Positions 1 through 64,000 of a DNA stretch of 64,000 nucleotides are shown here, one piece after another. The notes beneath the pieces were generated by a model. That model ran no database searches, had not been told where the DNA came from, and was given only the letters and a program-made list of their open reading frames with translations. A program made the translations under genes and the position numbers. The stretch is from Planctomycetota bacterium (GTDB lineage: Bacteria; Planctomycetota; J058), in assembly GCA_019636275.1 (NCBI GenBank), contig JAHBXY010000002.1:56213-120212 (forward strand), read 5' to 3'. How positions within the stretch are numbered: position 1 is the first letter of the stretch; each line of letters begins with the position of its first letter.

Positions 1-60
1 AGACCCTTACCGATCGTCTCGCTCCCAGGTTTGGGATTCACTCGATCGGGTCTGCGACCG

Positions 61-89
61 ACGGTCCCGGGAGAGCCTCCCGGGACCGT
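61..89 (-). terminator. GC-rich perfect hairpin (12-bp stem, acggtcccggga/tcccgggaccgt) directly downstream of the 96..812 gene
   Basis: Perfect inverted repeat seen in sequence, 7 nt after the stop codon; no U-tract (common in high-GC genomes). Confidence 0.35.
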
Positions 90-95
90 CCAGAG

Positions 96-812
96 TCAGT
101 GACCGCCGTGGCCGCCACCGCCGTGGCCGCCACCGCCATGGCCGTGGCCCGGCGCTCCGTGACCCGCTGCCTGCCCGTCGGTGCGCTTCTCGAGCGCCAT
201 CTTGCAGACCGTGCACTTCGCCCGCGGATCACGCGAGGTGACCTGCGGGTGCATCGGGCAAGCGTAGATGAACGGCGCCGCCACCAGGTCCATCTTGCAC
301 TTGGCGCACTTCCCCGCCGCGGCCTGCGGCGGCACGCAGTTCATCGGGCACGCGTGCTCGACCAGGCGGGCCAGGCGGAACGGCACCTCGATCGAGACCT
401 CGCCCTCGGCGCCGGGCACCTTCGTCAGACGTACGGTCCCGGTCGCGCTCCCCTCGGCCACCCCGGCCAGATCCGCGCGTCCCTGCAGGTGCTTCGGTGC
501 GCGATCGCGCGAGGGCTTCAGTTCGATCGCAACTGGCTCACGGCCACCCTCCTGAAAGGTGAGCTGGATCGTCCCCTCGGACTCCTTCAGATCGACGGGC
601 CTCTGGTCGGCTCCGACCGCGAACACGTGCACACCTTCTCTGTCGAACGCGACCTCGACCTTGATCGGCCCCGCCTCTCGAACGAGCCCGCCGTGCGGGC
701 CGACGACCTCAGCCTGTTGGGGCGCGGGTGGTGCCTGGGCGGCAGCCGCGTCCAAGCCGACGAACATGCAGCTCGCCAGCGCCATTCCAATCATTGACAT
801 CTTCATGTTCAA
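96..812 (-). CDS. secreted heavy-metal-binding protein: signal peptide, two CPM(H/N)P...CxxC heavy-metal-binding modules, His/Gly-rich C-terminus (HGHGGGGHGGGGHGGH)
   Basis: N-terminal hydrophobic signal (MKMSMIGMALASCMFVGLDAAAA); motifs HACPMNC...CAKCKM and YACPMHP...CTVCKM; last gene of the minus-strand cusBAC-like operon. Confidence 0.7.
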   Translation of the reverse strand: MNMKMSMIGMALASCMFVGLDAAAAQAPPAPQQAEVVGPHGGLVREAGPIKVEVAFDREGVHVFAVGADQRPVDLKESEGTIQLTFQEGGREPVAIELKPSRDRAPKHLQGRADLAGVAEGSATGTVRLTKVPGAEGEVSIEVPFRLARLVEHACPMNCVPPQAAAGKCAKCKMDLVAAPFIYACPMHPQVTSRDPRAKCTVCKMALEKRTDGQAAGHGAPGHGHGGGGHGGGGHGGH

Positions 813-848
813 CTCTCTTTCACTTGACGTTGATTCGTTGATCGTGTC

Positions 849-1227
849 TCAGGCGCCGCGCGGACACGGCTCGAACGCGCCCGTGCAATGGCTGCAGTCG
901 CAGTCCTCCATGGTCGTTTTGCACGCGCAGTGCTCGTCGAAGTACGCCTGACCATTCGCGCGGGGATTCTGCAGGAAGCGCGCCTTGCAGCCTTCGGCGC
1001 AGAAGGGGAAGCGCTGGCCGCCCTCGTCGACGGAGAGCGTCCAGCTCGGCGAGACTTCATGCCGCACATGGGATCGTGGGCGATCGCGACGGCCGCGTGG
1101 CCATGCTCGCCTGCGCCGTGATCGTGCGTGCGGTTGGCCGGGTGGTCGGGTGGGAGCGCCTGTCGCTCCGCCACACAGCCGGCGAGCCCGAAGCTCGTGA
1201 GCAGGATCAGGCTCCGCAGGATCACGG
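849..1227 (-). pseudogene. YHS-domain lipoprotein (lipobox LAGC, His-rich linker, DPMCGMKV...FCAEGCKARFLQNP) with an apparent -1 frameshift near nt 1054
   Basis: Two overlapping frames: one gives signal peptide+DPMCGMK, the other gives VSPSW...FPFCAEGCKARF. Joining them reconstitutes a canonical YHS domain. GTG start overlaps the TGA of the upstream gene (GTGA). Confidence 0.45.
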
Positions 1228-2571
1228 CGCACCTCCCACGATCGTGGAGTCGCCCACCGCGCGCCGGAGCTCGGCCTCGGCGATCGATCGTTCGCCGCGC
1301 GTCCGCTCGAGCTCGAGCTGCTGGCTGAGCAGCATGCGGCGCGCGTCGATCAAGGCCAGGAAGTCGAGCTGGCCGCTCACGTAGGCGGTCTCCGAGACCT
1401 CCACGTTCTGCCGCGCACGCGGCAGGGCCTGGTCGCGGACGATCCGGTGCTGCTCGCTGGCGGCATGGAGGCGGCTGGCCGCCGCGCGGACCTCGTCCAG
1501 CACCCGGTTCCGCGCCGCTCGCGTCTCGGCCTCGGCGCGGCGCACGTTGGCCTCGGACTCCCGGACGCCGGCGCGGATCCGACCCCACCAGATGGGCAGC
1601 GAGATGCCGCCCGTGAGCTCGATCTCGTTCTCGTCCTCGCCGAAGTCCCGCACGTAGGCACCTCCGAACACGACGTCGGGGACCCACTCGAGCTCGGCGC
1701 GCGAGAGCATCTCTCGCTCGGCCTCCCACCGCGAGCGGAAGGCGGCCAGCTCGGGGCGAAGACGGAACGCGCGCTCGAACAGGACGGAGAGCGCCTCGGG
1801 GGTCGCCGGCTCCGGGAGCGGGGCGACCGGGCCGAGCGGCGCGTCGGGCGCGCGGTCGAGCAGGACGTTCAGCGCGCTCGCGGCGAGCTCGACGTCGCGC
1901 ACGAACCCGGCGCGCTCGGCCCGGAGCCCGTCGCGCTCCACCTCGGCGCGCAGGACGTCCGACTGCGTGGCCTGACCCGCCGCGTAGCGCGTCCGAGCGA
2001 TCTCGATGAACCGCTCCAGGAGCCCGAGGTTCTCGTCCGCGAGCTGCACCTCGCGGCGCGCGACGTGGAGCACGGCCAGGCTGCGGGCCGCCTGCTCCCG
2101 GAGCTGGTTCGTGCGCTCGGCGAGCTCGGCCCGCATCCCGCGCGCCTCGGCCAGCGCGGCCCGACCCTCTGCGAGCAGCTTCTCCGGGAAGGGCACCTCC
2201 TGCATGAGCTCGACCGTGTGCATCTTGAACATGGACGAGTAGCCATATCGCAGCCACGGGTCCGGCAGGGCGGTCCGCTGCGGCGCGCGCTCGAGGAACG
2301 CCACCCAGCGCTCGAAGGCAGCCACGACGTTCGGGTTGCGGCGCACGACCTCGTCGGTGACGCGGTCGATGGTGAGCTCGCCCTCCAGGTGGAGGGGTGG
2401 CTGGCTACCCTCGGCGAGCGAGAGGTCCGCCGGGTCGAACGGGTCGCGCGGCGCGCCCCAGCCCAGCGCGTCGCGGAGTTCGTCCGCCTCGCGCCGCTGC
2501 TCGGAGTACGACGCGCTGGTGCAGCCCGCGACGCCGAGCAGAGCGATCGAGAATAGCCCGGGGGTCCTCAC
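1222..2571 (-). CDS. outer membrane efflux protein (TolC/CusC/CzcC family) lipoprotein
   Basis: GTG start preceded by GAGGAGG; lipoprotein signal MRTPGLFSIALLGVAGC; long coiled alpha/beta-barrel OMF-like sequence; start overlaps stop of RND pump (GTGA). Confidence 0.75.
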   Translation of the reverse strand: MRTPGLFSIALLGVAGCTSASYSEQRREADELRDALGWGAPRDPFDPADLSLAEGSQPPLHLEGELTIDRVTDEVVRRNPNVVAAFERWVAFLERAPQRTALPDPWLRYGYSSMFKMHTVELMQEVPFPEKLLAEGRAALAEARGMRAELAERTNQLREQAARSLAVLHVARREVQLADENLGLLERFIEIARTRYAAGQATQSDVLRAEVERDGLRAERAGFVRDVELAASALNVLLDRAPDAPLGPVAPLPEPATPEALSVLFERAFRLRPELAAFRSRWEAEREMLSRAELEWVPDVVFGGAYVRDFGEDENEIELTGGISLPIWWGRIRAGVRESEANVRRAEAETRAARNRVLDEVRAAASRLHAASEQHRIVRDQALPRARQNVEVSETAYVSGQLDFLALIDARRMLLSQQLELERTRGERSIAEAELRRAVGDSTIVGGAP

Positions 2572-5500
2572 GTCGTCACCTCCTCGGGGAGCTCTGCTGC
2601 CTCGGGGTGGAGCTTCTCCCAGCGGCCCTTCCGGTACCAGTAGAAGATCACCGGGATGAAGATGTCGATCACCTCGTCCGCGACGAGGATCCCGCCGAGG
2701 ACCGGCGCGGCCATGGGTCGCATGATCTCGGCCCCCACGCCCTCGGAGAACAGCATGGGCACGAGGCCCAGGATCAGCGTCCCCTCCGTCAGCAGCTTGG
2801 GACGCAGCCGATGGACCGCGCCCTCCACGACCGCGTCCTTGAGCTGCTGGAGCGAGCCCATGCCCTCGAGCCCGCCACGCCGCTCGACGGCCTCTCGCAG
2901 GTAGACCAGCATGATGATCCCGGTCTCCGCGGCGAGGCCGAAGCAGGCGATGTAGCCGACCCACACGGCGACCGAGAAGTTGAAGCCGAAGAGCCACTGG
3001 AAGATCACGCCGCCGACGAGCGCGCCGGGGACGGCCAGCATCATGAGCCCGGCGTCGCCGAGGTCCTGGTAGGTCAGGTACAGGATCACGAAGATGAGGA
3101 ACACGACGAGCGGCACGATCAACGACAGCGTGTTCTTGGCGCGGACCTGGTGCTCGAACTGGCCGCTCCACTCGACGAACATGCCCGCCGGGAGCTTGAC
3201 CGCGTCCTTGACCGCTCGCTGGGCCTCCTCGACGAAGCCGATAATGTCGCGGTCGCGCACGTTGAGCTGCACGTAGGCGCGCAGCAGGCCGTTCTCGCTC
3301 TTGATCATCGACGGACCCTGGAGGACGCGGACCGTCGCCACCTCCGCGAGGGGGATCTGGATCGGCCCGTCGGAGGCGAGCGTCGCGGCGGGGACGGCCA
3401 TGCCGCCGTCCATGCCGTCGCCGGCGGCCGCCATCGGCGCGCCCCCGCCGCTGACCAGGATCCGCCGGATCTGCTCCTCGTCGGTGCGCAGGTCGCGTGG
3501 GTATCGGACGCGCACCGAGAAGCGCTTGCGGCCCTCGATCGTGGTCGTGATCCGCCGACCACCCAGCGCGACCTCGATCGTGTCCTGCACGTCCTGCACC
3601 GACACGCCGTAGCGGGCCGCCCGCTCGCGGTCGATGTCGATGTCGATGTAGTTCTCGCCGACGATCTGGTCAGGGAACACGTCGACGGCGCCCGGGATCC
3701 CACGCAGCACGTCGGCGACCTGGTTGGAGACGTCCTGGATCTTCTGCAGGTCGTCGCCGAAGACCTTCACGCCGAGCATGGTCCGCACACCCGTTGCGAG
3801 CATGTCGACGCGGTTGATGATCGGCTGCGTCCAGATGTTCCCCCAGCCCGGCACCTGGGCGATCGTGTCCAGCTCCTGGACGAGCTCGTCCTTCGTCTTC
3901 TGCCGCAGGAGCAAGCTCGAGGGCGCCGCGAAGGTCGCCTCGACGTCGCGGGCCTTGGCGGCCTCGGAGAGGGAGGCCCGCACGACCTCGGGCGCGCGGT
4001 CCTCGAGCTCCCAGTCGAGCTGCTTCACCCGCTCGCGCACGAGCTCGTCGCGGCGAGCCTCGAGCGACTCGAGCAGGCCGGCCGTGACGGTCGGGGCCGG
4101 GCGGTCCGTGAGGAGGCGCAGGGGCGCGACCACCGCCTCGAACCCGCCGGGCGTGCGCTCGAGGAGCGCCCCCGCGTCGGCGACGCCCGAGGCGTCGAGC
4201 GAGCGGACGGCGTCCTGGGCCGCCGCCGAGACGTCCCAGGCGAGCGGATAGCGAGCGAAGAGGGGGCCATACGTCGGCAGGAGCGCGTTCACCGCGCTGT
4301 CGATCGCCGCCGCACCGACGTCGCGCTCACCGACGAGGTCCGTCACGAGACCCCGCACGAGCGCCTGGCCGAGCTCCGGCGCGTACTCGTCGAGGCGGCG
4401 CTCGGCCAGCTCGCGGAGCGTCGCGTCGAACGTGGTCGCAGCGTCCATGGCGATCGCGTTGGCGTCGTCGTCACGGCCCGGCAGGGCCGCCTTCGCTGCG
4501 GCCAGGAAGTGGTCGAAGTCGAGCGCGCGCCGGGGCCAGGTCTCGGTCGGCTGGAGCGTGATGATCGTCTCCACCATGTCGATCGGCGACGGGTCGGTCG
4601 GCGTGTCGGCTCGGCCGGCCTTGCCGACGACGGCGCGCACCTCGGGCAGCGTGCGCAGCAGGGCGTCGCGGTTGGTGAGGTCCTCGGCCGCCTCGGTGAT
4701 GGACGCGCTCGGCACGGTCACCGGCATGTCCATGATCGACCCCTCGTTCAGGGGCGGCATGAACTCGCGGCCGAGCTTGGGCCACAGGTTCAACCCGATG
4801 CCGATGAGGATCGCGAAGTTCAGCGCAACCAGCTTCGGGCGCTCGAGGAGGAACAGCAGCACGGGCCGGTAGACGTCGATCACGCTGCGCAGCAGCCAGC
4901 TCTCGCGCTCGCCGCGGAGGCGGCCGCGCACGAACGTGGGGATCAGCGCGGGCACGAGCGTCACGGCCAGCAGGGACACGCCGATGAGGGCGAAGGACTT
5001 CGTCAGCGCGAGCGGGTGGAACATCTTGCCTTCCATGCCGGTGAGCGCGAACACGGGCAGGAAGGAGACGAGCATGATGACGACGGAGAAGAACAGGGGC
5101 CTGCCGACGACCTTGCAGGCCTGCAGCACGATCGGGCGGGTATCGCCCGTGACGGGCTGGTCGCCGAAGTGCTCGTGGAGCCGCGCGTACGCGTTCTCCG
5201 TCATGACGATCCCGGCGTCGAGGAGCACGCCGATCGAGATCGCGATCCCGGCGAGCGACATGATGTTCGACGGGACGTCGAGGTAGTACATGAAGATGAA
5301 CGAGATCAGCACCGCCAGCGGCAGCGTGGCGCAGATCACGAACGAGCTGCGCAGGTGGTAGAGGATCAGGAAGACCATGAGCGAGGCGACGAGCATCTCC
5401 TCGATCAAGGTCTTGGTGAGCGTGCCGATGGCGTCCTGGATCAAGGGCGTTCGGTCGTAGAAGGGGACGATTCGCACGCCTTCGGGGAGACCGGCCTGGA

Positions 5501-6455
5501 GCGTCTCGATGCGCGCCTTGATGCGCTCGGTCACCGCCAGCGGGTTCTCGCCGTAGCGCATGAGCACGACGCCGCCCACGGCCTCGCCGCCGTCCTTCTC
5601 GAGCATGGAGCGTCGGGGCTCGGGGCCGAGCTGCACCGCGCCGAGGTGGCGCACGAAGATCGGCACGCCGTCGCGCTCGGCGACGACGATCGACTCGATG
5701 TCGCCCTTGCTCTGGATCCAGCCCTCGCCGCGGATCAGGAACTCGGCGCGGTTCTTCTGGAGCACGTTGCCGCCGACCGAGCTGTTGGCGCGGGCCACGG
5801 CCGAGAACACCTCGCCGAGCGTCACCCCATAGGCGCGCAGCCGCCCGGGGTCGACGTCGATCTGGTACTCCTGGACGAAGCCGCCGACCGACGAGACGCC
5901 CGCGACGCCCGGCACGGCGTTGAGCTGGTAGCGGACGTACCAGTCCTGGAGCGTGCGCAGCGCGCCGGGGTCGAGCCCGCCGCCCTCGACCGTGTACCAG
6001 AAGATCTGGCCGAGCGCGGTCGCGTCGGGCGCCATGTAGGGCACGACGCCGGGCGGCAGGAACGTGGCCGAGGTCGCCAGCCGCTCGAGGACGCGCTCGC
6101 GCGCGAAGTAGAACTCGACGCCGTCGTCGAAGATGACGTTGATCATCGAGTAGTTGAACTCGGACGTCGAGCGCACCGCCTTCACGCCGGCGAGCCCCTG
6201 CAGGTTCACCGACAGGGGGTAGGTGATCTGGTCCTCGACCTCCTGGGGCGAGCGGCCCATCCAGTCGGTGAAGACGATGACCTGGTTCTCGGAGAGGTCC
6301 GGGATCGCGTCGACCGGCGTGCGCTGGAGGCAGTAGACGCCCCACAGCGACACGGCCAGCGTGAGCATGAGCACGACGGCGCGGTTCTTGACCGAGAACT
6401 CGATGATCGACTCGATCCAGCCGTCCTTCTGCGGCGCGGACGATCCGGCGCTCAC
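2568..6455 (-). CDS. cusA: heavy-metal efflux RND permease (HME-RND, CusA/CzcA family) with a ~250-aa periplasmic insertion (1295 aa)
   Basis: Starts WIESIIEFSVKNR...; 12-TM RND architecture; GTG start overlaps stop of adaptor gene (GTGA). Confidence 0.85.
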   Translation of the reverse strand: MSAGSSAPQKDGWIESIIEFSVKNRAVVLMLTLAVSLWGVYCLQRTPVDAIPDLSENQVIVFTDWMGRSPQEVEDQITYPLSVNLQGLAGVKAVRSTSEFNYSMINVIFDDGVEFYFARERVLERLATSATFLPPGVVPYMAPDATALGQIFWYTVEGGGLDPGALRTLQDWYVRYQLNAVPGVAGVSSVGGFVQEYQIDVDPGRLRAYGVTLGEVFSAVARANSSVGGNVLQKNRAEFLIRGEGWIQSKGDIESIVVAERDGVPIFVRHLGAVQLGPEPRRSMLEKDGGEAVGGVVLMRYGENPLAVTERIKARIETLQAGLPEGVRIVPFYDRTPLIQDAIGTLTKTLIEEMLVASLMVFLILYHLRSSFVICATLPLAVLISFIFMYYLDVPSNIMSLAGIAISIGVLLDAGIVMTENAYARLHEHFGDQPVTGDTRPIVLQACKVVGRPLFFSVVIMLVSFLPVFALTGMEGKMFHPLALTKSFALIGVSLLAVTLVPALIPTFVRGRLRGERESWLLRSVIDVYRPVLLFLLERPKLVALNFAILIGIGLNLWPKLGREFMPPLNEGSIMDMPVTVPSASITEAAEDLTNRDALLRTLPEVRAVVGKAGRADTPTDPSPIDMVETIITLQPTETWPRRALDFDHFLAAAKAALPGRDDDANAIAMDAATTFDATLRELAERRLDEYAPELGQALVRGLVTDLVGERDVGAAAIDSAVNALLPTYGPLFARYPLAWDVSAAAQDAVRSLDASGVADAGALLERTPGGFEAVVAPLRLLTDRPAPTVTAGLLESLEARRDELVRERVKQLDWELEDRAPEVVRASLSEAAKARDVEATFAAPSSLLLRQKTKDELVQELDTIAQVPGWGNIWTQPIINRVDMLATGVRTMLGVKVFGDDLQKIQDVSNQVADVLRGIPGAVDVFPDQIVGENYIDIDIDRERAARYGVSVQDVQDTIEVALGGRRITTTIEGRKRFSVRVRYPRDLRTDEEQIRRILVSGGGAPMAAAGDGMDGGMAVPAATLASDGPIQIPLAEVATVRVLQGPSMIKSENGLLRAYVQLNVRDRDIIGFVEEAQRAVKDAVKLPAGMFVEWSGQFEHQVRAKNTLSLIVPLVVFLIFVILYLTYQDLGDAGLMMLAVPGALVGGVIFQWLFGFNFSVAVWVGYIACFGLAAETGIIMLVYLREAVERRGGLEGMGSLQQLKDAVVEGAVHRLRPKLLTEGTLILGLVPMLFSEGVGAEIMRPMAAPVLGGILVADEVIDIFIPVIFYWYRKGRWEKLHPEAAELPEEVTT

Positions 6456-8620
6456 TGGCCACCGTCCTTCAGGCCGGCGCCGTCCGTCGAGGAGCTGCCC
6501 GGAGTGTTGCTGGCGCCGAAGTAGTTCGACGTCGCGGCCGGGCTGAGCCGCGCCTCGGCGTCGACGAGGAACGCGCCGCGCGTGACCACGCGATCGCCGA
6601 GCCGCAGGCCCGAGATCACGGGGTAGAAGTCGCCGGAGCGCGGGCCGAGCTCGACCTGGACCGCGTCGTAGACGCCCTCCTCCGCCTCGCGGTAGACGAC
6701 CTGCCGTATGCCCGTGTCGATCACGGCGTCGGTCGGCACCACGAGCGGGTTGTTCGGGTCGTCGTCGACCGGGACCTCGCGCGGGATCAGCTTCATGCCG
6801 CCGCACGGCGCGCACGTTCCCGGCTCGTCCTGCGTGACCTCCGGGTGCATGGGGCACTCGTAGATCGTGCGGGTCTTCGGCCCGTCGGCCGAGGGGCCGC
6901 TCGTGTTGGGAGCCTGCGCAGTCGGGGCCACCCCGCGCGCGGCCGCTGCGTCAGCGAGGATCTTCCGCGCCTCGTCCGCCGGGACGGCCCGCGGAATCAA
7001 CTCCATCGTCCCGCACTTCGTGCAGATCCCGGGCTGGTCGAGCGTCATGTCCGGGTGACCCGGGCACTCGTAGAGCGTGATCGTCGCGGGGTCCGCGCTC
7101 GGCGCCGGAATGGCCTCGCCGCGTGCGGCCGCGGCGTCCGCGAGGATCTTGCGGGCCTCGGCGGCGGGAGCGTCACGCGGGATCAGCTCCATGGTCCCGC
7201 ACTTCGTGCAGATCCCCGGGTGATCGAGCGTCATGTCCGGGTGCCCTGGACACTCGTAGAGCGTCACGGTCGACGGACCGTTCGACGGCGTCGTGGGCGC
7301 TGGTGGCTCCGTCGTGTCGGCGGCCTCCGGGACGAGCTGCGCGCCGCAGAGGCCGCACGCTCCGGGTCCCGCCGCCCGGAACACGCGATCGGGGTGCATC
7401 GGGCAGCGACAGGCATACCCCGGGGAGGAGGACTGCCCGGCCGACAGCTCCACGGGCGTCAGGGCCATGCCGCACTTCGGGCAGTCGCCGGGGGTGGTCT
7501 GCTCGATCTCGGGGCACGCCGAGCAGCAGCGGTAGACGACAGGGTGCGTCGCGGTCTCGACCTCCCCCGAGGGACCGATCGGCGTGCGCAGCGACGCACG
7601 GACGTACATGCCCGGCCGCAGGAGGCGCGCCCCGTTCGGGACGTCGACCCGCACGCCGACGGTGCGCGTGCGCGGATCGATCATCGGATCGATGAACGAG
7701 ACGAACCCCTCGAACGCGCGACCGGGGTAGGCGCTGGCGCCGATCTCGACCCTCTGACCGAGGTGGACGAACGGCGCCTCATCCTCGAACACGCGCGCGA
7801 TCATCCACAGGACCGAGAGGTCGGCCACCGTGTACATCGGCGCGCCCTCCTCGACGTAGTCGCCCGCGACCACGCTCTTCGACATGACCGTGCCGGAGAT
7901 CGGCGAGGGAACGGTCACGTGCACGGCGGGCTCGCCGGCCACGACCATGGCGTCGATCTGCTCCGCGGACAGGCCCCAGAGCAGGAGTCGCTGCCTGGCG
8001 GCCGCGAGCATGGGGCCGCCCTGCTTCTGCGCGAGCAGGAGCTCCCGCGAGCTGGTGAACAGGTCCTGGCTGTACACCTTCGCCAGCGGCGCGCCGCGCT
8101 CGACCTCGATCCCGGTGAAGTCGACGAACAGCTCGTCGACACGGCCCTTGACGCGCGCGGAGATCCGCGCCAGGCGCCGCTCGTCCACGTCCACGGTCCC
8201 GACCGTGTCGATCACCCGCTCGAGCTGGCGGCGCGTGACGAGAGTCGTCGCCACGCCGGCCAACCGCACGCGGTTCGGCGCGAGCTGGACCCGGGCGAGC
8301 ACTCCCGGGGGCAGCGCCTCGGGCTCTCCCCTCTTCCGCTTCGACAGCGGCATGCCGCAGATCGGGCAGCTCGCCGGCTCTGCCCGGATCACGTTCGGGT
8401 GCATCGGGCAGTAGTACTCGTGCTCCGACAGCCCGACCGAGTCCGGCGCGACCGCCGGCTTCGTGAGTCGCTGCAGCCGCACGAGGATCGTGTCCCACGA
8501 GGCCACCAGCAGGGCGACGATCACCATGAGCCCGATGAAGCGAAGCCGGACGACGATCACGCGCAGCGCCCACAAGACCTTGCCGGCGACCCCCGTCAGA
8601 GACGATCGAATGTTCATGCG
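6452..8620 (-). CDS. cusB: RND membrane-fusion (periplasmic adaptor, CusB/HlyD family) protein with 1 N-terminal and 5 C-terminal CPMHP/CxxC heavy-metal-binding modules
   Basis: ATG MNIRSS with GGGAG RBS; N-terminal TM anchor; EYYCPMHP...CPICGM; HlyD-like barrel/lipoyl region; C-terminal repeats YECPGHP...CTKCG (x2), YACRCPMHP, YECPMHP. Confidence 0.8.
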   Translation of the reverse strand, partial: RMNIRSSLTGVAGKVLWALRVIVVRLRFIGLMVIVALLVASWDTILVRLQRLTKPAVAPDSVGLSEHEYYCPMHPNVIRAEPASCPICGMPLSKRKRGEPEALPPGVLARVQLAPNRVRLAGVATTLVTRRQLERVIDTVGTVDVDERRLARISARVKGRVDELFVDFTGIEVERGAPLAKVYSQDLFTSSRELLLAQKQGGPMLAAARQRLLLWGLSAEQIDAMVVAGEPAVHVTVPSPISGTVMSKSVVAGDYVEEGAPMYTVADLSVLWMIARVFEDEAPFVHLGQRVEIGASAYPGRAFEGFVSFIDPMIDPRTRTVGVRVDVPNGARLLRPGMYVRASLRTPIGPSGEVETATHPVVYRCCSACPEIEQTTPGDCPKCGMALTPVELSAGQSSSPGYACRCPMHPDRVFRAAGPGACGLCGAQLVPEAADTTEPPAPTTPSNGPSTVTLYECPGHPDMTLDHPGICTKCGTMELIPRDAPAAEARKILADAAAARGEAIPAPSADPATITLYECPGHPDMTLDQPGICTKCGTMELIPRAVPADEARKILADAAAARGVAPTAQAPNTSGPSADGPKTRTIYECPMHPEVTQDEPGTCAPCGGMKLIPREVPVDDDPNNPLVVPTDAVIDTGIRQVVYREAEEGVYDAVQVELGPRSGDFYPVISGLRLGDRVVTRGAFLVDAEARLSPAATSNYFGASNTPGSSSTDGAGLKDGGQ
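6900..7280. repeat. near-perfect tandem duplication (2 x 186 bp) inside the adaptor gene, duplicating one metal-binding module
   Basis: Protein repeat TLYECPGHPDMTLD(H/Q)PGICTKCGTMELIPR...ARKILADAAAARG occurs twice back-to-back; nucleotide repeats are nearly identical. Confidence 0.8.
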
Positions 8621-8874
8621 TGCTCCCTCGCGCCGCGCGCCTGCGCGCGGCCCGGTGTCTGCTGGAAGACCAGACGACGTGGTCCTGCCCGAGGTCGGCG
8701 AACGCGTGGTGGTGCACCTGCGACCGCCCACGCCGCGAGCGGCTGCAGGAGAGGACGCAGGGACCTTCCGGGACTTACAGCCCGGGTCGCGATCCGACGT
8801 GAGGACAGGAGGGGTGGGGGAACGTCGGTGCAGGCGCGGATCGACCGCGGCTCACACCGTCCCCTGGGGAGCCA

Positions 8875-9345
8875 TCAACAACGAAGAACGTGGAGCTCGA
8901 GATGCCGTCGAAGCGCTGGAGCACGCGGCTCGGTCGCTCGAACTGTCGCCCGGAGCACGCCAGAGGTCGGCGCAATCCACCCATCGAGCACCATCGGGCT
9001 CAACGAGAGGCCGAGCTCGGTCGAACGATCGAAGCCGGGACTCGAGCTCGCGGGGGACTCGGACGGGGACTGCTCGAGGACGATCACGGGGCAGCCGCAG
9101 CCGGCGGACTTGATCGCCTCGTCCGTCTGGGTCTGCTGAGCGGGCTCGCCACCGGAGCAGCAGCCATGCGCCACTTGCGGCGACGGAGCGCTCACGCTGT
9201 GACAGGAGGCCTGAAGGTCGGAGGCGTCGTCTGCGCAGAAGGTGCCATGGGAGGTGGCGTCGCAGGCGCACAGGTCGACGACCCCGCCGGCGAACACCAG
9301 CAGGACGGCGAGCACGACGCACAGTGGACGGGAAGCCGGACCCAT
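8875..9345 (-). CDS. hypothetical secreted Cys-rich protein (signal peptide, CAC...HGCCSGG...AGCGCP)
   Basis: ATG MGPASRPLCVVLAVLLVFAGG; 3' end runs into the promoter region of the adaptor gene. Weak support. Confidence 0.25.
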   Translation of the reverse strand: MGPASRPLCVVLAVLLVFAGGVVDLCACDATSHGTFCADDASDLQASCHSVSAPSPQVAHGCCSGGEPAQQTQTDEAIKSAGCGCPVIVLEQSPSESPASSSPGFDRSTELGLSLSPMVLDGWIAPTSGVLRATVRATEPRAPALRRHLELHVLRC

Positions 9346-9539
9346 GGGCGCCGATCCTACCTCGACTTCGATGTTCGACACAACGAGCGTTCGGAGCACC
9401 GGTACTTCAACCCCGGCGGCGTTCGAGACATTCCCGAGGCGGGTCCTGGGCTTCCGCTTCATGCAGACGCTTCGCTCCTGGCCTTCCATCAGCTATGACG
9501 ACGTCCGGCGCGCCAGGGTGCGGGCCGAGGAGGTTGATC

Positions 9540-9782
9540 ATGCGACGTTGGTTGGCGTGGGTCGGGGGGCTCGGGTGCCTCATGCTCGCCCTCGCCTTTC
9601 CGTCGACGCAGGGGCCGGTCGCCCGCGCCGTCGCGCAAGACCGCCACGGTGGTTCACACGGCGGGCCTGCGACCGACGTCGGCGCGCTGTTCCGGCAGCA
9701 GTGCGCCTCGTGCCACGTGACCCCGGACCCGGGCGTCGCGACCGACCGGGCCTACATCAGGCAGCTCCAGGAAACGGCCTGA
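9540..9782 (+). CDS. c-type cytochrome-like protein fragment (signal peptide + CXXCH heme-binding motif CASCH), ended by an in-frame TGA
   Basis: ATG with GAGGAGG 6 nt upstream; MRRWLAWVGGLGCLMLALAFP signal; QQCASCHV. High GC3 coding signal continues in the same frame past the TGA. Confidence 0.5.
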   Translation: MRRWLAWVGGLGCLMLALAFPSTQGPVARAVAQDRHGGSHGGPATDVGALFRQQCASCHVTPDPGVATDRAYIRQLQETA

Positions 9783-9902
9783 AGCGACACTCCGCAGGAG
9801 GCCCGTGAGGCGCTCCAGAAGTTCCTGAACGAGCAGACCGACGGCCGGCCCCGCGCCGCCGTCAACCGCGACAAGGCCGAGCCCGGCGAGGGGCTCGTCG
9901 AA

Positions 9903-10310
9903 GTGAAGGCCAACCGCCCGGGCGAGGCGCTCCTCCGCGACGCCAGCGGCACCGTGTGGCGGCTGCCCTGGACGGCCGCGCCGGCGCGCACGTTCGCGCT
10001 CCCGACGGGGACCTACGCGTGGGTCACCTATCGACTCGTCGAAGACGTGTGGCACGTGTCCGTCACCGGTCAGCTCGCGACCGTCGAGGTCAAGGCGGAC
10101 GGGACCGCCCCGCTCGAGGCGCAGGACGTGATCAAGATCCGTCTCCGAGGCTCGGCTCGTCCGGGTGGTGTCCAGGTCGACGCGGGGCTCTCTGGTGCCG
10201 CGCGTGGTGGCATGTCGCTCTATCGCGACGGTCGTCGCGTCGCGCTCACGTGCCAGGTCTTCGACGAGTCTGGCGGCGAGCTCGGGAGCGCACCCCTGCG
10301 CTATGGGTGA
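9903..10310 (+). CDS. hypothetical protein in the same frame as the upstream cytochrome-like ORF (coding signal starts at 9783, right after the TGA)
   Basis: High GC3 from 9783 to 10310. No ATG before 9903 (a possible GTG at 9897); ends with a second in-frame TGA. Confidence 0.35.
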   Translation: MKANRPGEALLRDASGTVWRLPWTAAPARTFALPTGTYAWVTYRLVEDVWHVSVTGQLATVEVKADGTAPLEAQDVIKIRLRGSARPGGVQVDAGLSGAARGGMSLYRDGRRVALTCQVFDESGGELGSAPLRYG

Positions 10311-10322
10311 GGCGGCGGTGGT

Positions 10323-10496
10323 ATGGCCTCGGTGAGGCCAACGAAAGCTGACCGTCCTGCCCGGCTCCGGCTCGTGTTGCCCGAGGGCGTCCCGTTCCCG
10401 ATCGAGGGTGCGGTCGAGGTCGAGATCGGAGCCCCGTCGGCGGGTGGTCACGGCGGCGGTGGTCACGGCGGCGGCGGCCACGGTGGCGGCCATTGA
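10323..10496 (+). CDS. small ORF ending in a His/Gly-rich tail (GGHGGGGHGGGGHGGGH), same frame again
   Basis: 57 codons; the tail resembles the C-terminus of the 96..812 metal-binding protein. Confidence 0.25.
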   Translation: MASVRPTKADRPARLRLVLPEGVPFPIEGAVEVEIGAPSAGGHGGGGHGGGGHGGGH

Positions 10497-10598
10497 GCTG
10501 ATCGAGCGACGGAGGACCCGGGCTGACCGGGTCCTGCGCCGCTTCATCGACCCGCGTCAGGATGTCAGGTGCGCGGTTGGGGTACGATCGCTGACGTC

Positions 10599-11162
10599 AT
10601 GACGACTCCGCACGCGCACGACCACACGGCGACGCCCGACGTGACCAGGACGCTGGTCGAAAATCACGCCCGCTTCCTCGCGTTCCTCACGCCTCGGCTC
10701 GGCTCTCGCGAGGCCGCCGAGGACGTGCTCCAGGCCGCGCTCGTGAAGGGGCTCGAGAAGCAGGACTCGGTCCGCGACGAGGAGAGCACCGTCGCGTGGT
10801 TCTTCCGCCTCCTCCGCAACGCGATCACCGATCACTACCGCCGCCGCGGCGCCGAGGACAGAGCGATTCCCCGCGCGGCGGCGGACGCAGAGGCGATCGT
10901 CGACGACGAGCCGCTGCGGGCCGAAGTGTGCCGCTGCGTGCACGACCTCGTGCCGCTGCTGAAGCCCGAGTACGCCACCATGGTCCGGCGCGTGGATCTC
11001 GAGGGCACTCCGCTCCAGGCGCTCGCGACCGAGCTGGAGATCACGCCGAACAACGCCGCGGTGCGACTGCACCGCGCGCGCGCGGCGCTGAAGAAGCAGC
11101 TCGAGGCGTCGTGCGGCACGTGCACCGAGCACGGTTGCCTCGACTGCACGTGCCGCGACTGA
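10599..11162 (+). CDS. ECF sigma-70 family factor with a C-terminal Cys-rich extension (CGTCTEHGCLDCTC), CorE-like metal-responsive sigma factor
   Basis: Sigma region 2/4 motifs (FLAFLTPRLGSREAAEDVLQAALVKGL; LQALATELEITPNNAAVRLHRARAALKK); Cys-rich tail as in copper-regulated ECF sigma CorE of Myxococcus. Confidence 0.7.
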   Translation: MTTPHAHDHTATPDVTRTLVENHARFLAFLTPRLGSREAAEDVLQAALVKGLEKQDSVRDEESTVAWFFRLLRNAITDHYRRRGAEDRAIPRAAADAEAIVDDEPLRAEVCRCVHDLVPLLKPEYATMVRRVDLEGTPLQALATELEITPNNAAVRLHRARAALKKQLEASCGTCTEHGCLDCTCRD

Positions 11163-11228
11163 CGAGTGACCTGTGCGCCTCGCGAGAGGACGGCGCCGGG
11201 TGCGGTCGCACCCGGCCCTTGCACCGGG

Positions 11229-11435
11229 CTACTTCTTCTCGTCGTTGATCGGGCAGCAGCAGGGCGAGATCTCCTCGCCCGTGAGCGGGCAGATGATCGT
11301 GTCCGTCTGCTGCGCCGACGTCGTGGGCGCGACCGCGGCCACGGGCTCGGTCGAGACCGGCCGGGTCGCCGCGTAGATCGCAGGTCCGCCCGCAGCGGCC
11401 GCCACAGTGAGAGCAACCAGCACCTTCGTCATCAT
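11229..11435 (-). CDS. small secreted Cys-rich peptide (signal peptide; ICPLTGEEISPCCCP), putative metal-binding/chaperone-like
   Basis: AAGGAGG RBS; ATGA overlap with the upstream MerR gene; 68 aa. Confidence 0.5.
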   Translation of the reverse strand: MMTKVLVALTVAAAAGGPAIYAATRPVSTEPVAAVAPTTSAQQTDTIICPLTGEEISPCCCPINDEKK

Positions 11436-11881
11436 TCAGCCTCCTTCGTCTTCCTGCGCCGAGTGGCGCGCTTGGTCCCTGGCTCGACCGGTGTCGCGCC
11501 TTCGAGACGGTTCATGATGGAGCAGGCGGTCGAGGGACCGCTGCCGGAGCAGCCGGCGATCAGCTTCACGAGCCTTCGTTCGAGCGTCCGAAGACCTGCG
11601 ATCCTCTGCCGGACACGGTCCAGCTTTCCGCGGGCTCGTTCGCGCACTTCCCTGGCTGTCCCAGGTCCGGCGCGAAGAGCGAGGAGATCGACGATCTCCT
11701 TCAGCGTGAAGCCCAGCGCCTGCGCCTCCTTCACGAAGCGCAGCCGCTCGGCATCACCGTCGTCGTACTCGCGATAGCCACCCCCGCCGCCGCGAGGGTC
11801 CGGCAGCAGCCCGCGGCGCTCGTAGTAGCGCACGGTCTGCACGTTGACCCCGCAGCTGCTGGCCAGCTCTCCGATCTTCAC
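11432..11881 (-). CDS. MerR-family metal-responsive transcriptional regulator (CueR/HmrR-like)
   Basis: N-terminal HTH (IGELASSCGVNVQTVRYYERRGLL), dimerisation helix, C-terminal metal-binding loop CSGSGPSTAC; GTG start. Confidence 0.8.
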   Translation of the reverse strand: MKIGELASSCGVNVQTVRYYERRGLLPDPRGGGGGYREYDDGDAERLRFVKEAQALGFTLKEIVDLLALRAGPGTAREVRERARGKLDRVRQRIAGLRTLERRLVKLIAGCSGSGPSTACSIMNRLEGATPVEPGTKRATRRRKTKEAE

Positions 11882-11900
11882 GACGACAGCGTACGCCCTC

Positions 11901-13680
11901 TACCTAGTTCCTGGCCGAGCACCAGGAAGTCCGCTTCGCAGGCTGGAGTCCTGGCGCCAGGTCGCGCCCATCTGGCCCATCCAAAAACCAAACATCGGAG
12001 GTAGAGGAGCGGCTCGCCGTCGGCGGCGAGGTGTATGGAGAGGTTTGGAACGACAACCCCAAGCCCCACACACCGAGGCGAGCCATGCGACGAACGATAC
12101 CGAAGCAGCGCCGACTGTTCACCCCCCTTGTCGAGGACGCGCTCTCCGAGGAGCTGGTAGAGATCGACGAGCTGATCCGTCTTCACCCCGAGTGGGAGGA
12201 GTGGATCCTGGAGGACCTCACGAACAGGAGGCGCGGCCGTGCGCGGCGCGGGCGTGAGGGCATGGGGCCCGATCTGGTGCTGCGGCTCCAGTTCCTCAAG
12301 CATCGGCTCGACGTCTCGCTCCGGAAGCTGTCGAAGATCGTCAATGACTCCGTCGGCTTTCGCGAGTTCCTGGGCCTCGGGGTCGAGGACCGTGCGCCGA
12401 AGCGCTCGACGATGCAGGACAACCTGGCGAAGGTCCGGCCCGAGACGTGGGGGAAGATCCTCCACTCTCATGTCCAGTCGCAGGAGCTGCGCGAGTTCGA
12501 GTCCGGTGACAAGCAGCGCGTCGACGCGACGGTCGTGAAGGCCAACATCCACCCTCCCTCCGACTCGTCGTTGCTCTGGGACGGCGTGCGGACGTTGACC
12601 AGGCTCATGAGCCAGGCGCGCCAGCTCTTCCCCGAGGTCGAGTTCGAGGACCGCAGCAAGCAGGCGAAGCGGCTTCAGTCGAAGATCTACTGGGCCCGCC
12701 GAAAGGAGCAGCGCCGCCCCGCATACGAGGCTCTGTTGAAGGAGGTGCGCTTCGTCGACACCCAGGCCGAGCGCGTGATCACGTCGCTGGAGACCGTCCG
12801 GACTCGCTCGGTGCAGGACGGCGTTCTCCGCGACGCGTTGGCCTCGGAGCTCCGTCGGTACCGCGGCCTCACCGCTCGCGTGATCGACCAGACCGAGCGG
12901 CGGGTCGTGCGGGGCGAGACGGTGCCACCCGGCGAGAAGCTGTACTCGATCTTCGAGCCTGAGACGGACATGATCGTCAAGACGAAGAACCGGCCGCCGG
13001 AGTTCGGGCACAAGGTCACGTTCACCATGGGCGTGCACTTCGTCCTCGACTGCGTCGTCGAGCGTGGGAACCCGGCGGACGTGACCCTCGCCGTGCGCCA
13101 GGTCGAGCGCCAGACGGCGCTCCGCGGGAAGGCTCCCGAGCAGGTGGCCTTCGACGGGGGCTACGCGTCAGCGGCGAACCTGGAAGCGATCAAGGCGCTT
13201 GGCGCCGAGCGCTGCGCGTTCAGCAAGGGCCGCGGCCTCACGCCCGTCGACATGGCAGGTAGCCGACGAACGTTCGGCCGTCTGCGCAACTTCCGCGCAG
13301 GCATCGAGGGAAAGATCTCCTGGTTGAAGCGCGACTTCGGTCTCGGCCGGTGCACATGGAAGAGCTGGCCTCGGTTCAGCTCGTACGTGTGGTCGGCTTG
13401 CTTCGCCGCGAACCTGAGCAAGCTCGCTCGGTTGAGGCTGAGCGCGACGGCAGCGCCAGCCAAGCGCGCCGCGTAGCCCATCGTCGCAGATCCGCCTCGC
13501 AGGCCCCCTTCCTGGGAGAGAGTGCGTACTCGTAGCCGCGACAACGAACGGAAGCGCCTCGAATACGGCTCAGCAGGCCGAGGAACTGTCTGCGAGCGCG
13601 CCGGCACACTCCAGCGGCCGGGTGGTCGCCGGCCTGGAGGCCGCGCCCCAGGCCGATTTCGGCCAGGAACTACCTAGGTA
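11901..13680 (+). mobile_element. IS element (IS5/IS1182-like), ~1.78 kb, imperfect terminal inverted repeats tacctag(gta)ttcctggccga
   Basis: IRL 11901-11918 and IRR 13659-13680 are reverse complements; single DDE transposase ORF; left end sits 20 bp upstream of the MerR start codon. Confidence 0.65.
12031..13476 (+). CDS. DDE transposase (IS5/IS1182-like family)
   Basis: Motifs AFDGGYASAANLE, FGRLRNFRAGIEGKISWLKRDFGL; the antisense ORF 11878..13038 is rejected. Confidence 0.7.
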   Translation: MYGEVWNDNPKPHTPRRAMRRTIPKQRRLFTPLVEDALSEELVEIDELIRLHPEWEEWILEDLTNRRRGRARRGREGMGPDLVLRLQFLKHRLDVSLRKLSKIVNDSVGFREFLGLGVEDRAPKRSTMQDNLAKVRPETWGKILHSHVQSQELREFESGDKQRVDATVVKANIHPPSDSSLLWDGVRTLTRLMSQARQLFPEVEFEDRSKQAKRLQSKIYWARRKEQRRPAYEALLKEVRFVDTQAERVITSLETVRTRSVQDGVLRDALASELRRYRGLTARVIDQTERRVVRGETVPPGEKLYSIFEPETDMIVKTKNRPPEFGHKVTFTMGVHFVLDCVVERGNPADVTLAVRQVERQTALRGKAPEQVAFDGGYASAANLEAIKALGAERCAFSKGRGLTPVDMAGSRRTFGRLRNFRAGIEGKISWLKRDFGLGRCTWKSWPRFSSYVWSACFAANLSKLARLRLSATAAPAKRAA

Positions 13681-13760
13681 CCGAGTCAAGGCTCGAGTCG
13701 TGCGCGCACCAGCCCCTTGCCTCCACGACCGGCCTTCAAGTAGCTTAGCCACTAAGCGAG

Positions 13761-14339
13761 TTGCTGAGCTTCATGAAGCGCGATGCCACGAGCGTTCAGG
13801 CGTTGTCCGAGGAGATCGTGGGGCGCCTCGTGCGCCGGCACAGCACCGCCGCCGTTCTGTTTCACCACGCCCTGGCAGAGCGCCTGGGACTCGGGCCGAC
13901 GGACCACAAGTGCCTCGACCTGGTCCGCGAGCGCGGTGGAATGACCGGCGCCGAACTGGCCGCCATCACCGGCCTCACCAGTGGCGCGATCACCGGCGTG
14001 GTCGCTCGGCTGGAGCGCGCTGGATACCTCCGTCGTGAGCCCGACCCGAACGACGGCCGCAAGCAGCTCCTCTCCGCGGTCCCGGAGCGGGTGCGCGACC
14101 TCCAGCGGGTGTTCCAGCCCATCCGAGACGATGCCGCCGCGCTGCTGGAAGGCTTCGACAAACGCCAGCTCACGGCGATCGCCTCGTTCCTGATTCGGAG
14201 CACCGACTTCGCCTACCGTCACGCAGCCCACCTGCGGGCTCAGTCGCTCTCGAGCGCGACCGCCGCGCCTTCCCCGTCCACGACCGCGCCTCGCCGAGCC
14301 CCTGAGCGGCGAACGGCGCGGGCTGCTCGGCGACCTTGA
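13761..14339 (+). CDS. MarR-family transcriptional regulator
   Basis: wHTH region LTSGAITGVVARLERAGYLRREPDPNDGRKQLL; an alternative start is MKRDATS at 13773. Confidence 0.7.
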   Translation: MLSFMKRDATSVQALSEEIVGRLVRRHSTAAVLFHHALAERLGLGPTDHKCLDLVRERGGMTGAELAAITGLTSGAITGVVARLERAGYLRREPDPNDGRKQLLSAVPERVRDLQRVFQPIRDDAAALLEGFDKRQLTAIASFLIRSTDFAYRHAAHLRAQSLSSATAAPSPSTTAPRRAPERRTARAARRP

Positions 14340-14355
14340 GCGAGGCTCCCCTTCC

Positions 14356-14997
14356 ATGACGCCCCGTGTTCGCAAGCTGGCGCTCACTGCCCACGTCACC
14401 TGCTCGGTCGGCTGGCTCGGCGGCGTCGCGGCCTTCCTCGTCCTCGCCGTGGCCGGGCGCACCAGCCAGAGCGACGAGGTCATCCGCAGCGCCTACATCT
14501 CGTCGGACCTGATCGGCCGCTTCGCGCTCCTGCCCCTGAGCGTCGCCTCCCTGCTCACCGGCCTCGTCCTGGCGCTGGGCACTCCCTGGGGCCTGGTCCG
14601 GCACTACTGGGTGCTGACAAAGTTCGTGCTGACCGTCCTGGCCGCCGTCGGCCTCGTGTTGCACCAGTTCACCGCAGGCGCGGGGGCGGCGAGGCTCGTC
14701 TCCGGGGCGGCGGCAGGAACGTTGCCGGGCGCCGAGCTCCGCGCGCTGGGGACTCAGCTCGTCGTCGACGCGAGCCTGGCCCTGCTCGTGCTGCTCGCGA
14801 CCACGGCACTGTCCGTGTTCAAGCCGTGGGGCAGGACTCCCTATGGGAGACGTGAGCAGGGCGAGAGCGGCGAAGCGACCGCCACCTCCGGGGCAGGACT
14901 GAAGATCGCCCTGGCCGTCGTCGGGGTGATCCTTCTGGTCTTCGCCGTGTCGCACCTCGCAGGCGGGGGACTTCACGCCCATGGTGCAGGCCGCTGA
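14356..14997 (+). CDS. integral membrane protein (4 predicted TM helices), unknown function
   Basis: Hydrophobic segments in translation; high GC3. Confidence 0.5.
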   Translation: MTPRVRKLALTAHVTCSVGWLGGVAAFLVLAVAGRTSQSDEVIRSAYISSDLIGRFALLPLSVASLLTGLVLALGTPWGLVRHYWVLTKFVLTVLAAVGLVLHQFTAGAGAARLVSGAAAGTLPGAELRALGTQLVVDASLALLVLLATTALSVFKPWGRTPYGRREQGESGEATATSGAGLKIALAVVGVILLVFAVSHLAGGGLHAHGAGR

Positions 14998-15006
14998 GCT
15001 TGGGCC

Positions 15007-15555
15007 GTGATCCGGAGAGCGCCGACAGGTCGAATCGTGCTGGGGTTCGTGGCGTTCCTGGCCTGCTCGGCAAGAATGAGACCCATGGCGGCGCGACCCA
15101 GAGGACGGCCCTTCAAGACGACAGTCTTCAACGTGGGCACGGCGGTCATGGGAGCCTTGGTCGTCGCGCTGCTCTTGGTCAAGGCCGTTGGCCTCGTCCA
15201 ATGCTTCCGGTTCACGAGCGAGTTCACCGAGGCGGCGTCGCGTCATCTCGTCGGAGCGAGCGGCATCGACGTGGCGGCGATTGCGAGTGCGCGCGCGGCT
15301 GCGCGTGATGCGGCCGTCGCGCGGGGGGTCGAGCCCGAGAGGGTGCGCGTGAGTCTGCTCAGGGAGGACACGACCGATCGGGCCTACGCTCACGTCGTCG
15401 TGTTCGACCTGGAGGTCGAAGGCTGTGACGCGTCAGTACGGCGGCCCGTCGGCCGTCGGCTGTCACCGGAGGAGGTGGCCGCGCTGACCGAAGTGGGCGT
15501 GCACGAATGCGGCTCGTGCGTCAGCGGCCTCTCCCACCGACACGCGGACCACTAG
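15007..15555 (+). CDS. hypothetical protein (possible N-terminal membrane anchor)
   Basis: Moderate GC3; no recognised domain. Confidence 0.35.
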   Translation: MIRRAPTGRIVLGFVAFLACSARMRPMAARPRGRPFKTTVFNVGTAVMGALVVALLLVKAVGLVQCFRFTSEFTEAASRHLVGASGIDVAAIASARAAARDAAVARGVEPERVRVSLLREDTTDRAYAHVVVFDLEVEGCDASVRRPVGRRLSPEEVAALTEVGVHECGSCVSGLSHRHADH

Positions 15556-15572
15556 TCACCGCGCACGCTCGG

Positions 15573-15737
15573 TCAGTGGCCCGTCTTCGTCTCGGTGGTG
15601 GCCTGCGTCGTGACCGGGGCGCTCTCGTCGTGCCCCTCGTGGCTGTCATGGTCGTGACCGGCGTGGGGGTCGGACTTGTCGCCAGGGCAGCCGACGAGAG
15701 AGGACACGAGCAGACCGATGATCAGGTAACGCTTCAT
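15573..15737 (-). CDS. small His-rich lipoprotein (MKRYLIIGLLVSSLVGC...HAGHDHDSHEGHDES), putative periplasmic metal-binding
   Basis: GGAGAG RBS; ATG overlaps TGA of the upstream RND pump (ATGA). Confidence 0.6.
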   Translation of the reverse strand: MKRYLIIGLLVSSLVGCPGDKSDPHAGHDHDSHEGHDESAPVTTQATTETKTGH

Positions 15738-18700
15738 GGAACAGGCTCTCCTGCGTTGGGGTGGTCGGGGGTGGGTTCGGTCGGCGAAACGAGCTGCTCG
15801 GGCTTCAGGCGCGAGCAGAGCGCCGGCAGCACGAGCAGCGTGAGCAGCGTCGACGTGATCAAGCCGCCGATCACGACGGTCGCGAGTGGTCGTTGCACCT
15901 CGGCGCCAGCCGACGTGGCCAGAGCCATGGGCACGAAGCCGAGCGACGCGACGAGCGCCGTCATGAGCACGGGTCGAAGGCGAGCGTGCGCTGCTTCTCG
16001 CGCGGCCTGGTCGCCGGTCAGCCCTGCGGCCCAGCGGTGCTCGAGGTAGGACACGAGCACGACGCCGTTCAGGACCGCCACGCCGAAGAGGGCGATGAAG
16101 CCGACGCCGGCGGAGATCGAGAACGGGTAGCCGCGCAGGGCAAGCGCGAAGACCCCGCCCGTCACGGCCAAAGGCACGTTGAGGAAGATCAGCGCGGCGA
16201 GCTTGGCCGAGTGGAACGTGGTGTAGAGCAGCACGAAGATCAGGAGCAGGGCGAGCGGGACGAGGAGCTGCAGGCGTCCCATGGCGCTCTCGAGGTTCTC
16301 GAACTGGCCGCCCCACTCGACCGTCCAGCCGGCGGGGATTCGCACGCTCTTCTGCACGGCGGCCTGAGCGTCTGCGACCGCTGAGCCGAGGTCCCGACCG
16401 CGGACGTTCGCCTCGACCGTGATCCGACGGCTCACGGCCTCGCGGCTGATCTGCGCCGGACCCGTCTCGATCTGCATGTCGACGAGTTGTCCGAGGGGAA
16501 TCAGCGCAGGCGTGCCCTCGGGGCCCACGTCAGGGCCGCCGACGGGGAGGTCCTCGAGAGCGTGCAGCGTCTCCCGCACGTCCGAGCCGAAGCGCGCCTG
16601 GAGTTGAAAGCGCTGCTGGCCTTCGACGACCGTTCCGAGCGGCTTGCCGCCGATCGTCTCGATCACGTCGAGGACGTGCGTGGCGTCGATACCCAGGCGC
16701 GCGATCGCGTCGCGCTTCAGGCGGACGCGGAGGTAAGGCAGGCCGACCGTCTGCTCGGCCTTGGCCTCCTCGATCCCGGGGACGGCCGCGATCGCGCGCA
16801 CGACCTCGTCGGCGACGGACTTCATGCGGTTGATGTCGTCGCCGTAGATCTTGATGCCGATGTCCGAGCGCACGCCGCTGATCAGCTCGGACACGCGCAG
16901 CTCGATCGGCTGCGAGTAGCTGAACATGACGCCCGGCACGCGACGGAGGAGTTCCTTGTCCAGCGCGGCGATCAGCTCCTCTTTGGAGTCGAAGCGCCAC
17001 GTGTCGGGCGGCTCCAGGATGATGTAGGTGTCGCTGATCTCGACGCCCATGGGGTCGGTCGCGATCTCCGGGCGCCCCGTGCGCGACACGACGGTCTTCA
17101 CCTCGGGGAAGGTCTTCACGACCTTCTCCGCCTGCAGGCTGATCTCGTTCGACTGCTCGAGCGAGATGCTCGGGATACGCCAGATCTGCATGGCCACCGC
17201 GCCCTCGTCGAGCCGCGGAATGAACTCGGCCCCGAGGAACGGCGCCACGCACAGGCTGGCCACGAACAAGGCGAGCGCCGTGAGCCCGGTCACCCGAGGG
17301 TGGCGGAGCGTCCGCTCGAGCAGGGGCTCGTAGCGGCGCTTGGCGAAGCGGAAGAGGAGCGGCTCCTTCTCGCTGATCTTCTTCAGGAAGATCGACGCGA
17401 GCACGGGCATGAGCGTGAGCGCGCAGGCGAGCGAGACCAGGAGCGCGAACACCACGGTCAGCGCCATGGGCCGGAACATCTTCCCCTCGATCCCGCGCAG
17501 CTCGAGGATCGGCAGGTAGACGATCGCGATGATCCCGACGGCGAACACGACGGGGCGCGCCACCTCGTGGCAGGCGGCGCGCACCTTCTCGAGGTGGGGC
17601 CGCGGATCGTTCCTGTGGTGGTGCAGGTAGCGGATCACGTTCTCGATCAGCACGACGGACCCGTCGACGATCAGGCCGAAGTCGATGGCCCCGAGCGACA
17701 TCAGGTTGCCCGACAGGCCGGCATAGCCCATGGCCGCGAAGGCCCCGAGCATCGAGAGCGGAATGGCCGAGGCGACGATCAAGCCGGCGCGCACGCTGCC
17801 GAGCAGGAGCAGGAGCACGAGCACGACGAGCACGCCGCCCTCGATCAGGTTCTTGGCGACGGTGTGGATCGTTCGGTCGACCAGCTCCGTGCGGTCGTAG
17901 AAGGTGTCGATCTTCACGCCGTCGGGGAGCGTCTTCTGGATCTGCTGGATCCGTTCGTGCACGTCGCGGGCGACCGTCCGCGAGTTGGCCCCCATGAGCA
18001 TCATGACGATCCCGACCACGGCCTCGCGTTCGCCATCGCGAGTGACGGCGCCCTGGCGGATGAGCGGCGCGAGCTCGACAGAGCCCAGCTGACCGACGGT
18101 GACGGGCGTTCCGCGGTCGTCGTTGCCCACGACCACGCGCGCGAGGTCGTCGAGGTCCTGGATCAGGCCCTCGCCGCGGATCAGGTACTGCTCGCCCGCG
18201 TGCGCGATGTAGCCGCCGCCGACGTTGCGGTTGTTCTCCTCGATCGCCTGGAACACGCGATCCAGGGGGATTCCGTAGGCAACCAGCCGGTCGGGATCGA
18301 TCGTGGCCTGATACGTCTTCAGCTCGCCGCCGAAGGCGTTGACCTCGACGACGCCGGGCACGGAGCGAAGCTGGTAGTTGACGTGCCAGTCGAGGATCGT
18401 GCGCAGCTCCATGGGGGTCTTCCCCTCGCCGCGGACCTCGAACTGGTAGATCTCACCGAGGCCCGACGAGATCGGCCCCATCTCGGGCTCGCCGTAGCCC
18501 TCCGGGATCTGCTCGCGCGCGTCCACGAGTCGCTCGGCCACGAGCTGGCGGGCCCAGTAGATGTCCGTCCCTTCCTCGAACACGACCGTCACCGCCGAGA
18601 GGCCGAACTTCGAGACCGAGCGCACCTCCTCGAGCTTCGGGAGGCCCGACATGGCGGACTCGACAGGGAACGTGATGAACCGCTCCACCTCTTCGGGCGC

Positions 18701-18868
18701 CAGGCCGGGGCTGTTCGTGAGCACCTGCACCTGGACGTTCGTCACGTCCGGCACGGCGTCGATCGGCAGCTTGCCGAGTGAGCCGATCCCCACGCCGACG
18801 ACCATCAGCCAGGCGGCGATCACCATGAAGCGGTTGTCGAGCGAGAGGTCGATGATGCGGCCGATCAT
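15734..18868 (-). CDS. czcA: heavy-metal efflux RND permease (CzcA/CusA family), 1044 aa
   Basis: MIGRIIDLSLDNRFMVIAAWL...; canonical HME-RND length and TM pattern. Confidence 0.9.
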   Translation of the reverse strand: MIGRIIDLSLDNRFMVIAAWLMVVGVGIGSLGKLPIDAVPDVTNVQVQVLTNSPGLAPEEVERFITFPVESAMSGLPKLEEVRSVSKFGLSAVTVVFEEGTDIYWARQLVAERLVDAREQIPEGYGEPEMGPISSGLGEIYQFEVRGEGKTPMELRTILDWHVNYQLRSVPGVVEVNAFGGELKTYQATIDPDRLVAYGIPLDRVFQAIEENNRNVGGGYIAHAGEQYLIRGEGLIQDLDDLARVVVGNDDRGTPVTVGQLGSVELAPLIRQGAVTRDGEREAVVGIVMMLMGANSRTVARDVHERIQQIQKTLPDGVKIDTFYDRTELVDRTIHTVAKNLIEGGVLVVLVLLLLLGSVRAGLIVASAIPLSMLGAFAAMGYAGLSGNLMSLGAIDFGLIVDGSVVLIENVIRYLHHHRNDPRPHLEKVRAACHEVARPVVFAVGIIAIVYLPILELRGIEGKMFRPMALTVVFALLVSLACALTLMPVLASIFLKKISEKEPLLFRFAKRRYEPLLERTLRHPRVTGLTALALFVASLCVAPFLGAEFIPRLDEGAVAMQIWRIPSISLEQSNEISLQAEKVVKTFPEVKTVVSRTGRPEIATDPMGVEISDTYIILEPPDTWRFDSKEELIAALDKELLRRVPGVMFSYSQPIELRVSELISGVRSDIGIKIYGDDINRMKSVADEVVRAIAAVPGIEEAKAEQTVGLPYLRVRLKRDAIARLGIDATHVLDVIETIGGKPLGTVVEGQQRFQLQARFGSDVRETLHALEDLPVGGPDVGPEGTPALIPLGQLVDMQIETGPAQISREAVSRRITVEANVRGRDLGSAVADAQAAVQKSVRIPAGWTVEWGGQFENLESAMGRLQLLVPLALLLIFVLLYTTFHSAKLAALIFLNVPLAVTGGVFALALRGYPFSISAGVGFIALFGVAVLNGVVLVSYLEHRWAAGLTGDQAAREAAHARLRPVLMTALVASLGFVPMALATSAGAEVQRPLATVVIGGLITSTLLTLLVLPALCSRLKPEQLVSPTEPTPDHPNAGEPVP

Positions 18869-20229
18869 CAGTGCGAGTGGCCCCCACCGAGCTCCTCGGC
18901 TCGAGCCATGGACTTCAGCGTGAAGGTGCCGGTGACGGCGACCTCGGCGCCGGGCTGGAGTCCCTGGACGACCTCCACGTCCGTTCCCGTCCCTTCGACG
19001 ATGCGCACAGGCTGCCGGCGGAAGGTGGTCGCGTCGACCTTCACGAAGACGAAGTGCTCCTCGCCTTCGTGCACGATGGCGACCTCGGGCAGCACCAGCG
19101 CGACCTGGCGCGAGCCGACCGTGATCTCGGCCGTGCCGAACATGCCGGGCCGGACCGGATAGGGCTCGGGCCAGCCCTCCACCTTCGGGTCCTCGAGCTC
19201 GATGCGCACCGTCGCCGCGCGAGTGGCGGTGTCGAGGGCGAAGCCGATCACCGCGACCTTCGCGTCCAGGTGGGTCTCGGGGAAGGCGTCGAGCTTGACG
19301 CAGGCCTCCTGTCCGGTCCGCACGGAGCGGAGGTCCTTCTCGTAGACGTTGGCCAGGACCCAGACCTTGAACAGGTCATGGATCTCGAAGAGCGTCGCCT
19401 GGGTATCGACGAACTCGCTCAGCGTCACGTGACGGGCCGCGATCACGCCTGGTCCGGCCGCCCGGATCATGTAGATCCCGATCCCCGGCCCGTCGTCGGC
19501 CGAGATCTTCTCGATCTCCTCAGCCGGCACGCCGAGGATCCGCAGCCGCTCGTGCGCGGCGAGGAGATCGACCTCGAGCTGCCGCACGGCGGCGCCGACC
19601 TCGAGCAGCCGCCGATCGCGATCCAGCTTCGTCCGGGCCAGGTCGCGCTCCGCCTCGAAGAACGCGCGGGCCGTGGAGATCTGCTGCTCCTTCAGCTGCC
19701 GCTCGCGCTCGAGGATCGTCGTCGCGAGCTCGACGCTCTGCTCCAGGATCCGGGTCTCCTGCGTGAGGATCTCGCGCTGCGCCTCCAGCATGGTCTTCGT
19801 CTTCAGGTACTCGCTCGCGACCTGCCCCAGCTCCACGCTCTCGATCTCGCAAAGCGGATCGCCGGTCTTCACCGCGTCGCCGAGCTGCTTGTGGATCGCG
19901 CGGACGACGCCGCTCACCTTCGGCGTCGCGTGGACCTGCGCGTCCTGGTTCGGCGCGACCACGGCCGTGAGTCGTAGGACCGTGCTGATGGTCCCGGGCC
20001 CTACGGTCTGCACGGCGATCTTGGCGGCCTCGAGCTGCTCGGGCGTGAGCTTGACCACGCCCTCCTCGTGACCTTCCTCTCCGTGCTCGTCGTGGCCTTC
20101 CTCACCGTGCTCGTCGTGGCCGTGACCTTCGTGGCCATGCCCGTCGTCGGCGGCCTTCCGATCGCAGCCGGTGAACGCCATGACGGCGCACAGGAGCAGG
20201 AGCCCGATGCGGGTGCTGTGGTTGATCAT
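18868..20229 (-). CDS. czcB: RND membrane-fusion adaptor (CzcB/CusB family) lipoprotein with His/Glu-rich N-terminal metal-binding stretch
   Basis: Lipobox AFTGC; HGHEGHGHDEHGEEGHDEHGEEGHEEG; HlyD-like core; stop overlaps pump start (TGATG). Confidence 0.85.
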   Translation of the reverse strand: MINHSTRIGLLLLCAVMAFTGCDRKAADDGHGHEGHGHDEHGEEGHDEHGEEGHEEGVVKLTPEQLEAAKIAVQTVGPGTISTVLRLTAVVAPNQDAQVHATPKVSGVVRAIHKQLGDAVKTGDPLCEIESVELGQVASEYLKTKTMLEAQREILTQETRILEQSVELATTILERERQLKEQQISTARAFFEAERDLARTKLDRDRRLLEVGAAVRQLEVDLLAAHERLRILGVPAEEIEKISADDGPGIGIYMIRAAGPGVIAARHVTLSEFVDTQATLFEIHDLFKVWVLANVYEKDLRSVRTGQEACVKLDAFPETHLDAKVAVIGFALDTATRAATVRIELEDPKVEGWPEPYPVRPGMFGTAEITVGSRQVALVLPEVAIVHEGEEHFVFVKVDATTFRRQPVRIVEGTGTDVEVVQGLQPGAEVAVTGTFTLKSMARAEELGGGHSH

Positions 20230-21608
20230 TCCTGATCCTCCTCCTCGGTGACTTCGACGGCTGGCGGGGGCAGAAGGCGAGCTGAGGCGGCATCAAGGAC
20301 GACCCGCGCGCGCGCGAGCCGTTCGCGCGCCGTGAGGAACTCGAACTGGACGCCGATCACCTGCCCCTGGGCGGCGAGGATCTCGATCGGCGTGATCTCT
20401 CCGGCCTCGAGCGCGGCGCGGGTCAGGCGCAACGTCTCCTGGAGGCCGGGCATGAGCTGCTCACGGAACAGCGCCACCTGCTCCGCGGCACGACTGATCT
20501 CCTCGACACCCTGGTGGACCTCACGTCGCGTCGCGTGCAGGGTCGCGACGAAGCGGTCACGCGCGGCGTCGCGCTCCCGCGTCGCGCGTTCGACGCCCCA
20601 GGCGTTGAACCTGGTGAGGAAGGGCAGCGAGATCGAGATCCCGGTCCCGATCCAGAGCTGCGGCCACTGACGGGCGACCTCGAGGCGAAGCCGTCCCTCG
20701 GCCTGCTCGTAGGCGGCCGCGACCTCCAGCACGTCAGGGCGGCGCTCGACCGCGACTCGCACGAGAGCGTCCGCCCGTTCCGGCAGCAGGAAGGGCGCGT
20801 CGAGCACGGCTCGGACGTCCTCGAGGATTAGCGGCGTCTCCGGAGGCAACCCAGCGAGCATGAGCAGCTCGTTGCGCGCCTCGATCTCGTCGAGGGCCAG
20901 ACGGACGCGGTCGGCGAGGACGCGATCGCGAGCCACGGTCGCGAGCCGCTCCTGCAGCGCCGTGGCCGCGCCTGCTCGACGGGCCCGCTCGAAGTAGTCG
21001 ACCGTGCCGTTCGCGATCTCCGCCTGCTCGGAGGCCAGGTCGACGCCGGCCTGGGCGGCAGCGAGCCGCAGGTAGGCCAGGCGGACGTCGCGAACGAGCT
21101 CCCACTCCGCCCGCACGAGGATGGCGCGAGCCTGCGACAGCTGGCCATGCGCCACGGCCTCGCGCGCGTCGATCTCGTCGGGACGGGGGACCTCCCAGAT
21201 CAGGCTCGCGCCCGCGACATAGCTGTTCGACGACGACTTGCGCTCGGTCGTGAAGTCCGCGACCACGTTCATGGCGTCCCAGCCGATCACCGGATCGGGG
21301 AGCAGCCCGGCCTCGACCAGCTGCGCGCGCGCGACGCCGATCTCCGCGCGCAGCGCGCGGAGCGACGGGTTCAGGTGGATCGCGAGCGACGCGGCCTCGA
21401 GATCGGTCAGCCCGTTCGTGGGATCGAAGCGCGTGGCGCTGCCGACGAGCGCGATCCCCTCGCGCGGAGCGTCGAGACGGACGCGGTCGAGCTCGTCGAG
21501 GAGCCGCAGCGGCGCGAGCGGGTCCGGGTCGTAGGACGCGCACCCGCCCAGCGTCGCGATCGCGACCGCGATGAAAGCGGATCCTGGACTAAGGGGAAGA
21601 CGAAGCAT
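20226..21608 (-). CDS. czcC: outer membrane efflux protein (CzcC/TolC family) lipoprotein
   Basis: Lipobox LGGCAS; AGGAGAG RBS; ATGA overlap with adaptor. Confidence 0.8.
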   Translation of the reverse strand: MLRLPLSPGSAFIAVAIATLGGCASYDPDPLAPLRLLDELDRVRLDAPREGIALVGSATRFDPTNGLTDLEAASLAIHLNPSLRALRAEIGVARAQLVEAGLLPDPVIGWDAMNVVADFTTERKSSSNSYVAGASLIWEVPRPDEIDAREAVAHGQLSQARAILVRAEWELVRDVRLAYLRLAAAQAGVDLASEQAEIANGTVDYFERARRAGAATALQERLATVARDRVLADRVRLALDEIEARNELLMLAGLPPETPLILEDVRAVLDAPFLLPERADALVRVAVERRPDVLEVAAAYEQAEGRLRLEVARQWPQLWIGTGISISLPFLTRFNAWGVERATRERDAARDRFVATLHATRREVHQGVEEISRAAEQVALFREQLMPGLQETLRLTRAALEAGEITPIEILAAQGQVIGVQFEFLTARERLARARVVLDAASARLLPPPAVEVTEEEDQE

Positions 21609-21677
21609 GGACTCTCCTGGGCGCGTGGACGGCCGGTCCGCAACGCGGAGCCAGCCGGGTACAGCCGCAGGAGAGCG

Positions 21678-22076
21678 TTAGGGGCGGAGCTGCGCCGGAC
21701 GCATCCGGCGCGGAGTCATATCCGGCGGCAGCGCCGCCAGCTCGAACGATGCGACCGTCGGCGGGAGCTCCAGCTCGACGATCGCGTCCGGCAGCGAGGC
21801 CGGCGCGATCACGACGCAGGGCGCGTCATTGCACGGACGCGCGGCCGGCGAGCTGAGCAGCTCGTCGACGCACGCGCCGCAGTCGTCCGAGGCCGGCGTG
21901 ATCGACGGCGCAGGAGCGCTCGGCTGATCGGACGGGGCGCGCTCGCAGCAAAGGGAGAGCGCCAGCTCAGTCGCGCGCCCACCGTCCTGCTCGATGCAGC
22001 TCACGAGCGCACCGCCTCCGACGAGGAGGTGCGTCACCATGAGGATGATCAGCAGGAGCTTGCGGAAGGTCGACAT
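21678..22076 (-). CDS. hypothetical secreted Cys-rich protein (MSTFRKLLLIILMVTHLLVGGG signal; 7 Cys)
   Basis: Sits between the ATPase/His-tail gene and the OMF gene on the same strand; weak RBS. Confidence 0.4.
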   Translation of the reverse strand: MSTFRKLLLIILMVTHLLVGGGALVSCIEQDGGRATELALSLCCERAPSDQPSAPAPSITPASDDCGACVDELLSSPAARPCNDAPCVVIAPASLPDAIVELELPPTVASFELAALPPDMTPRRMRPAQLRP

Positions 22077-22153
22077 GAGTCTGCACGGAATGCTACGGCC
22101 GTCTCGGAGCGAGCGCCAGAGGCAAGATCGGCCACAACGGAACTCTTCAGCGA

Positions 22154-22591
22154 TCAATGGTGATGGTGCTTCCAGCGCGTGTCCGTGTGCTCGCCCACGT
22201 GCTGTCGCTCGAGCGCCCGGAGCTCGGCTTCGTCGAGCAGCTCCGGCAACGCTCGCTCGATGTCGACATGGGAGCCGTCGGCACAGAGCTCGAACGCAGC
22301 GATATGAACGGCGCGCCCGTCGGCGAGCCGGCGCTCGATCGCCGACAGGATGATCGGGCGCTCGATCCCATGCTCCTTGGCCGTGCTCTTGATCGCTGCG
22401 CGCGTGGCGATGATCGTCGATGTCGTCGGGGCCACGCCGAGCGTCGAAGCTGCGGCCTCCTCCACGGCGCTCTTCAGGCGCAGGGACCTGACGATGCTGC
22501 AGCCCTTCGCCACGATAGCCAGGACGATCAAGGCGATCATGGCGAGCATGCCGGCCAACAGAAGGGTGCCGCGCCCTCGGCGCTTCTTCAC
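22154..22591 (-). CDS. membrane-anchored hypothetical protein with C-terminal HHHH tail
   Basis: GTG start overlapping ATPase stop (GTGA); N-terminal TM helix LLLAGMLAMIALIVLAIV; ends WKHHHH. Confidence 0.5.
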   Translation of the reverse strand: MKKRRGRGTLLLAGMLAMIALIVLAIVAKGCSIVRSLRLKSAVEEAAASTLGVAPTTSTIIATRAAIKSTAKEHGIERPIILSAIERRLADGRAVHIAAFELCADGSHVDIERALPELLDEAELRALERQHVGEHTDTRWKHHHH

Positions 22592-24786
22592 CGCGCCGAC
22601 TCCTGATCAGTGCCCCCGCCGAGGAGGCGGAGCCCGTTGAGGATGACGAGGAGCGATGCGCCCATGTCCGCCCCGATGGCCGCCCAGAGCGAGGCGTGAC
22701 CCGCGAACGTGAGCACGACGAACACGGCCTTCACCGCCAGCGAGAAGAACACGTTCTGCCGGATCACGCGGAGCGTGCGACGCGAGTGGAGGACGAGCCA
22801 GGGGAGCTTGCCCAGATCGTCCGACATGAGGGCCACGTCCGCGGTCTCGATCGCCGCGTCGCTGCCGGCGGCACCCATGGCGATCCCGAGAGAGGCGCGC
22901 GCGAGCGCGGGTGCGTCGTTCACGCCGTCGCCGATCATGGCGACGCGACCATGCTTCGCGACCAAGGCGTCGATCACTCGCACCTTGTCGCTCGGCAGCA
23001 GCTCGGCGTGGACCTCGTCGATTCCAGCCTCGGCCGCGATCGCCTTCGCGGTCCCGGCGTTGTCGCCCGTGAGCATGGCGATGTGCTTTACGCCCGCGGC
23101 GCGGAGCGCCTTCAGGGTCCCTGCCACGCCGGGCCGGACGGTGTCCGCGAGGGTGATCACGCCGCAGACGTGAGCCTCGTCGCCGACCAGGACGACGCTC
23201 TGCCCGGCGGTCGAGCGCGCGGCGAGCAGCGCCTGCACGTCGGCTGTCTCCTGACCCCGCTCCTGTAGATAGCGATGGGATCCGAGCCAGAACACGCGGC
23301 CGTCGATCCGGGCGGTGACGCCCTTGCCCTGCACCGTCTGCACGTCGTCCGCGGGCCTGACCGTGACGCCGCGCTCCTGGACGTGCTTCACGATCGCGCG
23401 CGCGAGCGGGTGCTCGCTCCGGGCCTCGATCGCGCCGGCGAGCTCGAGCAGCTCGCGCTCGGTGTGACCGTTCATGGGAGTGACCTCGGTCACGCGCGGC
23501 TTGCCCTCGGTGATGGTCCCGGTCTTGTCGAGCGCGAGCGCCACCAGGGTGGCGGGCGTCTCGACGTGAGCGCCGCCCTTCACGAGGACGCCGTTGCGAG
23601 CGGCGGCCGCGATCGAGGCGACGACGCTCACGGGCGTCGAGATCACGAGCGCGCACGGGCAGCCGATCACGAGCAGGACGAGCGAACGGTAGATCCAGTC
23701 CGACCAGGGCAGCCCGAACGCGAGCGGTGGCACGAGGAGCAGGCCGAGAGCGAGCGCCAGGATCGCTGGCGTGTAGTAGCGCGCGAAGGTCTCGACCCAG
23801 CGCTCCGACGGCGCGCGGCCTGCCTGCGCCTCTCCGACCATCTTGATGATGTGCGCGAGCGTCGTGTCGCCCGCGAGCTTCGTGCTCTCGACCTCGAGCG
23901 CGCCGTCCCCGTTGATCGTGCCGGCGAAGACGGTCTCACCCGGGGCCTTCGACACGGGCATGCTCTCGCCGGTGATCGGCGACTGATCGAGCGTGCTCGA
24001 GCCCCGCACCACCGTCCCGTCGAGGGCCACTCGCTCACCGGGCTTCACGACGAACCTCGCGCCGACGGGGACGCCCTCGGCGGCCACCTCGGCTTCGGTC
24101 CCGTCCTTCAGCAGGTGCACGGTGGGCGGTGCGAGGGCCATGAGCGCTCGCACGGCCCGCCGGGCTCGATCCACGCTCCATGACTCGAGGAGCAGCGAGA
24201 GCGAGAACAGGAACGCCACGACGGCGCCCTCGAACCACTCACCGATCGCGAGCGCGCCGGCGACCGCGACGGTCATGAGCAGGTTCATGTCGGGGCTGAG
24301 GCGGCGCGCAGCCAGCCAGGCCTTCGGCAGGAATGGCCAGGCGCCGAGGATCACGCTGACGAGGTACGCGGCTCGTGCTGGTAGGGGGACAGCGTCGGCC
24401 ACCCCCATGCCCTCCGAGCCGAGGGCCGCGAAGAAGTCCCCTGCGAGCAGGGCGTGAACCGTCAGACCGAGCGCCGCGGCCACACCGCTGCCCGCGGTCG
24501 TCGCTGCGCGGCCGTGCCGTGACCACCAGGTTCCCGGGTCGGGGACCGTGGACACGTCACCGACCGGGGTGGCCTTCATGCCCGTTGCAGCGATCGCGGC
24601 GACGACGGTGGCTGCAGACGCCGGCGACCCCTCGGGCAAGCGCACGGTCAGGCGCCTGCCGAGGAGGTCGAACCCGAGCCGGTCCTCGCCAGGACCGACG
24701 AGGGGCGTGAGCTCGCGCCGGAGGATGCTGATCTCCTCCGAGCAGTCCATGCCTTCGATGTGGAACTGCAGGTCGCGCGAGCTCAT
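22588..24786 (-). CDS. P1B-type heavy-metal-translocating ATPase (CPC motif; ZntA/CadA/CopA-like) with degenerate N-terminal HMA domain
   Basis: GMDCSEE N-terminal domain, TM CPC (IGCPCALV), DKTGT phosphorylation motif, GDGVNDAPAL hinge. Confidence 0.85.
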   Translation of the reverse strand: MSSRDLQFHIEGMDCSEEISILRRELTPLVGPGEDRLGFDLLGRRLTVRLPEGSPASAATVVAAIAATGMKATPVGDVSTVPDPGTWWSRHGRAATTAGSGVAAALGLTVHALLAGDFFAALGSEGMGVADAVPLPARAAYLVSVILGAWPFLPKAWLAARRLSPDMNLLMTVAVAGALAIGEWFEGAVVAFLFSLSLLLESWSVDRARRAVRALMALAPPTVHLLKDGTEAEVAAEGVPVGARFVVKPGERVALDGTVVRGSSTLDQSPITGESMPVSKAPGETVFAGTINGDGALEVESTKLAGDTTLAHIIKMVGEAQAGRAPSERWVETFARYYTPAILALALGLLLVPPLAFGLPWSDWIYRSLVLLVIGCPCALVISTPVSVVASIAAAARNGVLVKGGAHVETPATLVALALDKTGTITEGKPRVTEVTPMNGHTERELLELAGAIEARSEHPLARAIVKHVQERGVTVRPADDVQTVQGKGVTARIDGRVFWLGSHRYLQERGQETADVQALLAARSTAGQSVVLVGDEAHVCGVITLADTVRPGVAGTLKALRAAGVKHIAMLTGDNAGTAKAIAAEAGIDEVHAELLPSDKVRVIDALVAKHGRVAMIGDGVNDAPALARASLGIAMGAAGSDAAIETADVALMSDDLGKLPWLVLHSRRTLRVIRQNVFFSLAVKAVFVVLTFAGHASLWAAIGADMGASLLVILNGLRLLGGGTDQESAR

Positions 24787-24790
24787 ACGC

Positions 24791-25144
24791 TCACTGCGCC
24801 GCCGGGGCCATGGCCTTCCACTTCGCCTCGACCTCGGGGTTGCAGGCGATGCACTGCGACTCCGGCATCGTGTGCTCCGCGCACCAGTCCTTCTTGGCCT
24901 TGTAGCTGTCGATCAGCGACGCGTTGCACCGCGTGCAGACCGCTTCGGGGACGCCGTGCGGCGCGCACCACTCGCCCGTGGAGACGTGCGTGCCGCTGCC
25001 CGTCGCCGGAGTGGCGGCGGACGTCCCGGTCGGCGTCGCGGGGGTGGTGGCGGCCGGCGCGGGGGCCGACGGGGTCTCGGCCGGACACCCGGTCACGAGC
25101 AGGGCGAGCGAGACGGCGAACACGGCGAACGAACGACGGATCAT
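24791..25144 (-). CDS. lipoprotein with two Cys-pair modules (WCAPHGVPEAVCTRCN / WCAEHTMPESQCIACNP), putative metal-binding
   Basis: AAGGAG RBS; lipobox LVTGC; Thr/Pro-rich linker; same module repeated 4x in adaptor 28287..30053. Confidence 0.6.
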   Translation of the reverse strand: MIRRSFAVFAVSLALLVTGCPAETPSAPAPAATTPATPTGTSAATPATGSGTHVSTGEWCAPHGVPEAVCTRCNASLIDSYKAKKDWCAEHTMPESQCIACNPEVEAKWKAMAPAAQ

Positions 25145-25167
25145 GATCGACTCCTTGGGTTGATGGG

Positions 25168-28100
25168 TCACGAGGGTGCTGCCGGCTCGCGGCCGCGCAG
25201 GACCGAGTACAGGACGGGCAGGACGACGAGCGTCAGGATCGTCGACGTGAAGATCCCGCCGATGACGACGGTGGCGAGCGGGCGCTGCACCTCGGCGCCG
25301 ACGCCCGTGTTGAGCGCCATGGGCAGGAAGCCGAAAGCGGCCACGAGGCTCGTCATGAGCACGGGTCGCAGGCGCGTCTCCGCGGCCCGGCGGATCGCGT
25401 CCTGCAGCGGCACGCCTGCGTCGTGGAGCTGGCGGATCGCCGACACGAGCACCATGTCGCCCAGCACCGAGACGCCCGACAGCGCGATGAAGCCGACCGC
25501 GGCCGAGATGCTGAAGGGCAGGTCGCGCAGCCAGAGCGCGAGCACGCCGCCGACGATCGCGAAGGGCACGCCCGTGAACACGCGCAGCGCGTCGAGCACG
25601 CGACCGTAGGTGATGTAGAGGAGCGACAGGACGAGCAGGAGCGCCATGGGCACGACGATCAGCAGGCGCTCGCGGGCGCGCTCGAGGTGCTCGAACTGGC
25701 CGCCGAATGCGATGCGATACCCGGCGGGCAGAACGACCTGGGCGTCGAGCGCGCGTCGGACGTCCTCGACGAAGCCGCCGATGTCGCGGTCGCGGGCGTT
25801 GGCCTGCACGACGATCCGCCGCTTGCCCCACTCGTGCTGGATCGTCGAGGGCCCTTCGATCAGCTCGAGGCGCGCGAGCGTGTGCAGCGGGACCCGCTGC
25901 CCCGTGGGCGAGGTCAGCAGCAGCTCACCGAGCGCTTCGAGGTCGGTGCGATACCGATCCTCCAGTCGGAGGGCGAGGTCGAAGCGGCGCGCGCCGTCGA
26001 TCACCTGGCCCACGGGCCGCGTGCCGACCATCTCGACCGCCTCGAGCACCTCCTGCGCGTGGATCCCGTATCGCGCCAGCGCCGGCCGATCGACCGTGAC
26101 CTGGAGCACCGGGAGCCCGGTGATCTGCTCGGCCGAGACCTCCGCGGCGCCGGGCACGGCCTCGACGACGCGCTGGATCTCGAGGGCTTTCTCCTTGAGG
26201 ACGTCGATGTCGTCGCCGAAGAGCTTGATCCCGAGGTCGCCGCGGACGCCCGCGATCATCTCGTTGACGCGCATCTCGATCGGCTGCAGGAAGGCGGCTC
26301 GCATGCCCGGGAGCTTGCCTACGACCTCGCTCATGGCCTTTACGAGCTCGTCCTGCGTCGTGGCGCGCGTCCATTGCTCGGTCGGAGTCAGCGTGACGAA
26401 CACGTCCGAGAGCTCGAGGCCCATGGGGTCGGTCGCGACCTCGGCCGTGCCGGTGCGCGTCCACACGCGCTCGACCTCGTCCGGGAACGACTGCAGGACC
26501 ACCTGCTCGATCTGCATGCCATAGCGCACGCTCTCCTCGAGCGAGACGCTGGCCAGGCGGACCGTGTTGATCACGAGCGCGCCCTCGCGCAGGCGGGGCA
26601 CGAACTCGGACCCGAGGCGCGTCGCGACCCAGCCTGCGCCAGCGACGACGAGCACCGCCAGGACGAGGACGACCGCGGGCCAGCGGAGCGCGCCGCCGAG
26701 GATCGGCCGGTAGCCGCGCTTCAGCGCGCGGACGAGCACGTTGTCCTCATCCTCGCCGTGCGCTCGCTTGCGCAAGACGAGGCTGGCGAGCACGGGCATG
26801 AGCGTCAGCGAGAGCAGCATGGAGCCGAGCAGCGCGAAGATCACCGTCAGCGCCATGGGGCGGAACAGCTTCCCCTCGACGCCTTCCAGCGTGAGGATCG
26901 GCAGGTAGACGATCATGATGATCAGCTCGCCGAAGAGCGTCGGGCGCCGCACCTCGACGGCCGCGTCACGCACGATCTCGCGCACGCTGCGCCCGGACGT
27001 GTCCTCACCCAGCCGGCGGGCCGCGTTCTCGACCATGATCACGGAGCTGTCGACCACCAGGCCGAAGTCGATCGCGCCGAGGCTCATGAGGCTGCCGGCG
27101 ATCCCGAAGCGCAGCATTCCGTCGAAGGCGAAGAGCATGGACAGCGGGATCGCGAGCGCGACGATCAGACCGGCGCGCAGGTTGCCGAGGAAGGCGAACA
27201 GGACCGCGATCACCAGGAGCGCGCCCTCGAGCAGGTTCTTCTTCACCGTGTCCAGGACGCGGTCGACGAGGCTCGTGCGTGTGTAGACGGTCTCCAGCTT
27301 CACGCCCTCGGGCAACGTCTTCTGGACCTCGGCGAGGCGCTCGGCGAGCCGCACCGTGACCAGGCGGCTGTTCTCGCCCATGAGCATGAACGCGAGGCCG
27401 AGGACGACCTCGCCCTTGCCGTCCGCCGTGACCGCGCCGCGGCGGACCTCGTGCCCCTCCTCCACACGCGCGACGTCACGCACGAGGACCGGCACACCGT
27501 CGTGAGTGGCCACGACGATCTGCTCCACGTCAGCGACGTTGCTGGCGAGGGCGAGCCCCTGCACCAGCGTGGCCTCGCCGCCGCGCGAGACCATGCCCCC
27601 ACCCACGCTCAGGTTGTTGCTGCGGATCCCCGCGACGATGTCGTCGACGGTGAGGTCGTGCTTCAGCAGCCGGTCCGGATCGACGACGACGTGGACCTGC
27701 CGCTCCTCGCCGCCCCAGGCGTTCACCTCGGCGACGCCGGGCACAGCGCTGAGGGGCGGTCGCACCAGGTACTTGTGGATCGTGCGCAGCTCGGAGAGGC
27801 TCTTGTCCTCGCCGGTGACGAGGTAGTGGAACACCTCGCCCAGGCCCGTCGACACGGGGCCGAGGGTCGGTCGGTCGATCCCCTCGGGGAGCTCGACCGC
27901 GCCGAGCCGCTCCGAGACCACCTGGCGCGCGAGGTAGATGTCGAGCTCGTCCTCGAAGATCAGCGTGATCTGCGAGAAGCCGAACTTGGAGATCGAGCGG
28001 GCCTCGTGGAGCTTGGGCAGGCCGCTGAGGGCCGCCTCGACCGGGATCGTGATCTGCCGCTCGACCTCGAGCGGAGAGAGCGTCGGCGCGACGGTGTTGA

Positions 28101-28287
28101 CCGTGACCTGGATCGGCGTCGTGTCCGGGAATGCGTCGAGCGGAAGGCGCTGGAGCGCGTACACCCCGAGCATGGAGAGGAGCAGCGTGGCCACGAGGAC
28201 GATCGGGCGGTGCGCCAGGCACAGGTCGATCAGTCGTTCGAGAAAGCCGGGCGCCTCTGCCGGCGGCTCGGAAGAGGGGGGGGGCAT
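25168..28287 (-). CDS. czcA: heavy-metal efflux RND permease (CzcA/CusA family), 1039 aa
   Basis: ATG overlapping TAA of adaptor (TAATG); MPPPSSEPPAEAPGFLERLIDLCL...; HME-RND architecture. Confidence 0.85.
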   Translation of the reverse strand: MPPPSSEPPAEAPGFLERLIDLCLAHRPIVLVATLLLSMLGVYALQRLPLDAFPDTTPIQVTVNTVAPTLSPLEVERQITIPVEAALSGLPKLHEARSISKFGFSQITLIFEDELDIYLARQVVSERLGAVELPEGIDRPTLGPVSTGLGEVFHYLVTGEDKSLSELRTIHKYLVRPPLSAVPGVAEVNAWGGEERQVHVVVDPDRLLKHDLTVDDIVAGIRSNNLSVGGGMVSRGGEATLVQGLALASNVADVEQIVVATHDGVPVLVRDVARVEEGHEVRRGAVTADGKGEVVLGLAFMLMGENSRLVTVRLAERLAEVQKTLPEGVKLETVYTRTSLVDRVLDTVKKNLLEGALLVIAVLFAFLGNLRAGLIVALAIPLSMLFAFDGMLRFGIAGSLMSLGAIDFGLVVDSSVIMVENAARRLGEDTSGRSVREIVRDAAVEVRRPTLFGELIIMIVYLPILTLEGVEGKLFRPMALTVIFALLGSMLLSLTLMPVLASLVLRKRAHGEDEDNVLVRALKRGYRPILGGALRWPAVVLVLAVLVVAGAGWVATRLGSEFVPRLREGALVINTVRLASVSLEESVRYGMQIEQVVLQSFPDEVERVWTRTGTAEVATDPMGLELSDVFVTLTPTEQWTRATTQDELVKAMSEVVGKLPGMRAAFLQPIEMRVNEMIAGVRGDLGIKLFGDDIDVLKEKALEIQRVVEAVPGAAEVSAEQITGLPVLQVTVDRPALARYGIHAQEVLEAVEMVGTRPVGQVIDGARRFDLALRLEDRYRTDLEALGELLLTSPTGQRVPLHTLARLELIEGPSTIQHEWGKRRIVVQANARDRDIGGFVEDVRRALDAQVVLPAGYRIAFGGQFEHLERARERLLIVVPMALLLVLSLLYITYGRVLDALRVFTGVPFAIVGGVLALWLRDLPFSISAAVGFIALSGVSVLGDMVLVSAIRQLHDAGVPLQDAIRRAAETRLRPVLMTSLVAAFGFLPMALNTGVGAEVQRPLATVVIGGIFTSTILTLVVLPVLYSVLRGREPAAPS
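28276..28284. repeat. homopolymeric tract (9 G on + strand = 9 C in codons 2-4 of the RND gene)
   Basis: atg ccc ccc ccc tct, seen directly in sequence. Confidence 0.9.
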
Positions 28288-30053
28288 TACTCGCCCTCGC
28301 AACAGCCGGCGCCGATGCTGCCCTTGAGGATCTCGGTCTTGAGGAGGAACGCGCCGACCGAGACGACGGCCTCACCGTCCGAGAGGCCCGCGAGCACCTC
28401 GACGTGCGTGTCCGTCGCGCCGCCGAGTTGCACCTTCCGCGGCAGGAAGGCCGTGTCGCCCTCCGGGAGGAAGACGACGTTGCAGCAGCCCTCCCACTGC
28501 ACGGCCTCCCTCGGCACGAGCAGCGCGTCGCCTCGGTCGGAGAGGGTCACCTGCGCCGTGCCGAACAGGTTCGCGCGCAGACGGCCGTCGCCGTTCTTCA
28601 GCTCCGCGCGCGCCTTGAGCGTGCGCGTCCGTCGGTCGACCTCGCTCGAGATCCACGTGATGTGTCCCGAGAAGCTCTCCCCCCGCAGCGCATGAACCGC
28701 GAACACGACCGGCTGGTCGGGCGCGATCCGCGCGATCGCCGCCTCCGGCACGTCGAGCAGCGCCCACATGGTGTCGGTGTCGACGATCGTCAGCAGCGGC
28801 TGCCTGGTCTCCACGACCTGGCCGCGGACCGCGTCTCGCCTCACGACCACACCGGCGAAGGGGGCCCGGATCGCGAGCGTCGAGTCGCGCGCGTTTGCGC
28901 CACCTTCGCGGACCTTCGCCGCCTGGTCAGCGGTGAGCCCGATGCTTCGGAGGCGCTGCTCAGCCCTGGCCAGGTCCGCCTTCACCTCCGTCCTGCGAGT
29001 ATCCGCGTCGATCACGGCGCGCTGCGTGCCCAGCCCTCGCTCGACGAGGCCCAGCTCGCGGGCATGGTTCCGCTCCCACAGCTCGAGCATCGAGACCGCG
29101 GTCGTCAGCTCGGACTTCGCGGCGCCGAGCTCCGGCGACTCGATCGACGCGAGGACCGCGCCCTCTTCGACCCAGTCGCCGAGCTTCGCGTTGACCTCCA
29201 CGACCGTGCCCGGAACGCGCGAGGACACCTCCGCGCGACGGTCCGCGGCGTAGACGATCTCCACGTTCACGGTCGTCAGGTCGCGGAACGGCGCGCGCAC
29301 CACCGGCGTCGTCACGATCCCGGTCTGACGCACGACGTCCGCCGAGGCGAGCTGGATCTTCTGGGCGTGCTTCCGACAGCCGACGACCGGCGACGAATGC
29401 CGCCGCGCCTCCGGCGACATGGGCGCGCTCGCCGGCGGCGGCGCGGCGAGCCGCGGGTTGCAGATCACGCACTGGCTCTCGGGCACCTCGTGCTCGGCGC
29501 ACCAGTCGAACGTCTTCTTGAAGGCGGGGATCAGCGCCGCGTTGCAGCGGGTGCACAGCGCCTCGGGCACGCCGTGCTCGGTGCACATGCCCCGTTGCTC
29601 GACGAGGGCCGGCGAGCAGATGAAGCAGATCGCCTCCGCAACGCCGTGCTCTCCACAGAACGCGCCTTCGCCTTGACCATGACCCGACCCGCCCGGCGCG
29701 GGCGGCTTGTGTCGGCCCGCGACCTCCGGGTTGCAGGTGACGCACTGCGACTCCGGCAGGTTGTGCTCCGCGCACCAGTCGTTGATCGCCTTGAACGCAG
29801 GGATGACGTCCTTGTGGCAGCGGGTGCAGATCGCCTCGGGGACGCCGTGTCCGCCGCAGAAGCCCTTCGTCTCGAGGAGCGCGGGCGTGCAGAACGGACA
29901 CTCCGCCGTCGACAGCGTGTGCGGACACGTGCCCGTCGCCGCCGCCGCGGGCCCCACGCCTCGACTGCGCATGACGTGGAAGCGATAGCCTGCGCCGACC
30001 AGGAGCAGGACGAGGATCCCGGCGAGCGCCAGGTTCTTCTTCGTGGTGTTCAT
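28287..30053 (-). CDS. RND membrane-fusion adaptor with an N-terminal array of four C-x-(E/G)H-x-(V/L)PE-x-x-C-x-x-C modules and C-terminal Cys pairs (EGCCN, GAGCCEGE)
   Basis: GGGAGGA RBS; TM anchor LALAGILVLLLVGAGY; CGGHGVPEAICTRCH, CAEHNLPESQCVTCNP, CGEHGVAEAICFICSP, CTEHGVPEALCTRCN, CAEHEVPESQCVICNP; HlyD-like core. Confidence 0.8.
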   Translation of the reverse strand: MNTTKKNLALAGILVLLLVGAGYRFHVMRSRGVGPAAAATGTCPHTLSTAECPFCTPALLETKGFCGGHGVPEAICTRCHKDVIPAFKAINDWCAEHNLPESQCVTCNPEVAGRHKPPAPGGSGHGQGEGAFCGEHGVAEAICFICSPALVEQRGMCTEHGVPEALCTRCNAALIPAFKKTFDWCAEHEVPESQCVICNPRLAAPPPASAPMSPEARRHSSPVVGCRKHAQKIQLASADVVRQTGIVTTPVVRAPFRDLTTVNVEIVYAADRRAEVSSRVPGTVVEVNAKLGDWVEEGAVLASIESPELGAAKSELTTAVSMLELWERNHARELGLVERGLGTQRAVIDADTRRTEVKADLARAEQRLRSIGLTADQAAKVREGGANARDSTLAIRAPFAGVVVRRDAVRGQVVETRQPLLTIVDTDTMWALLDVPEAAIARIAPDQPVVFAVHALRGESFSGHITWISSEVDRRTRTLKARAELKNGDGRLRANLFGTAQVTLSDRGDALLVPREAVQWEGCCNVVFLPEGDTAFLPRKVQLGGATDTHVEVLAGLSDGEAVVSVGAFLLKTEILKGSIGAGCCEGE

Positions 30054-30221
30054 GCGAGTCCTCCCGCTCCGCGAAGTCGCGGAGTCGGTGCCGGGTGCGT
30101 GGTGTTCTTGAAGCGTGAACGCGGACCACGCGCCGCCGTGAGACGACGGCGACGCGCTGGTCGCGTGGACGTGCAGGGGCACCGTGGGCGGAGTCTCTCC
30201 GCGAACGGCGACTACACGGAG

Positions 30222-30620
30222 CTACGCTCGGGGCGGGTGAAAGACCTCGAGCGGCTGCACATGGCGAGCGCCGGCGCGGTCGAGCGTCGACGACCGAGCA
30301 CCGGGCAGATCAGCCACGACAGACGGACCAGCGTCCGTGCCGAGGGGTAGCCCACCGCAGCAGCCGCAGTGACATCCCGAATCGCAGCCGTCCTTCGGGA
30401 CCGGTGCGCCGGCGTCGTTCTCGACCGCGAGGCCGTCGTCGCAGCCGTCGCTGCCGTCCGCGGGGATGCTCGGGCAGCACGCCGAACCGTGGGAATGAGC
30501 GGCCTCCGACCGGAACGCGTCGAGCGGGATGTGCAGCACCAGCACGCCCACGATCAGGGCGAAGCAGATCAGCGAGGTGAACCCGGCCGGGCGATGCACA
30601 GGCTGCGACCGTACCAGCAT
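30222..30620 (-). CDS. small membrane-anchored Cys-rich protein (HSHGSACCP...CDDG...DGCDSGCHCGCCGG)
   Basis: N-terminal TM helix; 12 Cys in 132 aa; upstream of the third RND operon on the same strand. Confidence 0.45.
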   Translation of the reverse strand: MLVRSQPVHRPAGFTSLICFALIVGVLVLHIPLDAFRSEAAHSHGSACCPSIPADGSDGCDDGLAVENDAGAPVPKDGCDSGCHCGCCGGLPLGTDAGPSVVADLPGARSSTLDRAGARHVQPLEVFHPPRA

Positions 30621-30650
30621 GTCGTTGAGCCATCAAGCTTCAGTAAGCTC

Positions 30651-30908
30651 ATGCCGAGGATCTGCATGATCGAGCCCGCCACGACCTACCTTCTCCTCCT
30701 TCTCGTGCAGGCGCTGCACCTGCTGCATCACCGCCTTGCGAAGCGGCACATCAGCTTCGCCGAGGTCACCTCGGCCGCCGTCCTCTGCGTCCCGTTGACG
30801 GCGCCGGCGCCCGCCTGGCTGTTCTGCTCCGTGCACCTGGCCCTCGTCGCCGTGCAGGTGATCGGGAGCGTGTGGATCCGTCGGCTTTCGCCGGACTGGG
30901 GTAAGTGA
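30651..30908 (+). CDS. small hydrophobic membrane protein, unknown function
   Basis: High GC3; two hydrophobic helices; stop overlaps GTG of the next ORF (GTGA). Confidence 0.35.
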   Translation: MPRICMIEPATTYLLLLLVQALHLLHHRLAKRHISFAEVTSAAVLCVPLTAPAPAWLFCSVHLALVAVQVIGSVWIRRLSPDWGK

Positions 30909-31123
30909 GCCGTGTGGCCGCGACCGTCGAGGTCGTCACGACGTACGCGCTCAGCGTGCGCACCGGCGCCTGGACGGGCAACTCGGTCACCGGCCAGACG
31001 AACACGGGCCAGATGCATGTGCGCGTGCAGCAGAGCCGCGACTGGGTCCTCGCGCAGTTCGACAACCGTACCGGCTGGATTCAGATTCACGGCGACTACA
31101 CGCACACCGTCTCGCCGGGGTGA
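30905..31123 (+). CDS. small SH3b-like (bacterial SH3) domain protein
   Basis: YALSVRTGAWTGNSVTGQTNTGQMHVRVQQSRDWVLAQFDNRTGWIQIHGDY fits the SH3_3 pattern (LxVRxG...G..V.V....W..V....G.GWI); high GC3. Confidence 0.35.
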   Translation: MSRVAATVEVVTTYALSVRTGAWTGNSVTGQTNTGQMHVRVQQSRDWVLAQFDNRTGWIQIHGDYTHTVSPG

Positions 31124-31585
31124 TCGGCTGACGGCCGCAAGGGCGAGGCATGCCCGCCGCATGATGCGGGCGAGATGGATCGGATTCGCGTGGTGTGGAA
31201 CTCCTAAGTCCAGTGGCCGCACACCATCCTCCAGGAGTCGGATGGGCCGGGTAGTCTAGCCGCAGGGCGGCTTTCATCGCTTTAAATGTTTCTGCTCGCG
31301 ATCCTGCAGTTTTGACGACTTAACCCGTGCTGCGCCAGCTGTCCGGTTTGATGTGGCAGGGCTGTTCTGCCAAATTGACAACGTGGCGCTGGGTCAGGGT
31401 TCATCCTGCGTCGGTTGCGCGTGGCCCGCCCTGTGCAGGTGAGGTGCGGCCAGGCGTTCGACTCCGGTCTGCCCCAAACCCACACCGAACCATCGGCGGT
31501 GCGGTCCCGGGCGGCGACTTTGAAGGTTGTTCCTCCGGGAGGGCCAACGTCGCGGTCAGTCGTGCTCGGGCGGTGGAGGGAGCTC

Positions 31586-32788
31586 ATGAGTACACGCCCC
31601 ACGAAGGAGGGACCACGCCCGACCAGGCGAACGCGCCCTGGCCCCGCTGACGCGATGAGCAGGCACATTCCTCCCGCAGTTCGGTGCTCTCTCTGGGGAC
31701 GGGCTTCAGGTCGTTGCGAGTTCTCGGGCTGCAACCGTGCCGTGTCGTGGCACGCGGTGACGATGGAGGCGGGCAACTTCGCGGAAGTCGCGCACATCGT
31801 CGGGTTCAGCAAGGACGGACCCCGCGGTGAGGCCTTCCTCTCCGCGGACCTCGCCAAGGACGTTTCGAATCTCATGCTCCTCTGCCGTGGGTGTCACGAC
31901 CTCGTCGACAAGGACCCCACGAACTATACGGTGCATGTGCTCCAGGACATGAAGCTGGCCCATGAGCAGCGCGTGGAGCTGGTCACGGGCATCGCCGAGG
32001 AGAAGAAGAGCCACGTCCTGCTCTACTCCGCCAACGTCGGCGACCACGGTCCGGCGTCTACGTTCCAGCGGGCTGCGACCGCCATGTCCCCCGACTCGTA
32101 TCCGGCAGAGACGTATGCGATCTCACTTGGGTTCTCGAACAGCGCCATTCGCGACACCGACGACGACTTCTGGGCGATCGAGCAGAGGAACCTGACCGCG
32201 TCCCTGAAGGAGCGGCTGCGACCTCGGCTGGCTCGAGGCGGCGACATCTCCCACCTCGCCATCTTCGCGGTCGCGCCTCAGCCGCTGCTCATGCAGCTCG
32301 GATTCTCGCTGTCCGACATTCCTTCGGCCGAGACCTTTCAGCTGCATCGTGAGCCTCCAGGTTGGAAGTGGCGCTCTCACCCGCCGCGGTCACGGTTCGT
32401 TGTTGTGGAGCCGACCGAGATACGCGGGGCCCCAGCCCTCGTGCTCTCGTTGAGCGCGTCCATCTCGCCCGAGCGCGTCAAGGCTGTCCTGGGCGAGGAC
32501 GTGACGATCTGGACCCTCACGGTCGACGAGCCGCACAACGATTTCCTGCAATCGCGACAGCAGTTGAAAGAGTTCCGCGAGACGGTCCGGCCGCTCCTTG
32601 ACCTGATCAAGCTCAAGCACGGCGAGAGCTCGTTGCTGCACGTCTTCCCTGCCATGCCCGTCTCGACTGCGGTCGACTTCGGTCGTGTGCTCATGGCCAA
32701 GGCCGACCTGCCGATCAGGGTCTACGACCAGAACCGGTCCAAGGGCGGCTTCGTCCATGCTTTGGATCTCGTGTCGAGTCCTTTGTAG
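31586..32788 (+). CDS. cap5: CBASS effector, Cap5-like: N-terminal HNH endonuclease + C-terminal SAVED domain
   Basis: HNH motif CSLWGRASGRCEFSGCN...AEVAHIVGF...LMLLCRGCHDLVDKDP; SAVED-like halves HLAIFAVAPQPLLMQLGFSL / LLHVFPAMPVSTAVDFGRVL; GGAGGG RBS before ATG 31586 (alternative ATG 31655). Confidence 0.65.
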   Translation: MSTRPTKEGPRPTRRTRPGPADAMSRHIPPAVRCSLWGRASGRCEFSGCNRAVSWHAVTMEAGNFAEVAHIVGFSKDGPRGEAFLSADLAKDVSNLMLLCRGCHDLVDKDPTNYTVHVLQDMKLAHEQRVELVTGIAEEKKSHVLLYSANVGDHGPASTFQRAATAMSPDSYPAETYAISLGFSNSAIRDTDDDFWAIEQRNLTASLKERLRPRLARGGDISHLAIFAVAPQPLLMQLGFSLSDIPSAETFQLHREPPGWKWRSHPPRSRFVVVEPTEIRGAPALVLSLSASISPERVKAVLGEDVTIWTLTVDEPHNDFLQSRQQLKEFRETVRPLLDLIKLKHGESSLLHVFPAMPVSTAVDFGRVLMAKADLPIRVYDQNRSKGGFVHALDLVSSPL

Positions 32789-32803
32789 GACGAGAGGGCC
32801 AAC

Positions 32804-33536
32804 ATGGCAGAGCACCTTTCACCGGAGCGCATGGAGCAGTTCAGCCGCATCCTCGGGGATCTGGCCGACGACCTCGATGTTCCACCGTCGAAGTATGAGG
32901 AAGCGAAGGAGCACTACGACGCGGTAGGGGCGTGGCTGAACGACAGCCCCGACCTGGCCGCCCTGAACCCGACCATCTACCCACAGGGGTCCTTCGCTCT
33001 TGGCACCGCGATCAAGCCGGTTGGCGATGGCGACTATGACGTCGATGCCGTCTGCGTACTCCAGCTCAGCACCGCGACCACGACCCAGCACGCAGTGAAA
33101 ACTCTCGTCGGTGATCGCCTGAAGGAGAACAAGACGTATGCCCGCATGCTGCACCCCAAGGCGGGTGGGCGTCGTTGTTGGACCCTCAAGTACGCTGACT
33201 CGTCCAACTTTCATCTCGACATCTTGCCGGCCGTTCCCGATAGCCAAAGGGAGCTTGTCCGGCTCGGCGTCCCGCCCGAGATCGCGAAGTACGCAATCTG
33301 CATCACCGATCGCGAGCTCTGGGCCGTCGCGTTGACCTGGCCGCGGAGCAACCCGCAGGGCTACGTCGAGTGGTTCAAGTCGCGGATGCGCGTTGTCTTT
33401 GAAGAGCGTCGCCAGCTACGCGCGCTTGAGATTCGCGCCTCGGTCCAGGACATTCAGGACTATCAGGTCCGAACGCCCCTTCAACGTCTCATTCAGCTCC
33501 TGAAGCCCACGTTCCAGAGATCTCGGCCGTGCTCCG
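32804..33536 (+). pseudogene. nucleotidyltransferase (SMODS/CD-NTase-like; GS...DxD motif), N-terminal fragment interrupted by an IS1634-family insertion
   Basis: YPQGSFALGTAIKPVGDGDYDVDAVCVL; reading frame runs into the IS inverted repeat at ~33537. Confidence 0.55.
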
Positions 33537-35688
33537 CCCAATTATGTGTCTGCCAGAGTGGGGCTGAGTCGTCCTGCGCGTCCTCGGCGACGGGCTACTT
33601 CGCCTTCTTGGCCCTCCAGCCGCGGTGGCGTGGCTTCGGCTCCGCGAGTTGGGCATAGGCGACGCCAGGATCCGTCAGCATCGAGTGGTTGAGCAGCTCG
33701 AGCGCGTCACGCTGTGCGGTCGTCATGTTCGTCACGGTCACGCCGGGCACCCCGTCGACGCGGATCGTGTTGATCCCCTCGAAGAGACGGAAGACGACCT
33801 CCGTGGTCGGTCGCGTGGTCCAGCCCTTGTTCCCCGGGAAGTCGGCCCCGTGCTGCTCGAGGAGGCGGCGCACCTCCCGCTGGATGAGCGCGTAGACCAT
33901 CAGGGCCAGCACGTAAACGAGACCGAGCGCCGCGATCCGGGCGTCGGTCTTCAGGAACAGCGGCGCCACCTGTTGTGGATTCTTGAAGATCCGGATCGCG
34001 GTCTCGACCAGGTTCTGGTCCTGGTACGTGCGGAAGAGCTCCTGGTCCGAGCAAGCGTCGGGCCCCGTCGACGGGCGGGTCGTGATCAGGACGAAGCAAC
34101 TCTCGCGAAGGATAGCCTCGTCGACGTCGTGCTGGTCGTGTTCGATCGTGAGCACGGCGCGCCATACCGTTTCCATTTCGCGCTGCTCGTCTGCTGGCGG
34201 TCGTCCCGGGCCGGGGCGCTTCGTCGGTCGACGCTCGGCCACCACGCCAGCGACAAGCCGGTGAAGGTCTGGGCCGTGCCGCTCGATCGCGGCCGCAGCC
34301 GCGCGCCGGGCGTCCTCGTCGCACTTGAACTCGCGCTTGCCGAGCCGGACTGCGATCCGTTCGAGGCTCTTGCGCTCCTTGTCTCGTCGCGCCTCGATGA
34401 TCGCCGTCTTCTGCTCGCGCAAGGTCGTGGACTCAACGACGAGAGCGCGGATCGGGAACTCGTGCTCGACGCCGGTCGACTCGTCCTTCCAGCGATAGGA
34501 GAGGGCACACGAGCGGCCGTTCCACTCCTTCTCCGGCTCCGCCTCGAGGTCGTCGACGGCAGTCCCGTCCTCCAGGAACACCTTCGGGTAGACGACCTTC
34601 AGGCGAGTGAGCGGCTCGTCGCGCCCGAGAGCCGCGCGGAAGGCAGTGAACGCCTCCCCCCAGAGCCCGACACCGCGCGGCATCATCGTCAGGACATGGA
34701 AGCCGTGCTTCTGCGCGAGCAGCAGCGTCTCGCCCGAGAAGAGCTTGGCGTCGCCGACGATCGTCGTGCCCCGTGGGTCGGGGAGGACCTCGGCGAGGCG
34801 CCCCATGAGCCAACGGGTCTCCTGCGGGTCACTGCGGTTGCCGGACGACACGCGACCGAGAACGGCGACGCCGCCGTCGCAGGCCACGGCCAGTCCGTAC
34901 ACGATCTGCTTCAGGTCGCTCCGATAGTCCTTGCTGTGGCCTCTCGTGACGTGTGGAACCGCTCGCTCGTCCTCCGGGTCCAACGGCGGCACGCTGGCCG
35001 CATACTCGCCGTAGACCGAGACGGACGAGGTGTCGACGTGAATGGTCCCGAGCTCGAGGTCGTGCACTTTCACCGCACGAACGACGGCTGCAGCTTGGAT
35101 CTTCGTCGGGCCCGCGGCGAACGTGTCGTCGAGCGCCCGGGCCAACCGGTCGTCGTGGAACTGGGCGCAGCTCCCCTTCCAGCCGAACGCCAGCTCGAGG
35201 TCGTACGGCGCGAGGAGCTCGTCGATCCGATAGAGAGTGTGCCGGCCCAGCAGGATCGCGACGATCAGGGCCTCGACGCACTCACCCGCGCTCACACGAC
35301 TGCGCGGGTCCATGGGAACGATCTCGTCCACGAGGGCTGCGACGTCGAGCTGCCGCAGAGCACGTCCAATGATCGGCAAGAAGTCGAGGCGCTTCGCGCT
35401 GGCTTGCATGTGCCCTCTCCTCGCACGCCCGCGTGCGCGGGGCAAGGACAGCACGACAGCGGCCAGCACATCTCCAGCGTCCACGCCTCGCGCGGTCCAG
35501 TTGCGCATCCTTGCGCATCAGAAGCGTCTCCGGAGTGCAGCCGAACGGCGCCACGGAGTGGCCTCCAACACGGAGCTCCAACAGAATGCGCGCGGCGCGC
35601 CAGATGCACGCCAGTCGCCGCGGCTCGCCCCCCTGGGCGGCGGGGCGCCGTCGTCGGCTCTCAGTTGTTTGGCAATTACATAATTGGC
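33537..35688 (-). mobile_element. IS1634-family (IS4 superfamily) insertion sequence, ~2.15 kb, imperfect ~30-bp terminal inverted repeats (ccaattatgt...tgcca...ctgag)
   Basis: IRL 33537-33568 and IRR 35657-35688 are reverse-complementary; large DDE transposase inside. Confidence 0.65.
33595..35409 (-). CDS. IS1634-family DDE transposase (604 aa)
   Basis: Length and motifs typical of IS1634 (HVDTSSVSVYG, DGGVAVLGRV, PRGVGLWGEAFTAF); the antisense 782-aa ORF is rejected. Confidence 0.7.
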   Translation of the reverse strand: MQASAKRLDFLPIIGRALRQLDVAALVDEIVPMDPRSRVSAGECVEALIVAILLGRHTLYRIDELLAPYDLELAFGWKGSCAQFHDDRLARALDDTFAAGPTKIQAAAVVRAVKVHDLELGTIHVDTSSVSVYGEYAASVPPLDPEDERAVPHVTRGHSKDYRSDLKQIVYGLAVACDGGVAVLGRVSSGNRSDPQETRWLMGRLAEVLPDPRGTTIVGDAKLFSGETLLLAQKHGFHVLTMMPRGVGLWGEAFTAFRAALGRDEPLTRLKVVYPKVFLEDGTAVDDLEAEPEKEWNGRSCALSYRWKDESTGVEHEFPIRALVVESTTLREQKTAIIEARRDKERKSLERIAVRLGKREFKCDEDARRAAAAAIERHGPDLHRLVAGVVAERRPTKRPGPGRPPADEQREMETVWRAVLTIEHDQHDVDEAILRESCFVLITTRPSTGPDACSDQELFRTYQDQNLVETAIRIFKNPQQVAPLFLKTDARIAALGLVYVLALMVYALIQREVRRLLEQHGADFPGNKGWTTRPTTEVVFRLFEGINTIRVDGVPGVTVTNMTTAQRDALELLNHSMLTDPGVAYAQLAEPKPRHRGWRAKKAK

Positions 35689-36541
35689 GAAGCCTGGGCC
35701 GAGATGTCTGGAATGCGGGCTGAAGCGCCACCGCGATCTCCGTTACGACGACGACGACGACAAGCCAATCTCGATCATCATCACGACGCTGGCAGCCAAG
35801 GCCTATCGGAACGAGCGGGACCTGGGCTCCGCACTCCTGAACGTCGTTCCCGGAATGCGTCACGGGATCGAGCTGCGCGAAGGCAAGTGGTGGGTCCCCA
35901 ACCCCGTCGACCCGCGCGAAAACTTCGCCGACAAGTGGAACGAGACGCCTCGCAAATACGAGCTGTTCCGTGACTGGCTCCAGGCCGTCGAGACGGAGCA
36001 TCGAGCCCTCCTGAATTCGCTCGGGCCGAAATCGGGGCAAACCGTCGCAAGGCTGTTGTGTGAGTCGTACGGTGCCGACACCTCGAAGGGAGCCATCGAA
36101 AAGTTCGCCCGTCGGAATGACGCCGACACCTTCGTACTTACGGGGCCAAGGAACGCTCAGCGCTTCAGCATCGCGTATCGAGAGAATCCCCTCTGGCCTA
36201 TCTACCTGAAGCACCGCGTGACCATCTCGGGGCGCGCAACCAGGAACGGCTTCACGCCGTTCGCGTTCGAGAACGGTTCCACCGCGATTACAAAGCACTG
36301 TTCGCTTAGCTTCGCCGCGCACACCGACGTTCCCCGACCGTTCCAGGTGTTCTGGCAGGTTGTGAACACGGGCGCCGAGGCGGAGCGAGCCAAGTGCCTC
36401 CGCGGTGACCGCTTCTACCAGAGCGGTCCCACACACGATGAGATCACGCTCTATCGAGGCATGCACTGGGTGGAGTGCTTCGTCGTGAAGGACGGCATGT
36501 GCATCGCGCGGAGCGCCGAGTTCGTCGTCAACGTGCAATGA
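35689..36541 (+). pseudogene. C-terminal fragment of the IS-split nucleotidyltransferase (helical region PISIIITTLAAKAY + C-terminal beta-rich domain, possibly AGS-C-like)
   Basis: No plausible own start (TTG only); continues in-frame sense from the N-terminal fragment if the IS is removed. Confidence 0.45.
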
Positions 36542-36622
36542 CTGAGCCGGTGGCTCGGGCGCCCTAGCGAACAGGATCTCGCCGCAGGTCTCAATCGGAT
36601 CAATTAAAGAAGTGACTGCTGC

Positions 36623-37627
36623 ATGGCCACGACCGTCGACACAGCTTTTGAGGAGTTTCTTCGGACGAAGGTCAATCTCGACCCCGATGACACCGGAGGT
36701 GCCCGTAGGAGCCGCGATTGGCTCCTCGAACTGATCGCAAAGTTCCCGGACACATACGGCGACTTCCCTCTCCTCTACTCCGAACGAGACATTGCCTACG
36801 GCTCGTTCGCCCGTCGAACGAAAATCCGCGAACTCGACGACGTTGACCTGATTTCCTGCCTACACGCCACCGGGGGAACATACGTCGACCAAGGCTTCGG
36901 CGGGCCGATTCAGATCACCGTCCCAGCTTCCAGTCGACTCAGTGATTTTTGCCACGACAACAGCGCTAGCCTCAACTCCATCAAAGTGGTGAATCGTTTT
37001 GTGAAGGCATTGGCAGCCGTGCCGCAGTACAGCTCGGCAGCGATCAACAGGCGCGGCGAAGCGGCCGTCCTCGAACTCACGTCCTATCCATGGAGCTTCG
37101 ACGTCGTCCCAGGATTCTTCACTGCGCCAGACGCGCACGACCGAACCTACTACTTGATTCCAGACGGTAGCGGACACTGGAAGCGGACGGATCCGAGAAG
37201 GGACCGGGACCGGATCGCCAAGGTGAACCAAGACCATGACGGTCACGTTCTGAGCATCGTCCGTCTTATGAAGTACTGGAACCGACGCCCTACGATGCCT
37301 TCGGCACCTTCGTACATGTTCGAGTGCATGATCACGGACTACTACGAGGGGAGAGTTACGAAGGCAGTAAAGTGGGTCGACATCGAGACCGGCCAGGTAT
37401 TGCGGTACATTGCTGAGGCGGTCCTTGGTGTGGTGAACGACCCCAAGGGACTTCAGGGTGACCTGAACTCGCTGACTTTTGAGCAGCGCTGGGCAATCCG
37501 CGAGCGCGCCTTGCTCGATGCTGGACGGGCTGATGAGGCCCGCGCCCACGAGACGAGGAAGGATCATGAAAGGTCGATCAATAAGTGGCGCGAGGTCTTT
37601 GGACCGGAGTTCCCCCCATTTGAATGA
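36623..37627 (+). CDS. cdnX: cGAS/DncV-like nucleotidyltransferase (CD-NTase)
   Basis: YGSFARRTKIRELDDVDLISCL (GS...DhD active site), IVRLMKYWNRR helix typical of CD-NTases. Confidence 0.65.
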   Translation: MATTVDTAFEEFLRTKVNLDPDDTGGARRSRDWLLELIAKFPDTYGDFPLLYSERDIAYGSFARRTKIRELDDVDLISCLHATGGTYVDQGFGGPIQITVPASSRLSDFCHDNSASLNSIKVVNRFVKALAAVPQYSSAAINRRGEAAVLELTSYPWSFDVVPGFFTAPDAHDRTYYLIPDGSGHWKRTDPRRDRDRIAKVNQDHDGHVLSIVRLMKYWNRRPTMPSAPSYMFECMITDYYEGRVTKAVKWVDIETGQVLRYIAEAVLGVVNDPKGLQGDLNSLTFEQRWAIRERALLDAGRADEARAHETRKDHERSINKWREVFGPEFPPFE

Positions 37628-37734
37628 GGACAACGGGGACACGGACCCATACGGTTTGCGCCCGACCTGACGCATGCGGTGTGGCGACGCAAGTGTCGCC
37701 GTGTTGTTATTTGGCAACGAACGTGAGGAATTGA

Positions 37735-38604
37735 GTGAATTCACTTGAGCGCGTTCACGCGTGCTTTCGAGGTGCGGCCGAGATCGCGAAGACAACCACA
37801 AAGACCGGGTTCGTCCTCGAAGTGACAGCCGCCGGATTTGCCATCTGGGGGCTATTTTCAGACGTGCCGCGAATGTGGTTGCCGATCACCGGCTTAGGGC
37901 TCGCATTCGCTGCGTCGTGTGTAAGAGCGCTCGGGAGCCACTGGCGCGCCTTTTCACGCGCATGCGTTAGGACGTCAGCCCGCGCATTCGCCCTAGGAGA
38001 AGACATAGATCCCGCGACACTCTCCAGCATCGAGAGCGATGCCCCGCCGCTCGCGGCACCCTTGGCGAAGTGGCTACCGGCTCAGACCTTGCAAGGGTAC
38101 TACCAGCCACGGTTTCCCGCGGGAGAGGCGCGCTTGCGAGAAATCTATGCAGAATCAGCCTTCTTCACGTGGCGTCTGCTTCGCGTTTTCTTCTGGGCGC
38201 TCCTCCTGCTGACTCTCATCATTGCGGCGGGCGCTTTCGTTGCCCTTTACGGGCTGGTCGTCCAGTCTCCGACTGACGAGAACGTCAAGCGCGCCATCCT
38301 CGAAACATTGTGCTCCGTTACTGTCGCGATCTTTGGGATGAAGGCGGCGGAGCAGACAATTGAGGTCTTCGGCCAGGCTTCGTCCGTTCGTTCAGTAGCG
38401 GATGCCTTGATCCGAGCTCCCCTCCCTTGCGGCAAGGTTCTGGGCGAACTGGTCGACGATTACGACATCCAAATGTCTGCAGGGAAAGATCCTCCGACGC
38501 TGCTCTGGGTCCTGATGCGATCGAGCTTGAACGAACAGTGGAATCGTAGGCGTGAGGCCCTTGGACCTGTTCCCCCGACGGCGACATCGAGCGCGGAACA
38601 GTGA
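37735..38604 (+). CDS. multi-pass transmembrane protein, putative CBASS membrane effector
   Basis: Hydrophobic helices (FVLEVTAAGFAIWGLF; LPITGLGLAFAA; FFWALLLLTLIIAAGAFVALYGLVV; ILETLCSVTVAIFGM) immediately downstream of the CD-NTase. Confidence 0.45.
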   Translation: MNSLERVHACFRGAAEIAKTTTKTGFVLEVTAAGFAIWGLFSDVPRMWLPITGLGLAFAASCVRALGSHWRAFSRACVRTSARAFALGEDIDPATLSSIESDAPPLAAPLAKWLPAQTLQGYYQPRFPAGEARLREIYAESAFFTWRLLRVFFWALLLLTLIIAAGAFVALYGLVVQSPTDENVKRAILETLCSVTVAIFGMKAAEQTIEVFGQASSVRSVADALIRAPLPCGKVLGELVDDYDIQMSAGKDPPTLLWVLMRSSLNEQWNRRREALGPVPPTATSSAEQ

Positions 38605-38702
38605 AACCGGCTGAGCAGCGTCGCGTTTGTCGGGCTGCATACGAGAGTATGTAGGCGAATGTCCGGGCCTCCGCCGTGATGCCTCAGGCTTGAACGGCGT
38701 AG

Positions 38703-39665
38703 GTGCCCAATGTGGGCGAAGGACGCTACGCTGATCTCGTGGAAGAGTCGGACACGCGGTCACGAGAGGACGCTCGCCGTGAGACAACCTGGGCTGGGTG
38801 GTGTGAGGACGTTATTGCCCGCGCGTCACTGGCACCCGGGCATGCCGAACGGGCCCGCTGTCTGCTCCCGCTACTTGTGCCTGACGAAGCTACGGCGGAC
38901 ACGCTCTCGCGGGCCTACGCATCACGCACGACGCAGTCAGCCCGTGCTGCCCTCCGAGCGTCTGTTCGAGCACTCGCCGTGAGTGTGCCTGGTGTGGCGG
39001 ATGGAAGCGTGCTGGTCGCGAGCGAGCTGTTGGAGCTTGAGTCGAGGGAACAGGACGAGACGCTCTCCGGAATCGGTCAGCACGGAGTCGACGGAGACGC
39101 AGTTATCTGGAGCGACGAAGGTCCGACCCTTCGCGAGGGCGACGGAGTGTTGGAGACACGCGCCCTCCTCTCGGCCCTTCTCGAACTGTCGGCGGTCCGC
39201 CCGGCAGTCCAAGAGCTCGGCTTCACCGTGCTCGACGGCGCCACCACGCCGACCTTCCAGCAGGATCTCCGTCGTGCGTGGGCGATCGTCAACGGCGACC
39301 CGGTGCCGTCGACCGCGAGCAACGGCGAGCCGCCGACGCCGGACGCGTTGACGTCAGTGGCCAATGAGCTTCGAGCGCTTCGCGCGGAGGTGGCCCGACG
39401 GGCCACCCCGTACGAGGGGACTGTCGACTGGATCGAGGACGTGGTTGCCGCGCTGCCGCCGCTGCTGGAGCAAGGCGAAGCCGCCAAGGCCCTCGGGGTG
39501 GATCCGCGCACCATCAGGCGCATGATCAACCGGGGCGAGTTGAAGTCCGTTGACGTAGGAGAAGGCGGCCGGGGACGATCTTGCGGCGTACGGATTCCTC
39601 GCGTCGCGATCGCCGACTTCTTGCGCGAGAAGGAAGCGCGCGGCCAGCGACCTTCTTCGCCGTGA
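38703..39665 (+). CDS. hypothetical protein with C-terminal excisionase/AlpA-like HTH
   Basis: EAAKALGVDPRTIRRMINRGELKSVDVG...RIPRVAIADFL; adjacent to integrase. Confidence 0.45.
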   Translation: MPNVGEGRYADLVEESDTRSREDARRETTWAGWCEDVIARASLAPGHAERARCLLPLLVPDEATADTLSRAYASRTTQSARAALRASVRALAVSVPGVADGSVLVASELLELESREQDETLSGIGQHGVDGDAVIWSDEGPTLREGDGVLETRALLSALLELSAVRPAVQELGFTVLDGATTPTFQQDLRRAWAIVNGDPVPSTASNGEPPTPDALTSVANELRALRAEVARRATPYEGTVDWIEDVVAALPPLLEQGEAAKALGVDPRTIRRMINRGELKSVDVGEGGRGRSCGVRIPRVAIADFLREKEARGQRPSSP

Positions 39666-39668
39666 CCG

Positions 39669-41075
39669 CTACGTGGTCGCGGAGTCGATGGAGACGACGG
39701 CGACGCTGCTCGAAGACCCCCGGCGCTTGAGGCGAGCCACGATCGCAGCCACGTCGGCGGTGATGCCCATCGCAGCCTCGAGCGTCTTCGCGGACTTGCT
39801 GATGCCCTTGAGCAGCCCGACATAGTGACGCTCGGCGATCACGATCGAATGGCCGAGGCGCTTGGCGGAGTGGAAAGCGGCGGCGGCCGCGTAGATGCCC
39901 GGCGCGTTGGTCAGGAACGTGCCGCACGTGGCCCGCAGCGCGGGCGTCTCGTCCTCGGTCTGCGACCAGCAGAAGTCCGGCGCACCGAGCTCGTCGACGA
40001 GGCGCTTGCGCGCCGACTCGACCTTGGAACGAGACCAGGGCTCCTTGCCACCGAAGACGTACACGTCGTCCTTTCCGCGCTCGAGGGCCTCCAGGATCTT
40101 CTTGAGGCCCGGGCAGATGCTGAGGTCGATCGCGCGCTCGTGACCCGTCTTGACGTCGCCGGCGCGCAGGACGATCTCCCCTGCCTTCCTGCCCCGGCCG
40201 TCGCGGGCGTCGAAGTCGACGGAGGCCCAGCGGAGCATGAGCGCCTCGTCGCGGCGGCAGCCGGTCAGGAGCATGAAGACGATGAACGGTGCGATCGGGT
40301 CGTACTTCGGGGTGCCGCCCTTCGCACCCGCTGCCTTCTCGGTGCGAGTCATGACGAACGTGCCGGTGTCGTGGCTGAGCGCGGCCTGGAGCAGCGTCTT
40401 GATCTGCGCGACGCGGAGGAAAGCAGGCCGAGGCTTCGCGGTCTTGAGGGGCTTGATGCGGTCCTTGATGTCGTCGGACGTGATGTGAGGCAGGCGGCCG
40501 ACTCGGCGGAGCTGGTTAAGGATCGCCTTGACGGAGCGCAGGCGGTTGTTGACCCCACCGGGGGAGCAGGTGCGATCGCTCGGCGCGCGCTCGGTGCGGC
40601 GTCCGCCCTTGACGGGCCTCTTGGCGGGCCTCGCCGCCAGCCACTCGACGAACGCGGCCAGGTGGTGCGGCCGGAGATCGTCGGCGAGACGGATCCGGTT
40701 GATGTTCGCCCACTCGAGGAAGATCGTCGTGGCGGTGCGGTAGGTCTTTGGGGTGGACCCCTTGAGCCGCGCGCCCTTGGTGCTGAAGTAGCCCTCGATC
40801 GCGTCCGCGAGAGACGCGCCGGTGTGTGTCGCCGCCCCCGTGGCGAGCTTGCGCTCGCGTTCGCCCAGCGCGAGGGACTTCGTGATCATCCACTTCCGGC
40901 GCCCCTCCGCGGTCGTGATCCCCTCTGGCTCGAAGGAGAACTCCCGCGGCTTCCCGGTGTCCGGGTCGAACCAGCGCGCGCGGAGGTCGAGGCCGGCTGC
41001 GCTCCGTCGCTTGACCTCGAACACGCCCGGATGGGCCGACCTGGCCCTCCGGCGCTGCACCTTCTTCACGATCAC
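39669..41075 (-). CDS. int: tyrosine-type site-specific recombinase / phage integrase
   Basis: C-terminal catalytic region LLTGCRRDEALMLRW ... HSAKRLGHS ... ERHYVG; N-terminal SAM-like domain. Confidence 0.8.
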   Translation of the reverse strand: MIVKKVQRRRARSAHPGVFEVKRRSAAGLDLRARWFDPDTGKPREFSFEPEGITTAEGRRKWMITKSLALGERERKLATGAATHTGASLADAIEGYFSTKGARLKGSTPKTYRTATTIFLEWANINRIRLADDLRPHHLAAFVEWLAARPAKRPVKGGRRTERAPSDRTCSPGGVNNRLRSVKAILNQLRRVGRLPHITSDDIKDRIKPLKTAKPRPAFLRVAQIKTLLQAALSHDTGTFVMTRTEKAAGAKGGTPKYDPIAPFIVFMLLTGCRRDEALMLRWASVDFDARDGRGRKAGEIVLRAGDVKTGHERAIDLSICPGLKKILEALERGKDDVYVFGGKEPWSRSKVESARKRLVDELGAPDFCWSQTEDETPALRATCGTFLTNAPGIYAAAAAFHSAKRLGHSIVIAERHYVGLLKGISKSAKTLEAAMGITADVAAIVARLKRRGSSSSVAVVSIDSATT

Positions 41076-41085
41076 CTCCGATCGG

Positions 41086-41146
41086 CTCAGTCAACAAGCC
41101 AGTCAACAATAGCGCGTCCGTCGGGGTCCGTGCGAGTCCGTCGGAG
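41086..41146. promoter_or_regulatory. direct repeats (2 x agtcaacaa; 2 x (c/a)gtccgtcgg(g/a)g) between integrase start and tRNA fragment, candidate arm-type recombinase-binding sites
   Basis: Seen in sequence; related GTCAA(C/T)A motifs recur at 41325 and 41337 on the other side of the tRNA fragment. Confidence 0.3.
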
Positions 41147-41199
41147 TTCCGTAAATGCCTGTGCGGCAACGTATCTACTGACGGCCCAGGAGGCCTGGC

Positions 41200-41246
41200 C
41201 GTGACTGAAAATCACGGAGTCGGCGGTTCAAGTCCGCCCTCGTCCA
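41200..41246 (+). other. 3' fragment of a tRNA-Phe(GAA) gene (anticodon arm, variable loop, T-arm, acceptor 3' strand + discriminator A); 5' half absent. Putative att site of the integrase
   Basis: cgtga-CTGAAAA-tcacg (anticodon GAA), gagtc, ggcgg-TTCAAGT-ccgcc, ctcgtcc-a; upstream sequence cannot form acceptor or D stems. Confidence 0.55.
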
Positions 41247-41260
41247 TGCGGTAAGAGAAG

Positions 41261-41287
41261 AAGGCCCCGGCGGTCGCGCCGGGGCCT
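41261..41287 (+). terminator. perfect 12-bp GC-rich hairpin (aaggccccggcg-gtc-cgccggggcctt) followed by cttctgcgtt, likely the original tRNA terminator
   Basis: Seen in sequence 15 nt after the tRNA fragment. Confidence 0.5.
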
Positions 41288-41708
41288 TCTGCGTTCCGGC
41301 GGAGCCGCGGTCGTTCAGTCAATACGCCGGTCAACATTCGCGCGGGCCATGGCCGCGCCCGATGACAACGGGCCGCCTCTCGTGGTCAGGAGCCGCACTC
41401 CTGATCCAAGGGGCTCGCGTGCGCGTGCCCCCTCCTGAGCTCACAGGGTGGAGCTTCTTCGGCGCGGTCGCGGACTGGGCTGCAGCACGAGGCACCGAAC
41501 CGGTGCCAGGAGAGCTGCATGTCCCTTCTGCTTCTCGACCTCGACGCCCGCGTCCGCGTCGCCATGATCGCGGAGCTCGATCGCGACCTCGCCGGCGACG
41601 GCCCCTTCATCTCGCCGCGGCTCACGCCGCCGGGGGTCGCGCTCGTGGAGCTCGTGAGCGTGGCGGCCCGCCAGGCCGCGACGGTCGGCCGGAACGAGGT
41701 CTGCCCTC

Positions 41709-42437
41709 GTGGTGCGCCCGGCGCGAACGGGAAGCGGAAGAAGTTCAAGAACTGCTGCCTGGTCCCGCTCGATCGCGTGGGGCCGCCGGCAGGGAGCGGC
41801 GGTGGACGACGAACTGATCGACGACCTGGTCGAGCGCGACGCGGCCGTGTCGGTGTGGCGCTTCCACGAGGAGCCGCGCGCGCTGTGGTCGGTGATCCGC
41901 GACTTCCTGGGCGGCGGCGGTCACGCGCCGAACGCGGCGCACGTGGCGCTGGCGCGCCTGCCGCTCGCGGGCGTCGTCACGCAGAACGTCGACGGCCTGC
42001 ACCAGGCGACCGGGACGCGCGCGCCGATCGTCGAGCTGCACGGGTCGCTCCTGGCGACCCGCTGCGACGCGTGCGGCGCGCGCGGGCCGGCGTGCGCGGC
42101 GCTGCTCGACGGGCCGCTGCCGCCCCCGTGCGCCTGCGGCGCCGCCCTGCGGCCCGACGTCGTGCTCTTCGGCGAGTGGGTCGCGCCCGACCGGCTCGCG
42201 CGGGCGCGGGCGCTCGTCGAGCGCTGCGACCTCTTGCTCGTCGTCGGCACGGCGGCCGACGTGTCGCCCGCGGCCGACCTCGTCCGGCTCGCCGCGGCGC
42301 GCGGGGCGCCGGTCGCCGAGGTCAAGCGGCGGCCGTCGTGCCTGCACGAGGCGGCAGGTACGCGGCACCTCCCGGGGGCGGCGGAGGACGTGCTGCCGGC
42401 GGTCGTCGAGCGCCTGCGCGCGCGGGGGACGGCGTGA
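41709..42437 (+). CDS. Sir2-family (CobB-like) protein lacking the N-terminal Rossmann GAGIS motif (truncated/frameshifted)
   Basis: PNAAHVALARL...VVTQNVDGLHQ...ELHGS...CDACG...CACG zinc ribbon; in-frame stop at 41655 prevents N-terminal extension; upstream frame (41519-) has coding GC3 and a SEC-C-like motif KRKKFKNCC. Confidence 0.55.
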   Translation: MVRPARTGSGRSSRTAAWSRSIAWGRRQGAAVDDELIDDLVERDAAVSVWRFHEEPRALWSVIRDFLGGGGHAPNAAHVALARLPLAGVVTQNVDGLHQATGTRAPIVELHGSLLATRCDACGARGPACAALLDGPLPPPCACGAALRPDVVLFGEWVAPDRLARARALVERCDLLLVVGTAADVSPAADLVRLAAARGAPVAEVKRRPSCLHEAAGTRHLPGAAEDVLPAVVERLRARGTA

Positions 42438-43069
42438 GCCTCGACGACGAGCTGCGCCGGCTCGAGCGCGCCGCGGCGCAGGGCGACCCGGAGGCGGCCG
42501 CGCGCCTGGAGGAGCTCCGCCGGCGCGCGGGGCGGCTGATCCCGGTGCCGTTAGTGATCCCGCCCCTCGGCGCGACCGTCGAGGAGGCGGAGGTCGGCGA
42601 GGTCGAGGTCCAGGTCGGGGCGCACGTGCACAAGGGCCAGCCGCTGGTCGTGCTCGAGACCGACAAGGTGTCCGTCGAGCTGGTCGCGCCGGCGGACGGC
42701 GTCGTGACGGCCGTGTCGGCGGGGGCCGGCGAGCGGCTGAGGATCGGCGCCGAGGTGGTGCAGCTCGCCTGCGCCGACCTGCCCGACGACGACCCGTGGG
42801 CGCTCCTGGCCGTGGCGCGCGCCGCGCAGGCGAGCGGGCACGCCGAGCTCGCCCTGCGCGCGCTCGACCGCGCCGTCCCGGCCGCCTCGTGCGGGGCGCT
42901 CTACCGCGAGCGCGACGCCGGGGTCGAGGGCGTCGCGCGCGCGGCGCTACGAGGCGCTCGGGCGGCGGGAGGCGCGGGCCGCTGGCGCGCCGCGCTGGAG
43001 GCGGCGCGCGGCGATGAGGCCCTGCGCGCCGAGGCGGCGGCGCGGCTGGCGGCGCTGGACGCCGGCTGA
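42434..43069 (+). CDS. lipoyl/biotinyl-attachment-like domain protein
   Basis: GTG start overlapping sirtuin stop (GTGA); VVLETDKVSVELVAPADGVVTAV resembles lipoyl-domain core; Ala/Arg-rich C-terminus. Confidence 0.45.
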   Translation: MSLDDELRRLERAAAQGDPEAAARLEELRRRAGRLIPVPLVIPPLGATVEEAEVGEVEVQVGAHVHKGQPLVVLETDKVSVELVAPADGVVTAVSAGAGERLRIGAEVVQLACADLPDDDPWALLAVARAAQASGHAELALRALDRAVPAASCGALYRERDAGVEGVARAALRGARAAGGAGRWRAALEAARGDEALRAEAAARLAALDAG

Positions 43070-43118
43070 CCCGCGCGAGGTGCCGCGGCTGCACGGCCCG
43101 ACGGGCGCGCCATGTGAA
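43011..43118. repeat. direct repeat copy 1 (~105 bp, ~85% identical to 44751-44860); includes the 3' end of gene 42434..43069
   Basis: Aligned by eye: gcgcgcggcgaYgaggccctgcgcgccgaggcRgcggcgcggctggcggcgctggac...tgacc...ggctgcacggcccgac. Confidence 0.7.
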
Positions 43119-43148
43119 GTCGGCTCGTGATGTAGCGGCCCGCGTCAC

Positions 43149-44648
43149 TCACCGCTCCTCGACGGCCTCCCGTACGACGCGCACGCTCACGTCGATCTCG
43201 CGCAGCAGCGAGCGCTCCGCAGGGGTGAAGCCCTCGAACTGGTAGGGGCGGTACTGGAACGGGTGTGCGGTGCGCCACAGCACGTCGCCCGTCGGGACCT
43301 CCTCCGCCGGTCCCAGGAGCGGATAGAGGTAGGTCGCGTTCAGCAGCCACGTGCCAGGGGGCGCCCCGGGCGGGCGCGGCGGCGCGGGCGGCCCGAGCAC
43401 GCTCGCGCGCTCCGCCATGGGCCCGAAGCGCGCGGCGACCTGCCGCTGCGCCTCGTCGGGGAACACGAGCCGCAGCGGGGCGGCGAACTGCGCGCCGGCG
43501 TGCGCGAGGAGCATGGCCCCGAGCGCCGCGCGGGCCGCCGGGGACCCCCGGCGCAGCCGGGGCGCCAGGGCCCACGCGGCCGCCAGGCAGAGGAACGGGA
43601 TCAGCGGGCGGACGAGGCGGCCGTAGACGGTGAACGTCTGGAGCAGCGTGGAGCTGACGGCGAGCGCCGCGTAGATCCCGAGCACCGCTCCCACCCACAG
43701 TCCGCCGCGCGCCCGCTCGCCCGGGTCGCCACAGCGCGCGAGCCGGTGCACCGCGAGCGCCAGCGCGGCGAGCAATCCGGCGAGGAGCGCCTTCTCCGCC
43801 TCCCACAGGTACTCCCACGGCAGGCGCCAGCCCTCGGTGAACGCCCCCTGCGTCACGGTGCGGGCGAAGCTCCGCGCCTCGCGGATGTAGGCGCCTTCGA
43901 GCAGCAACCGGTCCAGCGCCACGACGAGGCCGACCGGGCTCGCCGCGCCGATCCCGAGCGCGACCGCGCGCCGCGCGCGCGCCCACCACGACCCGGCTCG
44001 CCCGGCCGCGACCGCGACGACGCCGCCGGCGAGCATCCAGGAACCGTTGTAGGTGAGGAAGGAGGCCCCGGCGAGGAGCCCGCAGCCGAGGCTGGTCGCG
44101 AGCCGCGGCGCCGGGCTCAGGGCAAGCCAGAGCGCCGCGAGCGCCAGCGCCAGCGCCGCGTCGTAGGGCTGCAGGTGCCGCGCGGGGTAGAACAGGCTGG
44201 TCGAGCAGGCGGCCAGGAGCGCCGCCAGGAGCGCCTCGTCGGGCGGCGCGCCCATGCGCCTGGCGAGCGCGTGCACGAGGCCGATCAGGGCCACGGACAC
44301 GAGCGACAGGAAGAGGGCCGGCACCCAGAGGGTCCGCGTCCATGATGCGCGCGACTCGAGGGGCGCCCCGCGCCACACGAGGTAGAGCCCCTGCGCCAGC
44401 GCCGGGGCGGCGCCGACGTGGACCCAGCCGGTGTGCTCCGGGTCGAGGCCCATCTCGGCCGCGGCGGCGATGTCACCCTCGCGGAGGCGGAGGAGCATGA
44501 GGATCGAGCGGCCGAAGCGGCCCTCGTCGGGGAAGAAGGACTGGCCGCCGCCCAGCACCAGCGCGATGCGCACGGCGGCCGAGGCGAGGAGCAGGAGCAG
44601 CAGCGCTCGGCGCTCCCTGGACCTCCACCCCGTGCCCGCGGTCGTCAC
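43149..44648 (-). CDS. polytopic membrane glycosyltransferase-like protein (GT-C fold; ArnT/PMT/GT39-like)
   Basis: GTG start; ~11 hydrophobic helices; Arg-rich loops; bracketed by the 105-bp direct repeats. Confidence 0.5.
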   Translation of the reverse strand: MTTAGTGWRSRERRALLLLLLASAAVRIALVLGGGQSFFPDEGRFGRSILMLLRLREGDIAAAAEMGLDPEHTGWVHVGAAPALAQGLYLVWRGAPLESRASWTRTLWVPALFLSLVSVALIGLVHALARRMGAPPDEALLAALLAACSTSLFYPARHLQPYDAALALALAALWLALSPAPRLATSLGCGLLAGASFLTYNGSWMLAGGVVAVAAGRAGSWWARARRAVALGIGAASPVGLVVALDRLLLEGAYIREARSFARTVTQGAFTEGWRLPWEYLWEAEKALLAGLLAALALAVHRLARCGDPGERARGGLWVGAVLGIYAALAVSSTLLQTFTVYGRLVRPLIPFLCLAAAWALAPRLRRGSPAARAALGAMLLAHAGAQFAAPLRLVFPDEAQRQVAARFGPMAERASVLGPPAPPRPPGAPPGTWLLNATYLYPLLGPAEEVPTGDVLWRTAHPFQYRPYQFEGFTPAERSLLREIDVSVRVVREAVEER

Positions 44649-44750
44649 GGCGGCGAGCCTACACCGGGCGCCATCGTGCCGCAGGCCTCGCGGAGTCAGC
44701 CGCCTGCGCCGCTGCTCGGCGGTCCAGGCGCAGCGACCAGGCGGCGCGTC

Positions 44751-44860
44751 GAGGCGCGCGGCGACGAGGCCCTGCGCGCCGAGGCAGCGGCGCGGCTGGC
44801 GGCGCTGGACACGGGTTGACCCCACGCAAGCGCGGCGGCTGCACGGCCCGACCGCGTGCC
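44751..44860. repeat. direct repeat copy 2 (duplicated 3' end ...RGDEALRAEAAARLAALD(T/A)G*)
   Basis: See copy 1. Confidence 0.7.
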
Positions 44861-44894
44861 ATCGATCCCACCCTCCGTGCATGGAGGGTGACGC

Positions 44895-45929
44895 GTGCTC
44901 TGCGACAAGACGACCCTGCGTGCGCGCTACGACGCGATCCTGGCCGCGGGCTGCCTCGACCCGGCGCAGCAGGCGCGGGTCCGGGCGGGCGAGGCGCCGC
45001 CCGGGGTCGTGCTCCAGCAGAGCGGCGGCTCGAGCGGCGAGGCGCCCCTGCGGCTCCCCAAGGCCCGGGCCGAGACGGCCTGGCTGATCGACCGGCTGGC
45101 CGGGCACCACCGCCGCGTCTTCGGCGAGGCGCCCCGGCGCGTGGCGTTCGTCGGCGGCGTGACGCACCTCCAGGCGGGGCGCGTGGAGGGCCTGTTCCCC
45201 GGCGGCGTGACGCGCAGCTTCCGCCTGCGCGAGTGGGACGCGCTGGTCGCGTTCCAGCCGGACCTCCTCTCCTGCTACCCGAGCGCGGCGCGCGACCTCG
45301 TCGTCCGCGACGCCGCGGCGCTCGGCTGCGTGCGCACGCTGAAGCTCGGCGGCGAGACCGTCCTGCCGGCCGACCGGGCGCGCCTCCTCGAGCGCCTCCC
45401 GGGGGTCCTGCTCCTCGAGCAGTTCGGCTCGACCGAGATGCCTTGCCTGGCGCTCCGCGCCACGACCCGCGACGAGGACACGGGCTACGTCCTGAGCCGC
45501 GACCGCTACGCGTTCAGCTTCGAGCCGCCCGGCGAGGGCTGGCGCGAGGTCGTCGTGCGCGACGACCTCCCGGCGCGGGCGTTCCCGATCCCCGGCTGGT
45601 ACCGCACCGGCGACGAGGCGCTCCTCGACCCGGGCGGCCGCGTCCTGGCCCTGCGGCGCCGGGGCGACCCCGCCGCGCCGTTCCTCGACGCGCTCGACGC
45701 GCTGGTCCGCGCGGGCTGCACGCAGGTGCAGGTGGACCTGCGCGACCGCACGCTGCGCCTCGAGGCCGGGCCGGAGGTGCGGCTCGAGCGCGAGGTGGTC
45801 CTCGGCGGCGTCACGCTCGCCGTCGAGCGCGGGCCGGTCTACCGGCTGAAGGACTCGAACAAGGCGCCGCTGGTCCTGGCGGCGGTGGGCCGCGCGCCGA
45901 CCTGGCGCCGGCCGGAGGAGGAGGCATGA
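44895..45929 (+). CDS. adenylate-forming enzyme, phenylacetate-CoA ligase (PaaK)/F390-synthetase-like
   Basis: QQSGGSSGEAP (SxGTTGxP-like P-loop), YRTGD motif; GGAGGG RBS before GTG. Confidence 0.6.
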   Translation: MLCDKTTLRARYDAILAAGCLDPAQQARVRAGEAPPGVVLQQSGGSSGEAPLRLPKARAETAWLIDRLAGHHRRVFGEAPRRVAFVGGVTHLQAGRVEGLFPGGVTRSFRLREWDALVAFQPDLLSCYPSAARDLVVRDAAALGCVRTLKLGGETVLPADRARLLERLPGVLLLEQFGSTEMPCLALRATTRDEDTGYVLSRDRYAFSFEPPGEGWREVVVRDDLPARAFPIPGWYRTGDEALLDPGGRVLALRRRGDPAAPFLDALDALVRAGCTQVQVDLRDRTLRLEAGPEVRLEREVVLGGVTLAVERGPVYRLKDSNKAPLVLAAVGRAPTWRRPEEEA

Positions 45930-46924
45930 GCTCGCCGTTCACGATCACCACGGTGGAGGAGCTGCGCGCCGGCGTCGGCGAGCTGCTCGAGCGCGTCTAC
46001 GTCGACGAGTGGGGCAAGCGCCTGGCGCCCGCCGCCGGGCGCACGCGCCGCGGATCGAGCCGCACGCTGATCGCGGTCGACCGGGGCCGCGTCGTGGGGA
46101 CCGCCCGGCTCACCCGCGGCTCGGTCCTGCCGCTCGAGGAGCAGCGCCGCCTCCAGCTCCCGCACTTCGCCGCCGTCGTCCCGCTCGAGCGGCTGGCGGT
46201 CGGCGGGCGCCTCGCCGTCGCCGCGCCCCTGCGCTCGTCGGGCCTGGCGCACGACCTGCTGCAGGCCGCGATCCGCGCGGCGGTCGACGACGGCGTGCGG
46301 CTGCTGTTCACCGCCTGCCAGCCGCACCTGCTGAACCTCTACGGCCAGCTCGCGTTCACCCCCTACGGGCCGGTCTCGAGCAAGGAGGGCGTGGGCGTCC
46401 TGGTCCCGGTGGTCCGCGACCTGACCCCGGGCGACGCGGCCCTGCGCGACCTGATCGCGAGCGCGCCCGGTCACGCGGCGCGCTGCCGGCTCCCGGGCGA
46501 GCTCGGCGAGGCCCTCGCGGGGAGCCCGCTCGACCCGACCGTCGCCGCGGCGGTGCTGCGCAGCGCGGCCCTCGTCCCCTGCGGCCCGGGCGACCTCGTC
46601 GTCAGCCGCGGGCAGGCGGTCCGCACGCTGTTCCTCGTGCTCGAGGGGCGGATCGACGTCGTCGACGACGGGCAGGTCGTCGACGTCGTCGCGCGCGGCG
46701 AGTTCGCGGGCGTGGTCAGCTACCTGCTCGGGGTGCGGCAGCGCCGCGACCTGCGCGCCGGCCCCGAGGGCGCCCGGCTCCTGGCCCTGCCCGTCCAGGC
46801 CTTCGCCAGCCGCGGCGACGACGAGGCCGCCGCCGAGGCGTTCCTGCTGACCCTGGTCGCGACGCTCCGCGCGCGCTGCCCGCACGCGGCCGCCCGCCTG
46901 GTCAGCCCTGGAGGTGTCGCGTGA
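45926..46924 (+). CDS. GNAT-fold N-acyltransferase (acyl-amino-acid/AHL-synthase-like) fused to a C-terminal cyclic-nucleotide-binding domain
   Basis: ATGA overlap with upstream gene; LLFTACQPHLLNLYGQLAFTPYG; cNMP-binding signature RGEFAGVVSYLLGVRQRRDLRA. Confidence 0.5.
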   Translation: MSSPFTITTVEELRAGVGELLERVYVDEWGKRLAPAAGRTRRGSSRTLIAVDRGRVVGTARLTRGSVLPLEEQRRLQLPHFAAVVPLERLAVGGRLAVAAPLRSSGLAHDLLQAAIRAAVDDGVRLLFTACQPHLLNLYGQLAFTPYGPVSSKEGVGVLVPVVRDLTPGDAALRDLIASAPGHAARCRLPGELGEALAGSPLDPTVAAAVLRSAALVPCGPGDLVVSRGQAVRTLFLVLEGRIDVVDDGQVVDVVARGEFAGVVSYLLGVRQRRDLRAGPEGARLLALPVQAFASRGDDEAAAEAFLLTLVATLRARCPHAAARLVSPGGVA

Positions 46925-47802
46925 GCGTCCTCGTCGAGGGCAGCGGCACGGCGCAGATGATCGCGCGCTGCCTGGTCCTGCTCCGCGCCTCGGCCGGGCC
47001 CGCCGCGCCCGTGTCCGAGCGCGCCGCCCTGCTCGCCCTGGCGTTCCTGCGCGAGGCGCGCCCCCCGTGGCGCCGCGCGCTCGAGGCCGGCCTGGCGCGC
47101 GGGCGCCTCCGGCTGCTCGAGGCGCTGACGATCCCCGGCCTCGTCGGCCAGTACGCCCTGCGCAAGCGCTGGCTCGAGGACGTCGCCCGGCGCGCCGTGG
47201 CGGCGGGGGTGCGGCGCGTGGTGGTGGTCGGGGCGGGCTACGACCCGCTCGCCGCGACGCTCGCGGCCGAGCTCCCGCACGTGCGCTTCGTCGAGCTCGA
47301 CCACCCGGCCACGCAGGCGCCCAAGCGGCGCGCCCTCGAGGCGCTCGGGCTCCTCGGCCCGGTCGAGCTCCTGGCCGTCGACCTCGAGCGCACGTCGCTG
47401 GCCGACGCCCTCGGCGGGCGCGCCGACCGCGCGCTGCCGACGCTCTTCGTCGCCGAGGGCCTCCTCATGTACTTCCCGGCCGCCGCCGTCGGCGCCTTCT
47501 TCGAGGACCTGGGCCGGGTCGCGGGGCCGGGGAGCCAGGTGGCGTTCAGCTTCATGGAGCCGGACGCCGGCGGCGGGCTGGCCTACCGCGGCTCGACGCG
47601 GCTGGCGAACGCCTGGCTCCGCTGGCGCGGCGAGCCCCTGCGCTGGGGGATCGCGCGCGCCGCGCTGGCCGACTTCCTTCACGGCCACGGCCTCTCGCTG
47701 CTCGAGACCGCCGCGTCCGACGAGCTGCGCGACCGCTACCTGCCCGGCGCCGAGGTCGCGCGGGGCGAGGTCCTGGCCCTGGCGCGGCTGGAGGGGCCCT
47801 GA
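46921..47802 (+). CDS. SAM-dependent methyltransferase (leucine-carboxyl/TcmP-like O-methyltransferase family)
   Basis: GTGA overlap; VVVVGAGYDPL motif; length ~293 aa. Confidence 0.6.
   Translation: MSVLVEGSGTAQMIARCLVLLRASAGPAAPVSERAALLALAFLREARPPWRRALEAGLARGRLRLLEALTIPGLVGQYALRKRWLEDVARRAVAAGVRRVVVVGAGYDPLAATLAAELPHVRFVELDHPATQAPKRRALEALGLLGPVELLAVDLERTSLADALGGRADRALPTLFVAEGLLMYFPAAAVGAFFEDLGRVAGPGSQVAFSFMEPDAGGGLAYRGSTRLANAWLRWRGEPLRWGIARAALADFLHGHGLSLLETAASDELRDRYLPGAEVARGEVLALARLEGP
47653..47802. repeat. direct repeat copy 1 = 3' end of the methyltransferase gene; copy 2 at 52612-52716 has a ~48-bp internal deletion
   Basis: gcgcgccgcgctggccgacYtcct...gcgcgRccgctacctgcccggcgccg(a/c)ggtcgcgcggggcgaggtcct(g/c)gccctggcgcgg. 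Confidence 0.7.
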
Positions 47803-47874
47803 TGCCGACCGCGGAAGCTCGAGCGTGGCCGCGCCCCCCGCCTCCTCATGGCAGGGGCGGCGTCCGGAGGGACG

Positions 47875-48747
47875 ATGAGTCCCATGTCCGACGGGTCCAT
47901 GCCAGCGGCGTTCCTGGGCCACGGCAGCCCCATGAACGCGCTGGAGACGAATCGCTTCACGGCGGCCTGGCGGGCGTTCGGCGCGAGCGCTCCGCGGCCG
48001 CGCGGCATCGTCGTCGTCTCGGCGCACTGGTACGTGAACGTCACGGCGGTGACCGCCATGCCGTCGCCGCGCACGATCCACGACTTCTACGGCTTCCCGC
48101 GGCCGCTGTTCGAGGTGCAGTACCCCGCGCCGGGCGACCCCGGCCTCGCCGAGGAGGTCGCCGAGGTGGCGAAGCCCACCTCGGTCGGCCTGGACCACGA
48201 CGGCTGGGGGCTCGACCACGGCACCTGGTCGGTGCTGGTCCACGCCTTCCCGCGCGCCGACGTCCCGGTCGTGCAGCTCTCGATCGACGCGCGGCGGACG
48301 TTCGACGAGCACCTCGAGCTCGGGGCGCGGCTGGCGCCGCTCCGCGCGCGTGGCGTGCTGGTCCTGGGCAGCGGTAACGTCGTCCACAACCTGCGCGAGC
48401 TCGACTGGTCCCGGCCGGACCTGGGCGAGGACTGGGCGCGGCGCTTCGACGACGCCGCGCGCGAGGTGCTGGCCGAGCGCCCGGCCGACGCGGCCGCGCT
48501 CCAGGGCCACCCCGAGTTCCGCCGGGCCCACCCGACGCCGGACCACTTCCTCCCCCTGCTGTACGTCGCCGGCGCGGCGGCCGCGGCGGGCAAGCCCCTG
48601 CGGCGGCTCGTCGCAGGGCACGCCTACGGCTCGATCTCCATGGCCGCGTACGGGCTCGCCGCGGCCTGCCCGGAGACCTCCGAGGGCGGCCCCGCCGCGA
48701 GCCTCCCGGACCCGCGCGTCGTCCCCCCGGCGGACGCGAACGTCTGA
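47875..48747 (+). CDS. class III extradiol ring-cleavage dioxygenase (LigB family; YgiD/DOPA-dioxygenase-like)
   Basis: MPAAFLGHGSPMNALE...VVSAHW...; typical length. Confidence 0.7.
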   Translation: MSPMSDGSMPAAFLGHGSPMNALETNRFTAAWRAFGASAPRPRGIVVVSAHWYVNVTAVTAMPSPRTIHDFYGFPRPLFEVQYPAPGDPGLAEEVAEVAKPTSVGLDHDGWGLDHGTWSVLVHAFPRADVPVVQLSIDARRTFDEHLELGARLAPLRARGVLVLGSGNVVHNLRELDWSRPDLGEDWARRFDDAAREVLAERPADAAALQGHPEFRRAHPTPDHFLPLLYVAGAAAAAGKPLRRLVAGHAYGSISMAAYGLAAACPETSEGGPAASLPDPRVVPPADANV

Positions 48748-49013
48748 TCCGAGGAGAAACCAGGTCGGGTCGATGCGCCACCTGCGCAGGAGCGGCGCGG
48801 ACGAGGGGCCACGGAGGTCCCGGCGGCGGGTCGGGCGAGCCCCCGGTTCGCGCGCTCGCGCTGCAACGGCGTACGTCGAGCGGCCTCGCGCGCGCGGTGG
48901 CCGTTGGTCCCGCACGTGCGCTACCTCGGCACGAGGAGAGGGACGCCGCGAGACCGAGGAGCTCGCCGCCGGCGGGGTCACGGTCGTGTCTGGATCCCGG
49001 AGGAAGGTGAAGC

Positions 49014-49604
49014 ATGCTCAAGCTGGCCATCATCATTGGGAGCACGCGCCCGGGGCGCGTCGGCGAGAGCGTCGCTCGGTGGGTCCACGAGGTGGCGCAG
49101 CGGCGCGACGACGCGGAGTTCGAGCTGGTCGACATCGAGGACTTCGACCTGCCGCTGCTGGACGAGCCGATCCCGCCCGCCATGGGCAAGTACTCGAAGC
49201 CCCACACGAAGCGCTGGGCGGCGAAGATCGCCTCCTTCGACGGCTTCGTCTTCGTGACGCCCGAGTACAACCACGGCATCTCCGGCGCGCTGAAGAACGC
49301 GATCGACTTCCTCTACGCCGAGTGGAACGACAAGGTGGCCGGGTTCGTCGGCTACGGCAGCGCGGGCGGCGCGCGGGCCGTGGAGCAGCTGCGGCTGGTC
49401 ATGGCCGAGGTGCAGGTCGCGACGGTGCGCAACCAGGTCATGCTCTCGTTGCGCGAGGACTTCGAGGACTACAGCAGGTTCAGGCCGCGCAGCTTCCACG
49501 AGCAGGCGCTCGGTCAGGTGCTCGACCAGGTCGTCGCCTGGAGCGGCGCGCTCCGCGGCGTCCGGGAGGGGCACGCGACGTCCGGCGCGTCCACGCGCGG
49601 GTAG
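49014..49604 (+). CDS. NAD(P)H-dependent FMN reductase (flavodoxin-like fold)
   Basis: MLKLAIIIGSTRPGRVGE...FVTPEYNHGISGALKNAIDFL. Confidence 0.7.
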   Translation: MLKLAIIIGSTRPGRVGESVARWVHEVAQRRDDAEFELVDIEDFDLPLLDEPIPPAMGKYSKPHTKRWAAKIASFDGFVFVTPEYNHGISGALKNAIDFLYAEWNDKVAGFVGYGSAGGARAVEQLRLVMAEVQVATVRNQVMLSLREDFEDYSRFRPRSFHEQALGQVLDQVVAWSGALRGVREGHATSGASTRG

Positions 49605-49606
49605 CG

Positions 49607-50650
49607 ATGCGCGCGCTGCAGGTGCGGCCGGGGCGCGGGGGCGGGGCGGACCTGGTGTCCGTCGACGAGCCGTCGCCCGACGAGGGCTCCGTCCTCGTCG
49701 AGGCGCTCGCGCTCGGGGTGTGCGGGACGGACCGCGAGATCGTGCGCGACGAGTACGGCGCGCTGCCCCCCGGCGACGAGGCGCTGGTGCTCGGGCACGA
49801 GTCGCTGGGCAGGGTCCTCGCCGCGCCCGCCGGGTGCGAGCTCGCGGCGGGCGACCTCGTGGCCGGCGTCGTGCGACATCCCGACCCGGTCCCCTGCTCG
49901 AGCTGCGGCGCCGGCGAGCCCGACATGTGCAAGAACGGCCGCTACACCGAGCGCGGGATCAAGGGGCGGCACGGCTTCGGGCGCGAGCGCTACCGCCTCG
50001 AGCCGGCCTTCGCGATCAAGGTGCCGCCCGCGCTCGGCCACCTCGGCGTCCTCATCGAGCCCGCGAGCGTCCTGGCGAAGGCCTGGGAGCACATCGAGCG
50101 CATCGGCCGGCGCGCGCACTGGGCGCCGCGCAGGGCCCTCGTGACGGGCGCCGGCCCCGTGGGTCTGCTCGCGGCGCTCATGGCGCGGCAGCGCGGGCTC
50201 GACGTCCACGTCGTCGACCTCGCGCGCGACGGCCCCAAGCCGCAGCTCGTGCGCGACCTCGGCGCCACGTACCACGTGGTCGACGTGGCGAAGGCCTGCA
50301 CGACCGCCGACGTGATCGTCGAGTGCACGGGCGCGCCCGCGCTCGTGCTCGAGGCCATGCGCTGCAACGCGGGCGGCGGGATCGTGTGCCTGGCGGGCCT
50401 GTCCGGCTCGAAGACGCTGGACGTGGACGTGGGCGCGCTGAACCAGCGCCTCGTGCTGCACAACGACGTGATCTTCGGCACGGTCAACGCGAACCGTCGC
50501 CACTACCGCGACGCGGCGGAGGCCCTGCTCGCCGCCGACCGCGCCTGGCTCGAGCGGCTCATCACCCGGCGCGTGCCGCTCGCGCGCTGGGCCGACGCGC
50601 TCGAGGCGCACGAGCACGACGTCAAGGTGGTGATCGACTTCGCCGCGTAG
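49607..50650 (+). CDS. zinc-dependent dehydrogenase, MDR superfamily (glucose-1-dehydrogenase/threonine-dehydrogenase-like)
   Basis: GVCGTDRE, GHE, CxxCxxGxxxxC structural-zinc motif, Rossmann GAGPVGLL. Confidence 0.7.
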   Translation: MRALQVRPGRGGGADLVSVDEPSPDEGSVLVEALALGVCGTDREIVRDEYGALPPGDEALVLGHESLGRVLAAPAGCELAAGDLVAGVVRHPDPVPCSSCGAGEPDMCKNGRYTERGIKGRHGFGRERYRLEPAFAIKVPPALGHLGVLIEPASVLAKAWEHIERIGRRAHWAPRRALVTGAGPVGLLAALMARQRGLDVHVVDLARDGPKPQLVRDLGATYHVVDVAKACTTADVIVECTGAPALVLEAMRCNAGGGIVCLAGLSGSKTLDVDVGALNQRLVLHNDVIFGTVNANRRHYRDAAEALLAADRAWLERLITRRVPLARWADALEAHEHDVKVVIDFAA

Positions 50651-50667
50651 GCGGCGGGAGGGCGGGG

Positions 50668-52500
50668 ATGCCCGCACGGATCGAGGACTACGGGCTCCTG
50701 GGCGACTGCCACTCGGCGGCGCTCGTCTCGCGGGACGGCTCGATCGACTGGCTGTGCTGGCCGCGCTTCGACTCGCCCGCCTGCTTCGCGGCGCTGCTCG
50801 GGACCCCGGACCACGGGCGCTGGCGGATCGCGCCCGAGGGCGCGGTGCGGCGCTCGAACCGCCGGTACCGCGACGGGACGCTCGTCCTCGAGACCGAGCT
50901 CGAGACGGCCGAGGGCGTCGTCGCGCTCATCGACTTCATGCCGCCGCGGGCGGACTGCCCCGAGCTGGTGCGGATCGTCGAGGGCCGGCGCGGCGAGGTC
51001 CCCATGCGCATGGAGCTGATCATGCGCCTCGACTACGGCTCCGTCGTGCCGTGGGTCCGCCGCACCGAGGGCGGTCTGCGCGCCAACGCCGGCCCCGACA
51101 CGCTGCACCTGTTCACGGACGTCGACATCCACGGCGAGGACTTCCGGACGCTGGCCGAGTTCTCGGTGAAGGCGGGCGAGCGCCGCACCTTCCAGCTCGT
51201 GTGGTCACCGACCTTCGGACCCTCGCGACCGTGCGCCGACGCGAGCGGGAAGCTCGAGGAGACCGAGCGCTGGTGGCGCGCCTGGCTCCGCGCGTGCTCT
51301 TACGAGGGGCCCTGGCGCGACGCCGTGCTCAGGTCCTCGCTCGTGCTCAAGGCGCTGACCTACGCGCCGACGGGTGCGATCGTCGCCGCGCCGACGACGT
51401 CGTTGCCCGAGGAGCTCGGCGGCGTGCGCAACTGGGACTACCGCTACTGCTGGCTGCGCGACGCCACGTTCGCGCTCTACGCCTTCCTCGTCGGCGGCTA
51501 CGTCGACGAGGCCGCGGCCTGGCGCGAGTGGCTCGCCAACGCCGTGGCCGGCAAGCCGGAGCAGCTCCACATCATGTACGGCCTCGAGGGCGAGCGCCGC
51601 CTGCCGGAGCTCGAGCTGCCGTGGCTGCCGGGCTACGAGGGCTCGCGGCCCGTCCGCGTGGGCAACGCCGCGCACCACCAGCACCAGCTCGACGTGTACG
51701 GCGAGGTCATGGACGCGCTGCACGTCGCCCGACGCCTCGGCCTGGCCACGACCGAGGACAGCTGGCGCGTGCAGCGGGTGATCGTGCGCTTCCTCGAGCG
51801 CGACTGGCAGCGGCCGGACGACGGCATCTGGGAGGTCCGCGGGGGGCCTCGGCACTTCACCCACTCGAAGGTCATGGCCTGGGTCGCAGCCGACCGCGCC
51901 GTGAAGGCGGTCACGGAGTTCGGGCTCCCGGGCGACGTCGAGCGCTGGCGCCGCCTGCGCGACGAGATCCACGCCGAGGTGTGCGCGCGGGGGTTCGACC
52001 CGCAGCTCGGCGCGTTCGTCCAGCACTACGGCTCGAAGGTCCCGGACGCCAGCCTGCTCATGCTGCCCGCCGTCGGGTTCCTGCCGGCGACGGACCCGCG
52101 CATGGTCGGCACGGTGCGCCTCATCGAGCAGCGCCTGGTGCGTGACGGGTTCGTCGATCGGTACCCGACCGAGCGCGGCGTCGACGGCCTGCCCGGCGGC
52201 GAGGGCGCGTTCCTGCTCTGCACGTTCTGGCTCGTCGACAACCTGGCCCTGCAAGGCCGCCATGACGAGGCGCTCGAGCTCTTCGAGCGCCTCCTCTCGA
52301 TCAGGAACGACCTCGGCCTGCTCTCCGAGGAGTACGACCCGGTCGCGCGGCGCCTGCTCGGCAACTTCCCGCAGGCCTTCTCTCACATCGGCCTGATCAA
52401 CTCCGCGCGCAACCTGGCCGAGCACGGCGGCCCGGCGGAGGACCGCCGGGACCAGGACGCCCGCGCTCAGCGGCCGCTCGCGGCCGCCAGGAGGCGCTGA
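50668..52500 (+). CDS. glycoside hydrolase family 15 protein (glucoamylase/trehalase-like (alpha/alpha)6 barrel)
   Basis: MPARIEDYGLLGDCHSAALVSRDGSIDWLCWPRFDSP...; NWDYRYCWLRDA; GGAGGGCGGGG RBS. Confidence 0.75.
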   Translation: MPARIEDYGLLGDCHSAALVSRDGSIDWLCWPRFDSPACFAALLGTPDHGRWRIAPEGAVRRSNRRYRDGTLVLETELETAEGVVALIDFMPPRADCPELVRIVEGRRGEVPMRMELIMRLDYGSVVPWVRRTEGGLRANAGPDTLHLFTDVDIHGEDFRTLAEFSVKAGERRTFQLVWSPTFGPSRPCADASGKLEETERWWRAWLRACSYEGPWRDAVLRSSLVLKALTYAPTGAIVAAPTTSLPEELGGVRNWDYRYCWLRDATFALYAFLVGGYVDEAAAWREWLANAVAGKPEQLHIMYGLEGERRLPELELPWLPGYEGSRPVRVGNAAHHQHQLDVYGEVMDALHVARRLGLATTEDSWRVQRVIVRFLERDWQRPDDGIWEVRGGPRHFTHSKVMAWVAADRAVKAVTEFGLPGDVERWRRLRDEIHAEVCARGFDPQLGAFVQHYGSKVPDASLLMLPAVGFLPATDPRMVGTVRLIEQRLVRDGFVDRYPTERGVDGLPGGEGAFLLCTFWLVDNLALQGRHDEALELFERLLSIRNDLGLLSEEYDPVARRLLGNFPQAFSHIGLINSARNLAEHGGPAEDRRDQDARAQRPLAAARRR

Positions 52501-52611
52501 CGGTCGCCGGCCTCCGAAGGGGCTCGGGAGCGCCCAGGTGGACGGTCTCGGTGGCGCTCCCAGGACCTGCACGTCGTCGCCGGTCCGGGGAGCCGGGCGG
52601 CGTTCAGGCCT

Positions 52612-52716
52612 CATGCGCGCGCCGCGCTGGCCGACCTCCTGCGCGGCCGCTACCTGCCCGGCGCCGCGGTCGCGCGGGGCGAGGTCCTCGCCCTGGCGCG
52701 GGTGGGGCTCACCTGA
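52612..52716. repeat. direct repeat copy 2 of the methyltransferase 3' end (...LRGRYLPGAAVARGEVLALARVGLT*)
   Basis: See 47653-47802. Confidence 0.7.
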
Positions 52717-55456
52717 CGACGCGGAAGCCGACGTCGTCCGCCCGCGCCTCGGGCGGCAGCCACGACCGGTGGGCCGAGCGCGCCCACGTCGCGTCCCAGG
52801 CGAAGCAGCCGCCGCGCAGCACGCGGCACACCCCGTAGGCCGGCCCGACCGGCGCCTCGGCGGGGCCCTCCTCGTAGGGGCCGTACCAGTCCTGCACCCA
52901 CTCCCAGGCGTTGCCGTGCACGTCGTGGAGGCCCCAGGCGTTGGCGGGCTTGAGCCCCGCCGCGCGGACGCGCCCGCCCGAGTTGTCGCGGAACCAGCCG
53001 ACGCGGTCGAGGTCGTGCACCGCGTCGCCGCTCCAGTAGGCGGTCGCGGTGCCGGCGCGGGCCATGTACTCCCACTCGGCCTCGGTCGGCAGCCGGACGG
53101 GCCGCGCGCCGCCGGCCCGCGAGAGCCAGCGGCAGAACGCGACGGCCCCGTACCAGCTCACGTCGATCGCGGGCTGCGTCGCCCACTCGGCCGGGTCGAC
53201 GCCGGCGGGCGGGCGGTGCGAGGGGGCGAACGCGGCGTACTGGCGGTTGGTCACCTGCGTCGCGCCCGCCTCCCACGCGGCCGGGAAGCTCACGCGGCGG
53301 CGGGGCTGCTCCCAGGGGAAGCCCTGCTCGTCGGGCCGCCCGCCCATGACGAACTCGCCGGCGGGGATCGGCCGCCAGTCGACGAGGTCGCGCGGCGGCG
53401 CGGCGAGGCGGTCGTAGAGCGCCCCGGCGGCGTCCGGCGCGCCGTGGCTGCGGCGCAGGAGCTCGTCGAGGAAGAACAGGTCCTCGGGCACCTCGGTGCC
53501 CCGGGCCAGGGCCGCGTCCCACAGCTCGAGGGCCAGCGCGCGGGCCTGGGCGGGGCTCAGGAGCCGGGCCGTCTGCAGGTAGACCGCGCCGCGGAGCGGG
53601 CCGCGGAAGCACGGGAGCTGCCGGGCGAGCGCGTCGAGGGCCGCGTCGACCTCCAGCCCGTCGACGTGCGCGCGGCCGAGGGCGGTCGTGAGCTCGGCGA
53701 GGCCGGCGCGCCCGGCCGCGTCGTCGCCGATCCACCCGCCGACGCGGTACTCGACCGCCTTCACGAGCCCGACGCGGGCGGAGTCGCCGACGACCGACCA
53801 CCAGTTGCGCATGCCCTCGATGAACGTGCGGGCGCGGGGGCGCTCGTCCTCGAGCGGCCGCGCGGCGGCGACGAGCGCGCGGAGCGTCGCCGGCTCGACG
53901 CGCCGCGCGCACTCGAGCCCGCGGACGGCGAGCTCGGGGTCCGCCTCGGCCAGCGCGAGCAGGAGCGCGTCGGGGCGCGCGAGCTCGCCGCAGAGGAGGA
54001 CGAACGGCTCGGCCCACTGCGAGCGCTCCCCGCCCCGGCGCAGGCCGCGCGCCGCGTCCAGCAGGGCGGCCTCGCCCTGCTCCCGCGCCTGCCGGGCGAG
54101 GCGCCGGGCGGCGAGCAGCTCCTGCAGGCTGCGGTGCCAGAACCGCCACGGGGTGCCCCGCCCGTCGGGCTGGCCGAGGATCGCCGTGCGGTCGGCGAGC
54201 TCGGTCAGGAACTCCTCGGGCCCGGCGGCCCAGCGCGAGACGCGCTCGAGGCGCTGCCAGAGCGGCGGCTCGTCGCGGAGTCGCCGCGCGACGGCGGCCA
54301 GCGGCTCCGCCACGACGCCCTCGCCGGTGAAGGCGTGCGCGACCAGCTCCAGGGCCTCCTCGGCGGCGACCAGGTCGGTCATGCGCGGCGCGGCCTCGGT
54401 CCGGTGGAGCCCCTCGAGGAGCAGCTCGAGGACCTGCGTGTAGAGCTCGTGGCGGGTCCGCGGCGGCGCCGCGCCGCCCCCGGTCGTCGGATGCGGGCGG
54501 TGCTCGCCGAGGAGGGCCGCGAAGGTCAGGAGCAGGGGGGTGCGCCGCAGCTCCGGCGCGTCGAGCAGGCCTTCGGGCAAGGCCGACGTGGCCTCTGTCC
54601 GCCCCAGGCGGCGGAGGAAGTCGGCCACCTGCGCGTCGCTCAGCGGGTTGAGCGTGGCGATCTCGAAGCCGCCGGGGCAGCGCAGGCCCTGCGGCCGGCT
54701 GGTGACGACGATCGGAGAGGGCCACGCTGCCGCCGCGACCTTCAGCAGGCTGCGCACCTGCTCGCGCTTGACCGGCAGCACCTCGTCGAGGCCGTCGAGG
54801 AGCAGCACCAGGCCGCCCTGAGCCGCCAGCTCGACCAGCGCCGGGGCGTGGGCGCCCTTCGAGGCCAGGAGCGACTCCGGGAGGTCCGGCCGGAAGGGCT
54901 CCAGGGCCAGCTCGGCCAGCCGGACGACGACCGGGTGGTGCTCGGCGAGCTCGTCGCAGGCGAGGTCGTGGGCCAGGGCGTGGACGAGCGTCGTCTTGCC
55001 GGAGCCGACGTCGCCCACGACCAGCCAGCGCCCGGGGCCGTCGTCGCGCGAGCTCCAGAGGAGGCTCCTGGGGCGCTCCGCGGCGCGGGTCGGCGAGAGC
55101 GCCAGCGTCCGCTCGATCGCGTGGTCGCGCAGGGGCAGGGCGCGCGAGAGCGTCATGCCGGTCAGGAGGTTGGCGTTGCCGCTGTCCGCCGCGACGGCGG
55201 CGCGGAGGCGCTCCAGGTCCGACAGGGGCTCGCCGAGGGGCGCGGGGGTGTCCGCGAGCTGGAGCTGAGCGATCGACCGGGCGAGCGCCTTCGCCACGCT
55301 CCCGAGCGACCCCCGGCGCACGCGCTCGCCGCGCTCGATCCGGCGCAGCGTCTGGACGTCCACGAAGGCCTTGTCCGCCAGGCCCTCCTGGCTCCAACCC
55401 TTTGCTTCGCGAAGGGTTCGGACGAGCCCGCCGTTGGCACGTACCTCTCGCCGCAT
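52709..55456 (-). CDS. STAND NTPase: N-terminal XRE-type HTH, NACHT ATPase, helical region, C-terminal FGE-sulfatase (SUMF1/formylglycine-generating-enzyme-like) domain
   Basis: HTH LRTLREAKGWSQEGLADKAFVDVQTLRRIERG; Walker A VVGDVGSGKTT; Walker B VLLLDGLDEV; C-terminal ...WYGAVAFCRWLS...RLPTEAEWEYMARAG...GLHDVHGNAWEW...RVLRGGCF (FGE-sulfatase fold). The ATG of MRREV is read ~1 nt from the computed in-frame codon at 55456. Confidence 0.7.
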   Translation of the reverse strand: MRREVRANGGLVRTLREAKGWSQEGLADKAFVDVQTLRRIERGERVRRGSLGSVAKALARSIAQLQLADTPAPLGEPLSDLERLRAAVAADSGNANLLTGMTLSRALPLRDHAIERTLALSPTRAAERPRSLLWSSRDDGPGRWLVVGDVGSGKTTLVHALAHDLACDELAEHHPVVVRLAELALEPFRPDLPESLLASKGAHAPALVELAAQGGLVLLLDGLDEVLPVKREQVRSLLKVAAAAWPSPIVVTSRPQGLRCPGGFEIATLNPLSDAQVADFLRRLGRTEATSALPEGLLDAPELRRTPLLLTFAALLGEHRPHPTTGGGAAPPRTRHELYTQVLELLLEGLHRTEAAPRMTDLVAAEEALELVAHAFTGEGVVAEPLAAVARRLRDEPPLWQRLERVSRWAAGPEEFLTELADRTAILGQPDGRGTPWRFWHRSLQELLAARRLARQAREQGEAALLDAARGLRRGGERSQWAEPFVLLCGELARPDALLLALAEADPELAVRGLECARRVEPATLRALVAAARPLEDERPRARTFIEGMRNWWSVVGDSARVGLVKAVEYRVGGWIGDDAAGRAGLAELTTALGRAHVDGLEVDAALDALARQLPCFRGPLRGAVYLQTARLLSPAQARALALELWDAALARGTEVPEDLFFLDELLRRSHGAPDAAGALYDRLAAPPRDLVDWRPIPAGEFVMGGRPDEQGFPWEQPRRRVSFPAAWEAGATQVTNRQYAAFAPSHRPPAGVDPAEWATQPAIDVSWYGAVAFCRWLSRAGGARPVRLPTEAEWEYMARAGTATAYWSGDAVHDLDRVGWFRDNSGGRVRAAGLKPANAWGLHDVHGNAWEWVQDWYGPYEEGPAEAPVGPAYGVCRVLRGGCFAWDATWARSAHRSWLPPEARADDVGFRVVR

Positions 55457-55530
55457 CCTGCCTACGTGACCCTCGATCGGATTGTAGCGGAGCTGCCCCA
55501 ACCCTCGCCACGTCCAGTAAATACGCACCG

Positions 55531-55560
55531 TAGTTCCCGGTCTAGTTCCCTGTAGTTCCC
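55531..55560. promoter_or_regulatory. three tandem copies of TAGTTCCC (spacings 12 and 10 bp) upstream of the HTH-NACHT gene, candidate operator
   Basis: ccgTAGTTCCCggtcTAGTTCCCtgTAGTTCCCtatg, seen directly. Confidence 0.35.
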
Positions 55561-55758
55561 TATGTGCGCCCTTCCTTCGAGGTGGTCCCCGAGACACCCT
55601 GGGCCCGGGACCTGTGCGATCCACGCGGTCGGTTGGCTGGCGGTCGGGGGAACGACCGCCAGCCGGGCACAGGGGGGAGAAGGGCGGATGGTGCGCCGCA
55701 GTCGCCGGAGCACCGAGCGCCGAGGTCCATGCGAGCGACAACCGGAGGCGAGCCTCAG

Positions 55759-55911
55759 ATGAACCCGCCCGTGGACCTCGGCGCCCTGCTGGTGGTCCTG
55801 GAGTACGCTCAGGCGGTCCAGGACAGTGTGGCCGTGCAGCTCGAGTCGACGCTCGGCGAGCAGGCCCGGAGCCTGCTCGTCCAGCTGGAGCTGACGGCGT
55901 CGTTGAACTGA
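55759..55911 (+). CDS. small ORF (50 aa, predicted helical: MNPPVDLGALLVVLEYAQAVQDSVAVQLESTLGEQARSLLVQLELTASLN)
   Basis: GGAGG RBS 8 nt upstream of ATG; between the NACHT gene and the azoreductase. Weak. Confidence 0.25.
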   Translation: MNPPVDLGALLVVLEYAQAVQDSVAVQLESTLGEQARSLLVQLELTASLN

Positions 55912-56078
55912 CGACGCGTCCCCGAGCCGACCCCCGCGCCGACCGGCCGGCGTGCCGCCGACCGGCCGGCGCGGACGGCGGCCGGACGGTCCGCCGGCGT
56001 CGGGAGTTAGCTCGCGGTCTGCTTCATGCAACGGGACGGGTCGTGCAGCGACGGTCGCTCGCTGCGGAAGGACCCGTC

Positions 56079-56702
56079 ATGAAGCTCCTGCACGTCGACT
56101 CCAGCATCCTCGGCGCGGACTCCGCCTCGCGTCGGCTCACGCAGGCGGTCGTCGACCGCTTCGCGCGTGCCGACCCCGGGCTCGAGGTCGTCCGCCGCGA
56201 CCTGGCCGCCGAGCCCCTGGCCCACCTGTCCGGCGCGCTCCTGGCGGCCGCGCGCGGCGGCGCGACCGAGGTCGACGAGGCGGTCGCCCGCGACCTCGCC
56301 CGCGACCGTCAGGCGCTGGCCGAGTTCCTCGCCGCCGACGTCGTGGTGATCGGCGCGCCCATGTACAACTTCACCGTCCCCACGCAGCTCAAGGCCTGGC
56401 TCGACCGCCTGGCGGTGGCCGGGACGACGTTCAAGTACACGGCCGAGGGCGCGGTTGGCCTCGTGCGCGGCAAGCGCGTGGTCGTGGTCTCGACGCGCGG
56501 CGGCGTCTACGCCGAGGGCGGGCCCGACTTCCAGGAGCCCTACCTGCGCGCCTTCTTCGCCTTCCTGGGCGTCACCGACCTCGAGGTCGTCCGCGCCGAG
56601 GGCCTGGCCCTGGGGCCCGCGCCGCGGCAGCGCGCGCTCGACGAGGCGGCCGCGCGGGTCGCGGCGCTGGCCACCGACGCGGCGGGAGCGGTCGCCGCGT
56701 AG
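56079..56702 (+). CDS. azoR: FMN-dependent NADH-azoreductase (AzoR/AcpD-like flavodoxin-fold protein)
   Basis: MKLLHVDSSILGADSASRRLTQAVV...IGAPMYNFTVPTQLKAWLDR; GAAGGA RBS. Confidence 0.7.
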   Translation: MKLLHVDSSILGADSASRRLTQAVVDRFARADPGLEVVRRDLAAEPLAHLSGALLAAARGGATEVDEAVARDLARDRQALAEFLAADVVVIGAPMYNFTVPTQLKAWLDRLAVAGTTFKYTAEGAVGLVRGKRVVVVSTRGGVYAEGGPDFQEPYLRAFFAFLGVTDLEVVRAEGLALGPAPRQRALDEAAARVAALATDAAGAVAA

Positions 56703-56708
56703 CGTCGG

Positions 56709-57368
56709 TCAGTTGAACTCCGACGCCGCGAGGAGCGGAGCGCCGGCGTGACACGCCTCGCACGCGGGCGGGAGGACCGCCCGCCAGCGCGCCGACACGA
56801 GCCAGGTCATGGGCAGGGCGCGCGCCGCGAGCATGGCCTTGGCGGCGTCGGGCTCCACGAGCCCGAACAGGTAGACCCCGATCACCTGGCAGCCGGCAGC
56901 CTCCGCGAGCGCGAGGAGGCGCTCCAGCGAGGCGGCAGTGGTGGCGACGTCGTTGACGACGACCACCGGCCGTCCTGGCGTCAGCCGCCCGGCCCGCAGC
57001 GGGAGGCCGAGCGGGCGCCGCCGGAGGTCGATCCGCGCCGTCGCGAGGCTCGCGCGGAGCTCGACGGCCACGGCGTGGCCCAGCGCGAAGCCGGCCGACT
57101 CGGGCGAGAGGACCGTGAGCTCGAGGCCGAGCGGAGGGTGCGAGGCGCCGAGCAGCCAGCGCGCGACCTGCTCGACGGCGGCGCGGTCGCGGCCGATCTG
57201 CGCGAAGCGGAGGAAGTACGGGGCATGGTGCCCGCTCTGGAGGGCGAAGTGACCCTGGAGGAGGGCGCCGGTCGCGGCCACGACGTCCAGCAGCGCCGCG
57301 GCCGGCACCCCGTTGGGTTCGACCGTGAGCCGCTCGGCCAGCTCCTCGCGATCGACGACGAAGCTCAC
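56709..57368 (-). CDS. type I phosphoribosyltransferase (PRTase) domain protein
   Basis: PRPP-binding motif VVVVNDVATTAAS; GTG start overlapping stop of the upstream wHTH gene (GTGA). Confidence 0.55.
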   Translation of the reverse strand: MSFVVDREELAERLTVEPNGVPAAALLDVVAATGALLQGHFALQSGHHAPYFLRFAQIGRDRAAVEQVARWLLGASHPPLGLELTVLSPESAGFALGHAVAVELRASLATARIDLRRRPLGLPLRAGRLTPGRPVVVVNDVATTAASLERLLALAEAAGCQVIGVYLFGLVEPDAAKAMLAARALPMTWLVSARWRAVLPPACEACHAGAPLLAASEFN

Positions 57369-58477
57369 GCGTCCACCGTGACGAGCTCGAGCTCCGCCAC
57401 GGGCGCGGCGTCGGCCGAGGCGAGGCAGGCGCGCCGGCTGGCCGCCTGCAGCGCGCCCCGGCGCTGGTCGCGCAGGAAGAGCATCAGGTTGTCGTAGAGG
57501 ACGAGCGCGCCGTCCGTCGGGATCCGCGTCGCCAGCTCGGCGTCCTGGTCGTCGAGGGTCCGCGCGTCGAGCCCGAGATGAAGCCGGAGGGACGCGTCCC
57601 ACTTGTCCCGGAGGCGCGAGGTGCGGACGAACAGCTTCGTCCCGGCGGGGGCCAGGCGCTTGATCTTGTCGAAGAGCGCCGGCAGCCCGGCGCCAGGCGC
57701 GTCGTCGCCGAGCCCGCGCTCGACGAGCGCCTCGAGCTCGCTGGCGAGGCGGTGCTGGGCCGTGATCTCGGTCGCCCAGAAGACCCCGGCCTCGGTCTGA
57801 CGCGCGAGGCCACGGTCGGCCGCCAGCTCCATCACGGAGTCGATCACGTCGTCGCTCGATCGCTCGCCGAGCGCCGCTGCGCACATGCGGCGAAGCTCGC
57901 GCGAGGAGACGCGCCGGGCCACCGCCAGCTCGACCACCATGTCGAGGACGAAGCCGATCAGCCCACGATCCGGCGGCCGGCCGGGCGCCTGCGCGAGGCG
58001 CTCGACGAGCCGCCGGCCGGGCGGCGTGAGCCGGTACCACCTCGACCGGCCGTCGGCGTCGGGATCGCGGTCGACCTCGTGGATCCAGCCGTTGCGGACG
58101 AAGGCCCCGAGCGCGCGGGAGACGACGGCGCGGTCGCGTCCGGTCAACTCCGCGAGCTCCGTGTTCCGCCGGGGAGCCGTGTCGAGGGCCTGGAGGAGCT
58201 CGGGCCAGCCGGAGCGCGCCTGCACGGCCCGGACGGCTGCGGCCAGGTCCTCCTCGGACTCATGGGCGAGGAGGAACCCGGCGAGCAGGTCGTCGAGCGC
58301 CGCGCGGTAGCCGGCCGAGTAGTCGTCCCCGTCGCCCAGGCTGGCGATCCCGGCCCTGACCGCGGCAAGCTCCGCGGCAGAACCCTTCGCGAGCTCGCGG
58401 CCGAGCTGCTGCCCGACGCTCTGGAGGGCGGCGCGCGCGCCCGAGCGCAGGCGCTCGAGGAGACGAACGAGCTTCAT
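57365..58477 (-). CDS. winged-HTH (MarR/PadR-like) domain protein with large uncharacterised N- and C-terminal regions
   Basis: LAELTGRDRAVVSRALGAFVRNGWIHEV; translationally coupled to the PRTase. Confidence 0.45.
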   Translation of the reverse strand: MKLVRLLERLRSGARAALQSVGQQLGRELAKGSAAELAAVRAGIASLGDGDDYSAGYRAALDDLLAGFLLAHESEEDLAAAVRAVQARSGWPELLQALDTAPRRNTELAELTGRDRAVVSRALGAFVRNGWIHEVDRDPDADGRSRWYRLTPPGRRLVERLAQAPGRPPDRGLIGFVLDMVVELAVARRVSSRELRRMCAAALGERSSDDVIDSVMELAADRGLARQTEAGVFWATEITAQHRLASELEALVERGLGDDAPGAGLPALFDKIKRLAPAGTKLFVRTSRLRDKWDASLRLHLGLDARTLDDQDAELATRIPTDGALVLYDNLMLFLRDQRRGALQAASRRACLASADAAPVAELELVTVDA

Positions 58478-58548
58478 GGCGCTGCTCCCCCTTTGATGAT
58501 GCCTCCATGACGGGGGTCGTCCAGACCTCCGTCAAGCATACGGCAATG

Positions 58549-58578
58549 ACATTTATCACGAAGTCAATCATTTGTCAA
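58549..58578 (-). promoter_or_regulatory. sigma70-like promoter on the minus strand: TTGACA-18 nt-TAAATG, ~70 nt upstream of the wHTH/PRTase operon
   Basis: Reverse complement of 58549-58578 reads ttgacaaatgattgacttcgtgataaatg, in an AT-richer intergenic patch. Confidence 0.4.
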
Positions 58579-59928
58579 CTATGGGTGCCTGACGTCCACG
58601 ATCGGATCTCCCAGGGTGACCAGGGTCAGGGAGCTGCCCTGCTGAGGGTCCAGCGTGAACGCCCGCGGCCCCGTGGTGCTCGTCCGTACCGGCCGGGCCA
58701 CGATCGCCGTCGAGGCCCCGGCGGCGCGAAGGCCGTTGGCGACGAGAGTGGTCGCCTGGCAGTCGAGAACGAGCTGCTCCGCGCGGACGCAGAACTCGCC
58801 GGTGCGATCGGTCAGGGCCGGGACGAGCACGAGGGTGGCGCGGAGCGCGGTCGCGAGCGCCGTGGCCTCCGCATCCAGAAAGTCCTTACACACCAGCAGC
58901 AGGACCGAGGAGCGACCGCTCACCAGGAGCCGGAGCCGCTTCTTTGGCCAGATGTCCTCGTGCCGGTCGAGGCCTCCTGCCTCTCGGATCACGTAAGGGG
59001 CGTACTTCCGGTGCTCGTGCCGCCCTCCGGTGGTCAGCAGGGTCGTGACGTTCTCCCCAGGCTGATCGCGGTCTGATCTGGGGACGTGGCGGCTGCCCGC
59101 GACGACGCCGAACGGGGCCTCTCCGGGTCGTAGCCAGCCCTCCAGGGTGGCGAGCAGGGCGTCGTCCACGAGCAGCTCGGGGAGGACGACGAGGTGCGCG
59201 CGGCTCTCTCGCGCACGCTCCAGGAGCTCCAGGATCTCGGCGCGCACGCGCTCCCGGTCGGTGGGCCGCACGTCGTAGAAGAGGGGCTGGTCACCGCGCT
59301 CGTAGGAGTCCTTGTCCAGGTTGCCAGGTGCCAGGGGCGCGGGGCACGCGGCTCCGAGCCGGAGGTCCGGGCGTAGCGCCACGGGCGCGAGCGCGCCGTC
59401 GAGCCCCCACGAGAGCGTCACCTCGACTCCCCGTAGGTCGTCGGGCGCCAGGGTGAACCGCAAGGTCCGGTCCGTCGGTGGCGTCGTCGTCTCAGGGTTC
59501 GTCGTGAGGCGCACGTCGTCCCCGAAGGTCGTCCGGTCTGGCGGCCGGATCGGGACGAGCGCCCGGGGCGTGACCGCGAGCTCAGGGCCGTGTAGCCGCT
59601 GGAGCTGCTGCGTGATCGCGTCGGCGTGCTCCGCCGAGAGGTGCCCGGCGAGGAGCCATGCGACGACGACCTCCGGCAGGGCGTCTACAAGAGCCGCGTC
59701 GACGGCCGCACGGAGCTCGTCGAGCTCCTCGGCGAAGAGCTCGTCGTCGTCGAGCGCGCGGACGCACGAGCGGAGCGCGACGTCGTGCGCGTGGAGCATC
59801 CGCGCATTCTCGGGCGCGACGAGCGCGACTCGGAGCGCGCCCGCGCCGTCCCGGCACTCGGCGAGGAGGCCCGCGAGGAGGGTCGACATGGCGAGTGGCG
59901 GCGGACCGGCGAGCAGGTTCGAGACCAT
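58579..59928 (-). CDS. carbon-nitrogen hydrolase (nitrilase superfamily)-like protein with N-terminal extension
   Basis: Putative E-K-C triad context: HLVVLPE, HEHRKYAPY, LLLVCKDF. Confidence 0.45.
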   Translation of the reverse strand: MVSNLLAGPPPLAMSTLLAGLLAECRDGAGALRVALVAPENARMLHAHDVALRSCVRALDDDELFAEELDELRAAVDAALVDALPEVVVAWLLAGHLSAEHADAITQQLQRLHGPELAVTPRALVPIRPPDRTTFGDDVRLTTNPETTTPPTDRTLRFTLAPDDLRGVEVTLSWGLDGALAPVALRPDLRLGAACPAPLAPGNLDKDSYERGDQPLFYDVRPTDRERVRAEILELLERARESRAHLVVLPELLVDDALLATLEGWLRPGEAPFGVVAGSRHVPRSDRDQPGENVTTLLTTGGRHEHRKYAPYVIREAGGLDRHEDIWPKKRLRLLVSGRSSVLLLVCKDFLDAEATALATALRATLVLVPALTDRTGEFCVRAEQLVLDCQATTLVANGLRAAGASTAIVARPVRTSTTGPRAFTLDPQQGSSLTLVTLGDPIVDVRHP

Positions 59929-60431
59929 CGCGAGCCTCCCCGGCGGCGATCCATCACTCTATGTCGCCCTGGTCACCAGGCGCAAACACTCACAGCGGCC
60001 GTCGCTTGTTCTGATGTCCACGTTTGGGCGCGCGGCTCGATGCTCCGATCCGCAGTGAGGCACCTGTCGCCCTCGCTCCGGCCGCTGCGCGGCCTCCGCT
60101 CGGGGATGCGCGCCACCGCTCGATCTGCTCGCTTCGCTCTCAGGTCAAGCGGCGAGCGCGGTCACTGTCCCGGCGAGCCCTCGATCACGGCGGCGCTACA
60201 AGTCGGAGGGCTTCCGCCGGCGACCTGAACTCGGCTCAACCGGACGGCGCTGCCGGCGGGCGACGAGCGTGGTGCTCAGCGCCGAGCCAGGCGCTTTGCA
60301 GCCCGGTCGACAGCCTCGCGCGTCACGGTGTCGTCTGCGAGACGGGCGTTCCCGTAGGCGAAAGAACGCCGTGCGTGGTCGGCCAGACGCCCACTGCTCT
60401 GGCTGACGGGGTCGCAACCAGCCCCTGCAGC

Positions 60432-61709
60432 CTACGCCCCCCCGAAGACCGCCGTGACGATCGCCCGGCGCAGCCCTTCGGCCGCGCGGCCGGACACGTA
60501 GGCCTCGGTCACCTGCTCGAGGTCGACCTCGAGCCCGACGACGCGGCCTGGGCGGCCGGCGCGGGGGCGGCCGACGAGGTCGTGCGTCGCGCGCAGCCGG
60601 ACGCCGGCGCCCGGGACGAGCGCGGGGAAGAGGAAGGCGTTTCCGACGGCGTCGAGCGGCGGGCCCTGCGGGTCGACGAGGTCCGAGTGGAGGAGGCGGT
60701 AGAGGACCTGCTTGCCCAGGTCCGGGGTGCCGGGCAGCGCCCCTGCGTCGTAGTCCTTGGCGTCGAGCACCAGGAGGACCGCGCGGCCGTCGGGCAGGCG
60801 GTCGCGGACGACGACGTCCGGCCGGAGGTTCAGGCCCGGGAGGAGCGAGCCGTCCGGGAGGCGATAGGTGCCGCGCAGGCCGGCGCCGCGCCCCTCGTCG
60901 CGGAGGGCGACCTGGAGCATGCGCTCCCACACGTGCGCGTAGCTGCGGGCGAAGAGGCCGCGGACCTCGGCCCCGCGCTCCGAGGCCTCGCGCGCGGCGT
61001 GGTAGCGGCGCAGGAGAGCCAGGAGCCGGCGCGGGCGGTCGGCGAAGCACACGCGCTCGCCGCGCTCGATCCGGTCGAGCGCCTCGGTGGGCGGGATCGG
61101 CGGGCGCTCGCCGGCGCCGCCCAGGCCGAAGCGCGCGCCGATCTGCTCGCACGTGGCCTCGTGCAGGTCGGTGAGCTCGTGGCGCGGGTCCGGGCGCACG
61201 GAGCGTCGCGGCAGGGCCCGGAAGACGACCCCGGTGCGCCCCTGGACCGGCGCGCCGTCGCGGAGCGCCTGCGGCCAGAGCACCCGGCCCGGGACCTGGT
61301 CGTGGACCCGGGGGGCGCTGACGAGCAGCGGGCCGCGCTCGACGAAGTCGCGCCAGAGGAGGAGGGCCGCCTCGACCTGGTCGACGAGGTCGCCCGGGTC
61401 GCCGACCGCGACGAGCGCGCCTTCGCGCGTGGCCAGCGCCGGGTCGTCGACGGCGCGGCCGCCCGGACGCTCGCGCGCGTAGCGGGCGAGGCTGGAGACG
61501 AACAGGGCCACGCGCTCCAGGGCAGCGCCGGGGTCGAGCGGCGCGCCCGCGTAGCAGCGGGGCAGGACGACGACGAGCCGCCCGCCGACGCTGGCGAGCC
61601 CCGGCAGGAGCGAGGGCGCGCCGTCCGCGGTGGACCACGCCTCCGGCGGCAGGCCGGCGGCAGGGTCGAGCGGCTGGCCCGCGACCAGGAGCCGGACCGG
61701 CGCGGTCAC
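60432..61709 (-). CDS. mcrC: McrC-like restriction endonuclease subunit (PD-(D/E)xK)
   Basis: RPDVVVRDRLPDGRAVLLVLDAKDY (PD...DAK nuclease motif); GTG start overlaps McrB stop (GTGA). Confidence 0.6.
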   Translation of the reverse strand: MTAPVRLLVAGQPLDPAAGLPPEAWSTADGAPSLLPGLASVGGRLVVVLPRCYAGAPLDPGAALERVALFVSSLARYARERPGGRAVDDPALATREGALVAVGDPGDLVDQVEAALLLWRDFVERGPLLVSAPRVHDQVPGRVLWPQALRDGAPVQGRTGVVFRALPRRSVRPDPRHELTDLHEATCEQIGARFGLGGAGERPPIPPTEALDRIERGERVCFADRPRRLLALLRRYHAAREASERGAEVRGLFARSYAHVWERMLQVALRDEGRGAGLRGTYRLPDGSLLPGLNLRPDVVVRDRLPDGRAVLLVLDAKDYDAGALPGTPDLGKQVLYRLLHSDLVDPQGPPLDAVGNAFLFPALVPGAGVRLRATHDLVGRPRAGRPGRVVGLEVDLEQVTEAYVSGRAAEGLRRAIVTAVFGGA

Positions 61710-63835
61710 CCGGCCGGGCCGTCAGGCGGCTCGTCGCCGGCGTCGTGGCGCCCGAGGGCCGCGAGGACGTCGCCCTGGAAGACGTGCCGCCCCTGGTCGT
61801 AGCGGGCGAGGAGCGCCTCGTAGGTGACGACGTCACCGCGGAAGACTCGCGCCGGGCGGTCCCGGAAGACGGTCGCCCACAGGTAGAAGAGCACCTTCGA
61901 CTTGAACTCGACCGCGTCGACGAGGACCTCGCCCACGGGCGGGCGAATGAACCAGGGGCCCATCTGCTTGTCGTCCGAGCGGGCGTGGTCGACGATCGCG
62001 CGGTTGAGCGTCTGCATGAGCGTCATCCACGACACGCCGGTCTCGTCGGCTGCGTGGAGGCGGACGCGGGCGTTGGGCTGCCGCGGGGTGTCGACCCCCA
62101 TGTAGGACATGCCCCAGCGCCGCCGGAAGGCGGTGTCCATGGGGAACAGGCTCTGGTCCGACGTGTTCATCGTCGCGTAGAGGTAGAGGTTGCCCGGGAG
62201 GCGGAGCTGCCGCGTGGCCTGGTCGAACACGGGCGAGCCGGTCACCTCCCGCTCGAGCCACGCCGCCCACTCGGCCGAGGGCACGATCCCGTACTGGCTC
62301 CAGCCCTCGTGCTCGCGCGCCTTCGCGTCGCCGGCCCGGTCGAGGAGCTGGAACACGTCGCCGAAGATCGCCGCGCAGTTGCCCCGGTTGATCTCCTCGA
62401 TCACCAGCACGACCGGCGCAGCCGGCGAACGCGCCGCGAGCGCGAGCGCCTGGCTGAACGGGCCCGGCTCGAAGCGGTAGTAGGTGCGCGGCTCGCGGTC
62501 GCGCTCGACGCCGTCGGCGTCGACGAACGTCGCCGTGGTCCGCAGCCAGCCCACCGCCGGGCGGTAGCTGCCGACGAAGTCGAAGTAGCTGTACTCCGGG
62601 TGGAAGGTCACCCGCTTGACGTGCTCCGGCCGCGCGTCGAGGTGCTTGGTGACGATCTCCTGCACCTGGTAGCTCTTCCCCGTGCCGGGCGGGCCGAAGA
62701 AGATCACGTTGCGGTGCCGCGCCCAGACGCTCTCCTCGACCTCTTCCGGCCCTTCCTCCTCTTCGACGGCGTCCGTGACGTCGAGCACCTCGTCGCCCTC
62801 GAGGCCGTCCGTGAGGCCGTGCAGGAGGTGCCCGAACTGGTTCAGGGGCAGCGTGTCGACCCCGCGCTCGCGGAGCGCGCCGGCGACCGTGTCGCGCTCC
62901 TCGGGGATCAGCAGGGCGGCGACCTCGGGGGCGCTCGGGTCGACATGGAAGAAGCTGTAGACGTTCAGAGACGTGGTCCGGCGCTCCGGGCTCTCGACGG
63001 GGATGCAGAGGCCACTCCCGTACTGGTTGAGCGAGACCGTCTTGTTGACGCTCGAGCGGAGCGCCTCCGCGCTCCAGCGCCAGTGCTTCCGGTGGGCTTC
63101 GTGAAGCAGTCCATCGGCGTAATCGGCCGGGATCTGCTCCAGCCTGTCGACCATGCTCTGCGTGACGCGGACACGGATCTCGTCGCCCACGAGGAGTCCG
63201 TCGATCCGACGGTCACGCTGCCCCTTCCAGTAGAGCGGGAGGACGACCTCCCGCCCCGCGCGCTCGGCACGTTCCTGGAGGATCGCCCACAGGTGGGCGC
63301 GCCAGGCGTTTCCGCCCGGCTCGACCGCCCGCTCCCGCCGGAAGCTGGCGAACTCGCGGACGAAGCGCGCGATCGAACCGACGAGCTCGGGCGCGCCGAT
63401 CTCGCCCAGCAACGCGACCGGGCGGCCGTCGACCTCGACGACCTCGCCCTTCCAGGCCTGGAGGAACTGCCGCCACTGCTCCTGGCCGCTGAGCCCGCCG
63501 ACGCGCCCGAGGTGGACCTTGCCGTCGGGGCCGCGGAGGAACAGGCCGCTGAACTGGCGCGAGCGTCCTTGCCGAGGGGTGTTCACCTCGACCGCGCAGC
63601 GATCGTTCTCCTGGGGGTCGCCGATCCCGAGGAGGCAGCAGTAGCGGTCCTCGCGCCCCTCGTCGAAGGCGGCCCAGAACTCCTCGCGCTCGAGGACGTG
63701 GACGGGGAGGTTCGCCTTGCGGCCGCTGGCGCGGACGATCGGCAACGTCCCCGCTGGCCGACCGGCCGTGCTGCACTGCTTCTCGAGCGCCTGGAAGCTG
63801 TCGCGGAGCTCCGCCGCCGACTCGACGACCTTCAC
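61706..63835 (-). CDS. mcrB: McrB-like AAA+ GTPase restriction subunit with a ~370-aa non-canonical N-terminal (DNA-recognition) region
   Basis: Walker A VIFFGPPGTGKS; McrB signatures LVIEEINRGN and LYLYATMNTSDQS. Confidence 0.75.
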   Translation of the reverse strand: MKVVESAAELRDSFQALEKQCSTAGRPAGTLPIVRASGRKANLPVHVLEREEFWAAFDEGREDRYCCLLGIGDPQENDRCAVEVNTPRQGRSRQFSGLFLRGPDGKVHLGRVGGLSGQEQWRQFLQAWKGEVVEVDGRPVALLGEIGAPELVGSIARFVREFASFRRERAVEPGGNAWRAHLWAILQERAERAGREVVLPLYWKGQRDRRIDGLLVGDEIRVRVTQSMVDRLEQIPADYADGLLHEAHRKHWRWSAEALRSSVNKTVSLNQYGSGLCIPVESPERRTTSLNVYSFFHVDPSAPEVAALLIPEERDTVAGALRERGVDTLPLNQFGHLLHGLTDGLEGDEVLDVTDAVEEEEGPEEVEESVWARHRNVIFFGPPGTGKSYQVQEIVTKHLDARPEHVKRVTFHPEYSYFDFVGSYRPAVGWLRTTATFVDADGVERDREPRTYYRFEPGPFSQALALAARSPAAPVVLVIEEINRGNCAAIFGDVFQLLDRAGDAKAREHEGWSQYGIVPSAEWAAWLEREVTGSPVFDQATRQLRLPGNLYLYATMNTSDQSLFPMDTAFRRRWGMSYMGVDTPRQPNARVRLHAADETGVSWMTLMQTLNRAIVDHARSDDKQMGPWFIRPPVGEVLVDAVEFKSKVLFYLWATVFRDRPARVFRGDVVTYEALLARYDQGRHVFQGDVLAALGRHDAGDEPPDGPAG

Positions 63836-64000
63836 GAGCGCACCGCCTGCTGCGCGCCGACGATCCGGGCCCGGAGCTCGTCCTTCGACCGGCCGCGGTC
63901 GTCGAGGTCGAGGGCGCGGCAGACCGCCTGGAGCTCCTCGCGCTTGAGCGGCTCGAGCACCGCATCGAAGCCGAGACCGGCCTGGAGGATGCCGGCGCGG
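63832..64000 (-). CDS. 3' end of a gene continuing beyond the window; C-terminus contains a SAP-like motif (LKREELQAVCRALDLDDRGRSKDELRARIV)
   Basis: High GC3 in this frame; TGA overlaps the GTG start of mcrB (GTGA). Confidence 0.3.
   Translation of the reverse strand, partial: RAGILQAGLGFDAVLEPLKREELQAVCRALDLDDRGRSKDELRARIVGAQQAVRS

Follow-up and report, generated by a model that had tools for sequence, protein, structure and literature searches.

The window analysed here, a 64,000-nt stretch of DNA from a Planctomycetota bacterium, includes a lipoyl-domain gene and a three-gene operon on the forward strand, separated by a glycosyltransferase gene on the opposite strand that is flanked by two copies of a direct repeat (hereafter pair 1). 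The features of this region are:

42434..43069, + strand, lipoyl/biotinyl-carrier-domain gene (Pfam Biotin_lipoyl, E = 2e-15; NCBIfam E2 lipoyl domains)
43003..43113, + strand, repeat copy 1, i.e., functional 3' end of the lipoyl-domain gene and downstream spacer to GCCAT
43114..44752, no strand assigned, segment of 1639 nt read as inserted, bracketed by the two repeat copies
43149..44648, - strand, predicted GT-C-fold membrane glycosyltransferase gene, 499 aa (AlphaFold and Foldseek)
44753..44862, + strand, repeat copy 2, i.e., displaced, non-functional lipoyl-gene tail and spacer
44858..44894, + strand, native leader of the adenylating-enzyme operon, i.e., GCCATCGATC motif and hairpin, followed by GTG at 44895
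44895..47802, + strand, three-gene operon (Pfam), with the following genes
44895-45929, + strand, adenylate-forming-enzyme-like gene (Pfam)
45926-46924, + strand, FeeM/GNAT gene with cNMP-binding domain (Pfam)
46921-47802, + strand, LCM-type methyltransferase gene (Pfam)

The lipoyl-domain protein (211 aa) carries an ETDK lysine motif and a TPR-like, Ala/Arg-rich C-terminus, and its gene is joined by a GTGA overlap to an upstream Sir2-like gene, with which it is translationally coupled. An exact look-up of the protein gave no match; it is 100% identical to hypothetical protein KF878_01270 from a Planctomycetes bacterium MAG; only three homologues were found in a collection of 5.8 billion proteins. 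The tail contained in the repeat is native to this family, as homologues P0002 and P0003 share the same ending. Downstream of the most distant homologue (L002) are a tRNA and an HNH gene, not the operon. The only match in a plasmid collection was a 69-nt stretch of the lipoyl domain on Sinorhizobium megaplasmids, and a phage collection gave none. A TPR-like gene located upstream in L024, the product of which ends in "...QAELARL", was rejected, as its similarity to the lipoyl gene is not significant.

The two copies of pair 1, which had initially been described as an imperfect direct repeat of a gene 3' end and adjoining non-coding DNA, were confirmed as such; 43003-43113 and 44753-44862, spaced 1750 nt apart, align over 112 columns, of which 98 are identical (88%) and 3 contain gaps (E = 2e-33 when two 1.4-kb stretches were compared; E = 4.8e-30 in a self-comparison of the whole window), and a repeat search recovered the pair at 87% over 100 nt ungapped. 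Copy 1 comprises the 22 final codons and TGA of the lipoyl gene (43003-43069) followed by 44 nt of spacer, and copy 2 lies in the intergenic region from which the glycosyltransferase gene and the adenylating-enzyme operon diverge. In the coding part of the repeat, 56 of 58 nt match between the copies (97%; E = 4e-24), and the retained and displaced tails encode one peptide, ARGDEALRAEAAARLAALD(A/T)G; the next-best match to this part in the 64 kb window is 29 nt at 90%. The non-coding part is about 77% identical between the copies and by itself yields a colinear exact 18-mer (E = 3e-5). As the coding part is nearly unique in the window and the non-coding 18-mer is shared, runs of Ala and Arg codons fail as an explanation; this low-complexity origin had been named as the outcome that would refute the repeat, and the alignment reaches 44 nt beyond the stop codon. 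The copies of pair 1 are thus homologous, i.e., duplicated DNA. The region as a whole has a GC content of 78-80% and many short GC-rich repeats.

The open reading frame 44418-44819, on the other hand, which copy 2 had been thought to terminate as a gene remnant, does not represent one, as homology with the lipoyl gene is confined to its last 22 codons (66 nt). The remainder runs antisense to the 5' end of the glycosyltransferase gene, is free of stop codons and has no third-position GC signal of its own. Neither a coding signal nor a GC3 signal was found in the copy 2 frame.

The intervening DNA does contain, as the initial annotation stated, one minus-strand membrane glycosyltransferase gene with a predicted GT-C fold, accompanied by 35 nt on its 3' side and by 104 nt of its own upstream sequence. 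The start of the gene was set by a 61%-identical homologue. Nucleotide homology with L014, an unlinked, housekeeping-type glycosyltransferase locus, covers 43137-44671, i.e., the gene with a margin of 12-23 nt at either end. From the end of this homology to copy 2 (44672-44752, 81 nt), no match was found among the other sequences compared, and the whole 104-nt stretch from the glycosyltransferase start to copy 2 had no match within the lipoyl gene. The AlphaFold model of the protein has a pLDDT of 94 and a pTM of 0.93, and the best approx. 28 Foldseek matches in the PDB were all GT-C enzymes (probability 1.0; TM about 0.45-0.51), including STT3/AglB, ArnT, PMT, ALG9, AftD, Emb and PimE. The product is thus predicted to have a GT-C fold and to be of the multi-span membrane type. 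D41-E42 (in FWPDE) is invariant across 23 homologues and is placed at the start of helix 2 (residues 40-56), after a non-helical stretch (33-39) behind the first long helix; it would represent the conserved acidic motif of the first extracytoplasmic loop. Pfam PMT_2 matched 3 of the 23 homologues (best E = 2e-5); the window protein itself had no Pfam or NCBIfam match, and a profile search against PDB sequences gave no match.

Downstream of copy 2, the three operon genes are found in the same order, with varying neighbours, in L001, L003-L009 and L011-L012; contigs L010 and L013 are truncated and carry just the first operon genes. The operon leader is predicted to form a hairpin in which 44869-44876 pairs with 44883-44890 and the GGAGGG Shine-Dalgarno sequence is sequestered by pairing. 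GCCATCGATC and the anti-Shine-Dalgarno hairpin are kept upstream of the orthologous operons in L003, L007 and L013, which have neither the lipoyl gene nor the glycosyltransferase gene, and upstream of the L003-L013 operons the sequence is unrelated beyond this leader. Both repeat copies stop at GCCAT, the start of GCCATCGATC, and CGATC continues in copy 2 only. As both copies end at what is the leader start in relatives, the operon was probably once the direct neighbour of the lipoyl gene. Copy 1 shares 5-6 nt of the conserved leader with certainty, or as many as about 15 nt when compared with L003/L007, which at 78-80% GC is thin evidence for former adjacency, and an empty lipoyl/operon junction was not found in any genome searched. 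A scan of genome and metagenome contigs for the junction motif GGCTGCACGGCCCGAC-N5-8-GCCAT returned 5 loci, none related to the window by blastn, and these were dismissed as chance matches.

Both pair 1 copies are also present in L001, an independent assembly from another sample that is 97% identical over window positions 41830-51445. The copies cluster according to position, not genome, with GAT in copy 1 and GAC in copy 2 of both genomes, and the 18-nt block GCGGCTGCACGGCCCGAC is unchanged in all four. Since the copies occur in L001 and are grouped by position, the duplication is older than the split between the two genomes and is not an assembly artefact. Compared to the window, the orphan copy 2 in L001 shows a further 12-nt deletion and several substitutions; this copy evolves freely and is decaying.

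A second pair of repeats, noted at 47.7/52.6 kb as a recurrence of the pattern, indeed has the same anatomy, i.e., a complete gene, an insert and a displaced 3' fragment:

47504..47844, + strand, pair 2 copy 1, i.e., functional LCM 3' end and about 42 nt of decayed NACHT 3' end
47845..52561, + strand, block of 4.7 kb with four genes, read as inserted (Pfam)
52562..52750, + strand, pair 2 copy 2, i.e., decayed orphan LCM 3' fragment with internal deletions, overlapping the functional NACHT 3' end
52709..55741, - strand, HTH-NACHT-FGE-sulfatase (STAND NTPase) gene, convergent to LCM (Pfam/NCBIfam)

The main match of pair 2 is between 47717-47844 and 52631-52750 (82%, E = 5e-27), with additional fragments at 47504-47556 versus 52562-52615 and 47653-47678 versus 52615-52640; extension past 47844/52750 was not significant. 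About 190 nt of roughly 340 survive in the orphan LCM fragment. The four genes of the block are LigB-like, FMN reductase, Zn-dehydrogenase/glucose dehydrogenase and GH15 glucoamylase/trehalase-like. The NACHT gene is 78% identical over 917 aa to a gene that directly abuts LCM in L011; the LCM/NACHT junction is uninterrupted there and the 4.7-kb block is absent, so that L011 represents the empty site for pair 2, and the orphan LCM fragment of the window occupies exactly this junction. By this comparison, the NACHT gene would be the ancestral convergent neighbour of the LCM gene.

The empty LCM/NACHT junction in L011 and the leader motif cut by the repeat edge support, for both pairs, an insertion into a once-contiguous array. 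This part of the cassette-insertion or recombination mechanism proposed by the initial annotation therefore stands, while a dedicated mobile-cassette mechanism lacks support; no transposase or recombinase is encoded in either insert, and insert 1 has no terminal inverted repeats, the alignment of its ends being no better than shuffled. Transposons, which have a transposase and terminal inverted repeats, generate target-site duplications of a fixed length of 2-15 bp. The target DNA is likewise directly duplicated on both sides of the insert here, but the duplicated stretch measures 111 nt in pair 1 and at least 190 nt (190-340 nt) in pair 2. Integron cassettes carry an attC, an imperfect palindrome folding in single-stranded form, and are co-oriented downstream of intI/attI. 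No attC-like structure was found in the repeats, which fold no better than shuffles on either strand; moreover, unlike in integrons, the glycosyltransferase gene is reversed, and the repeats copy the neighbouring gene and not each other across cassettes.

Overall, pair 1 is a real recombination scar and not a new kind of element, and the best reading is illegitimate or one-sided homologous insertion with 3'-end displacement. We consider it probable that the 111-nt copies represent a long target duplication that arose from the insertion of a single gene. In the ancestor, the lipoyl gene would have ended about 75 nt 5' of the operon start codon, until a 1.64-kb segment containing only the GT-C gene and a short upstream region joined in, in the opposite orientation. 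This would have left 111 nt of target (22 codons, the stop, the spacer and the first 5 nt of the leader) on both sides of the insert. The left copy would have stayed on the lipoyl gene, preserving its completeness, and the right copy on the operon, preserving its leader and possibly its promoter, with the lipoyl-tail part functionless and decaying. In both pairs, each copy keeps the half that is needed as the other half decays, and pair 2 stems from a separate, independent event of this kind.

For the molecular route of insertion, two possibilities are favoured. One is homologous recombination at one end combined with illegitimate joining at the other (homology-facilitated illegitimate recombination, HFIR), and the other is single-crossover (Campbell-type) integration of a circular fragment bearing the 111-nt segment; either would yield a complete gene, cargo and a displaced 3' fragment. 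A replicative template switch returning 111 nt upstream would leave the same end product as these two. The difference between the coding (56/58) and non-coding (about 77%) parts of the repeat exceeds simple neutral decay of copy 2; gene conversion, a diverged donor or constraint could account for this uneven conservation. Junction microhomology (GAGGC on the right, 1-3 nt on the left) is uninformative at this GC content. Total GC is 74-77% for the inserts versus 78-81% for the island; GC3 is 0.95-0.99 in the genes of both, and composition is thus uninformative on a foreign origin of the inserts. A single event making both pairs, i.e., an island interleaved with a glycosyltransferase-LigB...GH15 backbone, was rejected as less parsimonious; no glycosyltransferase/LigB adjacency was observed.

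Orphan displaced 3' ends in Rhs, CDI and T6SS effector-immunity arrays have been attributed to HFIR (Kirchberger et al. 2017; PMC5361080), and 3'-end displacement arrays are also addressed by Jackson et al. (2009), as cited in PMC5361080. Both pairs resemble these arrays in the succession of a complete gene, acquired DNA and an orphan 3' fragment without its 5' part, in the absence of a dedicated recombinase and in the repetition of the pattern within one locus. They differ in that the incoming 3' end in those arrays brings a different polymorphic toxin domain and an immunity gene, whereas here the tail is the same (88%), the cargo is an unrelated opposite-strand glycosyltransferase gene, and the duplication extends through intergenic DNA into the first nucleotides of the leader of the following operon.

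Campbell-type single crossovers occur with suicide plasmids and at merodiploid or duplication junctions in transformation; the repeats are then the homologous segment and flank the cargo. As in such integrations, repeat length is arbitrary (0.1-0.4 kb here) and the structure is reversible by recombination between the repeats; on the other hand, nothing remains of a replicon or vector, the copies differ by 12%, and this reading leaves the origin of a circle of one gene and 111 nt unexplained. It appears improbable that the insertions represent recurrent, recombinase-independent loading of accessory genes into the island by homology-addressed cassettes, i.e., circles of cargo and a 0.1-0.4-kb gene-end/intergenic copy that would integrate by single crossover. 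If true, such genes could be excised by RecA through their direct repeats and integrate again in related genomes. What the two pairs have in common is the outcome, a long target duplication and a displaced 3' end, for which general recombination can suffice.

A tandem duplication of the lipoyl gene or its 3' part, with the second copy later overwritten or truncated by the glycosyltransferase gene, would lead to an identical final structure, and the orphan LCM of pair 2, which is long and broken by internal deletions, does resemble an old pseudogene. This history is nonetheless unlikely, as it needs two events per locus, twice; no lipoyl sequence is left of 44753, and with the right edge of copy 1 inside the operon leader, the duplicated unit would have to end exactly at the insert start.

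Direct repeats containing the 3' end of a target gene are a classic signature of integrative elements, and the repeats could be the attL and attR of a tyrosine-recombinase element that targets gene 3' ends and supplies a replacement 3' end, with the glycosyltransferase gene as its sole remnant or as a cassette mobilised in trans by the integrase-like gene at 39669-41075. Like attL/attR in the 3' ends of tRNA or protein genes, the copies are imperfect repeats of roughly 50-110 nt that hold the gene 3' end, are better conserved on the left than on the right and keep the gene intact in the element-proximal copy; moreover, the region 2-3 kb upstream contains the integrase-like gene together with a tRNA 3' fragment. 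We consider this origin quite improbable, however, as the insert is a single housekeeping-type gene without integrase or excisionase, neither insert encodes a recombinase, the insert ends have no inverted repeats, and no core is common to the two pairs (alignment score 29 vs 26.9 +/- 4.7 shuffled). The integrase match also scores under the Pfam gathering threshold, and the 22-nt motif flanking the integrase-adjacent tRNA fragment is found nowhere else in the window.

Copy 2 might instead have been retained as a cis element (an operon promoter or operator from the lipoyl 3' end) or as a regulatory RNA, since it lies within a divergent promoter region, GCGGCTGCACGGCCCGAC is identical in the four copies and identity between copies reaches 97% over the first 58 nt. 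Such a role is very doubtful, as the fold energies of both copies on both strands are at the level of shuffled sequences (z -1.0 to +1.3), Rfam gave no match, a consensus scan found no promoter or terminator, 12 nt of copy 2 are deleted in L001, and the conservation upstream of the L003-L013 operons does not extend beyond the leader. Chance similarity in Ala/Arg-rich, high-GC coding sequence or an assembly artefact, which the composition and short repeats of the region might favour, has a negligible probability given the E value of 2e-33, the match 44 nt past the stop, a next-best coding match of 29 nt and the presence of both copies in an independent assembly from another sample.

Insertion with 3'-end displacement reveals no new mobile element and no new molecular function here; it does provide a doubly documented case in which genes or small blocks enter between tight or overlapping bacterial genes and both neighbours are spared. 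It also aids reconstruction of the ancestral island, in the order Sir2 / lipoyl carrier / adenylating enzyme-FeeM-LCM / NACHT. For annotation, two calls are exposed as artefacts of the repeat scar, i.e., the "remnant ORF" 44418-44819 and a 566-aa glycosyltransferase call in the sister assembly L001.

The initial annotation described imperfect direct repeats at a gene 3' end on either side of a minus-strand glycosyltransferase gene. These repeats were confirmed by gapped alignment of 43003-43113 with 44753-44862, in which 98 of 112 columns were identical and 3 were gap columns (E = 2e-33 by local comparison; E = 4.8e-30 in the whole-window self-comparison, where the pair ranked fourth among repeats by strength). 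The locus comprises the following features:

41709-42437, Sir2-family gene
42434-43069, lipoyl/biotinyl-carrier-domain gene with a TPR-like Ala/Arg-rich tail
43003-43113, copy 1: last 22 codons and TGA of gene 42434-43069, then 44 nt downstream
43149-44648, minus strand, gene for a 499-aa polytopic membrane protein (the glycosyltransferase)
44753-44862, copy 2
44858-44894, conserved operon leader: GCCATCGATC, then a hairpin with the Shine-Dalgarno sequence as its 3' arm
44895-47802, operon of three translationally coupled genes (adenylate-forming-enzyme-like; FeeM/GNAT with cNMP-binding domain; LCM-type methyltransferase)

GC content is 71% in the whole window and 77-81% around the repeat locus. 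Identity was not confined to Ala/Arg codon runs: the coding part of copy 1 (56 of 58 nt identical to copy 2) had a next-best match within the 64 kb of only 29 nt at 90%, and the non-coding part taken alone retained a colinear exact 18-mer (E = 3e-5); the repeat observation therefore stands. Conservation between the copies is much stronger in the 58 coding nt than in the 44 non-coding nt; gene conversion, a diverged donor or some form of constraint may account for this. The "remnant ORF" proposed at 44418-44819 proved to be mostly a stop-free frame antisense to the glycosyltransferase gene's 5' end, with homology to anything limited to its last 22 codons.

GCCAT is the exact end point of both repeat copies. 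Beyond it, copy 2 runs into CGATC, then the hairpin and then the start codon, and copy 1 into the 3'-flanking sequence of the glycosyltransferase gene; copy 1 thus holds the first bases of the operon leader, and copy 2 holds the lipoyl tail. The simplest reading of these junctions would be that the lipoyl gene formerly lay next to the operon and that the glycosyltransferase segment was inserted later with duplication of its target. In the ancestor, the lipoyl stop codon would have lain about 75 nt from the operon start codon, and entry of a 1639-nt segment (43114-44752) would have generated the 111-nt target duplication.

Hypothetical protein KF878_01270 of a Planctomycetes bacterium MAG matches the lipoyl protein at 100% identity, and only two further relatives of the latter were found in a collection of 5.8 billion proteins. 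One is carried by an independent assembly (L001; 96.9% identical to window positions 41830-51445), which also contains both repeat copies, although its copy 2 shows a 12-nt deletion (RLAA) and further substitutions. In a four-way alignment, the copies clustered by position rather than by genome (e.g., GAT in both copy 1s and GAC in both copy 2s). This grouping places the duplication before the split of the two genomes, excludes an assembly artefact and shows that the orphan copy is drifting. On the contig of the most distant relative (L002; 66% identical), a homologous tail ends the protein (...ALREEAAARVARLQT), and neither the glycosyltransferase nor the operon lies beside the lipoyl gene; a tRNA-like sequence (1093-1167) follows instead, then a minus-strand HNH-like gene with a CANCHRLR motif. 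These comparisons indicate that the tail in the repeat is the lipoyl protein's own and that the right neighbour of the Sir2/lipoyl pair varies, looking tRNA-associated in this contig.

Recurrence of the same pattern at a second site (47653/52612), also put forward in the initial annotation, was borne out by the following features:

47504-47844, second pair, copy 1: LCM gene 3' region
52562-52750, second pair, copy 2: orphan LCM fragments, 80-96% identity, two internal deletions
second insert, flanked by the functional LCM end and the orphan: 4.7-kb block (LigB-like, FMN reductase, Zn-dehydrogenase, GH15)
52709-55741, minus strand, HTH-NACHT-FGE-sulfatase gene, its stop overlapped by the orphan LCM

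Downstream of the functional LCM copy lies a decayed version of the last ~14 NACHT codons, and the orphan LCM fragment is joined to the functional NACHT end; each copy retains its needed half, and the other half decays. In a contig with 79% and 78% identical adenylating-enzyme and NACHT proteins, respectively (L011), the LCM and NACHT genes abut, overlapping at their 3' ends with nothing in between; this junction is in effect the empty site of the second insertion. The second pair lends independent support to the insertion model.

With regard to mechanism, a structured RNA in the repeat region finds no support, as on neither strand does the repeat fold better than shuffles, and it gave nothing in Rfam or in a promoter/terminator scan. 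Transposase and recombinase genes were absent from both inserts, inverted repeats were not found at the insert ends, and the two repeat pairs share no common core. Of the proposed cassette-insertion or recombination mechanism, insertion by recombination, recurring twice, thus stands, whereas dedicated cassette machinery is unsupported. Three routes could apply, i.e., one-sided homologous recombination whose second junction is illegitimate, integration by single crossover of a circle bearing the target segment, or a replicative template switch returning upstream. All three would leave the same end product (complete gene, cargo and displaced 3' fragment), from which they cannot be told apart; the right-junction microhomology GAGGC means little at 80% GC. 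In Rhs/CDI/T6SS arrays (PMC5361080), where displaced orphan 3' ends are attributed to homology-facilitated illegitimate recombination, the incoming 3' end encodes a different toxin domain, whereas here it encodes the same tail. The locus is a further case of an already known type of recombination scar, useful for annotation and for rebuilding the ancestral Sir2/lipoyl/adenylating-operon/NACHT island.

The start of the inserted gene was set by a 61%-identical homologue at an unlinked locus, whose nucleotide homology is confined to window positions 43137-44671. The corresponding call in L001 (P0014) is longer (566 aa), extending through copy 2, and the frame of this extension is broken by a 1-nt indel between the window and L001. 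While the 499-aa protein had no match in Pfam or NCBIfam, the GT-C label is supported by its fold: an AlphaFold model with 23 homologues as input (pLDDT 94, pTM 0.93) had GT-C enzymes throughout its top ~28 PDB matches (STT3/AglB, ArnT, PMT, ALG9, AftD, Emb, PimE), D41-E42, directly past the first helix, is invariant among homologues, and 3 of the 23 homologues matched Pfam PMT_2.

The adenylating enzyme's orthologues (58-80% identical) are in every case encoded by the first gene of the same three-gene operon, a module found in varied genomic contexts (L003-L013). Upstream neighbours differ (Na/H antiporter fusion, 2137-aa protein, PALP enzyme, formyltransferase, small ORFs), with no Sir2, lipoyl or glycosyltransferase gene at any of these loci, and upstream regions are unrelated apart from the short leader and hairpin. 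Where contigs extend 3' of LCM, a convergent STAND NTPase (HTH-NACHT-FGE-sulfatase; window, L011) or a Ser/Thr kinase (L004-L006) follows. Together with the Sir2/lipoyl-carrier pair, the module resembles an uncharacterised island of the signalling or conflict type. The leader, which had no match in Rfam, is conserved in the window, L001, L003, L007 and L013, and its hairpin pairs with the GGAGG Shine-Dalgarno sequence. A role in translational control of the operon is possible. The outer hairpin pair is changed compensatorily (window CCCTCC-GTGCAT-GGAGGG; L003 TCCTCC-TCGCAT-GGAGGA).

Within the lipoyl gene, positions 42900-42990 show two apparent compensating frameshifts relative to homologues (RARGYEALGRREQARACWRAAL, TPR-like, in the relatives P0002 and P0003; GVARAALRGARAAGGAGRWRAAL in the window), and the third-position GC signal changes frame in the same stretch; either gene decay or MAG consensus errors could be responsible. 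The Sir2-like gene is 5'-truncated as compared to L001 (242 vs 431 aa; 41519-42437). Homology to L001 starts at 41830, the GAGLS NAD-binding motif of L001 is absent, a small ORF encoding a SEC-C-like motif (GKRKKFKNCC) reads into the gene, and 0.5 kb in the window corresponds to about 2.9 kb in L001; the window genome probably carries an inactivated or remodelled version of the gene.

Located 2-3 kb left of the repeats, with their own flanking 22-nt direct repeat, are:

39669-41075, minus strand, integrase-like gene (Pfam Phage_integrase, E = 7e-6, slightly below the gathering score)
41200-41247, apparent 3' part of a tRNA-Phe(GAA): anticodon arm, T arm and acceptor 3' strand, without the 5' half

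No tRNA was detected in the window by ARAGORN or Rfam. The 22-nt repeat (TCAGTCAAyAnGCCnGTCAACA; 41087-41108 and 41315-41336; 0 expected by chance) flanks the tRNA fragment, and L001 begins with the same fragment and carries a closely similar motif copy (CTCAGTCAACACGCCGGTCATC). The features at 39669-41345 resemble an att-type remnant left by an integrative element on the left side, in sequence of 60-69% GC. A link between the repeats and the integrase-like gene is unlikely, as its 22-nt motif is missing from the sequence of both repeat pairs. Whole-window self-comparison also revealed a ~2-kb pair in paralogous large minus-strand genes (15806-18691 and 25198-28068; 66-70% identity), a tandem repeat around 6.8-7.3 kb (6762-7281) and 130-175-nt repeats (24826-24958 / 29446-29893) common to the 5' regions of the minus-strand genes whose ends lie near 24.9 and 30.2 kb.

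Follow-up and report, generated by a model that had tools for sequence, protein, structure and literature searches.

In a window of 64,000 nucleotides, the whole stretch of DNA from a contig of a Planctomycetota bacterium that was analysed, three overlapping genes raise the question of what might be produced jointly by a PaaK-like ligase, a putative N-acyltransferase of the GNAT type fused to a domain of the cyclic-nucleotide-binding (CNB) fold, and a SAM-dependent methyltransferase. A second question is whether the fused domain places this product under the control of cAMP or cGMP, as was assumed in the original prediction for this locus.

Organisation and conservation of the gene trio

A GC3 frame plot revealed three successive frames on the + strand with a third-position GC of 0.93-1.00, which correspond to the genes A, B and C. 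Gene A (44895-45929, + strand) begins with GTG and codes for a 344 aa ANL enzyme of an unnamed family. Gene B (45926-46924, + strand) begins with ATG and codes for a protein of 332 aa, in which an N-terminal GNAT half is fused to a C-terminal CNB-like half, and gene C (46921-47802, + strand) begins with GTG and codes for a 293 aa SAM-dependent methyltransferase of the LCM/TIGR00027 family. The ATGA and GTGA overlaps that had been proposed to link the genes were confirmed in the sequence: at 45926-45929, the ATG start of B shares bases with the stop codon of A, and at 46921-46924, the GTG start of C shares bases with the stop codon of B. Shine-Dalgarno-like motifs were read from the sequence ahead of all three starts on the + strand, namely GGAGGG for A (44883-44888, 6 nt upstream of the GTG), GGAGGAGGAGG for B (45914-45924) and GGAGG for C (46910-46914). 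The two 4-nt overlaps and the Shine-Dalgarno-like motif before every start support the predicted translational coupling of A, B and C.

The same A-B-C arrangement with identical 4-nt overlaps was identified at further loci, all on metagenomic contigs, designated L001 (GCA_024711045.1), L002-L004 and L005-L007. The flanking genes are unrelated, and the trio is kept in at least three differing genomic contexts. In blastn comparisons to the window, L001 showed a DNA similarity of 80%, confined to 44853-47784, and L002 one of 73%, confined to 44928-47790; in both cases, the similarity ends at the borders of the trio. Conservation of the genomic context had been named earlier as a way to check the prediction, and the trio does recur with the same overlaps between differing flanks. 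A and B appear to be located on one contig in all seven sequence clusters. A scan of genome contigs with the B alignment gave zero matches, and at that sensitivity the trio is absent from the GTDB species representatives. In the literature, no paper on the GNAT-CNB fusion or on the A-B-C trio was found.

No Rfam family, tRNA, sigma-70 promoter or intrinsic terminator was identified in scans for these elements. Neither a carrier protein nor a CoA-related gene is present within the A-B-C operon, and among the window genes scanned from 41.7 to 55.5 kb, no nucleotide cyclase gene adjoins the trio and no O-acyltransferase of PF01553/PF19576 was identified. The gene for a LigB dioxygenase at 47848-48747, downstream of the trio, was a candidate for a fourth member and was excluded, since L002 does not keep it next to A-B-C and L005 has it in truncated form. 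A Sir2 gene is located 2.5 kb upstream of the trio in the window and in L005; at L001 and L002, Sir2 is absent. Reading the neighbourhood of Sir2, NACHT and the CNB domain as a defence system was without meaningful PADLOC support, the sole match of B being a marginal one of 21 bits to the PycC model, across the CNB part. Pycsar or another cNMP-based anti-phage system was rejected as well, since such systems need a CNB effector together with a cyclase, and here a nearby cyclase gene is absent and the PycC match is marginal.

The ligase, the N-acyltransferase half and the methyltransferase

For A, a confident structural model was obtained (pLDDT 91.7), in which the two-domain fold of adenylate-forming enzymes is present. 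PaaK-type ligases were the closest in a fold search with this model, with NatL2 and AjiA1 among the top hits, so that the PaaK-like ligase predicted before was borne out at the level of the fold. A stays below the cut-off of the Pfam model AMP-binding (PF00501; 18.5 bits, cut-off 29.9), and its best reach in a PDB profile search was BT_0428, with an E of 0.26. The P-loop and FGSTE of A align with their counterparts in BT_0428. All ANL core motifs that were checked, the P-loop [ST][ST]G[ST][ST]G..PK, YGxTE, Y[RK]TGD and a C-terminal catalytic Lys, were found in A, which contains QSGGSSGEAPLRLPK (P-loop), EQFGSTEM, GWYRTGDE, RRRGD and DSNKAPL. Across 10 A homologs, QSGGSSGEAPLRLPK, FGSTE, YRTGD and DSNK323APL hardly vary, if at all, and by motif order, Lys323 in DSNKAPL is the candidate for the catalytic A10 lysine.

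PaaK1, 2-hydroxyisobutyryl-CoA ligase, NatL2, AjiA1 and ClxA consist of about 430 aa and are about 90 residues longer than A, with which PaaK-family ligases share an identity of only 15-19%. The family of A comprises about 46 database clusters from many phyla, all but one of them labelled hypothetical or unnamed. Within the PaaK family, NatL2 and AjiA1 function without CoA.

The GNAT domain of B (residues 1-165; 45926-46420, + strand) was classified as FeeM/Acetyltransf_5-like. B matches FeeM (PF21926) marginally, with 28.7 bits (cut-off 27), and Acetyltransf_1 with 27.7 bits (cut-off 20.7); PF13444 (Acetyltransf_5, the OlsB family) is not matched by B from the window itself. Among 101 relatives of B, matches at E <= 1e-3 were obtained to FeeM for 94 and to PF13444 for 77, and NCBIfam gave weak matches of the relatives to OlsB and exosortase-acyltransferase models. 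From the 15 residues that are near-invariant in the GNAT half of the wider family, 13 are kept in B of the window, including R95, R103 and C131-x-P133-H134-L135. Since the AF2 model of B from a 9-sequence alignment was of very low quality (pLDDT 54.6), the GNAT subtype was assigned by sequence profiles alone. These profiles support the assignment of the N-terminal half as a putatively N-acylating GNAT of the FeeM/OlsB type, the kind found in N-acyl amino acid synthases.

The predicted fusion of a GNAT to a cNMP-binding domain held, with FeeM, Acetyltransf_1 and cNMP_binding each passing their Pfam cut-offs. Neither an insignificant cNMP-binding signature nor, at the level of sequence profiles, another fold in the GNAT half was found, although the margins of FeeM and cNMP_binding over their cut-offs are narrow in B of the window, at only about 2-4 bits. 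When clustered at 50% identity, at least 140 full-length clusters have the GNAT-CNB architecture, with no characterised member, so that the fusion is not rare. The view that a GNAT gated by cAMP or cGMP is unusual was not supported, since this many clusters share the architecture and a cAMP-gated GNAT, mycobacterial Pat (Rv0998), has already been characterised.

C passes the curated cut-offs of both LCM (PF04072; 96.2 bits, cut-off 22.3) and TIGR00027 (113.9 bits, cut-off 93.55), in agreement with the SAM methyltransferase proposed before, and contains the SAM-binding motifs VVVVGAGYDPLA, VELDHP and AEGLLMYF. The relatives nearest to C in the PDB, ML2640 (2ckd) and Rv0731c (6id6), are both without an assigned substrate. 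Substrates of characterised LCM/TIGR00027-family members are a protein C-terminal leucine, a tRNA base and a polyketide carboxylate, and by analogy to these members, C may catalyse a carboxyl O-methylation. Characterised members of the family, to which LCMT1 and TcmP belong, are not known to act on N-acyl amino acids.

The altered cassette of the CNB-like domain

The CNB-fold domain of B (residues 216-332; 46571-46921, + strand) was identified by its Pfam match to cNMP_binding (PF00027; 31.2 bits, cut-off 27.5), a model matched by all 101 relatives. The closest PDB sequences to this part are the CNB-homology domain of KCNH1, as the best match, and the CNBD of HCN2. The KCNH1 domain is not known to bind cNMPs. 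By alignment to HCN2 and 134 family members, the equivalent of the phosphate-binding cassette, RGEFAGVVSYLLGVRQRRDLRAGPEGARLLAL, was located at residues 258-289 (46697-46792, + strand). The canonical cassette was defined as G-E ... R-[ST]-A, comprising the ribose-binding Glu, the phosphate-binding Arg and Thr/Ser, and in its place the window has G-V ... Q-R-R, with Val263 in the position of Glu, Gln272 (codon 46739-46741) in that of Arg and Arg273 in that of Thr/Ser.

In the clade of the window, all ten sequences have Gln in place of the phosphate-binding Arg. The Thr/Ser position is occupied by Arg in eight and by Pro in one of them, Thr being kept in a single sequence, and the ribose-contacting Glu at position 263 is kept in seven of the ten, with Val in the window and its closest relative. 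The wider family of 134 has a canonical cassette like that of PKA and PKG, with Glu in 125, Arg in 126 and Thr/Ser in 98 members. A shift of the register is unlikely, since the cassette alignment is free of gaps and has conserved flanks. Arg271, which is invariant and adjoins Gln272, is no stand-in for Arg272, since many canonical members (RRTA-type) likewise have Arg at 271; it might still touch a phosphate.

The residues that normally hold cAMP and cGMP have thus been lost, so that control of B by these nucleotides is doubtful, and from the sequence, classical gating by cNMPs is unlikely. The second-messenger control of the original prediction could not be upheld, with the phosphate Arg missing throughout the clade (10/10), Thr/Ser missing in 9/10 and the ribose Glu missing also in the window. 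The C-terminal domain of B descends from a genuine cNMP-binding domain and, with the phosphate- and ribose-contacting residues lost in this clade, probably no longer senses cAMP or cGMP. Within the clade, 75% of the cassette-equivalent stretch is invariant, compared to 47% of the GNAT domain. Since no segment of B is more conserved than this one, the altered cassette is probably still functional, and the site probably serves another ligand or an interface with A.

Related gene pairs and the predicted pathway

A-type ligases were also identified beside GNATs in distant lineages. In a Legionellales MAG with a GC content of 32%, a B-like fusion is located directly upstream of an A homolog, and its cassette Arg is replaced by Asn. 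In Pseudolabrys, a soil metagenome and Roseibacterium, the A homolog is followed by a protein of about 210 aa, the profile of which matches residues 3-126 of B (hhalign probability 93.9%, E 1.5e-7); these short GNAT partners are without a CNB domain. In P0187, a database protein, an A-type ligase and a GNAT are fused, and at L009, a PilZ-FeeM protein is located 2.7 kb from the A homolog. In two of the lineages with A and a short GNAT (L008, L025), the next gene codes for an O-acyltransferase of PF19576/PF01553, and ABC-2 or MMPL exporters adjoin the O-acyltransferase in distant loci of this type. This O-acyltransferase family carries out the second step of aminolipid synthesis (PMC11631085). 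An aminolipid gene pair of the OlsB/OlsA type was found only in the distant loci L008 and L025 and not among the scanned window genes from 41.7 to 55.5 kb. A homologs without a GNAT neighbour were found at L010, L015 and the P0199 locus. A rule that an Arg-less cassette always pairs with A was dropped, given that P0150 and P0157 are Arg-less and have no A neighbour.

Among known enzymes, the N-acyl amino acid synthases and aminolipid N-acyltransferases, namely FeeM (PF21926) and OlsB/GlsB/GluB (PF13444), resemble the GNAT half of B and its relatives. Known enzymes of the FeeM/OlsB type are single-domain proteins (with OlsF fused to an O-acyltransferase) which use acyl-ACP and do not require a dedicated ligase. 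In contrast, the GNAT of B shares its polypeptide with a CNB-like domain, its gene is translationally coupled to those of a mini-ANL enzyme and a methyltransferase, and the operon contains no O-acyltransferase. In mycobacterial Pat (Rv0998/MSMEG_5458), CNB and GNAT are also combined in one polypeptide, which is regulated by cAMP and has an ANL enzyme as partner (PMC8556138). However, the order is CNB then GNAT in Pat and GNAT then CNB in B, the GNAT of B is FeeM/OlsB-like rather than Pat-like, and the cNMP-contact residues are lost in the B clade. Against the Pat model NF058543 of NCBIfam, B from the window gave no match at E <= 1, and relatives of B matched in the CNB part only, with 22-40 bits (cut-off 460).

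An even chance is given to the reading that A, B and C form a coupled operon for a short acyl-amide pathway, leading to the methyl ester of an N-acyl amino acid or to a related lipid or signal, and that the CNB-like domain is no longer a cNMP sensor. As its fold and motifs suggest, A would adenylate a carboxylic acid, most likely a fatty or aryl/alkyl one, and the acyl-adenylate would probably be handed to CoA or a carrier. The GNAT domain of B, judged by family and neighbourhood, would then use the activated acid to N-acylate an amino acid or a similar amine, and C, as a methyltransferase of the LCM/TcmP type, may methylate the remaining carboxylate. These steps would yield an amino acid that is N-acylated and methyl-esterified, or else a lipid or signal close to it. 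The acyl-amino-acid type of pathway that had been proposed remains the best reading of the gene neighbourhoods, in which A-GNAT pairs are found beside O-acyltransferases of the aminolipid type. Counted against such a pathway was that characterised FeeM and OlsB enzymes take acyl-ACP from fatty acid synthesis and do not require a ligase dedicated to them, as were the absence of carrier and CoA-related genes from the operon and the A homologs without a GNAT neighbour.

The predicted product belongs to the same class as the N-acyl alanine methyl esters (NAMEs), being a carboxyl-methylated fatty acyl amide of an amino acid. The NAME synthase genes of Roseobacter-group bacteria were reported as unidentified (PMC11580390). 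The trio was not found in roseobacters, the sole roseobacter A homolog, that of Roseibacterium, being without an LCM partner. The link to NAMEs is kept as a chemical analogy only, since the relatives of the Roseibacterium A homolog gave no match in Roseovarius or other roseobacters.

An allosteric switch of B by cAMP or cGMP, with the pathway under classical second-messenger control, would agree with the PF00027 score above the cut-off, the canonical PKA/PKG-like cassette of the wider family, the invariant Arg271 beside the substituted position and Glu263 in seven of ten clade members. Such a switch is nevertheless unlikely, given Gln for Arg in all ten, Thr/Ser kept in one and Val for Glu in the window and its closest relative; the gap-free alignment and the presence of Arg271 in many canonical members too point the same way, as do the KCNH1 domain as best PDB sequence match and the lack of an adjacent cyclase gene. 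A low probability is assigned to a repurposed domain which binds CoA or an adenine nucleotide, such as the AMP part of the acyl-adenylate from A, or which docks A and would thereby channel the activated acid directly into the GNAT active site, without a CoA or ACP intermediate. The cassette Arg is gone from both independent lineages with the fusion beside A (replaced by Gln in the clade of the window and by Asn in Legionellales), the most conserved stretch of B is the altered cassette itself, the operon contains no carrier protein, and NatL2 and AjiA1, which function without CoA, are among the top fold hits of A. However, this correlation has an n of 2, the Arg-less P0150 and P0157 are without an A partner, and the short GNAT partners of A do without a CNB domain.

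It is very unlikely that the locus is a protein-acylation module like Pat/Acs, in which B would acylate Lys323 and switch A off, as the cAMP-dependent Pat of mycobacteria does with acetyl-CoA synthetase, with the upstream Sir2 as the deacylase. A CNB-GNAT fusion by which ANL enzymes are acetylated at the A10 lysine provides a precedent (PMC8556138), an invariant Lys is present at the corresponding C-terminal position of A, relatives of B match the CNB part of the Pat model with their CNB domains, and Sir2 is found 2.5 kb upstream in the window and L005. However, the GNAT half matches small-molecule N-acyltransferases (FeeM, PF13444, OlsB) and not Pat, the domain order is opposite, Sir2 is absent at L001 and L002, distant A and GNAT pairs adjoin aminolipid-type O-acyltransferases and exporters, and C would be left without a role. 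That A, B and C are unrelated neighbours with incidental overlaps is scarcely credible: 4-nt overlaps are frequent in compact genomes of high GC, but the trio recurs with identical overlaps in loci which otherwise share nothing, A and B appear on the same contig in 7/7 clusters, and the pairing of A with a GNAT extends across phyla.

For the preferred reading of an acyl-amide pathway, A would define an unnamed family of miniature PaaK-like ligases, one of two unnamed families to be defined, and its recurrent pairing with FeeM/OlsB-like proteins, in some cases beside exporters and O-acyltransferases of the aminolipid type, points to an undescribed entry of free acids into the synthesis of N-acyl amino acids or aminolipids. 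A more far-reaching version, which is considered improbable, is a self-contained, carrier-free route to methyl-esterified N-acyl amino acids (structural analogues of acyl-homoserine lactones, NAME-like), in which the former cNMP sensor now would be an acyl-adenylate/AMP site or a dock for A, and the canonical relatives, which number in the hundreds, would synthesise N-acyl amino acids or aminolipids under a cNMP switch. If this is true, the canonical relatives would directly tie cyclic-nucleotide signalling to the synthesis of lipids or signals, a connection of which no description was found in the searchable literature. The sequences of these relatives suggest that N-acyl amino acid or aminolipid synthesis may be directly under cAMP/cGMP control in bacteria, and the window clade would represent a natural case of a cNMP sensor that was rewired.

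Organization and conservation of the A-B-C trio

The DNA around the trio is so GC-rich (77-79%) that raw lists of open reading frames are rich in artefacts. A per-phase GC plot revealed a third-position GC of 0.93-1.00 in three consecutive plus-strand frames, matching gene A (44895-45929, GTG start, 344 amino acids), gene B (45926-46924, ATG start, 332 amino acids) and gene C (46921-47802, GTG start, 293 amino acids). In the sequence, A and B share an ATGA overlap (45926-45929, plus strand), and B and C a GTGA overlap (46921-46924, plus strand). A purine-rich Shine-Dalgarno-like run was identified upstream of every start, at a distance of 6 nt for A and C and of 1 nt for B. A, B and C are three coupled genes, and the frame plot and the sequence bear out the boundaries and overlaps originally predicted. 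The NCBI protein KF878_01280, from a metagenome-assembled genome (MAG) labelled 'Planctomycetes bacterium', is 100% identical to A.

Gene A had been predicted to code for a PaaK-like ligase, which is right at the level of the fold. With 18.5 bits, A stays below the cut-off of 29.9 for the Pfam AMP-binding family, and its NCBIfam adenylation-domain matches are weak. The ANL core motifs QSGGSSGEAPLRLPK, EQFGSTEM, GWYRTGDE, RRRGD and DSNKAPL are invariant or nearly so across ten homologs, with identities down to 39%. An AlphaFold2 model calculated from the ten-homolog alignment is confident (pLDDT 91.7, pTM 0.90), and Foldseek matched it in the PDB best to PaaK1, BT_0428, ClxA, NatL2 and AjiA1 (E 8e-12 to 1e-9, TM about 0.6), so that the modelled protein shows an ANL fold. 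In contrast to these enzymes, A is about 90 residues shorter and belongs to a family without a name; about 46 database relatives are spread over many phyla, and all but one are hypothetical or nameless. For gene C, the profile scores for LCM (96.2) and TIGR00027 (113.9) are both far beyond the cut-offs, which assigns the protein to the LCM-family methyltransferases, in line with the SAM methyltransferase that had been proposed. Among solved structures, it is closest to ML2640 and Rv0731c of mycobacteria, which are without an assigned substrate.

On the contigs of close B relatives, the A-B-C order and the 4-nt overlaps are kept among different neighbours: a WD40 protein, a kinase and a Na/H antiporter on contig L001, a 2137-residue protein and a kinase on L002, and Sir2 and a biotin/lipoyl protein on L005. 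The blastn similarity of the window to L001 (80%) and L002 (73%) is confined within the trio borders. Since the contigs of the A and B clusters match in length throughout, every B of the window clade (ten close B sequences with an altered nucleotide-binding cassette) appears beside an A.

Upstream of the trio, a Sir2-family gene overlaps the gene for a protein with a biotin/lipoyl-attachment domain (41709-43069, plus strand; L005 681-2740), a pair resembling sirtuin/lipoyl-carrier pairs. The Sir2 protein of L005 has an additional N-terminal region of 250 residues (weak TPR), which is missing in the window, where similarity to L005 begins only at about 41720-41830. A phage-integrase-family gene lies at 39669-41075 (minus strand), within the stretch 30000-41800; the GC content is 0.60-0.67 left of this gene and 0.77-0.79 from about 42000 on, and the break adjoins the start of the L005 similarity. 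An integrated element may abut the Sir2 gene and perhaps truncate it. A 100-nt direct repeat (43003-43102 and 44753-44852, 87% identical), into which the biotin/lipoyl-domain gene extends with its 3' end, brackets a 1.65-kb segment with a minus-strand gene for a polytopic membrane protein (43149 to about 44650) that has no Pfam match. The segment is missing from the 97%-identical L005, where the biotin/lipoyl gene lies directly 5' of A, and it looks like an insertion or a duplication-mediated rearrangement.

Downstream, a LigB-type dioxygenase gene begins 45 nt 3' of the trio; it was considered as a further member and rejected, since it is not kept beside the trio in L002 and is truncated in L005. 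The near-identical Logan contig L005 lacks the segments 48148-49483, 49757-51478 and 51559-52676, so that LigB, an FMN reductase, a glucose dehydrogenase and a GH15 protein are truncated or absent there; either the strain has deletions at these places or the short-read assembly has collapsed. At 52709-55456 (minus strand), a 915-residue HTH, NACHT NTPase and FGE-sulfatase protein is encoded, which lies beside the trio in L005 too, and at locus L015 an HTH/NB-ARC/TPR protein adjoins an A homolog. PADLOC gave no convincing match here, and the trio fits no known defence system.

The acyltransferase fusion of gene B and its altered cassette

B exceeds the Pfam cut-offs for FeeM (28.7; cut-off 27), Acetyltransf_1 (27.7; 20.7) and cNMP_binding (31.2; 27.5), in agreement with the predicted fusion. 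By these profiles, it is a FeeM/OlsB-type GNAT joined to a domain of the cyclic-nucleotide-binding (CNB) fold with a non-canonical phosphate-binding cassette. When 5.8 billion proteins were searched by a word index, only eight close relatives (58-97% identity) were identified. An exhaustive HMMER search of 1.84 billion representatives with the B profile gave 1570 matches at E <= 1e-3, of which 494 reached E <= 1e-10. Among the best 150 HMMER matches, almost all are proteins of 350-390 residues, aligned across both domains. When 101 of these were scanned singly, cNMP_binding was found in all, FeeM in 94 and Acetyltransf_5 (PF13444, the OlsB family) in 77.

In NCBIfam, the N-terminal half matched OlsB and the exosortase-associated acyltransferase, and the C-terminal half matched CRP or the CNB part of mycobacterial Pat; none of these matches reaches its threshold, so that the family is without a curated name. 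Source labels read 'predicted GNAT family N-acyltransferase' or 'cyclic nucleotide-binding domain-containing protein', and literature searches found no paper on the fusion or the trio. The description of a cyclic-nucleotide-gated GNAT as unusual has to be qualified: the GNAT-CNB architecture is common by HMMER, though uncharacterised, and one cAMP-gated GNAT of a different type has been described. The sampled members are standalone genes, except for one canonical FeeM-CNB fusion (P0100; locus L012, 4086-7074), directly 3' of a patatin phospholipase with a cNMP-binding domain, so that two lipid-acting CNB enzymes adjoin there.

Outside the window clade, the cassettes of 134 full-length relatives follow the consensus G-E-x-A-F-L-L ... 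R-[TS]-A-D-V, with Gly in 133, Glu in 125, Arg in 126 and Thr/Ser in 98; the family profile matched the PKG and PKA regulatory domains (E 1e-48 to 1e-22). The cassette of the window clade aligns to the family without gaps. Here, Arg is replaced by Gln in all ten sequences, Thr/Ser by Arg in eight and by Pro in one (Thr is present in one), and Ala by His, Arg or Gln, while Glu is Val in the window B and its closest relative. The HMMER alignment to HCN2 gives the same equivalences (Arg591 to Gln, Thr592 to Arg), and among PDB sequences the clade profile is matched best by the CNB-homology domain of KCNH1. Arg271 is no substitute for the lost Arg, since many canonical members carry Arg there too. 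Within the clade, 75% of residues 258-289, the altered stretch, are invariant, compared to 47% of the GNAT domain and 16% of the C-terminal helices; strong constraint acts on the altered stretch, which is not decaying. The GNAT half retains 13 of 15 near-invariant family residues, and the remaining two changes are conservative. In our reading, the acyltransferase of B is intact, and the domain fused to it is a former cNMP sensor that would now serve another role.

Pairing of A with acyltransferases in other lineages

A Legionellales MAG with 32% GC carries a B-type fusion immediately 5' of an A homolog; the fusion scores 140 bits against the family HMM, it is not sister to the window clade, and its cassette has lost the Arg too (QPNHD). 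Proteins of about 210 residues are encoded after the A homologs of Pseudolabrys, of a soil metagenome and of Roseibacterium; their profile matched B residues 3-126 (hhalign probability 93.9%, E 1.5e-7), and they score at or just below the Acetyltransf_1 cut-off. An A domain and a short GNAT are joined in the single database protein P0187, possibly by a frameshift artefact. At three A loci, no GNAT was found nearby. At L009, 2.7 kb from an A homolog, a 522-residue protein (5680-7248, minus strand) has a PilZ domain (26.8 bits) at its N-terminus and a FeeM-like GNAT (29.4 bits) at its C-terminus; it is a further type of FeeM-like enzyme fused to a receptor domain for second messengers. Its gene lies among two genes for class III nucleotide cyclases and one for a HAMP-SpoIIE phosphatase.

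Clusters of A and the short GNAT-like protein contain ABC-2 exporters at L018 (3003-6147) and L025 (478-5401) and an MMPL exporter at L008 (10001-14673), and a confirmed PF19576/PF01553 O-acyltransferase gene adjoins the pair in two lineages, at L025 and L008. This recurrent cluster looks like an undescribed aminolipid-type pathway. In aminolipid synthesis, PF13444 N-acyltransferases catalyze the first step and PF01553/PF19576 O-acyltransferases the second, and for the sulfur aminolipid SAL of roseobacters the first step was reported as unassigned (PMC11631085, a review). The O-acyltransferase and exporter neighbourhoods favour a role of the A and GNAT pair in small-molecule or lipid N-acylation.

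Predicted role of the trio

The suggestion that the pathway is under second-messenger control probably does not hold for the window clade: the alignments to the 134 relatives and to HCN2 show the cassette contact residues replaced, so that classical cAMP/cGMP gating is disfavoured and unlikely there, while it is plausible in the wider family. A second explanation is that B acylates Lys323 of A as a regulatory enzyme of the Pat type. A mycobacterial precedent (PMC8556138) and the Sir2 gene 5' of the trio speak for it; the GNAT subtype of B and the reversed domain order argue against it, Sir2 is missing in L001 and L002, and C would be left without a role, so that this explanation is disfavoured as well. 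A repurposed CNB domain, which would bind the adenylate or dock A, fits the strong conservation of the altered site and the independent loss of Arg in both A-partnered lineages, although this correlation has n = 2 and Arg-less members without an A partner exist.

For the pathway itself, A would adenylate a carboxylic acid, B would pass the acyl group onto an amino group, and C would methylate the remaining free carboxylate. The role of C is suggested because characterised LCM-family enzymes act on carboxylates. These steps would yield the methyl ester of an N-acyl amino acid, or a compound related to it. N-acyl alanine methyl esters, which are of this predicted class, occur in Roseovarius; the genes for their synthase were reported as unidentified (PMC11580390). 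No trio homolog was found in Roseovarius, so that these esters serve only as a chemical analogy. The acyl-amino-acid pathway of the original prediction is a reasonable idea which the A and GNAT neighbourhoods now support, and such a pathway would belong to N-acyl amino acid or aminolipid-type synthesis.

Follow-up and report, generated by a model that had tools for sequence, protein, structure and literature searches.

The window, by which we mean the whole 64-kb stretch of DNA analysed, carries a reverse-strand gene whose product combines a STAND ATPase, a sensor and a DNA-binding domain in one polypeptide, as read from Pfam. The gene, its domains, its upstream region and the neighbouring genes to which we refer lie as follows.

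52709..55456, reverse strand: coding sequence of the 915-aa HTH-NACHT-FGE protein (ATG at 55456, stop at 52709-52711; ORF list and ortholog alignment)
55268..55423, reverse strand: XRE-type helix-turn-helix (HTH), residues 12-63 (Pfam HTH_3, HTH_31)
54017..55036, reverse strand: NACHT nucleotide-binding oligomerisation module, approximately residues 141-480 (Pfam, invariant motifs, Foldseek)
53387..54016, reverse strand: all-helical spacer or "arm" between NACHT and sensor, approximately residues 481-690 (AF2 model)
52712..53371, reverse strand: FGE-sulfatase (C-type-lectin-like, "FGS") domain, residues 696-915 (Pfam PF03781)
55481..55486, reverse strand: predicted -10 hexamer, TACAAT, read from the sequence
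55505-55510, reverse strand: poor -35-like hexamer, TGGCGA, read from the sequence
55530..55560, reverse strand: three direct repeats of GGGAACTA(C/G), spaced 10 and 12 bp start to start, the proposed operator
55759..55911, forward strand: divergent 50-aa ORF (MNPPVDLGALLVVLEYAQ...) sharing the intergenic region
60432-63835: LlaJI-type McrC/McrB pair, about 5 kb from the NACHT gene

The ATG at 55456 is the best-placed start and would give a product of 915 aa, in agreement with the approximate length in the earlier note. We place the start there because nine orthologs align from this codon onward and because the 72 nt upstream of it diverge like non-coding DNA. Gene callers add these 72 nt, beginning at a GTG at 55528 for a product of 939 aa; protein-level conservation is absent from them in the ortholog alignment, and they diverge far more than the coding region when the window is compared with its 97% relative (L001). 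The architecture read by the earlier note stands, as all three domains exceed their curated Pfam cut-offs: HTH_3 (PF01381) over residues 12-63 at 32.3 bits against 23 (1e-7), HTH_31 (PF13560) at 27.9 against 27 (3e-6), NACHT (PF05729) over residues 145-284 at 46.3 against 26.7 (5.6e-12) and FGE-sulfatase (PF03781) over residues 696-915 at 139.3 against 23.3 (2.3e-40). Neither of the outcomes that would have told against the earlier note, a C-terminal domain unlike FGE-sulfatase or Walker motifs of a non-NACHT AAA family, is observed. The AF2 model of the whole protein has a pLDDT of 87 and a pTM of 0.82.

The NACHT domain is present as the earlier note had claimed, but its placement there at about residues 230-420 is some 90 residues too far along; that numbering would fit if residues were counted from the longest ORF. 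Membership of the NACHT clade holds, the AAA, AAA_16 and nSTAND models competing for the region but scoring below their own cut-offs. A Walker A motif, GDVGSGKTT, occupies residues 148-156 (GSGKTT, 151-156) and fits the P-loop pattern GxxxxGK[ST], and LLLDGLDEV at 218-226 comprises Walker B followed by D221-G-L-D-E225, which as DGLDE satisfies the NACHT signature D[GAS]hDE of Kibby et al. A sensor-1 TSRP with R254 and a winged-helix His441 within FWHRSLQELL complete the set, and G148, G151, G153, K154, D221, G222, D224, E225, R254 and H441 are invariant among 48 NACHT-FGE proteins. Judged by these motifs, the NACHT module carries every element of the nucleotide switch intact. Furthermore, a Foldseek search with the AF2 model matches the NACHT regions of ADP-bound NOD2, NLRC4 and NLRP3 over 520-570 columns (E of 4e-12 to 5e-9), with a TM of 0.67 normalised to the crystal structure of the NLRP3 NACHT domain, so that the predicted fold of the central module resembles an NLR NACHT. 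The arm that follows is modelled as continuous helices from 479 to 681, matches no Pfam family and has a mean pairwise identity of 71% among orthologs.

The C-terminal domain has the fold that the earlier note assigned to it, that of a formylglycine-generating or sulfatase-modifying enzyme, but not the catalytic cysteines. Cys336 and Cys341, which bind the catalytic copper in human FGE, align to W887 and A892, and W887 is invariant across orthologs. The closest PDB sequence match is TvpA of T. denticola (2y3c, 2.5e-24), with human FGE behind it at about 1e-19, and Foldseek places the AF2 model on FGE, TvpA and PvdO with target-normalised TM values near 0.7 (0.69-0.71 for human FGE). Going by these substitutions, the domain cannot be a formylglycine-generating enzyme and is catalytically dead; we presume it to be a ligand sensor because the catalytic cysteines are missing and because its best match, TvpA, is non-enzymatic. 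No hypervariable C-terminal region is found among the orthologs, in which residues 880-915, the last 36, are instead the most conserved segment of the protein (80% mean pairwise identity). Nor does the 64-kb window contain signs of a diversity-generating retroelement (DGR): the last 392 nt of the gene recur in it only at chance level, and a YxDD motif, taken as the mark of a reverse transcriptase, is absent from all ORFs longer than 250 aa.

At the other end of the protein, the HTH is modelled as a helical bundle with a pLDDT of about 90 and is weakly similar to the HTHs of 434-repressor-like proteins, C.AhdI and ClgR. Its recognition-helix region, D33-V-Q-T-x-R-R-x-E-R42, is invariant among orthologs. 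The MalT, LuxR-GerE and SARP families give no Pfam match in the 915-aa protein at E up to 0.1.

Three repeats were placed by the earlier note 75-105 bp upstream of the gene, and they are found at 75-104 bp from the ATG. The word TAGTTCCC occurs exactly three times in 64 kb, at 55531-38, 55543-50 and 55553-60, against 0.26 copies expected from shuffles, none of 100 of which reached three; the actual repeat unit is 9 nt, GGGAACTA(C/G) on the gene strand. The repeat centres lie near -60, -72 and -82 from the inferred transcription start. A generic sigma-70 scan finds no full consensus promoter in the window, which fits the weak -35. The -10 is kept at the equivalent place as TACAAT, TACACT or TAGAAT in eight orthologous loci (L001, L006, L002, L004, L086, L109, L110 and L111), and in L086 the promoter is complete, TTGCTT-18-TAGAAT.

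A triple GGGAAC array with a helical-turn spacing of 10-12 bp stands ahead of the gene, or of its two-gene operon, in all ten distinct orthologous loci. This count comprises distinct loci with upstream DNA, whose proteins are 49-80% identical to that of the window and whose neighbourhoods are unrelated; an eleventh locus, L001, carries the window's own array at 97% identity, and L005 falls outside the count, since the contig there breaks off within an upstream gene to which it is translationally coupled. The array is conserved in L004, L006, L002, L086, L109, L110 and L111 and inverted in L003 and L007, the orientation being inverted in the marine clade. Across the ten loci the unit reads GGGA(A/T) at the 10-12 bp period, and 30 units give the consensus GGGAACTnCc, with G1 and G2 in 30 of 30 and G3 and A4 in 29 of 30. 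The arrays lie upstream of the weak -35, at about 20-36 bp from it in six of the eight co-oriented loci examined and at about 60-65 bp in L004 and L110, and the distance from repeat to -10 ranges from 43 to 94 bp across loci. With a variable distance to the -10 and a marine clade in which the array runs the other way, the geometry would not fix the sign of regulation.

The array is expected at about 0.002 matches per kb under a Markov model. Loci of HTH-less NACHT-FGE proteins, some 900 kb in all, hold four scattered matches and none at a gene start, and in this comparison GGGAAC-N3-7-GGGAAC is confined to loci of the HTH family. Across the ortholog loci no other DNA-binding gene is consistently nearby. 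This co-occurrence strongly supports the repeats as the candidate operator of the protein's own HTH, and the suggestion in the earlier note that the HTH may autoregulate through them gains strong comparative support from an array that is present in ten of ten loci and missing from the promoters of relatives without the HTH. Both partners are constant, the recognition region of the HTH and the GGGA core of the repeats. In the 64-kb window and the ortholog contigs, no further array is found beyond the gene's own promoter, and no regulon beyond the gene itself is visible. Self-regulation alone would serve no purpose, a consideration that counts against reading the protein as a transcription factor. 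XRE HTHs usually target inverted repeats, which they bind as dimers. Several orthologs have a 10-bp unit that is a palindrome in its own right, GGGAnnTCCC, so that, as a point against the operator assignment, the half-sites may be arranged otherwise than as plain direct repeats.

Across the shared intergenic region the 50-aa ORF has a GC3 of 0.96 in a window of 71% GC and a GGAGG upstream, and it is called as a gene in L001, from which it differs by a single, synonymous substitution. It matches no Pfam or PADLOC family and is not found beside the more distant orthologs; it is possibly a co-regulated gene, its membership of the system being uncertain. The earlier note had set the NACHT gene beside McrBC. 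The LlaJI-type pair does exist, but it lies about 5 kb away with five genes intervening: the 50-aa ORF, an AzoR-like flavoprotein, a PRTase, a wHTH protein and a 449-aa protein. The opposite flank is occupied by a GH15 glycosidase. Only one of the ten distinct contexts, that of the window and L001, counts defence genes among its neighbours (a type I S subunit and the LlaJI-type McrBC, no more than about 5 kb off); in the other nine, a small sample, none were found by Pfam labels. No partner gene is conserved across the ortholog loci.

The nearest NACHT modules belong to TIR_2-NACHT-FGE proteins, at 40-44% identity over residues ~140-540, and we infer from this kinship that the family arose from TIR-NACHT-FGE immune-type proteins by the exchange of the TIR effector for an HTH. 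In Kibby et al., TIR+NACHT+FGE-sulfatase proteins fall in clade 23 and NACHT+FGS proteins, of "antigen-receptor type", in clade 1. NACHT proteins with an FGS/FGE sensor are also noted in PMC13581612, and their DGR-diversified form in PMC10907252, according to which STAND proteins whose sensor is of the C-type-lectin/FGE kind have had no experimental characterisation.

We propose that this rare bacterial relative of the animal NOD-like receptors, with a DNA-binding head where a killing domain would be expected, is probably a ligand-gated STAND transcription factor that uses a NACHT switch and multimerises onto its own promoter. At rest the protein would be a closed, ADP-bound monomer in which the invariant His441 contacts the nucleotide, as in NLRC4, NOD2 and Apaf-1. 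Binding of a conserved ligand by the FGE-like domain would release the arm and open the NACHT module, allowing ATP to bind and the protein to multimerise head to tail. Several N-terminal HTHs would then be aligned in the same orientation, and could occupy the three same-face GGGAAC sites cooperatively. The most likely effect would be activation of the gene's own promoter, a positive feedback, and the multimer may further reach the neighbouring gene, divergent or co-transcribed, as well as promoters in other parts of the genome. A bolder extension of this model, which we advance tentatively and hold to be doubtful, would make the protein a bacterial NLR-type immune receptor with transcription as its effector arm, a prokaryotic counterpart of CIITA and NLRC5: after the swap of TIR for HTH, a conserved invader or stress ligand, sensed through the lectin-fold domain, would drive the multimer onto the triple GGGAAC, with self-amplification and a dispersed response regulon. 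If this were true, a simple reporter could follow the activation of an FGS-sensor NLR for the first time, since the output is a defined promoter. The protein may offer a reporter route to what FGE-type sensors detect.

The operator at the centre of this model might instead be bound by another factor, or be a structural element of the UP-like or curved-DNA kind, with the HTH binding elsewhere or nowhere. Phased direct repeats are indeed typical of OmpR/PhoB-type regulators, and response-regulator genes lie near two orthologs, L002 and L005; we nevertheless consider this improbable, as the nearby receiver proteins are not conserved, that of L005 is the C-terminal part of a longer protein in which no DNA-binding domain is visible, the array accompanies the gene across ten unrelated neighbourhoods and several lineages, HTH-less NACHT-FGE relatives lack it at their promoters, and no DNA-binding domain other than the protein's own HTH is found with it every time. 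A different challenge comes from public annotation, in which a member of the 97% cluster, MBX3465521.1, is named by NCBI as a "SUMF1/EgtB/PvdO family nonheme iron enzyme", so that the protein would be an NTPase-regulated formylglycine-generating or sulfoxide-synthase-like enzyme. In agreement with this name NCBIfam gives partial matches to EgtB, PvdO and SenA, in each case to the C-terminal half, but all of them fall far below cut-off (78 bits against 360) and span only the common C-terminal fold. EgtB carries iron ligands on an N-terminal DinB-like domain, and Pfam detects no such domain here; with both copper-binding FGE cysteines replaced and a non-catalytic protein, TvpA, as the best sequence match, an enzymatic role is very improbable indeed.

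The protein may also be what the earlier note took it for, an anti-phage NLR-like sensor: a stand-alone receptor of the abortive-infection type, whose FGE domain recognises a phage component and whose NACHT oligomer stops infection non-transcriptionally, through a toxic assembly, sequestration of a phage molecule or a partner encoded elsewhere, while the HTH keeps the gene repressed until it is needed. Its nearest relatives bear TIR, CHAT, DUF4062 or metallophosphatase N-termini, typical of conflict systems, NACHT+FGS proteins have been proposed as antigen receptors (Kaur et al.; PMC13581612; Kibby et al.), the HTH is weakly similar to restriction-modification controller proteins, and in the window and L001 the gene is about 5 kb from the LlaJI-type McrBC, the type I S subunit and a wHTH-PRTase pair. 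The anti-phage claim nevertheless fares poorly and we regard it as unlikely. Pfam finds no immune-type effector domain at the N-terminus, where the XRE HTH takes the effector position, and no enzymatic or pore-forming effector in the protein; there is no conserved partner gene, and nine of the ten contexts show no defence genes by their Pfam labels. PADLOC matches are limited to P-loop or HTH fragments with E of at least 3e-4, and the NCBIfam defence models score 13 bits against 1000 (antiphage_EruA) and 12 against 1200 (HyoA). Neither the high conservation of the sensor's C-terminal surface (80%), the putative ligand-binding face, which is not fast-evolving, nor the lack of a DGR points to an arms race, and a simple repressor would normally cover the core promoter, whereas these repeats are found upstream of the -35. 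As to the signal sensed today, we hold a phage-derived and an endogenous one to be about equally probable on the sequence.

The proposed NACHT-based transcription factor shares with TIR and other NACHT-FGE proteins the core of NACHT, helical arm and FGE, the order of N-terminal output, NACHT and C-terminal sensor and a catalytically inert FGE fold, its NACHT module being 40-44% identical to those of TIR-NACHT-FGE proteins. It differs from them in its output, an XRE HTH where theirs is TIR, CHAT, DUF4062 or phosphoesterase, in the conserved cis-element at its own promoter and in having no consistent defence-island context, and from the DGR-diversified type in having neither a DGR nor a hypervariable C-terminus. 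TvpA and Mtd-type DGR variable proteins are likewise non-enzymatic, ligand-binding versions of the FGE-type C-type-lectin fold, but here the window holds no reverse transcriptase or template repeat and the equivalent of the variable region is nearly invariant among orthologs. NACHT+FGS, TIR+NACHT+FGE and HTH+NACHT+other-sensor architectures were already catalogued in silico by Kibby et al., among them HTH+NACHT+Imm-LRR in Streptomyces albus (clade 4) and HTH+NACHT+HEAT in Nodularia (clade 13). In these two, as in our protein, an HTH stands N-terminally where a bacterial NACHT protein has its effector; their sensors and NACHT clades are other than ours, and no operator or target DNA is described for them in the accessible part of that source. 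The exact combination HTH+NACHT+FGS/FGE has no occurrence in the accessible architecture table of Kibby et al., in keeping with the earlier note, which had called it uncharacterised, and as far as that source extends only this triple combination and the cis-element would be new here.

The mammalian NLRs CIITA and NLRC5 work as co-activators, make no direct contact with DNA and have LRR C-termini. They resemble our protein in belonging to the NACHT clade and in an output that is gene expression, as proposed for ours, and not death or an inflammasome, a transcriptional role of CIITA being noted in Kibby et al.; unlike them, the protein here has its own HTH and a defined candidate operator. Finally, there is a functional likeness to MalT, the activator of the E. 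coli maltose regulon, GutR of B. subtilis and AfsR/SARP-LAL, in all of which a sensor domain gates a STAND ATPase. In GutR and AfsR the DNA-binding domain is also N-terminal, that of GutR being an HTH. PMC13581612 counts MalT, GutR and AfsR among the STAND regulators without an immune role, and multimerisation of MalT enables cooperative binding of MalT boxes and recruitment of RNA polymerase (PMC4381067); by analogy, an ATPase multimer would here too let several DNA-binding domains cooperate on a row of short, asymmetric sites that lies upstream of a promoter of low strength. The parts themselves differ, the ATPase being a NACHT with DGLDE where theirs are of MalT or NB-ARC-like clades, the DNA-binding fold XRE where theirs is LuxR or SARP, and the sensor an FGE/C-type-lectin fold where theirs are TPR/SUPR repeats, so the likeness is an analogy of mechanism, a shared functional class and not membership of a family.

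Motif, profile and fold all place the HTH-NACHT-FGE protein in the NACHT clade. Its minus-strand open reading frame has its 3′ end at 52709, in a window of 71% G+C, and its start codon is best placed at the ATG at 55456, giving 915 aa, because nine orthologs (53-97% identity) align from that methionine, because the 24-codon extension of the gene caller (GTG 55528) is unconserved in the ortholog alignment, and because the 34-nt stretch from the predicted -10 to the ATG diverges heavily between the window and L001, its 97% relative, while the coding region does not. Automatic calls in two relatives (939 aa; L001 from 10001 and L004 from 3673) start at a GTG directly past the third upstream repeat and cross the predicted promoter and 5′ leader, the equivalent window stretch being 55457-55528; there too we favour, on the alignment and the pattern of divergence, the ATG 24 codons downstream as the likelier start. 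An exact look-up of the 915-aa product returned no identical sequence on record; the orthologs come from a homology search. The earlier note had described the three domains and a triple upstream repeat, both of which stand, the domains by Pfam above curated thresholds; its NACHT residue numbers were offset, and the domains lie as follows.

Residues 12-63: HTH_3 (Pfam 1e-7)
Residues 145-284: NACHT (Pfam 5.6e-12)
Residues 696-915: FGE-sulfatase (Pfam 2.3e-40)

Walker A reads GDVGSGKTT (residues 148-156) and Walker B LVLLLDGLDEV, in which D221-G-L-D-E225 fits exactly the D[GAS]hDE signature that, according to Kibby et al., sets NACHT apart from other STAND clades. Sensor-1 is TSRP (R254), His441 lies within FWHRSLQELL, and G148, G151, G153, K154, D221, G222, D224, E225, R254 and H441 are invariant in 48 NACHT-FGE proteins. 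A confident AlphaFold2 model from the alignment of these 48 proteins (pLDDT 87, pTM 0.82) matches ADP-bound NOD2, NLRC4 and NLRP3 at its centre, across 520-570 columns in Foldseek; by motif and model, the nucleotide switch looks intact. The HTH has a standard XRE fold with weak similarity to a 434-repressor-like protein, restriction-modification controller proteins and ClgR, and its recognition-helix region shows no variation across the aligned orthologs.

The FGE fold is confirmed at the C-terminus (target-normalised TM ~0.7 to human FGE, TvpA and PvdO by Foldseek), and its active site is dead: against the wild-type human FGE reference, Cys336 and Cys341 (GGSYMC336HRSYC341) align to W887 and A892. 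An active enzyme is rejected on the absence of the FGE catalytic residues. Among solved structures, the non-enzymatic Treponema variable protein TvpA gives the top sequence match (2.5e-24), with true FGEs at ~1e-19; in NCBIfam, EgtB, PvdO and SenA match in part and score far below cut-off. Conservation within the protein peaks in the segment matching the TvpA variable region, at 80% mean identity among orthologs, and the window holds neither a template repeat matching the 3′ end of the gene nor an ORF of reverse-transcriptase type; a diversity-generating retroelement is rejected on both counts. We conclude that the FGE domain is a putative sensor that would bind a conserved ligand, and is neither an enzyme nor a hypervariable receptor. 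The public name of the P0001 protein cluster (MBX3465521.1), 'SUMF1/EgtB/PvdO family nonheme iron enzyme', is misleading, since the FGE catalytic cysteines are absent and Pfam detected no DinB-type iron-binding domain in the protein.

The gene is inherited together with the array upstream of it. TAGTTCCC has three copies in the window, confined to 55531-55560, against a shuffle expectation of 0.26 (0/100 shuffles gave three); the unit reads GGGAACTA(C/G) on the gene strand, with a spacing of 10 and 12 bp, 75-104 bp 5′ of the ATG. When DNA was fetched around every reachable ortholog, three units of GGGA(A/T) type, spaced by 10-12 bp, were present in 10/10 distinct loci that include upstream sequence, within intergenic DNA that is otherwise unalignable between loci.

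Table. Array units at the fetched ortholog loci, with identity to the window protein.
Window (and L001, 97%): GGGAACTACA / GGGAACTAGACC / GGGAACTACG
L004, 80%: GGGAACATCC / GGGAACTTAC / GGAAAATTAC
L109, 80%: GGGAACTTCC / GGGAACTTCC / GGGATCTTCG
L111, 79%: GGGAACTTCC / GGGAGGTCCC / GGGAACACTG
L006, 78%: GGGATCTCCC / GGGAAGTCCC / GGGAAGCAGT
L110, 78%: GGGAACAACA / GGGAACTCCC / GGGAACTCCC
L086, 72%: GGGAACTTCA / GGGACTTCCC / GGGAACACGA
L002, 62%: GGGAATCCCC / GGGAACTAACC / GGGATCTTCG
L003, 53%: GGGATACAAG / GGGAACTAGG / GGGAACTTCG, inverted
L007, 49%: GGGCTGGACG / GGGAACTAGA / GGGAACTTCG, inverted

Across the 30 units, conservation is 30/30 at G1 and G2, 29/30 at G3 and A4, 23/30 at A5, and 22/30 at C6 and at T7. 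The search pattern was framed after four loci, so that the arrays of L003, L007, L086, L109, L110 and L111, found later, are independent tests. Chance would supply ~0.002 pattern matches per kb on both strands under a first-order Markov model of these loci; ~900 kb of HTH-less NACHT-FGE loci gave four matches, none of them near a gene start, and the stricter GGGAAC-N3-7-GGGAAC occurs at HTH-family loci only. No second array is present in the 64-kb window or the ortholog contigs, and only one DNA-binding domain, the HTH of the protein itself, is constantly found with the array. To judge from this conservation, the array is a cis-element tied to the HTH. At L111 the array overlaps the 3′ end of an upstream low-molecular-weight phosphatase gene, beside an SBF-family transporter gene (PF01758), and the ortholog there (7561-10416) is broken into two ORFs, one of 683 aa (HTH-NACHT) and one of 213 aa (FGE), by a frameshift, pseudogenisation or assembly error.

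A hexamer of the TAnAAT type recurs 15-30 bp 5′ of the start codon, and from this cross-locus conservation we infer the promoter of the gene. The predicted -10 is TACAAT in the window (55486-55481) and L006, TACACT in L002, and TAGAAT in L004, L086, L109, L110 and L111; L086 has a full TTGCTT-18-TAGAAT, and the -35 equivalent in the window is poor (TGGCGA). A generic sigma-70 and terminator scan of 55300-56150 gave no consensus promoter and no terminator, and the 5′ intergenic region has no Rfam match at E up to 1. If transcription starts ~7 nt past the -10, the units would be centred at ~-60, -72 and -82 in the window and ~-58, -68 and -79 in L086, and would therefore lie upstream of the -35 on one helix face, the usual site of an activator rather than of a simple repressor. 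The sign of regulation is a preference, since the distance from the proximal unit to the -10 varies (43-94 bp) and the marine clade (L003 and L007) has the array in reverse orientation.

The exact architecture is very rare: ~12 sequences in a word-indexed search of 5.8 billion clusters, and one full-length protein (P0008) plus one fragment in an exhaustive search of 1.84 billion 50%-identity representatives. The cluster member MBX3465521.1 comes from a metagenome-assembled Planctomycetota genome, a scan of GTDB representatives added one further HTH-type locus (L007/L008, one metagenome-assembled genome), and a metagenome scan added one more (L086). L064, of apparently full length, differs at the N-terminus, and a homology search with residues 1-142 alone gave no scored match, the known orthologs being missed too, and is uninformative for that reason. 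The NACHT-FGE core is widespread, with TIR_2, DUF4062, CHAT or metallophosphatase at an exchangeable N-terminus, and the closest NACHT modules (40-44% identity) come from TIR_2-NACHT-FGE proteins. Because the N-termini are exchangeable and the nearest NACHT modules are of this origin, the HTH, on domain comparison, holds the effector position of the literature, having replaced a TIR-type effector. Neighbouring genes change with every lineage, and the constant is the gene with its array; a six-frame all-against-all comparison (±4 kb, seven loci) found no family-wide partner gene and only lineage-local sharing, with a downstream gene common to L004 and L006 and one receiver-domain gene each in L002 and L005.

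We propose a model in which, by analogy with characterised STAND proteins, the resting state would be a closed ADP-bound monomer. A ligand on the lectin-fold domain would release the helical arm, nucleotide exchange and then head-to-tail multimerisation would follow, and the like-oriented N-terminal HTHs would bind the three phased units cooperatively. Head-to-tail assembly would fit direct repeats better than inverted ones, because the N-termini are presented in parallel; dimeric XRE proteins usually bind inverted repeats. Dimers may instead sit on each unit, a reading allowed by the palindromic nature of the 10-bp unit itself (GGGAnnTCCC, as in GGGAACTTCC) in several orthologs, among L109, L110, L111, L006 and L086. 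These palindromic arrays are also readable as GGGA/TCCC half-sites alternating every 5 bp; the window units have lost the TCCC half. The phased multimer that we propose resembles MalT, which according to PMC4381067 binds MalT boxes cooperatively as a multimer. Its output would be autoregulation, positive regulation being favoured, and may reach a divergent or co-transcribed neighbour that varies by lineage (window, 50-aa ORF and AzoR-like gene; L002, trypsin-like peptidase; L004, SAP-like ORF; L003 and L007, FAD-type gene). Further targets probably lie beyond the 64-kb window and ortholog contigs.

The 50-aa ORF (MNPPVDLGALLVVLEYAQAVQDSVAVQLESTLGEQARSLLVQLELTASLN; 55759-55911, plus) is divergent from the NACHT gene, with a GC3 of 0.96, GGAGG upstream and a synonymous change as its sole L001 difference; it matched no known family and is seen in the closest relative only. 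The shared intergenic region also holds, in L001 too, a perfect 12-bp inverted repeat (55635-55664; GGCTGGCGGTCG / CGACCGCCAGCC) ~85 bp past the triple repeat, whose 6-nt loop (TTCCCC, gene strand) includes the GGGAA core's complement, TTCCC. The stretch from the small ORF to the AzoR-like gene contains GC-rich repeats, both tandem and inverted (55920-55990; CGCCGACCGGCCGGCG twice, 19 bp apart), which may form a terminator-like or regulatory structure. In L002 a 223-aa trypsin-like peptidase (PF13365; 9090-9761, minus) is divergent from the ortholog at 10001-12736 across a common repeat-bearing intergenic region; Kaur et al. describe this peptidase type as an effector of NTPase conflict systems, and it could be a lineage-specific regulated effector. 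In L003 (6246-7074) and L007 (4090-4926), reading of the sequences revealed a same-strand 240-258-aa protein just upstream, with only an N-terminal FAD/NAD GxGxxG motif; the inverted triple repeat precedes this short gene, and a second conserved TAGAGT-type -10 lies between it and the NACHT gene.

Flavodoxin-fold FMN reductase/AzoR-like genes at 49014-49604 and 56079-56702, either side of the locus, and a nearby LigB-type extradiol dioxygenase gene (47848-48747) seem to belong to ordinary metabolism. Three co-directional genes (56709-59928, minus) between the AzoR-like and McrC-like genes encode a 219-aa phosphoribosyltransferase (PF00156), a 370-aa winged-HTH protein matching HVO_A0261_N and IclR-type HTH models and, faintly, 'wHTH-PRTase associated' (PF24409), and a 449-aa protein without a family. 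PADLOC recognised none of the three products; the genes lie within a restriction island, which points to an uncharacterised wHTH-PRTase conflict module. The LlaJI-type McrBC-like pair (60432-63835, minus, running on beyond 63832) comprises a 425-aa protein matching RE_LlaJI and a 709-aa AAA_5 protein matching PADLOC 'REase_II' models (2e-48), and is preceded in the near-identical contig L001 by a type I restriction S subunit gene.

Whether the protein serves immunity is about evenly balanced. Its ancestry lies among NACHT-FGS proteins bearing TIR, CHAT and DUF4062, the literature proposes FGE/C-type-lectin (FGS) sensors as one of two 'antigen-receptor' classes among bacterial NLR-like proteins, and the window gene is ~5 kb from the McrBC pair, type I specificity subunit and wHTH-PRTase pair. 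However, PADLOC and NCBIfam defence models do not match it, the polypeptide lacks a toxic effector, recognisable defence genes are absent in 9/10 contexts, and strong purifying selection acts on the sensor surface. According to a Nature 2026 survey (PMC13581612), STAND clades with a defence role and those without one intermingle, function having switched many times; the proposed transcription-factor mechanism holds either way.

The architecture table text of Kibby et al. already catalogues, in silico, NACHT+FGS, TIR+NACHT+FGE-sulfatase, HTH+NACHT+Imm-LRR and HTH+NACHT+HEAT, and HTH+NACHT+FGS/FGE was not found there. STAND proteins with a C-type-lectin/FGE sensor are, according to PMC10907252, experimentally uncharacterised and without known ligands, and the literature excerpts examined contained no defined operator for any bacterial NACHT protein. 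This family joins an FGS sensor to a DNA-binding output and a recognisable candidate operator, and activation could therefore be readable by promoter-reporter, permitting phage, metabolite and peptide screens. Its main value is this reporter route to FGS-sensor ligands, together with an example of an effector-to-HTH swap: a TIR to HTH exchange inside one NACHT lineage implies that a switch of immune type can turn into, or serve at once as, a transcription factor. Practical corrections also follow for the 'nonheme iron enzyme' annotation and for gene-caller starts crossing the promoter in some relatives.

Compared with known systems, the protein falls outside the FGE enzymes, whose catalytic cysteine pair it lacks, and outside sensors diversified by retroelements, as both retroelement and variability are absent. 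Membership of the MalT/LuxR/SARP family is ruled out by the lack of homology in Pfam. With MalT, GutR and AfsR it has no homology beyond the STAND core, and the likeness to them is an analogy of mechanism, in that the HTH-NACHT-FGE protein would share their working mode.
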